A stretch of DNA of 64,000 nucleotides from Blasia pusilla (taxonomy: Eukaryota), in the NCBI GenBank assembly GCA_050084515.1, contig CM114271.1, positions 34,472,001 to 34,536,000 on the forward strand, given 5' to 3'. The position numbers and the translations under genes are program-made. This document shows, piece by piece, positions 1 to 64,000 of the stretch; positions within the stretch are counted from its first letter, which is position 1, and each line of letters opens with the position of its first letter. The notes under the pieces were generated by a model. The model made no database searches, was not told where the DNA came from, and was given only the letters and a program-made list of their open reading frames with translations.

Positions 1-806
1 AAAACTTGAAAATTTCCTAAATTTAGTATAGATTTGAGAAGAAAGAGTACAATTGAAAAAAAAAAGAAGTAAGAATTTGAAAGGAGGAGGAAAAAATGAG
101 AGAGAAAAAAAATCATTTTTTCGATTTTTATTTAAATTTTAAGTTTTAAATTAAGAATTTATGAGGTTAGGGTCACTCAACCCTAACCCTAACTTTTCGG
201 GTAGGCCCGAGCCTACCGTAAACCCTAACGGCAGACCTAACGGTGGAGATCAATCTACGTTGTTGGATTTGCCCGACGGCTATCCAACAACAAAGACGCG
301 CGTGGCGTCTCTACCGCCCCCCTACCTAGACATCCCCGCTGTTCGCGAGGCAGGTAGCCAAGGCATCGAAGGGCAAAGACACGCTTAGCATCTTCACCGC
401 CCCCCTCCCACAACGCCCCCACCATCCCCCCCTTACTTACCCCCTTTCTTCCTCCCATTCTCTCCTTAGTCGTCTCCTGTGGAGTCTCCCAGATCCCATC
501 TTGTCTCCTCTTTGGCTGCTCCCTCTCCTCTTTGCTCTACACTTCGCCGCTCATGAGTACTCCTAGCCCTTCGCCCCACTCACTTGGGAGCTCGTGAGCC
601 CTTACGTGCTCATAAGTCATCTCTAGTGCACTATCTCTCCAACTATCCCCTATGCTTTGCTCGTGTATGCCACTCTACCGCACCTAGGCTGTTCATCCGT
701 CCTCTATGGAACCCACTTATGTGTTTTTGACCTATGCAGGTGCTCGCCAACAAAGGTTGCGACTCCTTTTCTGCTCTATTTTCTTCCCTCCCCAAATTTT
801 CTCGCG

Positions 807-810
<4 letters not shown>

Positions 811-842
<32 letters not shown>
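811..842. repeat. (CT)n microsatellite
   Basis: Uninterrupted CT dinucleotide run. Confidence 0.95.
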
Positions 843-844
<2 letters not shown>

Positions 845-3800
845 TGCACTTACCCTAGACTTCCGAACTCTTGCTCTACTTTGTCGTCTTCATGAGTGTT
901 GCATGCCCTTATGAGCGGAGAGGCGAGTCCCTCTATGCTCCACATTCTCTCTTCTCCACCTCCGCTCGCATCCTCTAATGGACTTCCGCGCTCGTTGCAA
1001 TTTTGAAATTTGAATCTCGCGGTTGGCGATGGATTAGACGGAGCTAGGGAGGTGTCTTGAGAGGCAGATTAGAGTTAGGATTTTCGGGAAATTTTCTACT
1101 CCTTTTGCCGTGGCTTCCCACGCTTGGATGGGCCTTGGTATAGCACTTACGCGCTCGGGGTTTGATAGGTTCCTACTTTGCGCTTTCAATTTGTAGATGT
1201 GGCCGCAAGTTGTACAATATAGATTGTCTTGAATTTGGTGACATTCAAGGTAAGCGGGGATGGGCTGTTATTTGGAGTCCGCATAGAGAGTGAATTCCCA
1301 TCCGAGGTCTGCAAAGAGATCACAATACTCGAGTTGAGTACTTATAGACACAAATTTTAAACAAATGCTCCGTAGTCCATGACACGATTTTCACAATAAC
1401 ATTTCATTATGCATGTCAGTCTTACATTGTGTAGACCAGAGAAGCTTTCGCTCTTATAGTTAAGAGTTGGAGGTCACAAAACTATTTGCACATTGACGAC
1501 CACGCCTTCATGCCTGCGCGTTTTTTGAATCACCTTAGCTGCATGTGGGTTTGGCTTGGCCGCCAAACCCCTGGAGTCTGGGGATTGAACTTTGGATGGC
1601 TATATAGGTGTTTGCAGTCGTTTCTTTGCATATGAGGCTTTACCCTTATTCTCTTTTTTTTTGGGTCTCTTGCGTTGGTACTGTGGGGACCCTTGGGGTT
1701 TTATTATGACATCCTTGGTTTTGCCGTAGCCCTCGAGAGGCTCAAGAAATAACCTTTGTTTGATCTCGGAGCTTCTCCTCTAGTAGGAAGAGAATCCCTC
1801 CGCACGTCGCGGAAGTCTACAACATCTAAGGGATTGTATTAAGTGCCCCAAGGAGGGCAAACATCCATATGAGACTTTCTCCAAGCACTTAAGCATATGC
1901 AATCCTCTTGAGACATTGGAGACAAAGGGGAGCTCTCTAAACGCTCTGCATATGGCGCCTTTACAACATAATGCTTCTCCAACGACACAACTCTAGAGAT
2001 ACTCTTCCCCTTTCCTTTGATTAACTTCTTTGTTTTCATTCTAGTCGCCGTGATTTCCTTTATAGTCTTTGACCTGCGTTCTCACTCGCCTTGTTTGCAC
2101 AGATGCGGTGGTAGCCGCCTCACATTGGACTTGCCTTGAAGACATGCGATGGGAGCCGACCCGACAAAGTGTAGCAAAGATGAAATGACAAAGCGGATCT
2201 TTGGGGGTGGGGAGAGCCGATCAAAATGCAACGTGCAAGCTGTTATTGGATGCTTGGAGCTCAAAATTGTTGTTGATGATAAGAATTCAGTAGGCTGCAC
2301 CATTCGTGGATCTCCTAATAAACCTTGAAACACATGTGTCAAATTAGTTTGAAAGCTAAAGTCTACTCACTGTGATGTATTACTGTACATACAACTCGGA
2401 TACAGCAAACAATGCGAAAGAGCATCTACATTTGTAAGCTCATGGAAGCTAAAATAAAGCTCAAAAATTACATGCCAATGATTCATGTTCAAAAAGTGGA
2501 GAAAGTGAAAGTGAATGAACATCTCGAGATGTATGTATGAACCTCATATTCAATTCTGCATGCAATAAATACTATGCATTCCTCAAATTTGAAAACCCTA
2601 CAAGCCACCCAACCCCTCGTAGCCCTTCTTGAAGTGCAAGCTCATCAACGGATCTCCTTAGAAAAATCGTCCATCAATGGACCTCATTTAAAAGGAACTT
2701 CATGGTTTTCACAACTTTTTGAAATGCTTGAACCGTTACAATAGAGTGCGGCTGGATTGGAAACCCTAATCCATGGCAGGAGGGTAAAAGCGAGCAAATT
2801 GATCCCAGATTGACGCGTGGTAAAACGTAAGTGACCAAAATTTCCAAGTGCTAAAAGGTGGAGTGGTCTGCGGAGAGAAGGCTCTCTCCCATAATAATAT
2901 AGATGGAAATTTATGATTTTAACCCTAGATCTCTCCGATCATTCCAGTTGATGTTGGTTCGTCTTATGTATAGATTTCCGATACGACAAGACGCTACAAC
3001 AGTCAAAAGGCGTGCCTTCACTGGTTCCGTTTGAAGCCTCGGAGAAACTTTGTGAGAAAAAAATCACCCAAGTGAAGGTGTCGTACTAAAACTCGCCATA
3101 ATTTGCTTCCACAAGAAGAGGAAGAGGTCATTTTAGGTTTTGAGTGGAAATATTTCCAAATCATACACTGTACAAACTTATGACCTAAGATTGTAATGAG
3201 AATAGTTTTGTTATAGACATTAAATTCTTAAATTTCAAAAAAATTGATACACAACTCATAATCATTTGGATTTTTCACACAGATGTTATCTAGTATATTC
3301 TTCAAGTGTGGATAGTTCTTTGATGTCCTACATATAGTCCTTAGTTATCATAAAACTATCTAAAAGAGCTCTCCTTACAATGTTCTTCGTATGAATGATA
3401 ACCTAACACTATTGTACGCGAACAATATTATTATTTGCTATGTCTTCCAAATTCTTGTCTCCCAAGATTACACTCTACTTATTGTATGCTTCATCCTCTA
3501 GTTGTGAGAGCAAAGATAAGAAGATATGCAACATCTCTAGAATTGAAATTAAGATTGGCTCTCATGCCTCTTTGTTGACATTGTTGCCTTTTGTCACAAT
3601 ACACATGCATATCCCCTTTTGATGTAGATGAGAGAATTATTAAGCAATGTTGGCAGGGTCGAATTTCAATTAATTGCCCATAAAGAAGGAAAGTAAAGGA
3701 AACCTAGTGTAAATGTAAGAAATTTTTAAGGTAGAGTTATAAGATTTAGGATTTTGGGATTCGTATTGCAAACTAAATTTAGGATACTTGAAACAAATCC

Positions 3801-4110
3801 TTAGGAATACTTTAAGTCCTAAAGTATTTCTTGAGAGTTCATTGTGAGTCCTATTAGTCATAAAACTTGGAACTTACAACAATAAAGTGAAAATGAAAAT
3901 AACATAAACTACTTACCGATCGCTATTCACATGTCGATTGCTAAAGGTATTATCAATCAATTAATATCAAACATGAGGTCCATGATTGAATATTATCTAT
4001 CACACCCACATAAGCCTCCTATGTATATATGCCCAAATGCAAAATCTCTCATATATTAAACAAATATATATGTATATTAGTAAGACAACATAAAAATTCA
4101 TGCACATAAG

Positions 4111-4365
4111 TATTGAAGATTGAGTTACAGTTAAGCTCATGAGACACCTAAACTACTACATTTGGCACTCACACAAAGTAGGGAAGCTTAATCTTGGTTA
4201 GTCAGTTAAGCACGATTATCTTAACTATGATTAGTTAATCATAGTTAGTCTAACTCGAGACTATGGTTAAGGGTAGGGTTAGGGTTGCTTGTACATATCC
4301 TATATATTTGAGAAGAGGACCAGCCTCCACTCATTATCTCATTGCAAATTTTGTTCTCCATGGTG

Positions 4366-4456
<91 letters not shown>

Positions 4457-4494
4457 GTTTTCCACTAGTTATGCTTGTTTAACAATTTTCTATA
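4111..4494 (+). repeat. Copia 5' LTR, containing an (AG)n tract at about 4371-4454 and a short hairpin taactatgatta-gt-taatcatagtta
   Basis: The start tattgaagattgagtt matches the sequence following the PPT ttgaggggag on the minus strand at 9463-9472. The end is followed by the PBS. Confidence 0.7.
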
Positions 4495-5010
4495 TAGTAT
4501 CAGAACGGGAGGAGAACATCATTTGAAATTCTTGGTGTTTGAAGAGAGAAGAGAGGCAAGAGAAGGCACAATTTCAGTTTGGGAGAAGGAAATTTTATTC
4601 AGAGCTCAGTGGGTGTAGATTTCATGTGGAGCTCTGACGATGATAAAACTTTGGGGGCGTTTTTAAGACTTTCCCAATCGATTCAGCCGTCTGGGTCCTC
4701 TTCGGCTAGAACAATTCCAAAGGCTGGTTTCAACCGTCTTGTAGAGCTCGTCAAGAGCTTTCCAACGCATCCAAAATCTCTCGATTTTGACACTCTGAGC
4801 TCCTACAGCAGCAATTTCAACGCAGGAAAGTGCAATTAGTGAAGAAAAATTATGCAATTTGTTCTCTAGAGGCCAATTTCGACTAGTTCTTTCATATAGA
4901 TGATCAATTTTGGCAAATTTCAGGTCAACTTATGTGTTGGAGTGGTCTATGCTTCTATTGGAGCAGTAGAAAACCTGAAATTATGTTTTTTGTGAGTGAA
5001 ATCGTTTATT

Positions 5011-8000
5011 ATGGAGTATGCCTCAGTAGCAATCACAAGCGAGAAGCTAGACAAGCAGAATTACAATGTCTGGAAGTTTCGTATGAAAAAATTTCTCATG
5101 GGTCAAGAACTATGGGAGCTTGTCACAGATAATGAGGCCAAGCCAGAAGGTGACTCAACAAACTTGAATGTTCGCGCTTAGAACAAACGCGCAAGGCAAG
5201 TAATCCACTACATTTCAATAACGATCAGTTCGCCAATGATAGGTCACATCCAAGATGTTGATATTCCGAAGGAGGTTTGGGATGCATTAGAAAAGTTGTT
5301 CAAGACATCTACAAAGCCCAGAAATTTTTAATTGAAAGAGCAATTGAACGAAGTGAGGAAAGGATCGTAGAGCATCAATGATTATATTTTGAGTATTTAA
5401 CATATTGTTGATAAGTTGAATAACATTGGAGTGACAATAGAAGATAATGATCTGATTTTATTCACTCTTCAAGGCCTTCCAAAGGATTACAAGTCCTTTC
5501 AGACCTCTATCTCAGTGAGAGAGAAGTATCCAACCTTTCAAGAGTTAGTTCCTCTGTTGATCAGTGAAGAGATGCGCCTAGTAGGTAGTGATAGCTGGTC
5601 TAGTCTACAAGAGAGTGCACTATTTGCAGATTATGGATCAAACAGAGGCAGGGGTCGTGCCATAAACTTTCGTGGTCGTGGTGGATATCAAGCATATGAA
5701 AAAGAGGCACTCAATATAATGTCACTCAATCAACTACGAACCAATACCAGACACAATCACATGGTGGTGATGGTGGAAACCGTTGGGGTCGAGATCAACA
5801 ACAGAGGGTCCCTGCATCTTGCAATTAGTGTGGGATAAAAGGTCACTATGCAAAGTTTTGCTTCAAGAAGAAGGCAGATATGAGAACAAGAGCCTTACAA
5901 CAACAAAACTATGTGGAGCAACAACACCAAGAGTAGTACCAAGAACAACAATACTCACAAACAGAGCATCTCTTGGTCATGACTCATCATATGGGAGCAA
6001 TGATCAAGAAAGACTCGACAACAGATTGGTACATTGACTCCGGTGCATCAAATCACATGACCTCACAAGCGAAATGGTTCAATAGTTTGAAGTCGCTGAA
6101 AGATCCTGCAATTGTGCTCAGAGGAGATGACTCTCAACATCATATCACGCATATTGATAAAGTTCCAATAGCATCAGATAGTCTTTGTGCTCTTGGAAAT
6201 GTTCTCTATGTTCCTACCATTGCAAAAAATTAGATCTTTGTAGGAAAGATAGTAGAACAGGATTATCAAGTGAAGTTTAACGCAGATGGTTGTTTCATTG
6301 AAACAATGGATCACTAGACTACGATAGCCAAAGGAACTAGATCTGGCAGAATGTTCAAATTAGATATTTCTATGTGAGAGATTCAAATAGCAATGTATGG
6401 TTAAACCGGACAACAAGTCACACATCTAAATGTGTGACATAAAAGAATTGGATATATGAATCTTCAAAGATTACAAAGTCTTTCATCATCTAATATATTA
6501 ATAGGACTCCCTAAATTAGCAAGACCTGCTACATTAGAGGTATGTCATGCTTGCCAATTTGGAAAACAAGCTAGATTTCCTTTTCCAAAGCAAGGTAGAA
6601 GAGCATCCAAGATATTGGAGTTGATCCACAGTGATGTGTGAACAACATCATAACATAGCCTTAGTGGTTGCCAGTACTTTATTTCATTTATTGATGACTT
6701 CTCTAGGTATATATGGGTATACTTTCTGAAAGCCAAGTCAGAGGTATTCTCGGTGTTCCAAACATTCAGAGTTATAGTAGAGAAGCAGACTAGACAACAC
6801 ATTCTGAAATTGCGCTGTGATGGAGGAGGAGAGTATCTTTCAACAGAGTTTGATGACTATTTACGTCAGAATGACATCCAATGTCAAGTGACTTGCCGTT
6901 ACACTCCACAATAAAATGGAGTGGCTGAGAGGAAGAATCGACATATTGCTGAAGCGGCACGAGCTATGCTGAATGAGAAGAATATGCCTAAGATATATTG
7001 GGCAGAGGCTGTAGCATGTGCAGTCTTCTTAATCAACCGAACTCCAACAGCAAGAGTTCATGATAAAACTCCATTCAAAGTCTTCAAAGGAAATAAACAT
7101 GATTTTTCCTTCTTGAAAGTATTTGGCTTTATTTGTTATGCTCATGTTTCTTTTGAGAGACGTCAGAAATTAGACCCCAAGTCTGAAAGATGTATCTTCA
7201 TTGGCTATGCTGATGGAACTAAGGGGTATAACTACTACATTCCATCCTCTAGGCAGCTTATTATTAGTCGAAATGTTGTCTTTGATGAGCTAAAGTCATG
7301 GTATGCTCCATTTGAACCTATTCCACCTCTAATCTTGTTTGTTGAGGGGGAGAATGGGACTATAAACCAACAGACATTATCTTCAACTTCCCCAAGTACT
7401 AGTGCACGATTAGGAGAGGTCCTAGATTCATCAGTTCACTCTATGAGTCCATGGACAGGAAGAGTACATATTCAATCTGTTGACACTAGTCAGATCTCGA
7501 GTTAGGTGTTAGAGGCATCTACCTCTGAACAACAACTTCGTAGATCAAGTAAAGTTATACATCATGTTTATAGATTCATGAATGAAGCTTTCCTTGCGAC
7601 ACATCATGCATATATGATGACTACCCTTCAAAAGCAAGAGTCGAGTTGTTTTGAGGAAGCTGCAAGTAAAGCCGAATGGATTGAAGCTATCGAGGAAGAG
7701 CTTGCTGCATTAAGACATCACCGAACATAGGAGTTGGTTGATATACCTTCCGGTAAGGAAGCTATTGGTTGTAAATGGGTTTATAAAATCAAGCGCAATC
7801 AAGATGGTACAATTAACAGATACAAAGCCAGATTGGTGGCTAAGGGCTATGCACAACAATATGGTATTGATTATGAGGAAACATTTAGCCGTGTTGCAAA
7901 GATGGTGACTACGAGAATAGTGGTTGCAGTTGCAGTAAGTAAGAAGTGGAGATTACATCACATGGATGTCAAGAATACCTTCTTGGATGGAGATCTATAC

Positions 8001-8550
8001 GAGGAGGTATATATAACTCAACCATCTGGATACGAGCATCTCAAGTTTCCATTTCGCGTATGCAGGTTGAAGAAAGCTCTATACGGGCTCAAACAAGCTC
8101 CAAAAGCTTGATATGGCAAGATTACATACGTCCTACAAAAGTTGGATTTTAGGGTATGTGATTCTGACTCCTCGTTATATGTCTTGAGATGAAAAGATCA
8201 TAAAATTCTCATTGTGTTGTATGTTGATGATCTCTTGATTATTGGGAGTATTGAAGAAATGGTACAACAAGTCAAGCTTAAGTTACAAGCAGAATTTGAT
8301 ATGAAGGACTTGGGAGAACTCAAGTACTTCTTTGGTATTTAGTTTATCAAGGTTGGAGAAAGCATGTGGTTACTACAACCACAATATGCTCTTTATATGC
8401 TTTCAGAATATGGTATGACGGCTTGTAAGCCAATCTCTACACCGTTGGACCAGAGCGTGAAGCTAAGAATGGATGAAGGAGAGCTGCTTGCAGATTCTAA
8501 TATGTACAGACGCATGGTTGGAAGTTTGATGTATCTACTTATAACCAGAG
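5011..8550 (+). pseudogene. Copia gag-pol polyprotein with stops and frameshifts
   Basis: gag (NYNVWKFRM, LQGLPKDY, knuckle C..CGIKGHYAKFC), protease WYIDSGASNHM, integrase (CHACQFGKQ, LELIHSDV, AERKNRHI), RT ([31 protein letters not shown]). Confidence 0.92.
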
Positions 8551-8557
8551 GACCATA

Positions 8558-10033
8558 TTCAATAAAACGTTGTTCATCATAGCTAGTTTTATAAATTATA
8601 AAAGTGTCACCTTGATGTTGTGAGAAAATTTAGGTAATTTTTTATCATTTTTTAAAGAATCAATTTATACTTCTCCAACCAATTAATGTTGAGAGGAATT
8701 CAAAAAATATCATTTTTTTATCGAATAGAAAATGTTATTTTTTCCTTACTTTATTCAAGGTTCAACCAAACTTTGAGGTCGATGTGGGTTGAGATATCCT
8801 TCTTCATAGTGAGTTGGAAAGCATGGGCAAGTGTCCACAAACCAATTTTCATTCTCCATTCATTGTGAACGTCTGTCAACTACGACTTATGTGATCTTAC
8901 CTAAAAATATGTAGGCCACATAACACATCCTAATGTTTCCTTTGAGTATTTGAGTATTGCATCACAAGAATTATTTCTACAAATATATATGTGTGTATTA
9001 TGATATTATATTTAGAGTAAATTTTAATCAATACTTTTAATATGTCTTTAAAAAGGAATCTAAAAAGGAAAGAAGACAAATGAATGTTTTCCAACAAAAA
9101 AGGAATGATTATTTTGCTTATTCTGGAAAATTGCTAAACAAGCATAACTAGTGAAAACTGATCAAGCTCACAGACACACACACACATTTGGCACCATGGA
9201 GCAGGGAAATTTAATCTTGAGAGAATGAGTGGAGGTTGGTCGATTTCTTAACTAGGTATTAGTTAATCATAGTTAACCCTAACCCTTAACATAGTTCGAG
9301 GTTAAATTAACTATGATTAACTAATCCTAGTTAAGATAAGAGGACTTAACCTCCACTCATTCTCAAGATTAAGCTCTCCATGGTGGTGTGTGTGTGTGTG
9401 TAGTGCCAAATGTGTGTGTTTAGGTGTCTCACTAGTTAGCTTGTTTAGAACTCAATCTTTTACTCCCCTCAAGCAAAATAATCATTCCTTTAACGACTAA
9501 AATGGAAAACATTCAATTTTATCTTTCCTTTTACAATTCATTTGTAAAGATATTAAAAGTATTGATTAAAATTTACTATAAACATAAGATCATTAATACT
9601 GCAACACTTTATGTATTTGATAGAAACAATTGCTTTGTGATGCATACTCAAACACAAGGATAAACATTAGGATGTGTTATTGCCTACATATTTTAGGTAA
9701 GATCCTAAGTTACTAACATCAATCTCAACAAATGAATGGAGAATGAAAATTGGTTGGTGCATTGGTTGCCCATGCTTTCCAACTCACTATGAAGAAGGAT
9801 ATCTCAACTAAGGTTGCTTCTTTGAAGCCTCAAGTTTGGTTGAACCTTGAATAAAGTAAGTGAAAAATAACATTTTCTATTCGATAAAAAAATGATATTT
9901 TTTGAATTCCTCTCAACATTAATTGGTTGGAGGTATAACCAATTCCTTTAAAAAAATGATAAAAAATTACCTAAGATTTTCGTGTGACACTTCTTATAAT
10001 TTATAACCCATATGTGATGAACACGTTTTATTG
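8558..10033. repeat. Large imperfect inverted repeat, arms about 730 bp, centre about 9295
   Basis: For example, 8674-8771 ctccaaccaattaatgttgagaggaattcaaaaaatatcatttttttatcgaatagaaaatgttattt... is the reverse complement of about 9834-9932. Confidence 0.9.
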
Positions 10034-11487
10034 ACGATCCATCCGTTGCCGCCATCTTCAAGCTCGATCCCTTCAAATCCTTTTCTTGTCTTATGTCCCT
10101 CCCCAAGCATTCAAATCTCAACTTAAACCTTGTGTTCTTCCAGTCGTCTAATTTGGATCCCTATGTACGACCCCAGATTCACACTCAACATGAATTAGCT
10201 TTGATGCCACGTGTAGTGCATCTACTATCTTGAACGACGATCTTGCTTGTAGAGGCTTGTATTTGAAGCAAGTCATGCTCTCGTTCAAGAACTTCAAGAC
10301 TTGGGACAAACTTTCTCGATAGTCTTGGGACTTAAAACGACACTAATGCATCTTACACTCTCAATCGCCAAATTGACCTCGATTGAGTCTCTAACAAGGA
10401 CTCAATATATACGCCCCGGGTTGAAATTAAAAGTTAGGATCCAAAACTAATCTAATGAAGGTTGACTTTGCCTCGAAGGCCTAGCACCAACCTTCCAATC
10501 TATCCCTTCACTCTTAGTCCAACCCCATAGTCAAACATTAAAATCTCGCCCCCAAGTACTAACCCCAAAAAAATTCATTTCTCCTCTTAGCCCTAAACCT
10601 GGAGGCCGAATAGATCCCCTCAGGCCTACTCTATTTTTCCCAAGAGGTTCGCACTAAACTTTCTTATTTCTTTACGGCCCCTACATGTATCATTCGTTTT
10701 GCATCTCGGTTGAGGCTATTTCGATCTTTGTGATTGACGTATACCGTGGATGAAAATTTTAGGTGTCTCTTTATCGTGGATTCTTGTAACCCAATTTGTG
10801 TGAATTAAATTTGTATTGTGGATTCGCGCAACTCATGTGAATTAAATTCGTACGACTTGATATGTGAAATTTGGGTGTCTCTCAATCGTGAATTAAATTC
10901 GTACCATGGATTCAATTGGTGTAATCCAATTCATGTGACTCTAATATGAATTAAATTCATGCTATTCGTAATACTTCATCCTCGTCTCGTATACAAACCT
11001 TTAAATCCCCTCATATACAAACATATAAATCCATTCCAAAAGCTTTCCTTGCATACTAGTGATTTGTATTTCCGTCCTCCTGTCCTCCGTAACTAGTGGT
11101 CCTATAAAAAAAAATTCTTCTTCCAAAAACTTGTTCCAACTGATGAGTGGAAGATGTGTCTCTCTCTCCCACCCTTACGAAAGGCCGCACAAACCGTTGT
11201 TTCTTTTTAGCAAACAAAGTGTGTATGTGTGTGCGCCATGAGGTTTAGGTAGGCCCTAGTACAACTAAGTGAATGGACAGTACCCCTAAGTGGCATACCT
11301 GCCTCTTTAGGCTGTTGAATCTCCGCGGTGATTTTCCTCGTGGACGAGGCATACACCATAGCGAGCGAAGAGGGAGTGTCTCAGTTTTTTGGTTACACTT
11401 TCTCTCCTTCCCGTCTGCGCTCTGTGCTTGCGCGGAGGTTGTGCATCGTAAGCGGAGAGGAGCGGATCGGGAGGGCGAGGAAGAATC

Positions 11488-14400
11488 ATGATCTCGCAGT
11501 TCTTTGTGCTGTCTCTGCGTGGAGATAACATCGTGTTTCGAGATTGTAAGTGTTCCGGTCTCCGTCGGACAGGGCTTCGGTTGTTTCGGGTGTGGGAGGC
11601 TTTGTTGGTTTGGTTAGAGGTTGACGGTGGATCCGGCTTGTTGTTTCGCATCGTGAAGTGTCTCTCCGCGTGCTGTATTTTGGTGTGGAGGCATTTTCAT
11701 GTTTTCTTGTACATTTGGGAATTAGCGAATGTTGTTCTAGCCGTGTCGGTCCGATTTGTTTGACAACATCGCCTGCTTCGGTGTTGCGATGCCCAGCGCT
11801 GCGCACCGATGGTGCCGCTTTGAACGCTGAGACCAATTCTACTGCTACTGCGAGCTGTTGTCGCGTCGGGACTTCTTGTCAAAGCATGAGGATGGTTAGA
11901 GGGGAATGTTGTCGAGATAAATAGAGACACTGATGGGATAATTGAGGACGAATTCTGTAGTGTTGTATCCTGCCGTCCTCATTCTGTGCACCATGCACGA
12001 GTGTGATGGAAGCAGACCTTTTATCAGTCCTTTGAAGTGACAACAGGGAGAGCTAGATTGGAACCTTAACCTCACGTTTCTTAATTTCTGGATGTGACGA
12101 GGGCAGATCGTGGTGATGTGCCAAAAGGGAGTGCAGAAATATTTTTCCGTAAAGTAAAGTTTTGGAAGGGCGAGGAAGGGGAGGAAGCTCCGCCTGTGTT
12201 CGTAGGTATTCTTTCACGGGCATTTATGGATGATTGGTACTCCATTCACATTTTGCTGAATTGCTGTCGGACAGAGCTGTTTGTTACTTAAGGGAAAGTG
12301 GTACAATCCCATTTGTGTTTACAATATGGTATGTATGGCTGTGAACTGTGATGCAGAATGTGGACGGGGTCAACTACCTTCATGTCAAAGTGGGTGGACT
12401 TTTATTTGTGGCTACCACAAGAGTCAACTTGTCCCCTGCTTTATTGCTGGAGCTACTGCAGAGGATAGCTCGCGTGACAAAGGACTATCTTGGTGTTCTC
12501 AATGAAGACTCCCTGAGAAAGAACTTCGTCCTTGTTTACGAGCTGCTCGATGAGATGATTGTGAGCTTCTGCATCTTATCTATTTATTGGGAAATTTCAG
12601 TGACGTCTTTGTTGTGGTAGCCTTTCAGTTTCTGTTTTGGCAAGGGTCAAATGCTGCAACAGATCTCAAGATGAAGAAAAAAAATGTGAAGAAAACCCGC
12701 AATAGACAGATCCATTTTGCTCCGATTGGTTCCAGTGGTTGAACTGTTTAAAATGCTAACTACTCTGAGGGTTTATACCCCAGGATTTTGGTTACCCTCA
12801 AACTACATCAACGGAGGCACTGAAGTCATTTGTCTTCAACGAACCTGTGGTTATTGATGCTGCCCGGCTACCTTCTCTTGGACCAGCAGCATTATTCATT
12901 GTATGAATCTCCTCCTGCCATGCTGAGCCTTTCTTTTGTGCCATATGTTTGCAAGTTAATTTTTTTGATGGCTACCTTCAAGAGCTTATGAAGTCATGGA
13001 CAATACCAACACCAATTAATTGAATGATGACGTAAATAAGGAGAAGATTTGAGGGGAACTTCATGAATGTGGACATGGGCCTCGAGATCCTGTTGAGGAG
13101 AACATGGTACTCTATATCCACTCACTAGCAGTTACTGTGGTTTGCAGCAAGGATCAAAACGTGTGCCAGGTACAGCAGTCACAAAGTCAGTAGTTGCTAA
13201 TGAGCCGGGAGGCAGGAAGCGAGAAGAAGTGTTTGTGGATATTATCGAGAAAATTAGTGTCACCTTCAATGCCAGTGTAAGTGCCTGACAAGTGTTATTT
13301 CTCTAGATACGATGTCAAAATATGCTAGATCCTGGCCTTTCTTGACAATTTTGAAATAACTGAGAACACATTCTGGTGACTGGCCGTTCCATCATAGCTC
13401 TTGTTTTCCCATTGTAATCTGGTTTGATGGTTTGGTGCAGGGCTATATTTTGACCTCAGAAATCGATGGAACCATCCAGATGAAGAGCTATCTTTCTGGC
13501 AACCCAGAAATTCGTGTGGCACTGAATGAGGATTTGAGCATAGGACGCAATGGTGAGAATGCCCTTTTAGCGGAGGATTGATCACCACCAGACTTGCAAA
13601 CGTTTTTGCAATCAGTAGCTTGTGGGCAGATGAACCTATGTATGAAATAGTAGTGGGCAGAAAGTCTGATCACAATCCTTCTTTGAAAGTTGGACGGTGC
13701 TTGTAGTTGATAGTGAGTATTGAGTCTGAACTGAGGATAGAAGTTCATCAATGTGCCAGGTGTCATGTAGAGACAGTTGATTGTTGGTAAGATTTCCACG
13801 TATGTTAGAAGGCGCCAGTGTTTCCCATACAGAAAAAAAAAACCAAAGAAAACCTGATGACCCCTCAGGCAAACTGCAAGTATATTTTCTCTGCAAAGAA
13901 AAGCGTTCTTTTATTTTCAGAGAAATATCTAGTGCTGCTGATACCTGACCCCAGATGTGCAGTGTGGAATGGATTTTTGCTCCATGGGAAACCAAGCAGG
14001 ATAGGGTTTCATCCGCTATGACCATGTTCCAGAAGCCCTGAGATACATTCATATTGTGGAGGCTTGGTTTCGTCACTGCTTGAATATGTTCTGTCGCTGC
14101 TGCAGAGTATGGTGGGGCATCTGGAGGTATGGGCATGGTCATTTTAGATGACTGCAACTTCCATGAGTCTGTGCGACTGGATGACTTCGAAACAGATCAC
14201 TACCTGACCTTGGTTTGCTCATTACTCATTCCCTTCTTTAGTCTTTTTTATTTTTTGGTTGGCTTGGTGATGATACTGCATTCAATTTCGGAACTATGAT
14301 GTAGGTACTCCCTAACACTCTTACTAGAACCAAGGTCCTTGGATGTAATTCAGATCATGCACTCAGGGGTTTTTACCCTCTCTTTTTGATGAGAGTTTGC

Positions 14401-16707
14401 AGAGCCCTTGTTCTTTCTCGATATGTGATAGTGTATTGCAGAAGAACAGCTCCTATCCTGTGAAGGAAGAGGTCATCATGGCAGTTTTTCTCTCATTTTT
14501 GCATTCAGATAAGCTGCAAGCTGCAACTTTTGACGGAATATTTTGAACCCGGGCAGATTGCATGCAAGACAAAAAGCTTACTTTCTCCTCATACTTGTCC
14601 ACCTCCAGGTACCACCAGATGGGGAGTTCCCAGTGATGAACTACCGCATGACCCAGGAGTTCAAGCCACCTTTCAAAGTGATTCCTGTAATTGAGGAAGC
14701 TGGGCCATTCAAGGTTTGCAGATGTTCCACCTTATTTTGTGGATTAGCCCTTGTAAATGCAATTGAGTAAAGGTGCTAAAAGAGATTGTGTTCTCACAGG
14801 CGGAGGTAGTTTTGAAAGTTCGAGCTGACTTCCCTCAAAACGTGACTGCAAATACCGTCGTACTGCGGATACCTCTTCCAAAAACAACTTCAAGGTACAT
14901 GCTCTATTTAAACTCCAAATATGTTATGTTTGAAATATGATGTAGCTGTCTGCTAGAGGCAAAAGCAACCTTTACTGGGACTTTTTAGAGGAGCACGGAC
15001 AAATTAAGAAGATCAGAGGTAAGATGACACTAGAGATGTGAAAGAGAATGATGTGAATGAGATGTACATGCTTATGCACTGGTCACTGTACAAACTTGGA
15101 CCTGCAGTTGAAAGCTTGCAAGAATTTAGACCAGTTTCATGTGGATGGAATGTGTTTTGTCATCATCATATAAACTATACATGAAAGGAACTAGGATCTT
15201 CATTGTTTGATAAATATATAGGTCGTGCAAACAGATTCCTTGGAACTATCAACGCCATGAAGAATGATCTATGTGTTTTCAGGAAAAACTCTGGTGATTT
15301 ACCTGTTAGGTAAGTAACCTTAACACAATTTTGTGGTGATGCCAGAGTTAGCTTTGACCTGGAAGTGGGAGCCACGGGCCAATCTGCAGATTTTAAGGAG
15401 GCTACTAAAACCATTGAATGGTCCTGTAAAAAGGTATCACCCATTTTCTTGTAACACCTCTTGGCTTCATATTACAAAGTTTGCTTATCCACTGAGGTAT
15501 GTACTTTGAAAGTGATTGACTTTGAGTCACTCCATAGTGAAGGAGTCACCCCGATTAAATCACCTTGTGGACAGGATATAAACGACCCCTTAACAGTGAA
15601 CAATAGTAGTTTATAATAGGATCAACAAGGTCCATGGCCATTACCTGAAGTTGGGGTTGTGCCCCGCGGCGCCGACCCAGTCTCCATTCACCAATTGTTC
15701 CATAGTGTGGTGTGCCACATCTTACCTTCTGTACGACCTTGGTATTGTCTATTTAGGTATCTTGCATTGATGACGATGTCAGACTTTGGTGTGCATCATA
15801 GGTTGGATGGGACATCTATTGACATAATCTCGTCTCTATACTGTCGACAACAGTAATACCTGCATAATTTGGTTTTAAGGTGATCTGGTCCAGGGCTGCT
15901 TTCTTTAACCAAGTAATGGTGGTGTTAGTGTGATCAACTGAACTAACAGACTAACATGGCTCCAAATTTGGATCGATTTTGGTGGTTGCAGATTGTTGGA
16001 GGTTCAGAGCATACACTAAGAGCCAAGTTGACTCTAACTCAGGAGAAGAATAGTGAGCTCATGCTTCCTATTCGAAAATAATCTTGCAACCTTTAACATC
16101 TCTCTCTCTCTCTCCCTCTCTTTGTGTGTATGTTCTACCATGAAATGCTGTCAAGTTTTTCTGTGAAAATACGATGAGCTCTACGGTGGTTGGGATGTTC
16201 GCAAGTGATTTCAACAGAAAATTGGTATGTTTCATTATCTGTGAAATCCATATTGGATGATCAGCTCATGCCAAATTTTGCTGTCCCCACCTGTCTTCTT
16301 TGGGATGCAGTGAACATCAGAAAGGAAGCGGGTCCAATAAGCATGTCATTCACGATACCCATGTTCAACGCCTCAAAACTTACAGTATGTGATTTGTTCT
16401 CTTATGTTTTGGTTGTGAAAAGTTGCTAGCTGCAAAAGATGCGAGCCATGGTATTGAAGCAGCCATTTGTATCTAATGTGTTGTCATTGTTGTACCATAC
16501 GCCATCTACTTTGGTATAGCTGATATACTTGCAGATACATATTAGTAGCAGGAAATGAGTTATCAGCAATGCTTAGACTCTGAACTTGTTCCCTGTAATG
16601 TGGTGCAGGTCCGATATCTACAGGTTGTCAAAAAGTCAAAGTCTTACAACCCGTATCGCTGGGTTCGATATGTTACTCATTCCAACTCTTATGTGATTCG
16701 GACATGA
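11488..16707 (+). CDS. AP4M: AP-4 adaptor complex subunit mu. 13 exons: 11488-11545, 12107-12201, 12357-12560, 12784-12900, 13148-13276, 13441-13552, 14106-14212, 14609-14713, 14800-14894, 15346-15433, 15992-16052, 16311-16384, 16609-16707
   Basis: All introns are GT-AG and phases join into one open frame: MISQFFVLSLRGDNIVFRDYRGDV...KNFVLVYELLDEMIDFGYPQTT...ILDDCNFHESV...VPPDGEFPVMNYRMTQEF...NPYRWVRYVTHSNSYVIRT*. This matches the plant mu4-adaptin sequence as I recall it. Confidence 0.95.
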
Positions 16708-17677
16708 CATCCATAATAGCTCCCCAGTACACTGATTGGCAAGCTTCAGGACTTCTGTAGTGTAAAATGTTTATACCAAAATTTTCTCTTAGGTGGATAA
16801 GTAAGCAGGAAGGGGTCTCATGGGACGAATGTAACTTTCTGGCTTTTTCTGGCCATTAGGAGGCGAGGGCCTGTGGTGGACTGTCCTCAAGGATTCCTGG
16901 TGGAAACGAAAGAAGGCACAGTTTGACCAGTCAATAAAAGGAGGGATGGTTTTGGGCATGAGGATGTGGAATTCATCAGTAAAATGAATGTCCGTTGTTA
17001 AGCATCATTTGGTCATGGAGGTCATGTACCTGGTCCCATCTCTGTGGAAGGTCGAAGGATGCTAAGGTCAATTTGACATATAATGCCGAGACTCTTGCAA
17101 GCAAAACATGCTCTTGTGTTGTCAGCGTCTTGCCCAGTAGATACTGCACTGCAGCCTTGTTGAATGGCAAATCTCCGAGTGGAACCTCTTCTAAATATTC
17201 GAAATACTCCATGTTCGCGCACCATGAATTGTTGGCACACCAGATACATGGTCCTCTAGGCCATGTATCTGGTGTAAACGCTTCCAGTAAACGCCCTCCC
17301 CACTCCCTGCTTGCCTCAGCCTACACACTTTCAGATTAGCACCAAAAATCTTCTGCAACGTATGGTAACAATGTATCGGTTTCTCCATAACACTTCTCTC
17401 GAGATTCGAGGATCGTTCCTAGAAACGTACATGGCAAGTATGTTCCTCTCACGCCGAGCATAAAGTACACCGTCCAAAGTACTCGATGATGCCCGTGGAT
17501 GAGAGGTCTCGTCCTTCGCTTTCCACTAAGGCCGCGCCCTGGACCTACGAGATGCTGTGTGCCGACGTGTAGAAGCTCTGCGACGAGTCGCAGACAGTAG
17601 AACCCGAACAGCCATCGGTTACCATCCTCTTATCATCCTATCTGTCCAGTTTTGGAGCGCAGTAGAGCACTGGCGAA

Positions 17678-17773
17678 CTCTGCGTGCATAGCTTTAAATC
17701 GACTCTGCCCTGACAAACTCGGCGTGCGTAGCCTTAAATCGACTCAGTTTTGACGATTTCGGCGTACGTAGCC
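17678..17773. repeat. Degenerate 40-bp tandem repeat, about 2.4 units
   Basis: gcgtgcatagctttaaatcgactc / gcgtgcgtagccttaaatcgactc / gcgtacgtagcc recur at exactly 40-bp spacing (17682, 17722, 17762). Confidence 0.75.
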
Positions 17774-20700
17774 TCGTGACGGTTCATAATGGCAAATCTG
17801 TCAAACTCGCCGCAGGTCACACAGGTGTGAGTCTGTGACTCTGTGCCCCCCACCCCATCGCTCCCCGTCAGAGCGCCGGGAGGATTCCCAACTGTGGCTC
17901 CCAAGCAGTACTCGTTCATTCCTTGTTTCTTTCTCGTAGCCTCGTAGGTGCTGTTGTACACACTGCGCAGCTACAACATTCGGAGTCCGCTGTTGCAACA
18001 AAAGTATCATTCCGCCTTTTTCGAAGTCTTCCAAGAGCCTCTCCATCGGTAATTCGCCGATCGCTTTCGCTCCACTTCGGCACTTCTGGAAAGCCTTCAG
18101 TTATTCGTACTTTTTTAAAATTAGTAAATATAATTACAAGAAAAAATTACACAAACATAAAGATGTGGGAAAAGGGAATTTTTATGTTTCAATAATAATA
18201 ATAATAACCATAATAATAATAATACACGTGATGTTGTGAGAATTTCTCCTATCCACTCCAAGGGAGGAGGTGGAGTAATAGAGGGGAACACGGGGTGAAT
18301 TTTAAATTAAAATGAGAAAAGGGATTAGACAAAAATAATATGAATAATTAGATATACATATTTTTATTTTTATTTATATATATGTGGAGGGTTTTGAGTT
18401 TCCTAAAATGAGGTGTGGAGAATAGATGGAAACATGGGGTGAGTTTAAAATTAAAAGGAGAAAAGAATTTAGAGGAGATGATCATGTCATTGAAAAGAAA
18501 ACTAATCTCTTCCCAAGAGGAGGAGGATTTTTTTATTTTTAAAACACTAATCCTATAGAAGAACGCAAGGCTATAAAACGTTTCCTATGTTTGATATTTT
18601 TTAAATTGAAACACGGCCAAAACTACTCACATGGAAATGTCTTGAACGAAAAATTAAACCTAAAACAAAAGTAGTCTATAGTTTGGTAAGGTTGTGTCAC
18701 TATCTCATACAAAAGTGAGATAAGGTACATCATTCTTAGCTTCTTAGGGTGGGGTTCAACATCTTCCCCTAGTCTAACATATGGTGGTTAGATATCTTGC
18801 TATAGGTCGGTAAACACCTACAACTTTTCAATTCTTTCTCATTGAAATATTTTCGATAGAAAGGATGCTATATCGTAATACCCATTTTATTATAAAAACA
18901 AACCTCAAAAGAGGACAAAGAAAGGTAATAACATGTCCGATTTATGCAAAATGTCAAGAGTAGCATAAATGATCTAAATAGAAAATTTTCCATATAAAGA
19001 CAATGCTTGAAGACCTCCATGACATCATGGCGTCTCAAAGCTATTACGACAAAATTAATCGTTAAGACACTTAGGCCAACACCTACAAAAATATCACGCG
19101 GTTGGTAGGCAATCCTTTGATCAACTTATCATCAGCCAAAAGAAATTATGCACATTGTTTATAACTAACACTAGAAGTACCAACAATGACGTAAAGGTTA
19201 ATATCGGGTTTGGAGGGGGTGGTAAGAACTATATTATCGCCATGCCCCATCGATTGTGTTGAATCCGAAGAGGTCCATTTCAGATGCAGATATGTGGTCC
19301 CATTAATATGGAGGAATTATTTGTTGTGATTGATGCAAGTGTGAATAGAAAAAGCACCCACCTTAGGGGAAGGAGATAGATAGAAAAGGACCTTGGAGAA
19401 AGCGTAGGGTGACCTTAAAAAGAGTCCAGCATACCATGCAACACTCATGGAAGAGTGAGCATGAAGAATGCGATAGACATCTCTCACTTGAGGTGTTCAA
19501 GGGTAGTGATGGTCATTAATTGCATGGTTAAATTTTCGTTGTACTTTTTTTTTATAAATATGCGAATATTTTCTTTTTACCATATTTCAAAGAAAGTTTA
19601 CATTATTAAGTCTTTCAGTACCAATAAACTCAATGTATGATCTTAGCAAGTTTATAGAAGAGCCAAACATTGTAGGAAATTCAGTCTTGCTCTTCCTAGA
19701 TGCTCCTCAACCCTCCTATTCAACAAGGCTCACAAAATTGTAGAGAGCCATAATTAATTAATTAACTAACTAATAAACTTTGCAAGTCTTATAGCTAATT
19801 TCCCTAATGGCTCCATTATGTCATCGTCCTCACAACTCTCTACATTGACTATATTTATGTAGTCTTTTTAGGCCCGGAAGAGTTGGATTGAGGATGGTCT
19901 CAAGTGGTTTCAAGGAAATCTTGACCCTCCAAATTCCATCTTGCCATTCACAATTGGAACCCATCTTCTATAGGATTACACTATCACACGCTCATCGCTA
20001 AACAACCCTAAACAGTAAATATCGGACAAGTTTCATTACAAATGTTACTTATGCAATTCAACTTGTCTTTTTTCGTTACCTTGTCAATTATAGCCTTTGA
20101 ATTTTCTATTGCCAAAATCCCCCTTTTGATGGTTTATCCCATACCGACTTATCCACGTTACCTTTCTCCTTCTCTCACTGACATGAACCATCAACCAAGT
20201 TCTCTTATTTCATCCTCTTTCAACTCGTGTTGCATCTAATGAATTGACTTCGAAAGAGGCCCTCTCTAACAACTCTAAAAGCGACAACCAACTGCTAAAA
20301 ATGAACGATAGAAAATACAAGGAAGGAAGAAAAAAACGAAAGGAGACCGACCTAGTCCTAAATAATTATATCTCCACATCTATTCCTACGAGTTAGGTAC
20401 CACCGCCACATCGTACTTTTCAGGATTAAACAATGCTCTATTTTACAGCTCCTCCACCAATACAATCCCTATGTCGTTCTTGGGATACTTGGCTCATACC
20501 ATCTACGCTAATGGGACCAATACGTCTAAGCGTTTGAAGTTGCGATATTAATATCCACTTTATTATAAAAACAAAGCGTGTGAAGTTGCGATATGGCTAT
20601 GTGATACTTGTTTTCTTTTTTTAACATGGGCTTATGGTTTCTTGTTTTTCCATGCGCGTGGTTTTCTCTGGCTTTGGTTTCTTGTGGGTCATTAAGTTTG

Positions 20701-21496
20701 TTACTAGTTCTTTTGTAAATAGTACTTGCTTAATAACACCATCGCTATAGGCGCTTTATTCATTAGCTGCTCATTTCTAAGGAGCTTCATGAAATTACTA
20801 TTATGGTTGTCTAGCTTGGATATCAACGAGTAAGAGATGGGGACAAAACGATTTTAAGAGGAGAATGGAGAGTCACTCGGAAGGCATTATTTCTATTTAT
20901 ATTCCACCTTCAATTTTTTTTTTCCTTAAAATCCTTCAATTTTTTTCTTATAAATTAATAAGAAAAATCAGAAATGCTTAAGTTTACCATCACATATTAG
21001 CGTAGTGATTACACCACAGACAGAACCACACAACATATATTACAAGCCTGCAAGAATTATTGTTAAGCTCGGATCAACTGTATAGTCAATGTTCGGAAGG
21101 TGATACGGCGCACAGTTACGCACATGGTCCTTCCAAACCATACCATCACGTCCCTCCAATAAGAGAACACCTGATGACAAAACCTCACACACTCTCAAGA
21201 TGGTGCGCCCCGTAGTCACATCCAACGTCGTAGGTGCCGTCTGCTGCAAGTAGATATAGTCTCCCTGATGAAACCTCTGGATAGTAGGTCAATAACCACC
21301 CCGAATAGTCGCATACCTCAATGTATCCCGATGTTGCGCAATCACCAAGTTCTCAAACGCCATGGGCATCACTCTCCAAAAAAAGTCAGCCCTCTGAGGA
21401 CATGCTCGTATCCATACATCATGGTCATCAAGGTTCAACAACTCACCAACATCTCGACAAATGGCCGCACTGCTGAGCCGCATATGAAGGCGCAGG

Positions 21497-21849
21497 TGTA
21501 ATCATCCTTTGTTAGTCATAGTTAAGTTAGAATCTATGACATGAAGCGCATAAGTGAGAAAGAATCAACCAAAAAGAGAAAAGACAAGATATATGAGATA
21601 AAGATGAGAGTGGGGCCATAGGTTGGTGAAAAGGAAGATAAGGATGAGGTTGAGGAAGATGAGGTTGGGACATTAGACTCCAAAGGAGATCCTCTCATGC
21701 TATGAGAGTAGGACACATGACATAAGGATATGTAGAGCTAATTTGTCTTCATTGTACCTATTTCTAAGTATATAAAGGAAGAGGAGAGGCCTTGAGGGCA
21801 TTCTACCTTTGAGCAACTCTAGAATGGTTCCGTGAGCTGGAGAGTTATA
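21497..21849 (+). repeat. Chromovirus 5' LTR
   Basis: Direct repeat of 27187-27538, with a TATA-like tatataaagg. Confidence 0.93.
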
Positions 21850-22479
21850 ATAGTATTATAGTAAGGTTGATCTTCCAACGAGAGTGGATTCCCCCTCTTG
21901 GAAGGATGACCAAGTAATGATACATTGTTTAGAGTAGATAGGTTGTTAGAGGCTGGAAGTGGCTATTGAGTTACAAGTAGAGTAAGGGGGAAAGGTTGTT
22001 TTTCAGATAATGGATGGATAGGAAGCGAGAGTGGCTCATAATTTTCCGTTTCTTAATCCGTTCATCATCAAACTCTTATATGTAGATAGACAATGGTTCA
22101 CGAGATACCTCGTATATCACTTTGGTGAAGTTTTCATGACGCAAGTGATGGAGTCTCGATATCCGGTGATCCTTCCTATTATAACATATGATCGTGTATG
22201 GGATTGCACTATTTATATATATTTTTAGAGGAGATATGGGGAATGGATTTGAATAGGCCTCCACAAGTATTTTTTAACACTCGATGTATAGTCCATGTGG
22301 TTTGTCAACCTAAGATAGCATATAGAGAGTTTATGGTGAGGAAGTTTGATCAAGAGTATTATGATGAAGTCATTGCGTCAACATTGCCTTTTGTAGTCCT
22401 TATTATGCGAAATTGGCAGTGTATATCTTGATCTTATATTAGAGTGATAGTAAAGGGTCAGGGGAAAGTTGGAGCGATC

Positions 22480-27150
<4,671 letters not shown>

Positions 27151-27186
27151 ACAATGGGGACGTTGTGTCTTAAATGGGGGGAGGTT

Positions 27187-27538
27187 TGTAACCATCTTTT
27201 GTTAGTCATAATTTAGTTAGAATCTATAACATGAAGCGTATAAGTGGGAAAGAATCAAGCAAAAAGAGAAAAGACAAGATACATGAGATAAAGATGAGAG
27301 TGAGGCCATAGGTTGGTAAAAATGAAGATAAGGATGAGGTTGAGGAAGAGGAGGTTGGGACATTAGATTCCAAAGGATATCCTCTCATGGTATGAGAATA
27401 GGACACGTGGCATAAGGATGGGTAGAGCTAATTTATCTTCATTGTACCTATCTCTCAGTATATAAAGGAAGAGGAGAGGTCTTGAGGCATTCTACCTTTG
27501 AGCAACTCTAAAGTGGTTCCGTGAGCTGGAGAGTTACA
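27187..27538 (+). repeat. Chromovirus 3' LTR
   Basis: Direct repeat of the 5' LTR; ends ttaca and is followed by the TSD. Confidence 0.93.
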
Positions 27539-30500
27539 GCAGGTCTCTGTAGGACGGCCTCCCCGTATCCTCCCTGAGCTTGTGGTGCTAGAGTCGACAT
27601 ATCTCGGAGTCCACGTTGCTGCGCTGGTGGTGTAGACAATCGTGACTGCTCTCGCCCAGAACCCATGGTGGCTACGCTCTCCTCCTCCATGTTGCGCTCA
27701 ATGTTCTCGGCGGTCCTAAAAACATCTCTCAATGTAGGGGAGATGTTCATAAGAAGCACCCCCTCCCGCACCCGTGTCTGCAGGGTCTAGTCCAACATCG
27801 CGTACCATGACTCGATAGCCTAAGCCTCTATCACCCTCTGAGAGACGTTGATCAACCGACGCAAGTGAGTGGAAGCCTCACGCAAACTCTCACCTAGGCG
27901 TCTCTGGAAGTCATGGATGCTCCGCAACTTCTCCGTCCGTATCCCCTTGGTAGCTCGCCCTCAACTCAACAAAGAACTCAACCACGGGGTTGAACTTGGG
28001 ACAGACCCGACTAGACGGTGCAACTGCTCTGGTACGAATGACCCCTCCTAAAACATCACCAGTGGAAGAGGAAGTAGCGTCTCCTGACTCCTCTTTCTCA
28101 TCTGGGAATGGCTCCGTCCATGACATATAGTGTGGGTTATAGTAGAGTCACCATGCCTCAATCTCCTAGGCATATTCTGTGGGAGAACTCATAGTAATCG
28201 TCCGTGGGCGGCCCCTCTAAATGATGGAACATATCGTTCCATGCTGTAAACGGGTTGAACTCTCTAAAGTTCCTAGCCCGTTGTGAGTCACACCAACTCC
28301 TAAACTCCGCAATGAAGTTGTGTCGCTCTATAATGTCTACAACACCCGAAAACCTATGCGGTCCTCTACCCCGGTCGTCCATCTCATACGCCCAACTGGT
28401 AAGACCACTTAATGTGTACGGTGGATCACTAAAACACTCCTCATCATGCTCCCCCTCGTCTAAAGATGACATAGAAGGAGATCAAGGTGGTCTCTAAGGT
28501 GGAGATCCTCGAAACCTCGCACAACTTCGGGTAAACCCTCTAGAGCTACTCTCAGGTCCACTACCTCACCTCCCAAAATCCCGAAAGGACGCCGTGATGG
28601 CCCTTGTACCCCTCTCACACGATCACTCTCAATCTCGTGAGTAATCCCTCAATGACTCAAACTAAACATGCGGCACTCAATCTACACTCTCTTACTGAGA
28701 TGTGTGTTGTGCGGCAACAAGTAGCGTGGTGCGGCAAATCAACTTATCTATCATCTCATCGACAAACCATCCTCAACTCTGGACATCCATACAGGTCTTT
28801 GTCCCCTAAAACCATACATCATCAATACTCTCAGAATCAACATGAAACCCAATATCCCAAATAACTTCCCAATACTCAAAAAATCCCTCACACGTGCAGG
28901 GTAAGAGACCAAAATGGGTAACCTGACAATAATGTCGATGTCGCTACTCGGCAACTGTAAATCTCGATCCTAACTCGGTCATGAAGACAACTCCTCCAAT
29001 CAACAAGTCATACTCCTCTCGTACTGACGCAGCTCAAACCTCCTCGATTTGCGATGCAGGTCCAGCGGCCCAGTGCGACACTGACGGCATGGAACGGCTA
29101 CAAACGGCACGGCACTCGGGAATGGGGTACGGCACTCGGCGACATACCCTCCTCAATCAGTAATTCACACGCTCCTTAGTGAAGGAGCGGCTCCGCAATC
29201 GAGACGGTGCGGCCACGAGCGGCACGACATGGCAATTGGCGGCGCGTTGCGGCTATGGGCGTCATATCACGGTACTCGATCGTCGTCGAGCGGCTACCAA
29301 TCACAACATAGCAGTATGAAATGAAAACTCAAACACCATAACCCGAGGTCACCTGCCATCACTGGTTGGTGACGAAAGTACGATGACGATGGCGGTCAAA
29401 ATAAAGCACGTGGTGGCGGAGCAAGTCAAAGAATCAACGGTCATCGTGGAAGACCCTCCACTCCATAATGGCGGCAATGGCAACCAAGGGTGGACAACGG
29501 CCGAACGCGGCTCTGAGTGGTGCTAAGCGGCGACGATAGCCAACAATGGATGGTGGTTGTTGGACCATTGACGATGAAGATTGACTGTTGACAGTGGACC
29601 GTTGACGGCGACTATGACGGCGACGTCCGCCGTCGGCGTGGCGGCCGGTCTAGGGTTTGAATAATTTAACCCTAAAAATCGCCTAACAATGGCAATTTTG
29701 CAAGATTTACCATAACTTTTTGCTCGCAACTTCAAATTGCACACCGTGTACAGCTTTACGATCTACGAAAACGTAAAAAAATTTGAATTGTACATTCCAG
29801 TAAAAATTGATGGGGATTGTTGTAACTCCCAATGTCTCTTTCTCCTACACAAAATTTGGCAGGGCTTCCGCGTTGATTTCTCCCAACAAAAATGTAAAAC
29901 CTATGAGAACATAAATCAAAAAGCTACATGGTGCTCTTAAGAGCACTAGCATAGAGCAATCTGCCCCCATACTCAATTCCTATTGAAAATTGGCCAGCGC
30001 TTCCGCGTGCCACTCTCCTGTACAAAAAATCAGCAAAGCAAAACAACAAACTCACAGGGGTCTTGCTCCGATGAGCACTTCCAGGAGCCATGAAGTGAGG
30101 AATACAGTCCCCCAAACTGCACCAAACATTGAGCAACCAGCAAGCTCCCCCATGAAGCTCTCTCACTCACTCATTCTCTCTTTGTAAAATAAGATCCAAT
30201 CTCTCTCAACACCATTGCTCTCAAATGTGTGCTCACATGTGTCTCTCAATGTCAAACCAAAACCACTCTCCTAATGAGAGGCTTGGGTTACACACACAAG
30301 GCAAACAAGACCATAGCTCCGTCGCCTCATGGCAAGAGGTTCAACAACGAGAGAATGAGCTCTTAAGATCTCTCTCCTTGAGGTATACCCCTCCCCTCTC
30401 CCACACTCTCTCCATGGTAACCTATGCTCCCAAGTCACCTCCTTGGCTCTTAACCTGATGTAGGAGGTCAAGGGTCACTTACCAAAAATAGAAACTTGAC

Positions 30501-30696
30501 CATATGTTCAAAATGGTACTTACCTAAAATAGTAAGTTCTTCAATATGGCTCCAAATGAGCCGAAACAAAGGGGAAATCTGCTCTCTAAGGTTTTTGGGG
30601 GCCTCAACAGGTCATCCTTGACCTCCTCAACATGTCCTCCACTACTCGAAAAGGTGCTCTACTAGATCTCACCGATCTATCCTAAAAGATGTGACA

Positions 30697-33600
30697 TGTC
30701 CGTGCGATGTATGGTATGAAATATCAATAAGAAGAAATTTATTCCACTAAATTATTTCTTTATACACCATATTTCGTGTGAAGTATGCTTTTTCATTTGA
30801 AAGTGCGTCACTTCCTATTGTTAAATTAATTGCCTTTTTTATCCTACTCTTGACAATGCTACATATAATTGACCATGAGAAAATACTGATGTAGATAAGT
30901 AAATTCCTATCTTTTTGAAAGTTTGAACTTGAGATTTATTGATAGTCATGGCAAAAGCAGGACGAATAGGAAATTGAAATCTACGTAGATCAAAAAGTAA
31001 ACCCGAGTTTGATGCAATCAATGGGATTCGTGGAATAAAGACTCTATCTCCAATGTTCTTTCCTCTGATAATTTCAGCATCAATGACATTTTGCATGAAT
31101 CCACGGATCACCAATCGAGTTCCATTGGCGTGTCATTTTGAACCATTCAAGCTTCGTAAAAGCATGATAGGTGCACCAATTTTCAAGCTTAAACGATGTG
31201 GTGGTAAACGTGACGGTAAGCGTGTATTTAGGAATTCTATCGGATAGATATAACTCATTCCCTCATCCGGAATGGAATCAAAATTAAGGTAAGTATGTTT
31301 CTGCATAGAACAAACATATCTTAGAAGATGACTTTAGTTTTGACACATAATCTAATTTGAGTAATTGTGAAGAAAATGACATGAAATTTTTTTGAAAACC
31401 AATATTACTTCTCCATAGAATCGAGACATGACTTCTGCATTGATGTCATCAACATCTCAATTTTTTGGTGTAAGAATTAGTGTATCTCTTAAGATTTTGA
31501 TGTCATGAAACTTTTCATAATCATTTCCATAGATGTTGTTAATAAGATTACTTATATTCTTACTCTTGGTCATCATGTCATTTGGCAATAGTATAAAATC
31601 CTCTCCCAAGTGAGATTCTGAAGGCACACGACCCTCTCCAACCTCGAGTGACCAATTTGCAAAAGCTTATTGTTGTACACGAATGTTCACCTCCAAATTT
31701 TGAACTCTCAAATTTATTGTAAGCTTTGTTACCCTCACATGAGACCATAAATATGACCTCTTAAATGTAGCTTGAATAATTTTTGGACGGTCTCCAAGTC
31801 TTCTGATACCACTCCCATGATATCTTGAAAGGATTGATTTATAGCCTCAAATGCATGGCAATGAGTCATTGGTGCCTCATCCCATATGGTAAGCCATAGC
31901 CTTTGAATCAAGCGCACAACTTAGCTATTAACAGGTAAACTATAAAAAAACATACCAAAAGATATTAGTATGTTGGGAAAATTTTATCTTTACAACATTA
32001 AAAGAGTTACAAAGTCATGAAATGGCTTAATACTTACTTGCAAGTGGATTTTACATCTTCATTAATGGGAATCTTGAAACTTGAGTACGAAGTGCGTCCT
32101 CTGTTTAACAACAAAGTTGTTGTTCCCGATGAAGCGATAGCTAAAGCTATCACTCCAACACCTCGTACACTTGCAAGAAGAAGATTGTATAAAAAGGATT
32201 TTCTTGTTCCACCAGACTCGTCAATGAAGAAAAAATTTTAAGTAGAAGAAATATCACGAGCAATAATGCTAAAAGTTTATCGTATATAGCATCCCAAATC
32301 AACCCTTTTCCATTAGTCAAAATTTCCTCTCCTAACCTAGCTTGTTCATGTAGGTCATCTCAATCATACATGAGATCTTTTGCTTCCAAATACGAATATG
32401 AAGATGAAGCTTGGAAATATGCTTCAGGCATATATGGGAAATCGGATAATCGTTTTCCTTGATCTTGCAAATGGTAGTGGATATCCAATAACTTTGTGTT
32501 AATAATTAAAGCGTCTGGAGCAAGATTATGAATCCTTGTTTTTTTGCATGTAGAAAATGATTTGGGAATAAGTCCAAAAGAAAAAGGCAGAAATATGAAT
32601 TATTATCATAGAAATAGGAATAGGAATTACCTTACGTCGTTCATAAAAGATATCCTCTATGAGTGGGATAAAAAACTGACTCAATAGTTGAGCAGGTCGA
32701 GTTGGGGTGTTGTAAGTGAGAATAATAGCAAAGAGTTGATGGAGCGTACAACCTGTGCGGATTTCTGATGCTTCTTAAAAGCATGAGAACACTTTCCTAT
32801 CATCCTCAAGAAGCCCCATTTGAATAGTGGCCTCCTTAAATGTTGGATATAGCACTCCTTGCACAGATCTCAAGTATTCATACATAGTTGCGCCTCGAGC
32901 ATGATGAAGCAGTAACCGTAACCAATATCGTTCTCCTTCACCTATGAAAACTTGAATGTAATCGCTTAATATACCAAACATGAAAGTGATCAAAAGGATG
33001 CTTGAAAATTTACGTAATTTGTAAGTACATTATGGAAATTTCAAACATATTTACCTGGGGGAGTAAGATATAAGCGACCAATGGGATGACCATAACCATT
33101 TCTCCTTTGAATTCTATGATTCCATTTTTTTTAGTCCAATGATGATAGGAAGGAAACTCGATGTATAGATATTTTTGAGCCTCCAAATCTAACTGATTAG
33201 TTGCAAACCATTTTTTAAGAGTTGTCTTCCTATTCCTTTGTAGTATTCCCTCAACATTATCGTGATCATTGAAGAAAATGGTTTGTAACTCGAGTAGATG
33301 AGCTGCCAACCTTACAATACTTAGATATTCTGAACAATCTCCAACATGCTTCAGAGGAAGAAACATATCTATATATATGATACAAAAAAATGTTGAAAAG
33401 AAATTAGTAAAGTGTGATATGTTCTCGAATGTAGACATATTGAAGAATGAAAAAAAATCACAAAAGAGTCACTATCTTGCATGAAGATAATATAATGTTT
33501 CATCGATTTGCCTCCTTGTCATTTCAGTGGTTGCCTCATTTGAAACTTTAAATGATATCGCATCCGATCCATTATATACATATTTGTATAAATATTTCAC

Positions 33601-34960
33601 AATTGAAATGGTATTTGTGATCTCCAAATTGATATGACAATCAAAGAGAGTACATAACAAAGGATTGTAAGGAACAACCCAACTATTGTCCAAACTTTGA
33701 TCGCACTTCATTTCCTTTATTCCATTATCCAACTTGTATCATAAGAATGAAGGAATAAATTAACATAGATACACCTTATAAAAAAATTAGAAGTTAGGGA
33801 AATTTTGAAAATCCAAAAGATGCAAAGCTTATTCATAGACTACATACCTTCGATAAATTGGATATCCATCCTCACTCTCCGTAGTTATGCTTGCAAAAGG
33901 CTTAGGATAAGCTTTGGTACACTTCTTGGTTTCCTTATTCATGTATGGAGCATTTGGATTGAGTTGTCCATATGGGCCATGAACCATGCAATTAGCCACA
34001 ATAGAATGAAGTCTAGGATGAGTGTTTGGATCAAAGATTTCAGAATATATTATATCATCGTAATTAGACGTTGAGCGTGGCTTATCCTTATGATGAAGAA
34101 TAATCAAAATATTTACATATGGTAAACCTCTTTTTTGGAATTCAACCACATGAATTCAACTAGCAACCCTTCCCAATATGTTCTTCTCGAGAATAAGTCT
34201 TAATAACTCTCTTTTAAAAATAAAATAAAAATACTCGCACAATCAAATCTGGTCTATCAGTAGGTTGTTAACCAAGTAATAGTGCTGAAATGATCTCCTC
34301 CCATTTAGGATTGCACGTCATTAGTATAAAGTAATGTGGTTTCCCATGTTGCCTCACAATCAAGGTAATATGTGGATAAAGTTTGTGTCCGTGGACATCT
34401 CCATGTCCGTGGACTTATGTTCTTCCTATGGAAGTACTTGCCGATATGGGCCCCTTCTTTCTCATTCCCCTTACTTGCCTTCATGTTCCATACTCCCACA
34501 TTTCTTTCTCCCTCCACCTCCACTCCCTCCTCCCTCATTGCTCCTCTCATCCTTGTCTTGCCTTCCATTATGGACTAAAAGTGTGGGTCCCACCTCTTGG
34601 AACCCATGTGCGTGGACATATCCAGACTTGTCCGTCTTAAGGAAGGACTTGTCCATTTTTGTGCAATCATGCTCACAATGGCCAATTCATTGTGATAAAG
34701 TTGATGCGTATGGCATGGACCTCCACTGAAAGAAGAAGGCAATACAATGCGCCTCCCAAACCTTGCACCATCTTTGTCACTTTGATATAGGACATCCTTT
34801 AGACCTTGATATAATTCAGCTCGCAACTCTTTTTGATTAAATTGAACCCAAGATAGTTGTTGCATCTCTACTGTAGCATAAAAATCAACCATGTACTCTT
34901 GAGTAAGAGGACCAAATAGAAGCAGACGATTATCGTCTTCGGCACAAGGGGAGATAATTA
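30697..34960 (-). mobile_element. Degenerate Helitron with intron-containing Rep/PIF1 helicase pseudogene
   Basis: Rep region: LRAELYQGL, GRRIVLPSSFSGGP, TCNPKW, VEFQKRGLP, MVHGP, WVVPYNP, KYLYKY. Helicase: Walker A-like FIDESGGTRKSFLY, IWDEAPM, FAMTINKSQ, FSHGQLYVALSRV. GT-AG introns, e.g. about 33054-32944. 3' subterminal hairpin remnant at 30699-30717. Confidence 0.92.
34361..34671. mobile_element. 311-bp non-autonomous hAT-like MITE inserted in the Helitron Rep gene
   Basis: Exact 8-bp TSD CTCACAAT at 34353-34360 and 34672-34679. CA...TG ends with weak TIRs. Excision restores AIVRQHGKP. Confidence 0.75.
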
Positions 34961-37439
34961 AAGTAGACAAAGGTGATTTTATGCTCATTTTAAGAAGAAT
35001 AAAAGAAACTAAACTTGAAAAAAAAAACTTTATTTTATCAAAAGAAATTGATCGAGAATATGAATCTAGAATACCCTTAAGGAGATAGCTGATATAGGCA
35101 AGGGTGCAATATTAAGGTATATAAAGAGTGTGAAGAAATGTGAGACTAATTGACCTAAGACAAAACCTCAAAAAGTAGATACCAAAAAATAAGGAAGAAG
35201 AAATAGAAAACCCAATTGCTATAGAAAGAACTAACTTGCCAAGACGATCATATTAAGACCAAGCCGATACTCTATGAGAAAGTAGCAAAGGAAATTTGAT
35301 ATACCAAAAAAGAGAATGTAAGGAGAAAGTGAAAGCCACCTACCACTGATATGAAGAGATGAGATTGTAAAGTTAGGCCCGAGATGTAACAAAAGATTGA
35401 GAAAAGCAAGAGGATCCCCTTGATTCGATTGTTACTAGTAGTCGTACCATAAAAAGAGCCTAAAGTGTGAAATTGAGTTTAGGGGTATGCGAGCGTATTC
35501 ATGAGAGGATGAGGGCCAACGATCCAAAGAACTTTGGCAAACTCCAACATAAGTAGAGAAAAAGGACCCAAGGTTAAGTTTAAGAAGACCAACAAATTGA
35601 ATATAAGATTGCAATGATTGGAAGAACTACTAGTAAAACACTTAACGGACCTCCATGTTCTCTCGTCCTCCCACCCCTCATTCGAATTTTCTTGTTGCTC
35701 TCTCTTGTAATTTTTTTTCTTTCTATTTTGACCTTTTCTGAAGTACCTGACTACGTAACCCAATAAGAATTCCGGGTTACATTTAGGGTAACCTGGTTCC
35801 GTTTGCTTTCTTGAACTTTTAGTAAAAAATATTAGAATTTAATAGGTTTTCTTCATCAAATCATAGAATTTCAAAAACTTTAAGTATGGTCAAGTTCAGT
35901 TGACTAAGTTTTACATTGCTCCGTGATTCAAGTTTGACTCATCATTGCTAACGAGAAGTTGGAATGCGGCACCGTCCCCCCCACCGGTACACCACAACGG
36001 GATCCACGGGACCCCAGTGTGAGGTACACTTTGGTCTAAGAGAACGACAAAAAGGACTTTCGGTACGTCCTTGAGAGGCCCCATATGGCTCCGCCAGTCG
36101 CGGTCCCGCGGACGGAGTATTTCCGTGTCTCATGATTACGAGAAACTTAGCGTAATCAAACGAAGCTAATAAGTCGGGGGTACGTACATAGAAGAAGCAC
36201 GTCCGGGAAATCTTGCAGAACTGTCCGGCGCTCCGTTGAGGCTTGAAAATATTCCCTGAGTCGGTATTGTGCGTCGTCAGCAGGTCTCCCTCCCACGCTC
36301 CCAGCGAAGGACGCGGGCCCACACATTCTCTCGCGTCCGTGGCGCCCGTACCACACACTTTCCTCTTGGGGCGCTGCCCAGCAACCCAGCGACCGACGGA
36401 CGGCCCTTCGCTGCCTTGCTAAGGGCTGGCCACTGTACGGTGCCCCCCTCTAGTAAAGGCTACTGTCTGGCATTCGTGTGTGCCAGAGAGTGCCCGACGC
36501 CGTGACTTTCGGTCACTCACTTGTTGGAACTTGGAACGTGCTGGGGTTTAGGGATGACTACTTCTTTAAACGGTTCTCGCTATTCTATCGGTTTGACGCC
36601 GATGTTATATCATAACCGTTGGGCTCAGCGCACGGGGGCGCCGAGAACACACGCGCCGCCCAGTAACTGACTGATTCCTTGTGTGAGACAACAAGGAAGG
36701 ACTGGGTACTTAGTCTTATCTTAGCTAGAACGGCCCCTCCGTCAATCAAACACAGGTTTCGGAGAGTTTTTTTTGGGAACGGGTTATCTCACTTATCAAT
36801 TTAATTCTTGGAGAGTACTTTTTGATTTGTAAAACATCTCGATCGGACAACAAGAAAATGGTTTTTACTCTCGGGCAGCGAGAAAAGAATATGTGTTGAC
36901 CATGATTAATCCTACACTTCCATGCGTGGCACGGGCTCCACATTAGTATAATGAAAAAAAATTGGGTCTACAAGAAACCCTCCTCGCGTGTAGACATATG
37001 TATTTTTAAGGATCTGTTATGATCTATTCTCTCGAGACATGAAATGTCATTTAGGAAATGCTCTTTAAAATTAGTAATTAAATTAAGGGGCAACATATTA
37101 GTTTTGATTTATGAATCCGTGTCCAAGTATCATCCAAAAGAGCTTATCTACAAACCATTTTTTTTTATTTTAGTTCAAGTGCAAGGAATAGTTGAGGAGA
37201 AGTTAAATGATAGGGAATTGTGGAGTGGGATAGTTGAAAGATTTAGCAAAGAAATGGGACATGATTTTAGTTTGCATTATGGAGATGGCACAACAAGAGA
37301 ATCCCAAATTCATTTAAGCCTCGTAGTAGGAGTGTAGGTCAACATTAAAAAAAAAATTCAGCCATTCGTAGCAATATTAAAATATTAGGGCATGAAATGG
37401 GGCGGATTATGGATCCACATGATTATGAGGATGGATCAA

Positions 37440-40400
37440 TGGTGTCGTGCGCATACACATCGCTGTCACTGAACACACACACAAACACGCACGATCCCAT
37501 GCTAAGTCATGGCATCCAAACAACGAGACAAAAGTACCAAAATATCTCCAATCGCCCCCCTAGCTGGTGGTTAGGTCCCTCTAACTCCAAATAGCCATCT
37601 ATCCCTACCTACCATGACATACATCTCTCGGACGGTAAGAGCAAGAAGTTCGGGTGCTCATGTGGCCCCATCATTGGTGGCCTTCTTGTCATCCATGTCA
37701 CAGACACAAGTCCGAATGTAGAACTACCTACTCTATATACATCTGGGACACATCCATCGTCCTTGAGGAACCCTAGTGAGAGGTGTTGTCAAGGTCCCTT
37801 GGGTATATTGTATGACCCATGTACTCAATCTGGTCGTAGAAGAACTTGCACTTGCCTGGATGTAGCTTTAGCCCATATAACTGCAATTGTCGAAACATCT
37901 CCTCTAGATGTTGCTCATGATCCTCAACCGTGGCGCTAAAGACTACGATGTCATCAATATAACACCTAGCAAAATCCAGACCTACCAAGATCCTATCCAT
38001 GACCGTGTGAAACTCAGTTGGGCATTCTTTAACCCGGATGGTAAGAACCGCCACTAGTACAAACAATCCTTTCCGTGAGGAACGATGCCCCAAAATGCCG
38101 TCTTCTCAATGTCCTCCAATCTGATAGGCAACTGATGGTATCCGGCTTGCAAATCCAATGAACTAAAGACCTTTGCATGCCCAATCGCATCAAAGATCTC
38201 CTCAAGGGTGGGCATGGCATACCTATTAGACTTTGTCTGCCGATTGATAGGTCGGTAATCTCCACACATCCGCCTATCCGTCCATTTTCCATGCACATCC
38301 TTCTTGGCAGGCATGATAGTGGCAGATGCATACTCTCCATCCGACATCTCCACTAATCCTGCTCCAACCAAGTCCTGGCTCCTACTCTGAATCAGAGCCC
38401 TCTCTATGTCACTGTACCTATAGGGTCGTCGGAAGATCGGCGTGTCACTCGATAACTCAATGCGGATCGCTGGACCCTTCAGCGTACCCAAATCATGCAA
38501 ACTAAATGCAAAACATCTCCTATAACTCCTAAGGAACTGATGTATCCAATGCAAATCTCCTCCTTTCAACTTAGGGCCCATATCTTGCTCCCAAGTCTCC
38601 ATCCTGACTATGGAAGGACTCTCCGGCGTGGATGTCGGTGGTTGCTATGGTGCAACTCCGTCTGGGCCAATAAAACTCTCATCTCCACGTGCAGTATCCA
38701 GAACCACGTTCGTGGCGTACCTGCAAAACATCCCAACGAGTCCAAGGGTGTCTCTCCCGATCACCCTTGGTGTGTCGATCTCCTCGGGTCTAGCCCCCAG
38801 CGACTGCCTCAACCGACTCGGTAGGCATGGGGCTCACCAACACAAATGCTGTGATGTGTCGCATCCTCAAACCACGCTGCTAAGCTATTCCTAAGCTAAA
38901 AAATCCATGTCAAGCAGTTCAGGTCCATCGCCTAACCCAAGACATGATGTTGTGATGCCTCTGATAATGATGGTACTACCGTCACTCTTGTGGGGAATCC
39001 CATCGCTCACTCTCGCTCATCGGCGTTGGGCTCCACCAACCTCTGTACTTGGTCATCCCAAAAAAAGCTAGGTCCGGCCTCCTTGAATGCATAGGAAGCG
39101 AGAAAACTCACCAATGTGGGAAAGGCTGCCTGTGGCCTGCCAATCCTGTTGACCACAATCAACGGCGGTGGATCATCGTGCCTCACTGCCTATGATCGCA
39201 AGCCTAGATCCAATATAGAATCCACCAACAAATCGCAGGAACGCTCCACTCTCGGGTAAGCCCTCCGCAACACCTCATGTGGTACCAAGTTGGTCCACCA
39301 AAGACGCGGGCGGTAGAACCTACACCCACCTCATCTAACAACACTGCCGGGCCAATCCGTGCGCGCACCTGATGTGCACTCGTCACCACGCGGGACCTTG
39401 AATCTCCCAAAATCGGCATATTCTCCAAAATATATGTTGGAGAACGAGGCCAATGCTCTTGTAAATCTCCCAAAACAATATGGACCAAGTGTCATCTAAC
39501 CCACTACCTTGTCCAATACTCGATTGGCCTTGACACAACCAACCACCAATGACCAAGTCTATGGTCCCTGCCCGTTCCAAGTCCTACGCCCCCAACAATG
39601 AAATGCCCCTTGGTAGAAAACTCTGGTTACCAGTGCAAACGTCGCGCTCCACGCGGTCTGCACATGCTCAGTGGCTGAGCGTCGAAGCTCCTCAGTCGAG
39701 CCCCAAAGCGGCATCTCTTCTCCACACACGGATGGGGCTACCATGACACTCCTCTACATGGCAATGTCAGGAACGGAAGTATCCATTGCATGGACATGTC
39801 CGTGAATCAAATCACTAGGCCAAGTGATGGCACTACTAAATACTGCTAAGGTCGCCATCTCTCTTGGCCGTCGCTCGATCACTGCACCTGTGAATCAAAC
39901 AGGTAATGAGCTAAGGTGTCCATCACCTGACTGCCATTCTAGTCTATAGGATGCTGACTCCTCCTAGTAATCCAGGGAAAACCCCATCGGGTATAACACT
40001 TCTCCACCAACCAAGACGTCGTAAGACTCTATATCAGTCACTATCGCCTTGGCTTGCACCACGGACTCATCTGTAGGATGTCCCAGGTGAATCCTCACCA
40101 TAAGCTCTTGTCAGGTGATATATTCTGTGGTACTCGCTCCATCCAAGGATGTCTGTATCCGGAATGGACAACACTCCACATCGACTCTCGTCAAGCCCAA
40201 TCCTCTGAATGACGCTTTCCCCAACATCAGGGGTTGCGCTCCTGAATCCAACACGACGCGCTGCGCTGCGGACTAAAAGATCTACCTCTTGGACTCACCA
40301 ACTGGAAGACCTCTCCCCAATTATCCAGCAACACAACACCAAGAGAAGCCATGGCACACTCTATCGCAGGTCTAGTCGGCACCTCCGCCATCCTAGCGGC

Positions 40401-43400
40401 CGCAGCCTACCTTGAATCTAACGTGGACGGCCCGAGCATCATCTCCAAGGGCAGTCCATCACCTCCTCTGCAATCATCTTTGAACGTGATGCAGTAACTC
40501 CAACTCCACGCTCACACAACATAGCGTCCAGCCAGAAAACCTCGGCGGGCGTACCTCCCAACGTCATAACATCGGAAGCAAAAAATAAAGGAGCGCGGTA
40601 CACAAGGGTGGCCGCCCCCAACAACGTGCTCGACACATGCCCCTCCTGAGCATCAACAATAGGAGTTGTTGCACTCGCTTCTCCCATCGCCCTCTGTGCC
40701 TGCACATCAACAATATCACCAACTCTCCAGGAACTCTGATCAGGACCCATCGATGGGGTCCTCATCGCCTCGGACAACGTGAAAGACTGAGGAAGCCTTG
40801 TCTATTTCCTGGCTTCCCCTCGATGTGGATCCAACTCTACGGCTGCTCCACGCATCTCAATTGCGGCGGCCTCCATTTGGGCAACCCCGCATATCCAACC
40901 AGGATCCTCTACATCTCTGGCTGCTCCATATGATGTGGATGCCACGGATCGGACATCGGGTAATCTCAATGCCATAGCGGCAATATGCTCCTGTAGCTGT
41001 TGTATCTAAGCAACCATCCTAGCCTCATGTCCGGCGTCTCCCTTGATGCGTCTAGGTGGTAGGACTCTACCTCCTCCACGGGCAGCTCCACCATCATGTC
41101 GGTCAACTCTTGCTCCTCGTCCCCCAACATGACCACTTGGTGCACGATCTCTACGCCCACCGGACTGACTACTCGCTCTGCTGCCCTCTCTTGCCCTCGG
41201 TCTGAATGTAACTCAGGGTATAAAATGAAATACCTGGTGCGTGTATGACAATATGGGTGACAATAGTCACATTGATAACCTCCTCGTGCAGCACCATCTC
41301 CGTCTCCATGCTGAGGCACACGTCCATGAACCTAACGAGTGCAATCACGGTGATGATGGGCTCCACCACATGACCAACAAGTAATCATAGGTGCTGTTGA
41401 GACGCATATGAAGGCGTAGGTCTCTATGGCATGGCCTCTCGGTATCCTCCCTGAGCTCGTGGTGCCATAGTCGACCTATCTCGGAGTCCATGTTACTGCA
41501 CTAGTGGTGCAGATAATTGTGACTGCTCTCGCCCTGAACCTATGGTGGCTACGCTCCCCTCTGCCATGTTGCACTCAATGTTCTTGGCGGACCTAAAAAA
41601 ATCTCTCAATGTAGGGGAGGTGTCCATAAGAAGCACCCCTCCCGCACCTTAGTCCGCAGGGTGCGGTTCAGCATCGCATACTATGACTGGATAGCCTGAG
41701 CCTCTGTCGCCCCTTGAGTGACGTTGATCAACCGGCACAAGCGAGTGTAAGCCTCATGCAAATTGTCACCTGGCGCCTCTGGAAGTTGTGGATGCTCCAC
41801 AACTGCTCTGTCCGTACCCCCTGGTAGCTCACCCTCAACTCAGCGAAGAACTCAACCACGAGGTTGAACCAGGGATGAACCTGACTAGACGGTGCAACTG
41901 CTCCAGAGCGAGTGACCCCTCCTAAAAAATCACTCGTGGAAGAGGAAGTAGCCTCTCTTGACTCCTCCTCATGTGGGAACGGCTCTGTCCATGACACATA
42001 GTCTGGGTCATAGTAGAGTTTCCATGCCTCAATCTCTTGGGCATATCTATGGGAGAACTCATGGTAATCGTCCATGGGCGCCCCCTCTAAATGTTGGAAC
42101 ATACCGTTTCATGTTGTAAACAAGTTGAACTCTCTAGAGTTCCTAGCCCATTGTGAGTCACACCAACTCCTAAACTCTGCAAGAAATCGTGTAGCTCTAG
42201 AGTGCCTACAACACCGTAAAACCTATGCGGTCCTCTACCCCGGTCGCCCAACTGGTAGGACCATTCAATGTGTATCGTGGATCACTAACACACTCCTCTA
42301 CATGCTCCCTATTTTCTGAAGATGACACAGAAGGAGATCGAGGCGGTCTCTCACGTAGAGACCCTCGAAACCTCGCACCACTCCGGGTAAACCCTCTAAA
42401 GCTACTCTCAAGTCCACTACCTCGCCTCTCAAAATCCCGAAAGGACGCCGTGATGGCCCTCTTGCCCCTTGTACCCCTCTCACACAATCACTCCCAATCT
42501 CGCGAGTAATCCCTCAATCACTCAAACTAAATATGCGGCACTCAATCTACACGCTTTCACTAAGACGTGTACTACGCAGCAACAAGCACTATGGTGCGGC
42601 AAATCAACTGATCTATCATCTCATTGACAAACCATCTATGTCCCCACACAGGTCTATGTCCCCTAAACCCATACATCATCAATGCTCTCAACATCAGCAC
42701 AAAATCCAATATCCCAAATAACTTCCCAATACACGGAAATCCCTCACACGTGCACGATAAGAGACCAAAATGGGTAACCTGACAATAATGTCAATGTTGC
42801 TCCTTGGAAACTGCAAATCTCGACCCTAACTTGGTCTTGAAGACAACTCCTCCAATCAGCAAGTCATACTCCTCTCGTATTGACGCTGCTCAAACCTCCT
42901 TGATGTGCGGTGCAAGTCCAGCGGTCTGGTGCGGCACTGGCGGCATGAAACGGCTACAAACGGCACGACACTGGGGAATGGGGTGTGGCACTCGGTGGCA
43001 TACCCTCCTCAACCAGAAATTCATACGCTTTGCTCCCTAGTGAAGGAGCGGCTCCGCGATCGAGATGGTGCGATGCGGCCACAAGCGGTATCGCCCCGCT
43101 ATCGGCAGCATGTTGCGGCTACGGGCGTCATGGCACAGTACCCTATCGTCCTTGAGCGGCTATCAATCACAACATAGCAACATGAAATGAAAAATCAAAC
43201 ACCAAGATCACCTGCCATCACTGGTTGATGAGGAAATTGAGATGGTGGCAGCCAAAACAAAGTACGTGTTGGCGGCGCAAGTAAGAGAATCAACGGTTGT
43301 CATGGAAGACCGTCCACTCCGTAATGGCAGCAATGGCAACCAAGGGTGGAGAACGGCCAAACGCAGCTCTGAGCAGCGCTAGGCGGCGGCGGCGGCCAAC

Positions 43401-44511
43401 GGTGGACGGTGGACCATGGACCGTTGATGGTGATGGTTGACCATTGACGGCGGACCGTTGACTATGATTATGACGGCAACGGCCGCCGCCAGCGCGGCGG
43501 CTGATTTAGGGTTTGAACAATTTAACCCTAAAAATCACCTAGCAATGGCAGGTTTGCAAGATTGACCATAAATTTTTTTTCTCGCAATTCCAAATTACGC
43601 ACCCTTTGTTGCACAACGTGCACAACTTCACGATCTACAATGGCGTCAAAAAATATTTTGAATCAGACATTCCAATAAAAACTAATGGGGATTGTCGTAA
43701 AGCCCAATGTCTCTTTCTCTTGCACAAAATTCGGCAGCGCTTCCGCGCTGATTTCTCCCAACGAAAATGTAAAACCTGTGAGAACACAAATCAAGAAGCT
43801 ACATGGTGCTCCCAAGAGCTCTGGCATGGAGCAATCCGCGCCCATACTCAAATCCTATTGAAAATTGGGCAGCGCTTCCGCATGCCACTCTTCCGTACAA
43901 AAAATCAACAAAAAAATAGCAAACTCGCACGGCTCTTGCTCTGGTGAGCACTCCCATGAGCCATGAAGCGGGGAACACGGTCCTCCAACCTGCACCAAAC
44001 ATCGAGCAACCAACGAGCTCCCCCATGAAGCTCTCTCACTTATTCATTCTCTATTTGTAAAATAAGATCCAATCTCTCTTACAACACATAGTTCTCACAT
44101 GTCTCTCTCAATGTCAAACCAAACCCACTCTCCTAATGAGAGGCTTGGATTACACTCACAAGGCAAGGGACCATAGCTCCGCCGCCTCATGCCAAGAGGT
44201 TCAACAAAGAGAGAATGAGCTCCCAAACTCTCTCCATGGTAACCTATGCTCCCAAGTCACCTCCTTGGCTCTTGACCTGATGTAGGAGGTCAAGGGCCAC
44301 TTACCAAAACTAGAAAGTTGATCATATACTCGAAATTGTACTTACCTAAAATAGTAAGTTCCTCAATATGACTCCAAATGAGCCGAAATGAAGGGGAAAC
44401 TCTCAGGTTTCCGGAGCCACAGCACGTCATCCTTCACCTACTAAGCCTACCCTCCACTACTCACGAAGGCGCTCTACTAGATCTCACTAATCTATACTAA
44501 AAGATGTGACA
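37440..44511 (-). mobile_element. Gypsy family with DNMT/PHD, copy 2: LTR/leader, gag, Zn knuckle, protease, DNMT, RT, deletion, PHD C-half
   Basis: Terminus TGTCACATCTTTTAG at 44511. gag about 42490-41200 with knuckle CDYCHPYCH. PR VVLDSGAQPLMLGK at about 40256-40215. MTase 39620-38900. RT (RMCGDYRPIN, LDLQAGYHQ, CYIDDIVVFS) 38560-37795. PHD C-half 37792-37739. Left boundary approximate. Confidence 0.9.
38900..39620 (-). pseudogene. DNMT3-like C5 cytosine DNA methyltransferase domain within Gypsy pol; disrupted, motifs I-III absent in this copy
   Basis: Manual translation gives motif IV DLVIGGWLCQG (39559-39527), GLDDTWSILFWE, motif VI YILENM (about 39434-39417), motif VIII RPRLWWTN (about 39312-39289), motif IX ERE*AMGFP (about 39018-38992) and motif X LG*AMD (38940-38923), in canonical order. 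Confidence 0.85.
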
Positions 44512-44737
44512 ATGGAGAATGATGGGTGCCTCTTGGAGTTACTACTTCACATATGTCAACAATCTTGTCCATGCCTGATGTTTAATATATATTAATATTG
44601 GAGAGTGCCTCTCCATTTTAAGATCATCTCTCTTTTTGACACATGTCCTTTTTAGCCAATAGAATCGCTCGCTATCTAAACCAATAGGATTACTCAAATT
44701 CAATTGTACACTTAGGATGGATAATTCAAAATTATAC

Positions 44738-44765
44738 ATCCGTGCATCGCAAGGATACACACTAG
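44738..44765 (+). mobile_element. Helitron 3' terminus (hairpin plus CTAG|T), likely from a non-autonomous element
   Basis: ATCCGTGC-ATC-GCAAGGAT hairpin, 5 nt spacer, CTAG then T. The same hairpin occurs in reverse at 30699-30717. Confidence 0.65.
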
Positions 44766-46406
44766 TTTTTATTGTGGAATAGTTGAATAATTCCTTGGAG
44801 GAGCATGACTTTTAAATATTACATGTAAATAATCATTTGGGACTTGCAAGGATTCATCACAAAATGCTAATTTCTTTTTGGTCAATTTTTCCTATGCGTT
44901 ACTAGTTCTTGTCTTATTTATTTGGCGGTGTACGTGGGCATAAGATGGATAATATACACACAAAGTGGAGGTGCAAATAGATGAATGTGTGTTAAATCAT
45001 TATCTTAACATAGAAAGTTGATAACACATAAGGTACAATTAATGACGGCTAATATGCCATGTTGGAAAAATGGCCATCGAGTGAAATATGAAGTGGTAGA
45101 TTAAAACGAAGACCTTACATTGCCGCGGTCTTGGGTTTAAGACCGCGTAGCCTAGGCCTTAGAGCCAGGCGCCTCGGTAGGGCTTTAGGATCGGCAATAT
45201 CCGGATAACGGTTGGTGGACAGGCCTGTTAAGCGCTCGGCAATCCGACAATGGTATACGTGGACGGGTCTCGCTTTTGGGTCATATCGGATATATTCGGA
45301 GGGAATTCCGTTCAACATCGCTCACTTTTGTTCCATGGGTGTGAATGCGGACATCGGATTGCCGTCCGTACGACGTGGGAGTGCCTACCGTCCGACGCTT
45401 GAGCACCATCCGTCCCCTTTTCCCGTCCCGTTCCATTTTCCGTCCACTTTTCCGTTTGTTCCGTTTTCCGTTCTGTGCTACGTTGTCGCCCTCGTCCCCT
45501 TTTCAAACAAAGCGGTCTAGATCGGATTAGCGCCAACGATTAGCCCTAATCTTTCGTGTTTAGGTCAGGGAAACCGGAATACTCTTGGCTTCGTATCGTG
45601 AACTTGCAAATGTGTCATGGATGATTAGCTCAGATTATCATATAATCTGGACGTGATTAGTGTAGATTAGTGACGATGAAAGATTGGATTAAGACATGAT
45701 TAATCCAAAGCTCCTTTCGTTTCGTAGTGATTTACATCCATAGATGATTGTTATCTCCAATGAGCGCAACGCCATTCAGATTTTGTAGCAGCTCTGTATG
45801 ATTTCGTTGCAGCCCATTTGGATTTCTTAGCAGCTCACGACATTTTCACTAGTATCACGACATTTTCACTAGTATCACATTTTGGTGTGTGAAAGGTATG
45901 CTCCTTTGAAGTTCCTTGCTCGAATTTCAATTATACATTCCAATGTTTCTCTGTGTGTTTAATTGAGCGTAGTAAATCATTTCCAAATGATTAACTTAAA
46001 CCGAATGAAACACTTATGTCTGCCATGCCCTCGTACACATGATATAATCACTTATAATAACCTCTCCCATGCCCCCAAAAGCAGGTATTGGATCGCAAAA
46101 GGAATTGTTTTATGATCCGGCCCAACCCCTAACAATCACGAATCCACCATGATCAGATTCTCCTCTTAGCAAGGTATCATTTTGGATTTCAGAACGGTTG
46201 GTGGTGATAGTAGGAATGATTTCTTTCATTTGAATATGATTGTAAGTAAAGCGGATGTTGAAATTATGCTGAAATTATTCTGATTTTCTTACTTGAACAC
46301 GGACTTCATTGTGTTCGCATTGTGATGTTGCGTCGTGTTATGTAGGAGTTAAATTCGTTAATCCAAGATCTTCCAAGATTTTCATAGTATCATTCCTACC
46401 TGTCTT

Positions 46407-49400
46407 CATGGTGAAATATACTAAATACTCGGGTACATTAGATTGTGATAGGATCCATAACCCCTCGCCTGGTCCATTTTTAAGTGAACACCTAATTTGG
46501 TATGGTCACCGTAAAGAGGCATGGATCCCAGTAGAAAGGGTTGACGACTTTATCCATGGTGAAGAACATAGGGCACATTTCCATACTACCTTCAAAAAAA
46601 GTAAGATTGATAACCCTGGTCACAACTGTGTCACCATTCGATATTGGTGCGCATATGGGCCGCATAATTACAGGAAGTTGGCTTGGACCTCCTTGCCCAA
46701 GGATGTCTTTGACCCTAACACTCGTCCCAAAGGTGGAAAGGGTAGTAGACCGGAAAGCCAGAGCAAATGCCTTGGGCAAGGAATTTCAAGGCCGTGGATG
46801 TCAATTCCACGTTGTGGTAATAATGCCAATAGATCGTCCCGGTTTTTGTATGTGAAGGCACTTGCACACTAAGCATGTAGACAAGGAGGGTCATGTATGC
46901 CATGGTGACTTAGACAAGACGGCGGACATTGCAAATGCAAATTTTGCCCCAAAACTGAGTTCACATTGTAGAGGCTTTGTAGAGCAATTGTTACGAGTAA
47001 ATGTAAGCCCCTTCAATATCATGAAAGAGCATAGGAGGTGGATACGTGTCCACATCCGCGAGAATCCCACTCACAAACATGCGTGGGGCAAGGATGCCAT
47101 GCTAAAGGCCCAAGATATTTTGAATATAAAGTATTCAATGCGAAGACGAGAAGGTGGATATGATGGAACGGATGATGCAACAGCAATTTAACATTGGGTA
47201 CGAGCATATCCAAAGAATGTCATATACTACAAGGAGGCAATCTCCAAGTTGGACCAACCATTTTGCCTTGTGCTTTCAACACCTTGGATGCTCCAGTATC
47301 TCATAGAGCTAGAGAATGGCGGAGCCATATCCATGGATGTCACGCATGGCACCAACACTTATGAGGTCTATTTTAGTACCAGCACCGCCTTCATACTTGC
47401 TGAAATCTGTGTTCATTACACTATGAGCATTCTACTTACTGTGTGTTAACATATTTGGTTATCAAGTGATTAGCACAACTGCAAGTATTGGTTTGGGATA
47501 TGTATCCCTTATCCTTTATTAGAACTACAAGAAGTATCCATTCCTCTCATTGGGAACTTGCGTCTAAGTTTAAGGTTGAATTCAGCATGATCATATTCTG
47601 AACACCAGGTTTTTAATGTTCACAGTATCAATTATTCACTCTTTTGGGATTTGATAAGTTCCAGAACGGCCTGCCATTAGTATGGGAAATCCAACAGCAT
47701 CATCAACATCAAGATCTGGTGGAGACCTTGTCCCAAATCAAGGATTGGGCCAATAGTAATATACAAGTTGATTGTGGCAAGGATCAAGTGCAACTCAATG
47801 GAAGCCCTCTTGCTTCATTGTAGATGATTCGAAAGAGGAGCAATCTACCATCAAAGAAGTATTTCATGGTGTGCCTATAGACCTGTGCCTATGGCATGTT
47901 TGAAAGAATTGGTTGAAGAATTTGCATCAACGAGTGCGTTGCCCAATTACAAAGGCTGACATGAACAGAGACTTAGGTGGTGTTATGTACTCACGTGAAG
48001 AAGGTATGTCATGACAAAGAATGTTTCTATACATTAACATGTTCGTCTTGAGTGTTTATTTACTCTCGGTTTGATTGAGTAATTAAATTTTTTTCCTCTT
48101 GCAGATCCTATTGATGCTTCTTTAAGATTCATGCGCAAGTGGGTCCGATCAGATTGACACTTTCTCAAGTACTACGCAAACTATTGGCATCCCAAAATGT
48201 CACATGGGCAAAGGGATACCGTAGGCATGCGAGGTCCAACCAAGATACCAATGCTGCTATAGAAAGGTGGCACCACACTTTGAAGATGCTCCTGGCGTCT
48301 AGCATGCCCAGGAAGCCAACCATAAAACTTATTTGGCTTGTGCAAATGCTCACCAGTGAGGTAGAAGATTTTTTCTGGTATATGGGCTTCTTGAAACAAG
48401 AAGGCATGGTTAGAAACAAGGCCATACAAAAAGTAATGCTAATTGCAATTAGAAGGGCGAGTGAGATACTTGATGATCATGTCACCTTTGATCTGGTCAA
48501 TGGGAGGAAATCTGCTCGGGTGAAGAGTTTATCGAACCCTGATCTTTGGCATGATGTGGTGGAGTATGACACCAAGGATGCAGCTTGTACATGTGCACAT
48601 GCCAATGAAAGATTCACTTGTAAGCAACAGGTTTGTCTGCTTGCAACTCCAAAAAACCCATGACATACTCTTTACTATGGTTAAGTGAATGGTACAACAT
48701 ATACATCTGCAGCAAAGTTGCCCAATTAACACTATTTTTCTGAACACAGGTTAAATGTCTTCTTATGTGTGGTCACAAGTGAAGTTAAGGTATTGTCATA
48801 CTTGGGAACACGCTTTGGAAGCAAAGCTAGCGGACTACACAACTTGATGCAAGAGCATGAAGAGCACGAGAATATTACTCAAGGTCAGCATCCAGATAAT
48901 GAAGAAGACTTCACTTTTCCTGATCTTGTTGAATCCACTCCACTGTCCATGTCACATGAAATCACCACCAAAGATGTTCAAGATATGATGGAGGAGTGCA
49001 TACACGCTGACCATGGTGTTCCATTCTCAGATATGCTCCTCCGACACTTGTTTCAATTCCTGTAGAGAGACTTGGGTTCAGTTTTAAACTTGAAGGCCAA
49101 GGTAGAGACCAACAGTCCTTTGCCAGGTAATGGTGGTGAAATTGTTGCACATTATCCAGAGCCATTTTTCCGATATAATGGTATTGATTTCCGCCTCCGG
49201 AGACGCATGGATTGGTACGAGCCCATGCATGATAAATGTAGGAATGCTGAGCAAGGCAAAAATCAGCCATCTGGTGAAGACCACCAGGTTGAGTCTTCCC
49301 AAAGAGTGAAGAAGGCCAAGTTTTGAATATAGAGGCAAAAATTGAAACAGAGGCATGTTCTCATTTAGACTTGGATGCTTTGGTGAGCCAAGTTCAAGAT

Positions 49401-49510
49401 GATGGAATCCATCACTCCTTCAGTGATTCTGAGTGGCCTTTGGTAAATGACACTCCCCATAGTTCTTATAGGAGTGCCAAAATGACAAAAAAGGACCAGA
49501 GTAGATGATA
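46407..49510 (+). pseudogene. Spliced MULE-type DDE transposase with SWIM zinc finger, disrupted
   Basis: YWCAYGP, HVDKEGHVCHG, first D in ISMDVTHGTN, second D in CFIVDD, CLWH motif, E in DTNAAIERWH, SWIM CTCAHANERFTCKQ. Approximate introns 47365-47624, 48004-48103, 48630-48749. Confidence 0.85.
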
Positions 49511-50689
49511 TGTTAGATAGTCTCATGGAGCCAACTTGCAGTATCGAATCGGAATTGGCTATGACAAGTTTACACATATGTAATGATGTGGATGTCATAA
49601 TCTTGGACTCTCAGAACGATACTCATCCAAGTGGCAAAATATTTATATGAAAACACTATACATGTTCTCGCGTCTAACTTACGCAATTGATGTTGAACAT
49701 TACCATAACTCTCTGGAAAGTAATATTCTGGAACATATGGAATGTTGTGTTCAATTTTTTTTCTCACTCGAACAGTGCAAAGTTGGTCTTCGCACAAAAA
49801 ATAATGCATTCAGTCCTCGTGAGGAAGTTGGCTAGAGGGTTGATTTGGTGTCGCCTCGGGAAACGTGTTTCAGTTGTTACCATGTATGTATGTTAATCCG
49901 TAGTTTTAGTTTAACCTATTCAGAAGCGTTCCGCAAGACATAACCGCATCGATCGTCCCGCCAAAATCTGCGGCATCATCCGCACTCTACATCTTTCCTC
50001 TATATTAGTCGTGGCTAAGCGAGATAGTAGCAACTAAAAAAAGTGCTTCGGATGGCATCCATACCCTACCCGTGAGGTCTTATCCTCTTTGTAAAGTTTT
50101 AGCGGCCTAAACTCATGACCTCTAAGTTAGCTGTAGCTAGAGTTGTCCCTAATCGCCACTTACGAAGAGACGCTTACGATCAATCCGCTCCCCCTGTCCA
50201 TAGAATGGAATTAGCTTCTGGAATCTTGTCGGTGGGTTGGTTGGGGTTTAGGATACTTTAGGTTTTGCACTTGTAGTAGAATGGAAACCGATTGGCCTTC
50301 AACACACTGAATCCAATGTTCAAATTATGGATACCTCGCGCCAAGTGTATTATACCGGCCGAAAATGCTTGATCGGTGTTGAAGTTAATTTTTGGGTATA
50401 TTCATTCTTCTCATTGCCGATATTGTTCTTTCAGCCCAGCTATTGGAAACACCAAAGATGAGTGGACTACATGCTTCATTCATTCTTGGAAGACATAAAC
50501 TCCTCTATGGAAAGAAATGGAGACAAAAAGAAAGCCTTAATTTTAATCTTGGATGAAATCTCACAAAAATGCTTTCATTATAGGCAAGATCAAAGTACAT
50601 GTCACATTTTTGCCTATTTTTTGCCTCAGAACTGCACTCATACAAGAAAATGTACATCATGCACTATAGCCGAATGTGCCAGTTGCTCA

Positions 50690-53600
50690 TCACTGACAGT
50701 AGCGCCTCCTAGCCTGCACCTGAAAATAGACAAGTCATACACAATCAACATATATGGGAGATGCAAAGGGGGAATGCAAACTAACTATATGTAGACAAGT
50801 TCTATCCATTCACCTGTTGAGAAGTTGTAGGAATGTATTGCATTCGGTATAGCAGGCTAGATTGAGACAAAGGCAATAAAGAGAAGGTACCCAATTCGAA
50901 ACCCTACAATGATGGTGTCGAAAATATAGGCAATGGAGTGGAATTTGGGTCTCCACATTCCATACCAGGCTCTTGGTCCTCACTTGGGCCACACACTACA
51001 ATCTAGAGAACTCCATCTCCGTGCACACATTTCACTATCTCCTCGATCAAGATTGAAATGTAAAGTGCTAAAAGCAAAATTCACTTCCTCCATGAAACTA
51101 AGGCAAAGTACTTAAAGTCGGGGAAAGTAAACCTGGTCCAACACATCAGCGCCACTATCCAAGTTGATTGGAGCATGCAAGTGATGTCCATCCCCTCTAG
51201 CCACCTGAAAACAAACATGCAGCGTTTCAATGACCGGGTCATACACACAATCAAAAAAGATTATCAAGTTGAAGGATTATCATGTTGTAGTATACCTATG
51301 AGTGGAACTCTATCTCAGATTTCTTCTTCATTTCGGCCAAGTACATCCTTCTCCTGATTTTCATGGCTTCTTTAGTTTTTCCATGTTTAGGTGTAAGCAC
51401 ATGCTCGCCCTCGTCCACGACTTGGTCAGGACTAGAGGAGATACGGGACGAACACCGAGATGGACGTAGACCTGAAACCGGGTTCACGCGAGGAAATTTC
51501 CTCATTTTCCTTGTCACCTGAGAAGATGTCTCCACATTAGGCCTCTTTGAAGGCCGCTCACGTCGCTTCTTTCTCGTAGAGTTATTTCCTAATTCCATGT
51601 CCTCAGAGCCCCCTGTGTCCATTCTTGGGGTGAAGGAGCTTGGCTCCATGGTGGCTGCTCCAACAGGCAAAGGACTCGGAGCACCATCCTCTGCTGACTC
51701 CAAGTCACTAGAGTCTAAAATCTCAATATCCACACCTCCCTGCACACATTTAAATCTGAAGTCCAGAAAAAAATCACAGCACAAGTGGACTATGTACCAC
51801 ATAATTCAGTAGCACTACATGGAGACATAGGGGCCTGCAACTCTCTTTGCATGCTCTTTGGCTTTGCTCAACAAAGCCGCCTTCTTTTGCCTCTTGTGGT
51901 TGGCCCAGCGTTGCAAGACTATGCCTCTCAATCTGATGTTGGCATCAGATGGTTGAGCAAAGGTACTTGCACATTAATGGAAGAAATGAGCATGACTGCC
52001 AATGAAGAAATGCATAGCCTAAACAAAACCAGCAAGCTCTTAATGTTCCATGGATGAATTTCAGATTGGGGATATTCTTTCTTCTTTGCTGTGGCCCGAG
52101 GTGTTCCAGGCACAGGCCTCAACCAGTGCGTAGCAATGTGGGAGTTAAAGTTTCCGGCAATCGGAAAAATTCAATGCATGTGGAGCACAAGCAAACATAT
52201 TGCTTGTGCTCATGGGAGTAGCCATAGTAGACCCACTCTACAGGGTCCCGCCACAAAGAGGTTTGGTTAGCTTGCTTCTCAGAAGCAAATGGGCTCTTGC
52301 CCATGAATGCAGCAAACATATTTTTTAATTTCAAAATGACACTGTTGATTCTCCCCGTCTCCCTTGCACAATGGAGCCTATGTAAGAACATTACCAACCA
52401 TACGAGTAAGCAAAGAATGATTACCTGGGCATTCAAAGACAGGTAGCACCTGTCCATCATGCAAAGAAAAGGTGCAATGTTTTAGAAGAGGATGAGAGCA
52501 TCCGAATAGTAGTAATATTCGACTATTGTGCATAAATAGTGCCGAGCACATAAATGGAAGAGCCGGACGCTTGTAAAATTTTTGACTTTGTATAAATATA
52601 TTCCATCGAACTGACGTCTGCCACCAGCTTAACCCATTACCTCTGCAAAAGTAGACATGCGGTTGTCTACACCTGGCTCAACATCTAAAATTTACATACA
52701 ACTGAGCCCTATGACTCATAGGGCCTAGTTTACACATACATTGGGAATAATATTCAAGCTACAGACAAGTGTATATAAGCATTAGGTGGTATCCGGGATT
52801 GAGCACGGAAATCTATGATCTCTACTATTTTAGGGTGTTCTAGTAGGTTTTCATGATGTTGAAGACTGTCCACTACCTGCACATACAAGAGCATAGACTG
52901 CGTCATTAATTACTAGCAAACACTAGGCCAGATCACAACATGCATATGAAGTAAAAAGAAAAAGTAGGATGTATGCAACGAGCTTACCACGAGCTAAATT
53001 GAGAATGGCGAAGGAGCTGATAACTCTAATGTACAAGAAGTATAAGAATTGATCTTTTTATAGTAATTAAATGAGTTTGATCCCCAAGAGGATCACGATT
53101 ATGTGAAAAGAGAGTTCAAGATGGCATTTATCTTGCAATATTTGTAGTTAAGTGTGTACAATTCGGATTCAATCACTTATCAGGGTATTCTTCTCTCTAT
53201 TAGTACCAAGATTTCTTTCTTCGATTCTCTCAAGTGGAATTGCATTACCGCTCAAGTGGATCTTCACTCAACATCAAAGAACCTCACAGAGACCTCAACA
53301 AGAAGTTGGCTTCTTCTACTTTCGGAACTCAATCCGTCTGGGCAGGCTACTCTCTGTCAAACAGATTTCTTACAACTTCTTGTTGATTATTTTAATGATG
53401 AAAGTGTTCTCCTCATTCACTCTTCACTTTGCAGACCCAATAAGAATTCACAGACATATGCATCGTTCATCAAAATGAAGAAATGAGTTCTTTACTACTC
53501 CATCAAGAATGAGAAAGCTTCAAAGTGTATACAAGCTTGAGAGGATACTACTCCCTTGCTCGGACCATTCCTACAGCATAAGGACTTCGTGAAAGAATGA

Positions 53601-55500
53601 TGAGGATAGCTACTTTCATGTTTCTTAAATATCTTCCGAGGCAGTAGTAGGTCCAAAGATCTAAAGCATCTCTTAGGAATCTAGTGTCTATTGAGAGTTT
53701 GTAACTACCTTGATCTACGGTTCTCTTATCTTTTCCTATGATCGCTATGAATTCGTTGGGCGTAACTGTCCTAACTTCCTATCTGGTCCAAAAAGTTGCG
53801 CCTCTTCCTAGTCTAACTCTTCTAACGGTGTGCCGCTTGAAATCACGTCGAGTTTTAGCTTCGCTTTGCTACGAAGTCTGAATTTCTTCTTCTTCCCTTG
53901 AGGACGAAGCTCTTCCTCTTGGTCTGAAGACGAAGCGCTGCATTCTTCGCTCTTGTTCCAAATGCTTCGCTCTTCGTGCTTCGTTCAAGAGCGAAGTACT
54001 TCTTCCTCTTCTTCTTCATTGTGCTTCTTTCAAGAGCGAAGCACTTCATAAACAAGTTCTTAATAAGGCTTTGTTGTCTTTTACAAGCTTCGCTTTGAGT
54101 CTTTAGACTTCGTCATCGCATTTCCCTCTCCTCTAAGGCAAATCCTTGATTTTCCACCTCTCTGCCTTGTCTTAGGAGCTTCGTGATACATTTCAATATT
54201 ACTCATTCTTCCAATACACAAACATAATATCTAAAATAGTCTTGTATATACAACCTTTACTTTATAGAGTCTTCATTCCTTGAATCAAAAGGTATAAATC
54301 TCAAAATTACAAAATTGTGGGTATCACAATAACTTCAGTCAGATCCAAAGGCTGGTCTTTCTCCACAGGTAGGTTATCATCTACAGCAGTCTGGTCGATA
54401 AGGTAGATTCTCTTAGGAGTGACCCCGATCATTCAAGGGTTTGAGTATTTTTTGTCTATATTATCAATTGTGCTTAATCTTCTCTTTAGTTGAATTGTGC
54501 ATACAACTTTTGATACCATGTTGCATTGTGATGCCTTCATAAGATTCTTGATGTCTGGAATCCTCTAGGCTTCATCTTCCCTCCCTCATTACCAACTACC
54601 AGAAACTCTATTTTTCCTTGCTTCTAGAAATAGGAATCAAACCAAACTTGATTCCCCACCTTGCATGCTTTTGGTGAGAAGGCCACGTTGTATCCGACAT
54701 TCCTAGCTGCAAGTTCTAAGCAATGGTAGGTATCTATAGGAAGCCCCACGATTATCCAATCATCCAAATAAATTTTGGGATGACTCGTGGGAGTGCTTGC
54801 ATATAATGTCAGCCAAAATTTCTTTTGGCACAGGAGTCCGTGTGAATCATGGGGCTCACCCATGTTTCGACAGACCCTTGAAACGTTCTCAGGTTTCCCT
54901 ATAGTTATATTCAGACACTGAAGCCCACCCGCATCTAGGAATTTGGCTTGGACATGCTGAGGCGGAATGCCACAGCTGGACATCTTATGGTATCACAGAC
55001 GAAGATCCAAAAAGCACACTAAAGCCTAAACCCTGAGAAGTAACAACCCTCGGAACCCTTACTACCTAAGTATAGCGGCAAATAAACATAACAGTGGGGA
55101 CCTATTTGGACCATAGTAAGTTCAGTAACTTATTGGAAAGCAACAAGAAACTCGCAACGCTAGCCTGCAAAAATTTGTGATGGGAAGCACATTAAACCCT
55201 CGACCACAAATTGCAAGCATTCCCCACCCATGCCAAAACACCAAAGCTTGCTCAGAAGACAAACAACAGCAAAGACCTCTCGGGAGAGTGTATCATGCTT
55301 GAAAAGGAACCATGCATGGGGGAGGAATCTGTGCATGAACTTACCACTTGTCAAGGATTGTCATTAGAGCCGAATTGTCGCTTGATGCGGCCAGTGCACC
55401 GATTTGGAATAACGTCGACCCGCTCCGGGTTGCTTTCATTGTCACTCACTGCACCGAACAACCACTCTCTACAAACACAGTGGCCATGGATAAAAGTGCT
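50690..55500 (-). pseudogene. Convergent multi-exon cargo gene of the MULE; unknown protein with a C2H2 zinc finger and basic low-complexity region
   Basis: Splice-bounded coding-like segments at about 54983-54660, 52376-52030, 51745-51296, 51203-51133, 51080-50814. C2H2 pattern at 52199-52123 after one frameshift. Exon limits are tentative. Confidence 0.55.
53018..54326 (-). mobile_element. Possible solo-LTR-like insertion in an intron of the cargo gene
   Basis: Bounded by TGATA...TATCA, with internal cgaagc-type repeats. No matching TSD found. Confidence 0.35.
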
Positions 55501-58500
55501 CCGTTCCTATAATTCCATTCACGAGTGACCTCCTTCACCTCACCAGAGCACGCACCAGAGAGAAGGAAATAAAGAAACAAAAAAATGACCACGACGGGGA
55601 GCACCGCAAGGAATAATCAAGGCTATGGTTCAGAAATTACCTCCAGTGCAATACCAGACATACCTAGATCCAAGGCGGCAAGTAGCGAATTTTCTTTGAT
55701 GAAATTGTAAGTGACAAACAAGACCCTACACTCTCGAAGTCTCCCACAAAGAATAGGGGAACGACCTAGAGAATGACCGAGAGAAATTAGCTGAGCGGAG
55801 ATGAGACTCGGTCGTTTGTTAGCGCGCCAAGCCTGAAATCCGAGCCCCCCCATAACTTGGTTGATCAGAGGAGACCCCGCAGCCAGATCGAACACAGTGG
55901 AAATCGGAACATGGCCATCATTGAGCAATGAGCGCAACAACACGACGAACAAGAGTACGAAAATAAATAGGAGAAAAAGAGGAAACGTCCCAGATAATGA
56001 GCAACAGAAACAAGCGGACCTCTTAAGCTCGCTTCCCAAAAAGTTCCTGAACAGGGTTCAGGCCGCACGATAAGTCGTTCCCCCTTAACCTCGCTTCCCG
56101 AAAGCTGAAATCCGAAGCATAGGCCGAAATCCGCGAAGCCCAAAATTTATTGAAATCCCTAAACGTTGCTATCAAAGAATGAATTGGAGATCGAATTGAA
56201 TGGCATTCGCAGAAACGAGGGAACAAGAAGAGCGAAGGAACCGAGACAGCAAAGAGCGAAGGAATTGAGACCCTCTCGCATTTGTGCGCCAACCCTAACA
56301 CGAGCGCGTTGCGAAAGACCGAAGGCCCATCATCCGTCAATAATCTACCGTTTGGCGCCGTCCGTCATCCGTCTACCGTTAATCCGTCAACCGTCAATTG
56401 TCATCCATCCGTCGTCGTTGTCCGTCTGGCGTCAAACCGCCATCTGTCCACCGTCTGTCTGTCCTTGACAACCGCGTCCATCTTGAAACCGCCACCGGAT
56501 ATCCAAATACTGCCGAGCCTAAATCCCTGCCAAGGCGCCTGGCTTGAAGCCCCAATCTAAGGCCTAGGCTACGCGGTCTTAAACGCAAGACCCCGGAAAT
56601 CTAAGGCCTTCGGATTAAAAGGATACACAAAGTCCTAATCACAAGAGTGATGCTATCATTGTGTATTATGTGGTACAAAATCAATTTTGGGACGTCTTGA
56701 CTCTTGCGTAGACTTTACTTGTATATTCGTAGTTTACAATCGTGTGTATTTGTCATATGAATTGTAGCATTTTCATGACTTGAGGAAAGTGGTAAGGAAC
56801 ATATCACTTCTAAGGATTGGGATGTGGAGGGATGGTACCAAATGTTGTTTTGCAAGTCCCATTTTGGTTCGGACTACTACTTTGCAAGTGTATTACAAGT
56901 AGAAGTATGCTCTTACAAATTTCAAATATGTGAGTAATTTGCCAGTAATTTTTAGGTGGATATGGATTTGAGAGTAAATTTTTTGCATGTCTTTTGTGAG
57001 TGAAGGAAGCCATACAGGACTCACAAATAAATAAATAAAAATTCTAATAAATCACGACCCAAACTTGCAAATAAACAAATTTCTAGAAGTGTGGGAACTT
57101 CCAAAGTACTCACACATCTATAACTTTGACTTTGACTTGGACTTGCAACATTCTTTTGGTGTTTTAAAGGTGCGTGGCTTCTACTTTGGCTAAGTAATTT
57201 CAACACTCTTTCTTTTTGTCATAGGCGGTGCTTTGAAGGATAAGCAAATGCTTGTGATTCTTGATTGAAGGTGTAATGTACTTTACTATCTTGTGTTAGC
57301 GTAAAAAAATCATACAGTACTCTAATCTAAAAATGATGAAGTCAAAGGGCTTCACGGGATGGGCAGAAGTCTACCAAGAGGACGACTCATCAATTAGAGT
57401 TAGATAACATTTCCATATAGCACACTTAAGAGGAGGAGGATGTCGAGGCTCAGATAAACTTTGACGTGAATAAAGAGATTCGTATGGATCATGCATGATT
57501 AGAGGCCCTTTAGCATAGTTGTAGGGACTCTATGGATAGGGGATCGTGTTCTTCTACCGATCCCATGTGCACTTGAAAATGACATTCAAATAGTTGATTA
57601 GGTGCGGAAACTTCTTCTCGAGTCACATTATGCACTACATTTATTCGACTAAATCTAGAGTGTAGGTAGTTTTTGGATATTGAATGTGATCCACCTTTTT
57701 TTTTCAATTTTCTTTGATCGCATGTTATTTTGAGTATTGTCAAATCATTTTCTAAATGGTAATCATAAAATATGTTTGGGAGTATCTTTTAAGTTCAATG
57801 TGCTAAACCCTCGCATTTTCACATTGTATTACTATTTTGCAAGTATTGAAAGCTGAAAAGTATGTGGCACACAATAGCAAAATTGCAAGTGTGATACTCA
57901 CAAAATAACATTAAGGAATTAGAAGAGATATGATCAATAAAAAAATAGACATGAATGGATCTAAAAATTCAACAAATAGTTAAACTCAATTGATGATTCG
58001 TGATTTTATGCAATATATTAGAGATGCTTAAATTATTATGGAAAAATAATATTATCCATTGAATGTTCTTTTCATTTATTTAAGAAATTGAATCTTATTC
58101 TCAATTGTTCTTTTAATTTATGAAGATACCAATTTTCCATTCAACATGTACTTATTGTAATTATTAATAAGATTCAATGTCAAATCCTTGCACCAATTGA
58201 CATATATTCAATATGAATTCCAATCTCCTCTTATGACTTATGGTATGTGATCTTATTATAAATAAGTGATGAAATTTAATTTATAAGATTATTGTAGAGT
58301 GCCTTTTCCATTTTCAAACTACTCTCTTGCTCTTGTTGCGTGGTAGTTTTAACCAATCTCATCTCGACTTATGTTTTAATAATTTAGAGTCAATCACGAA
58401 GTCAAAAAAATTAGAGGGTTTGTACTGTAATCAGCTAGCTATGATTAAATTATCCATCATTAACCCATTCAAATACCAAAATCTATTCCAATTGAATTTA

Positions 58501-60770
58501 ATAAAAATCCTAACAAAAGTGGTGAATACATACAAAATATAATAAAAAAACTTGTCACAAAGTAATTGCCCACGAGACGGCCATTTCTCATATCTCTTCT
58601 CCTTTTGTAATCGGTTGGATTCCTTATGTTGTCTAAGAAATTGTTCATGCATGTCCAATGCCGCGATACCCAAAATTTGAAATACAAAAGTCTGGTCGTG
58701 CGCATGCAAAAGTAGTCTTTCATATATTCTTGATAGTTTAGCTCGCCCTAAATGAAATTCCCCTGGAAGACTTCGTGGGCAAAGTGTATATTCCAATCAA
58801 CAAAGCCGATATCGTAAGACGGATGGGTGCACTTTGTGAGGATTCTACTATATTCGTCCAGTAAGGATCAAGATTGCGCAGGCATACTCGTTCGATGGAT
58901 TCTGCCGTCCTTCACAGGTAAGGAACGCAGGAATGCATATCCATAAGAGATAAGCATTCCCAAATGAGGCGGACTAGAAAAGGAGAGATAAAGATAAGCT
59001 TTACCTGAACGGAGAATCCACAGCGACCAATCGTATGATGGCGATGACGCTTCCGAAAGGTGCCTGCAGTCTCTGACATAATGCATGCACACACAAGCAA
59101 GAATTGACGAATGCAACGGGATGTCACACGAGCTTCAACTCGGCTGTACGTCCGTCCAATCCATATATGGACATCAGCTGGATCGCAGGATGTTCGAACA
59201 GACAAAAGGCCGCAGCAGTAGTCCGCTTTTGCTGCGTGTATGCCTGTTTCCTCGAATGTCGAGCCATCGGTAAAGTGCTTCTGCTGCTCTGCTCCGTTAG
59301 TCTGCATCTCCATGTAGACGTACAGATGATGAAGAGAAAGAAAGAACGGATTTTATTGCAAATCTCTCGAAACGTGTAGAAGTTTGGAAAATGTTGACTG
59401 GCGATTGCAGACAGTCGGAGACTACAACTCGAGCCTGCGAGTCCAAACTTCGCGCTAGTTCCAGGTCTGTTGTTCCCGATACCGGCAGTTGGCAGTTTCA
59501 GCACGGGATTTGGTGCGATGTCCAACGGCCACGATGTTAACCGGCGGCATTTCCTTAACTCGGCCTCAAGTTTTTTATCCTAAACCTTGCCTTCAGCACA
59601 CGGTCTGCGAAGAGTGTGTGAAAACCGAGCTTATCACCCGGATGTTCTCAAGCCTGCAGTCTACCTGCCTGCACACGACACACAAAGCCGTGCTCATGCC
59701 GTTCTCTCTCTCTCTCTCGTTCATTCATCGGAGACCAGGCGTTCACAGGTCTAGATCTTGGAATGATTCGTTCACATATCTTCGTTTTCACCGAGAGAGA
59801 GAGAGAGAGAGAGAGAAAAGAAAAAGCAGTGCGTGATTTACGTAATGGTCGAGCCTGCCCGCACTCTGGACACTCACAGGTGTAGATCTGCAAATTGTTA
59901 CTCACTTTCGTTTCCACCGACGTAGCAGTGCGTGACTTACACATCGAGATCGTAGTGCACAAGTTCTCCGAAGGCCAAAACGGCACTGCAGCTTTGGGAA
60001 CGTCTCGTACGTTACTGGTCGGTCGTGAAGATTCAAATCTCGCATGGAGAGACGGCCTATGGGACACTTTGTCTACCGACGGCCTAATACGGGTGCAGAA
60101 GTATGCTCCCGGCCAGGTGTCTGGCCCTGACAAATAAAGTGAAGGAAAAGTATTAATTATTTTCTGCTTAATTTTTTTTATAAAAATAGAGATTTCTAGA
60201 GAAATAATTAGAGAAGGTTTTCAAATAGGAGAAAAAAAAGCCACTAGTTTGTGAGGCGGATGGACTTCATGGCGGGATACTTCCAACCACGGAAAACAAA
60301 TTCTATGGATATTTTTCACAAGTCTAATAAATGGGTGATTATAATGTCAAGTCATCTTATGCTTTTTGAATTTCTAAATTTAACAAAAAAAGTAGTAATG
60401 GGTAATTTTTTGGTTGAATATTAATGAAAATGAAAATTTTAATTTGGCTTCATAAAATAAATCATATCTCTTCCCTTATTATTTTGAGAAAAAATAAATG
60501 ATCCAAATCTCCATCTCTTGATTAAGAAAAGAAAAACATTCTCATCATTTAAAACATATAATTCTCGTCAGATCATAAGATGCACTTCATTCTTGAAAAA
60601 CCTCAAAAAGAGGACAAAAAAAGGTAATAACATTTCAAAAGAGGAGTAAAAAATACATAATGGAATGCAAAGAGAAAATGGCAACTAGCCAACACTAACA
60701 CCAACTCAACAAGCTACACAATTGATAGCTTGAAACAGATCTGAAAAGAACACTAGTTATTGGTTAGACC

Positions 60771-63700
60771 TGCCACGACTTTTAGGATAGATCGGCGAGA
60801 TCTAATAGAGCGCCTTCATAGATATTAGAGGACAGCCTCAAAAGGTCGAGGTTTGATCTGGTGAGGCCACGGGTAACCTGAGATAGAAGTTTTCCCCTTT
60901 TTTCCGCTTATTTGGAGCCATATAGAGAAACTTACTATTTCTAGTAAGATTCTATTTTAAGTTTAGCTGAATTCCCACTTTGGGAAGTGGCCCTTGACTC
61001 GCTACAGCAGGTCAAGAGCCAAGGAGATGACTTGTGAGCATAGGTTACCGAGGAGAGAGCTTGGGAGAGGGAAGGTGGTATACCTCCAAGAGAGAGCTTG
61101 AGAGTTCATTCTCTCTTTGTAGAACCTCTTGGCATGAGGCGGCGGAGCTATGGTCCCTTGCCTTGTGAGTGTAACCCAAGCCTCTTATTAGGAGAATGGG
61201 TTTGGTTTGATATTGAGAGAGAGTGCACACATTTCAGAGCTATGGTGTTGAGAGATATTGGATCTATTTGATTTACAAAGAAAGAATACGTGAGTGAGAG
61301 AGCTTCATGGGGGAGCTCGCTGGTTACTCGCTGGTTTTTCAGGTTGGGGATCGTATTCCCCCTTCAGCGGTTCATGGGAGTGCTCACCGGAACAAGAGCC
61401 GCTCACTTTTAATATTTTCTTTGCCGATTTTTTGTATGAAAGAATGACGCGCGGAAGCGCAGTCCTATAATAAAATCACCTAATATGTAAACTCCTCTCT
61501 CATTAAGTGCTAGAAAGAGATTTCTTAGTTTTAAATAAATTAACTTAGAAAAAATAAATTCTCATGTTTAAACCTCTTTATGGTGCCTCTTTTATGCGGG
61601 CCCAACTTTAAGAAAAGAGGTAATAAATAAAAGATGGGATTATAAAAGTAAAGTAGTGGGGTTGGTGCTTTAATGAATAAAAAACAAAAGTAGTCTTGGT
61701 TGGTGGTTAGGGTAGTTGGGATAGTTTGGAAGATATTAAGTGAGTAAATGAGGATATTTTGGAAGAGATAAGAGGTAATCTACTTGTGTCAAAATGTGAT
61801 TGGCTAAGCCTTGAGAGGAAGTCATATGGCACAAGATAAGATTAGCCATATTTCGTACTCTTGTGTATCCCTTGTGAATATATAAAGAGGAGGGACCTTC
61901 AAGGGTTCATCACCTTCTACTTCACATCTTGAGTGGATGGCTTTGGGATTGCTTGCTCTTCCAATGAGAGTGGATTACCCCTCTTGAGAGAATAACTTGA
62001 CATTGGTCTAGTCTTCGAAAGGATTCTAGTGTGTGGTATGTGTGGACATGAGAGACTTATCACCTTAGGGGAGTTTAATCATACTAGAAATAGTGGATGG
62101 TTTGGCTTGTTATTTTCCCAATGAGAGTGGATTATCCTTCTTGGAAGAGCATCTTCGCCAAACACCATTCTAGAGGACAGTAGAAGATGTTTGTCAAGTA
62201 TGGATAGGGATGGAGCACGAGTTGTGTCCGATCTTCCTTTCCTTAACCCATATCACGTCAAGATTCTCTTTGTAGTTAGGCACTAGTTCACTCGCTATCT
62301 AATTTATCACTTTGGGGAGGCGTTCATGAACCAAGTCATGCAATCTCCAACTACGTGATTCTTCCTATAGTCACATAAGGAAGAACATGGGATTGTACTT
62401 GGTACCCTTCATAGATCGTGTAACTTTCAAACCTACGACATTCAAATAATGGGCTTGACGAGTGACCAATTAGAGTGACGTCTAGAGGAGGTATTTTGAC
62501 GATTGCAGTTACATGGGCTGAAGCTGCATCCAAGCAAGTGCAAGTTCTTCTATAACCAGATTGAGTACTTGGATCATACGATATACCTAGGGGGCCTTGG
62601 TGTGCAACAGAAGAAGGTAGAGGCTATTTCATGCATTCCACGCCCTACACATGTGAGTCGAGTTTGTGCATTCATGGGATTGGCGAACTTCTATCAATGG
62701 TACGTCAAGGATTTCAGTTCAATTGCGAAGTCGCTAACCTTGCTCACCAAGGTGGATCAGGAGTGGCACTGTGGGGATAAGCACAACACAGCATTTCAAC
62801 ATCTCAAGGATACATTGACGTCTGCGCCTATATTGAGGAGACCAATCAAGGGGTGTCCTTTCCAGTTGCATACCGATTGGAGTATATTGGGGCTTGGAGC
62901 CGTGCTCACCCAGCATGACGATGATGGTAGAGAGTTCGTGATGGCTTACGCTAGTTGCTCAAACAACGCTGCAAAGGCAAAGTATAGCTTGTATGAGGGT
63001 GAGTGCTTGGCTGTAGTGTGGGTTGTCGTACATTTCAGATGTTATATATTCAGAAATCCCTTTACCATCATTAATGATCATCAACCACTTAAGAGGTTTA
63101 TGGAGTCGGACAAGCTCACATGGAAGCTTGCGAGGTGGGCTCTTTTGTTGCAGGAGTATGACTTCCAGGTGGTGCATAGACTTGGGATGTTCAACCAGGA
63201 TGCAGATGGTTTGAGCCATAATCCATGCCCGAGTTAGCAAGATTCGACTGGAGCTCGTTGGCATGGTGAGAGTGATGAGCAGTTGGTGCCAGGATGGCAC
63301 GCGTTAGCCTTTTTGGGATTGTTGGCTATGGAGAGCTAGATTGTTGAGACTTTGATGGCGAGGTCTGATGGAGAGTCCTTAGATCCAGAGGTCGGTGAGG
63401 AGACGATAGGTGGTCGAGAAATTCACGACGATGGAGTGGTCTTGGAGTACCTGCGTACAAGTAGCGTCGCAAGCACAGTGGGTGCTAGAGAGCAGGATCG
63501 GATCCTACGGCGAGCCAGACGGGTCCGGTGGGAGGGGACACATGTGTTGCAAGTTTAGGAGGATGATAGAGTGCGTGTTGTGCCTCATCCTTTGCAGAGA
63601 GCACATTTGATGGATCATGCCCACGAGGAGTTGGGTCATTTTGGAGTGAAGCGGACGTACAAATCGCTCCAGATACAATATTGGTGGCGAGGCATGCAGA

Positions 63701-64000
63701 TTGACGTTCATCAGTTTGTTGCAAGTTGCATGGTGTGTGATCAAGTTTGAGCATAGTTCAATGCTCCAACTCCACAATTGCATCCACTTTCGATCATAGA
63801 TTTAGGTTATAGATGGAGTTTGGATTTTGCAGGACCTTTGCCTTTGACAGAGCGCCATAGTCATTATGTGTTAGTAATAGTCGAGCACTTCTCAAAGTGG
63901 GTAGAGTTGGTTGCATTTCCTGATAAAGCGAGTGAGGGAGTAGCGTATCCCTTCCTAGATTGAGTGCTGAGTCATTACGGTGCATCAGTTGAAGTGTTGA
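60771..64000 (+). mobile_element. Gypsy family with DNMT/PHD, copy 3: LTR start, foreign chromovirus fragment, then RT end-RH-INT running off the window
   Basis: 60771 tgccacgacttttaggatagatcgg is the reverse complement of the copy 1/2 termini, and similarity continues to about 61460. Pol 62503-64000 (LQLHGLKLHPSKCKFFY overlapping copy 2 RT, LHTDWS, EGECLAVVW, DHQPL, HEELGHFG, WSLDFAGP). Confidence 0.88.
61486..62495 (+). mobile_element. 5' fragment (LTR, leader, extra ORF) of a diverged chromovirus related to the 21497-27538 element
   Basis: TATA-like tatataaagagg, the shared ccaa(t/c)gagagtggatt...ctcttg motif, and a translated match to 22010-22220. Boundaries approximate. Confidence 0.7.

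Follow-up and report, generated by a model that had tools for sequence, protein, structure and literature searches.

The segment at 38902-39646 on the minus strand of the window (the whole 64-kb stretch of DNA analysed) is very probably a decayed methyltransferase domain, carried by a dead and 3'-truncated Gypsy-DNMT3 copy (copy 1), a bryophyte-clade member of a kind of streptophyte element first described in Klebsormidium nitens, the intact members of which would work as proposed below. The order of the family is gag (CCHC), protease (PR), DNMT3-type C5-methyltransferase (MTase), a putative leaky stop, reverse transcriptase (RT), RNase H (RH), integrase (INT) and PHD.

An earlier sequence-only reading had placed a DNMT3-like C5-MTase between the PR and the RT of a Gypsy element, and the peptides that it quoted were found in their places on the minus strand. 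The profile check that it called for gave a marginal result: the motif IV piece (39383-39583) matched PF00145 with E 6.6e-5 and 22.9 bits, for a cut-off of 22, and the same match fell to 15.6 bits (E 0.011) when the whole frame was scanned. The other four of the five stop-to-stop DNMT pieces had no Pfam match at E<=1, and the C-terminal read-through P0002, in which stops are written as X, had no Pfam and no PDB match at E<=10; homologues were therefore needed for identification. A search with P0002 returned 595 representative proteins at E<=1e-3, 237 of them at E<=1e-10, and the top relative was matched with E 1.1e-48 and 58% identity. PF00145 is present in many of these relatives; it was matched by all six tested in one scan and by five of seven in another (one of the five below the cut-off). 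Copy 1 is colinear with residues 8-1215 of the intact Marchantia protein Mp_8g17980 (P0165), across gag, PR and DNMT (tblastn). P0165 aligns linearly to the catalytic domain of DNMT3A, and all 25 distinct PDB sequences that it matched were DNMT3A, 3B or 3C (best E 2.3e-6). The order of the motifs in the window is likewise linear (IV, VI, VIII, IX, X), unlike the permuted order of DRM. By its sequence, the segment is a C5-MTase domain of DNMT3 type, as had been proposed.

The remnant is distributed over three frames: one (39646-39431) contains motif IV, another (39476-39309) motif VI, and the last (39354-38902) motifs VIII-X. Motif IV reads GGWLCQG: a Leu codon (39536-39538) replaces that of Pro, and the Cys codon (39533-39535) is retained. 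Motif VI is ENM (39417-39425), with Met in place of the Val of ENV, motifs VIII-X read RPRLWWTN, EPNADERE*AMGF and LG*AMD, and the C-terminal part is interrupted by in-frame stops at four sites. With one more frameshift near 38898 and yet another ahead of RT, the number in copy 1 rises to at least four, where the sequence-only reading had counted two. About 95 residues of P0165 (812-906), including motif I (FGG..G), are deleted at about 39646: the P0165 alignment breaks off after residue 811 and continues from residue 907, both at window position 39646, and the frame changes at the deletion junction (39640-39652). Relatives do have motif I, with its Phe in 32 of 33 type A rows. The earlier description of a dead copy with Leu for Pro, stops and motif I lost at a junction holds in these respects; the junction, which had been put near 39620, is indeed a deletion and moves to about 39646 on the P0165 alignment. 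The peptide encoded by 39559-39753 was considered as a candidate for motifs II-III and rejected, as the Marchantia alignment assigns it to the PR-DNMT linker, with the motif I region deleted. The DNMT of copy 1 cannot act in any of the roles proposed below.

All parts of copy 1 are on the minus strand. The 5' LTR-like terminus (44170-44511, inner end approximate) begins with TG; the similarity of the three family copies of the window stops at 44511 (blastn within the window), and the depth of whole-genome shotgun (WGS) reads is doubled at this terminus, about 5030 in the bin 44168-44398 versus about 2300 alongside. No 3' LTR was seen for any of the three copies by blastn within the window. The gag remnant (40448-42239, tblastn with Marchantia P0165 residues 8-582) contains a CCHC zinc knuckle at about 41341-41379 (peptide CWSCGGAHHHRDC, found in the ORF list and in the translation). 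It is followed by an aspartic protease remnant (39790-40260), with D-S-G at 40240-40248, which was matched by relatives in tblastn (P0012 residues 1023-1188, E 9.8e-19, and P0165 residues 637-811); the window's own PR pieces had no Pfam match, and PF13650 was found at the position of PR, upstream of DNMT, in the relatives P0132, P0162 and P0178. Beyond the DNMT remnant itself, identified by PF00145, phmmer and tblastn, the DNMT-RT linker (38648-38901) is frameshifted in copy 1: residues 1165-1213 of P0165 align to 38897-38727, and the ORF 38645-38833 shares the frame of RT. An in-frame TAG (38645-38647), followed by CAA CCA, occupies the place of the ORF1/ORF2 stop of the family, as judged from the sequence and from homologous loci. 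The RT remnant (37790-38644) is in two frames and is cut off at 37786-37790; it was matched by RVT_1 (E 9.7e-15 and 4.7e-4) and by P0178 residues 1306-1597 in tblastn, and loose ends at 37785 and 37790 were seen in reads of two different repeats. Copy 1 is dead and 3'-truncated, and very probably belongs to an LTR retrotransposon.

Two other copies of the family lie within the 64-kb window, and the DNMT region is kept in copy 1 only. Copy 2 (minus strand) comprises a 5' part with LTR-like end, leader and gag at 27541-30696 (blastn, 82.7% identity to copy 1; tblastn, P0165 residues 4-280) and an integrase C-terminal remnant at 20989-21447, just past a nested insertion; this remnant was matched by P0178 residues 2163-2316 (tblastn, 45% identity, E 5.5e-35) and had no Pfam match. 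Copy 2 has no PR, DNMT, RT, RH or integrase N-terminus. Copy 3 (plus strand) consists of a 5' terminal region at 60771-61468 (blastn, 74.9% identity to 43864-44511 and 78.6% to copy 2) and of the RT C-terminus, RNase H and integrase at 62478-63999, which continue past the end of the window (tblastn, P0178 residues 1571-2060, E 2.9e-109; Pfam RT_RNaseH, Integrase_H2C2 and rve). About 1 kb separates the 5' region from the RT part, and gag, PR and DNMT are absent. As copies 2 and 3 also lack PR and part of RT, they have suffered large internal deletions, and their loss of DNMT by such deletions is uninformative either way on the content of the family; whether DNMT belongs to the family is settled by read depth and by relatives from outside the window. 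A nested, unrelated chromovirus is also present, with its highest-identity named matches in Riccia (61-64%, integrase; others 55% or less). A DNMT motif suggested within it by a tblastx hint (23208-23279) was rejected, because this chromovirus runs PR directly into RT.

Named relatives of the DNMT come from liverworts, Sphagnum, Spirogloea and Klebsormidium, and also from Haematococcus; land-plant members are present, unremarked, in the public protein sets of Marchantia, Calypogeia, Riccia and Sphagnum. PR before the DNMT or RT after it was observed in 39 of the 196 relative proteins examined, and P0178 has PR-DNMT-RT-RH-INT-PHD within a single ORF. The order RT-RH-DNMT-INT-PHD was found in 65 of the same 196 proteins, including Haematococcus lacustris QJQ45_000957. 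K. nitens P0132 has the order zf-CCHC, PR, DNMT, and was matched to the window DNMT with E 1.1e-14 and 36% identity by phmmer (6e-16 by tblastn); because it is homologous and has the same order, the window family is to be grouped with the streptophyte Gypsy-DNMT3 already published. Direct repeats of 297-344 bp (90.6-94.5% identity), about 8.7 kb apart, flank the element in 4 of 15 long metagenome loci. In a tree of retroelement DNMTs only (FastTree, midpoint root), the window DNMT clusters with four Marchantia rows, Calypogeia and one further row (SH-like support 92), P0132 is in a different branch from window, Marchantia and Calypogeia, and 58 of 59 RT-RH-DNMT-INT-PHD rows form one group (support 81). 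Since this tree contains no cellular DNMT3 or DRM as outgroup, a common origin of the window DNMT with that of K. nitens is only called likely.

The abundance of the family was estimated by read sampling: 117,632 of 12,434,590 sampled WGS reads (0.95%) fell on 37700-44600 at >=80% likeness. The sequence-only reading had deduced an abundant family from the three copies; the abundance is borne out by the reads, and the two copies devoid of DNMT say nothing on this domain. Summed WGS depth was 2050-2250 for 38855-39316, compared with about 2470 for PR and 2000-2400 for most of gag; the C-terminal part of DNMT is thus covered to the same depth as these two. Depth falls to 1040-1430 over 39317-39778, and some copies may therefore lack this part or differ in it. 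Where copy 1 has the Leu codon of motif IV, 508 of 574 and 511 of 576 WGS reads with the first mate on the plus strand differed from it towards a Pro codon (about 88%). In the same class of reads, 393 of 451 differed from copy 1 at the Met of ENM, and 1076 of 1230 at the stop at 39009. Most family copies thus keep canonical catalytic codons where copy 1 is mutated, and canonical codons were found at these positions in most RNA reads as well as in most genomic reads. In three RNA runs, reads are found along the entire element, most of them less than 95% like copy 1; first mates on the plus strand outnumber those on the minus strand by at least 13:1 across the DNMT bins, which points to minus-strand, that is, sense RNA, the strandedness protocol of the libraries not being on record. 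Copy 1 is dead; the family looks alive.

Could the DNMT concern copy 1 alone? A single capture of a piece of host DNMT3 by copy 1, or an unrelated DNMT3 pseudogene lying between TE fragments, is very improbable. The absence of DNMT from copies 2 and 3 and the dip in depth over 39317-39778 would fit such an event, but these two copies have lost PR and part of RT in the same large deletions, the same order is found in Marchantia gag-PR-DNMT ORFs and in metagenome PR-DNMT proteins, relatives are encoded on 309 of 600 matched metagenome stretches, and the copy 1 DNMT matches that of K. nitens P0132, itself CCHC-PR-DNMT. The sequence-only reading had named a one-off capture as one of the outcomes that would speak against it; the colinearity of copy 1 with Marchantia ORFs, and a DNMT C-terminal depth equal to that of PR and gag, argue the opposite. 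These comparisons show that DNMT belongs to the family as an integral, conserved component, and that copy 1 did not acquire it as a passenger. The DNMT might still be a passenger of the whole family, captured once long ago, now neutral and decaying without a present role. We regard this as unlikely. Copy 1 and most metagenome copies are full of stops, an uninterrupted DNMT domain being found in only 5 of 80 metagenome loci examined (in the bryophyte clade, L001 was the sole locus examined that has one), and Glu replaces Pro before the catalytic Cys (ECQ versus PCQ) in 13 of 34 type A and 31 of 59 type B rows. However, the catalytic Cys is kept in all type A (34/34) and type B (58/58) rows, as is the Glu of ENV (34/34 and 59/59), and hardly any of the 93 typed rows deviates at the arginines of motif VIII. 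In addition, dN/dS was 0.09-0.12 in three of three pairs of intact metagenome DNMT domains, canonical codons prevail in the genomic and RNA reads, and Ka/Ks values below 0.2 are given for the K. nitens copies in the main text of de Mendoza et al., 2018 (PMC5890265).

It is quite unlikely that the window comes from an alga or from a contaminant, in which case nothing would be added to the Klebsormidium report. No host genes were recognised within the window, and relatives occur in Spirogloea, Klebsormidium and Haematococcus; but the nearest named relatives of the DNMT are from liverworts, and the integrase of the nested chromovirus is also closest to that of a liverwort, Riccia. Furthermore, WGS, Hi-C and RNA runs of one species label all carry the family at high depth, and the Marchantia, Calypogeia, Riccia and Sphagnum proteins put it in land plants whatever the host of the window.

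In the bryophyte Gypsy-DNMT3 family favoured here, the DNMT ends ORF1 and a position-conserved in-frame stop precedes RT. DNMT and RT are in one frame in 43 of 60 metagenome loci. A homologous stop, in the context A*QP, was found in 14 metagenome loci (9 TAG and 5 TAA), followed by CAA CCC in 12 loci, CAA CCT in one and TAA CCC in one; three loci with an intact DNMT have TAG CAG TTA or TAG CAA TCA. UAG CAR YYA is described as the Type I leaky-stop motif of tobamoviruses (PMC3542737). The UAG CAA CCA of copy 1 fits the six-base consensus given there, and so do the three loci with an intact DNMT; in contrast, the tobamovirus consensus ends in A, which none of the 14 closest loci does, and 5 of these 14 have UAA. 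The position of DNMT upstream of a conserved stop suggests that it may be made with Gag, not with Pol, and production with Gag would constrain models of its role.

In intact members, ORF1 would produce Gag-PR-DNMT in Gag-like amounts, occasional read-through of the UAG/UAA CAA CCN stop would add RT, RNase H and integrase-PHD, and PR would free the DNMT, either within the particle or in the cell. As for what the DNMT does, our leading guess, held at somewhat less than an even chance, is de novo methylation of new cDNA or of a fresh insertion; action in trans on the chromatin of the host or of rival TEs is a guess to which we give clearly less weight, the remainder going to RNA or to an unknown role. 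Methylation of its own cDNA or manipulation of host silencing had already been suggested in the sequence-only reading, and either may apply. It is possible, and we put it forward as a doubtful proposal, that a live and highly abundant lineage, in a land plant that is probably a liverwort, makes a de novo DNMT3-type MTase in Gag-like amounts, with the DNMT at the end of ORF1 and a leaky stop of plant-virus type gating RT, RNase H and integrase-PHD; that this TE-encoded activity adds to the methylome; and that the capture is older than the split between Klebsormidium and embryophytes or spread horizontally, and is not specific to the K. nitens lineage.

Hosts fight transposons chiefly by cytosine methylation, and a transposon endowed with its own de novo MTase is therefore a striking reversal. 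The only streptophyte case found in print is that of an alga, where it was read as lineage-specific and low-copy. The same kind of element is now seen in bryophytes; in the genome studied here it takes about 1% of sampled reads, with RNA that points to the sense strand and with canonical codons in most copies. The targets of the DNMT, its effect on the host methylome and the age of the capture become testable questions in tractable land plants such as Marchantia.

The published element, KnitGypsy-Dnmt3, carries a DNMT3-type, non-rearranged MTase inside a Gypsy polyprotein (de Mendoza et al., 2018, PMC5890265, main text). It has in common with the present family the domain type within a Gypsy-order polyprotein and purifying selection on DNMT; P0132, which shares the zinc knuckle-PR-DNMT order and is homologous to the window DNMT, may be one of the elements of that study, the main text of which gives no gene identifiers. 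Three differences were noted: the capture was called specific to the K. nitens lineage, with few copies, in the main text of PMC5890265, whereas about 0.95% of sampled reads belong to the family here; the repeats are DIRS-like according to the legend of Fig. 4c of that paper, versus ordinary direct LTRs in the relatives described here; and its host is an alga, while a liverwort is the most likely host here, the window DNMT lying with those of Marchantia and Calypogeia on another branch of the tree than P0132. No published DNMT-carrying retrotransposon from a bryophyte or any other land plant was found in the literature, and bryophyte sequences may figure in the supplements of PMC5890265 and PMC12344493; later literature names for streptophytes Gypsy-DNMT3 only, as previously reported. 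The sequence-only reading is to be corrected in one respect: the element is of a known kind and not new, K. nitens P0132 being homologous. Its occurrence in land plants is undescribed in the literature found.

Comparison was extended to other cytosine MTases. The catalytic domain of cellular DNMT3A/3B/3C has the linear motif order and similar wording around motifs IV, VI and VIII; however, identity is low (E about 2e-6), the domain is embedded here in a retroelement ORF, many relatives have ECQ and not PCQ, and no PWWP or ADD domain was detected, unlike in cellular DNMT3. SymbioDIRS-Dnmt3 and SymbioLINE-DNMT of dinoflagellates are likewise retrotransposon-borne cytosine MTases, but in other classes of retroelements, and the main text of PMC5890265 presents the captures as independent; SymbioDIRS-Dnmt3 methylates CG in yeast according to the same text. 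Finally, the RT-RH-DNMT-INT-PHD elements have a homologous DNMT and the same integrase-PHD tail, with the DNMT placed instead between RNase H and integrase.

Copy 1, a single retroelement copy on the minus strand, starts with TG at 44511 and extends to about 37788. It contains a gag remnant (CCHC knuckle CWSCGGAHHHRDC, about 41341-41379) recognized from the ORF list and translation, a protease (PR) remnant with D-S-G at 40240-40248 (translation and tblastn), and reverse transcriptase (RT) detected with Pfam at 37773-38105 (RVT_1, E 9.7e-15) and 38054-38644 (RVT_1, E 4.7e-4). The methyltransferase-like peptides quoted in the sequence-only reading were all found in the window, and the order is protease, then these peptides, then RT. 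Residues 8-1215 of P0165 (Mp_8g17980, 1248 aa), an intact gag-PR-DNMT homologue from Marchantia, were colinear with 42239-38721 in tblastn, which placed DNMT motif IV at 39646-39431 in a frame of its own, motif VI at 39476-39309 in a second frame and motifs VIII-X at 39354-38902 in a third, all on the minus strand.

The evidence for a methyltransferase from the window by itself is thin. Of five pieces from the DNMT region, a single one matched PF00145, barely above the cut-off of 22 bits (22.9 bits, E 6.6e-5), its score went down to 15.6 bits in a whole-frame scan, and P0002, the C-terminal read-through of the copy 1 DNMT with stops written as X, matched no Pfam family and no PDB chain at E<=10. 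Among 1.84 billion representative proteins, P0002 had 595 relatives at E<=1e-3, 237 at E<=1e-10 and 6 at E<=1e-30, the top match having 58% identity (E 1.1e-48). PF00145 was present in five of seven scanned relatives (one of the five below cut-off) and in all six relatives scanned further. Compared with PDB at E<=0.01, P0165 matched 25 distinct sequences, every one of them DNMT3A, 3B or 3C, with a best match (E 2.3e-6) spanning motifs I-VIII. The proposal of a DNMT3-like C5-methyltransferase is borne out by these relatives and PDB matches; judged from sequence similarity, this is a genuine domain of the DNMT3 type.

Motif I is absent from copy 1: residues 812-906 of P0165 have no counterpart, and the flanking tblastn HSPs meet at 39646. 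Extra frameshifts occur at about 38898 and ahead of RT, the C-terminal DNMT part holds four stops, and the sequences at motifs IV and VI are LCQ and ENM. RT is truncated at 37786-37790, where loose read ends come from two different repeats. With motif I missing, the frame broken and neither RNase H nor integrase, copy 1 is dead, as the sequence-only reading had stated. At 923 listed positions the majority of WGS reads disagree with copy 1; copy 1 has A/T against G/C in most reads at 427 of these, and the reverse holds at 224, a bias that would fit decay by deamination of methylated cytosines. In the LTR-like region (44220-44234, minus strand), most genomic and RNA family reads carry about 23 extra bases and a 15-base repeat, and the joint with these bases was seen in 808+864 WGS reads; therefore copy 1 has a small deletion there. 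Just past its truncated end lie Helitron-like fragments (33010-35111, minus strand; Helitron_like_N E 1.2e-14 on 34575-35111).

The family was then considered in about 1/100 of one WGS run of the host species (12,434,590 reads), counting reads on 37700-44600 at >=80% likeness. The 117,632 reads obtained (0.95%) agree with the earlier suggestion of an abundant family. Summed depth was 2050-2250 over 38855-39316 (motifs VIII-X), about 2470 over PR, 2000-2400 over most of gag and 1040-1430 over 39317-39778, where copy 1 is most damaged; it reached about 5030 over 44168-44398, and this doubling is consistent with an LTR. The possibility that other copies lack the methyltransferase segment fails for its C-terminal part, because depth there equals that of the flanks; the N-terminal part has about half the flanking depth. 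Among WGS reads with the first mate on the plus strand, 508/574 and 511/576 differed from copy 1 at two positions in the Leu codon of motif IV, toward a Pro codon, 393/451 differed at the Met of ENM, toward Val, and 1076/1230 differed at the stop at 39009. RNA was concordant with WGS, 65/67, 63/64 and 86/86 reads differing at the latter stop in three RNA-seq runs. These runs gave 3825, 3914 and 4244 reads across the whole element (0.03-0.04% of reads sampled), and over the DNMT bins the ratio of first mates on the plus strand to those on the minus strand was 13 or higher; by the read-mate convention, with no strand protocol on record for the libraries, this usually means RNA from the minus strand, which is sense for the element. 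Only 120, 190 and 144 RNA reads were >=95% like copy 1, so that the family RNA comes from other copies. Unlike copy 1, the family is probably not dead.

Domain matches were obtained for each of the 196 fetched proteins. In 39 of them the DNMT comes after PR or ahead of RT (PR-DNMT type), in 65 it lies between RNase H and integrase (RH-DNMT-INT type, e.g. P0032, P0033, P0193) and in 91 it is the sole match; the remaining protein has integrase and PHD only. P0178 (2358 aa) carries PR, DNMT, RT, RNase H, integrase and PHD in a single ORF, P0184 has the order CCHC, PR, DNMT, RT, and P0132 (Klebsormidium nitens KFL_013780020) the order CCHC, PR, DNMT. In the alignment, PR-DNMT and RH-DNMT-INT rows retain the catalytic Cys (34/34 and 58/58), the ENV Glu (34/34 and 59/59) and the second motif VIII arginine (34/34 and 57/59). 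Three pairs of intact metagenome DNMT domains gave dN/dS of 0.09, 0.11 and 0.12, two of the pairs being near saturation because dS exceeds 1. In conclusion, the relatives' architecture, this conservation and the host reads show that the DNMT belongs to the family. An unusual motif IV for a C5-methyltransferase, ECQ (Glu for Pro before the catalytic Cys), occurs in 13/34 PR-DNMT and 31/59 RH-DNMT-INT rows.

Named relatives come from the liverworts Calypogeia fissa, Marchantia polymorpha (including three gag-PR-DNMT proteins of 1159-1248 aa), Marchantia paleacea and Riccia sorocarpa, and from three Sphagnum species, Spirogloea muscicola, K. nitens and Haematococcus lacustris (RH-DNMT-INT type). 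Among the 600 pattern matches listed from JGI metagenome contigs, at least 309 encode relatives. Identity between the window DNMT and the fetched proteins does not exceed 63% (range 49-63%). A FastTree of 119 DNMT rows, midpoint-rooted and without a cellular outgroup, was built leaving out unnamed rows with fewer than 230 of 361 reference positions and rows with DNMT matches spanning more than 450 residues. In it the window DNMT clusters with four Marchantia rows, Calypogeia and one unnamed row (support 92), nested in a 26-row PR-DNMT group that includes Spirogloea (support 84), and the K. nitens row falls in a separate PR-DNMT group. Because 58 of 59 RH-DNMT-INT rows fall in a single group (support 81), the tree suggests that in this type the domain was relocated within pol and not captured a second time. 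This second architecture, RT-RNase H-DNMT-integrase-PHD, includes the protein of the chlorophyte H. lacustris.

DNMT end and RT start share one frame in 43 of the 60 metagenome loci holding both. A stop of conserved position, 84-86 codons past motif X (context ..PKVFA*QP..), occurs in 14 loci of the bryophyte-like group; it is TAG in nine and TAA in five, followed by CAA CCC in 12, CAA CCT in one and TAA CCC in one. Three loci with an uninterrupted DNMT read TAG CAG TTA or TAG CAA TCA, and in seven others DNMT and RT are fused with no stop. Copy 1 has an in-frame TAG followed by CAA CCA (38645-38647, minus strand) immediately upstream of, and in frame with, the RT ORF. Tobamoviruses and further plant viruses have a type I leaky-stop motif, UAG CAR YYA (PMC3542737), which the downstream context of the family stop fits or nearly fits. 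The protein ends assigned by gene callers in many relatives (e.g. P0012, P0161-P0177) coincide with the conserved stop. ORF1 would thus be Gag-PR-DNMT, with RT, RNase H and integrase-PHD presumably reached by read-through; a word search of the K. nitens paper (main text) turned up no mention of it. Direct repeats flanked the element in 4 of 15 long metagenome loci examined (297-344 bp, 90.6-94.5% identical, start-to-start spacing about 8.6-8.8 kb).

In intact members, DNMT would be produced with every Gag-PR molecule, carried into particles and freed by PR, and would lie adjacent to the new cDNA once reverse transcription is done; the integrase PHD finger might add chromatin targeting. We tentatively favour de novo methylation of the new cDNA or fresh insertion, which is among the readings offered for a dinoflagellate DIRS element (PMC5890265). 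An effect in trans on the chromatin of the host or of rival TEs is given less weight, and what is left of our expectation goes to RNA methylation or no present role. No such role is open to copy 1, with its missing motif I, its broken frame and its lack of RNase H and integrase.

A 2018 paper described streptophyte Gypsy-DNMT3 in K. nitens and interpreted it as a capture in that lineage, with few copies (PMC5890265); later papers give it only as previously reported in streptophytes. The observation of the sequence-only reading, a DNMT3-type domain in a Gypsy element, is confirmed and its interpretation partly supported; the family belongs to this published kind. Full-text literature searches yielded no description of bryophyte or other land-plant members, and neither the Marchantia nor the K. 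nitens gene ids came up; supplements may list such sequences. Added here are the occurrence of the family in land plants, its abundance and strand-biased RNA in this host, and canonical catalytic codons in most copies. The putative ORF1 location of the DNMT with a conserved leaky-type stop, and the second, larger group with DNMT between RNase H and integrase, are further additions.

Two other family members lie in the window. Copy 2 (30696-27541, minus strand) is 82.7% identical to copy 1 over 3194 bases; it is broken by a chromovirus (21497-27486, plus strand) and resumes only as an integrase C-terminal remnant (21447-20989). Copy 3 (plus strand) shows the 5' terminal 700 bases by similarity to the family (60771-61468) and, after about 1 kb, the RT end, RNase H and integrase up to the window end. 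Both are uninformative on the DNMT because PR and DNMT were lost in large internal deletions. The Ty3/Gypsy chromovirus inside copy 2 looks complete (gag, PR, RT, RNase H, integrase, then a chromodomain-like tail); it has no DNMT, and its terminal repeats are 92% identical over at least 300 nt. The highest-identity named matches of its integrase were six Riccia sorocarpa proteins (61-64%; others 55% or lower). Taken with the grouping of the window DNMT, this independent element makes a liverwort, or something closely related, the probable host. The chromovirus leader contains a long (GA)n/(CT)n microsatellite (22600-22720), visible as ERERER and SLSLSL ORFs. Within the gap of copy 3, 61932-62399 (plus strand) has weak similarity (70-91%) to this leader (21867-22210), as might result from recombination or from another nested fragment. 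Elsewhere on the plus strand, 5401-7505 is a Copia-type remnant that retains a gag-like ORF and the SH3-like domain of an integrase C-terminus (PF25597, E 2.9e-28). Two plus-strand ORFs of 191 and 182 aa (46297-46872 and 48115-48663), the second with a Cys/His-rich end, had no Pfam match at E<=0.01 and may be transposase remnants.
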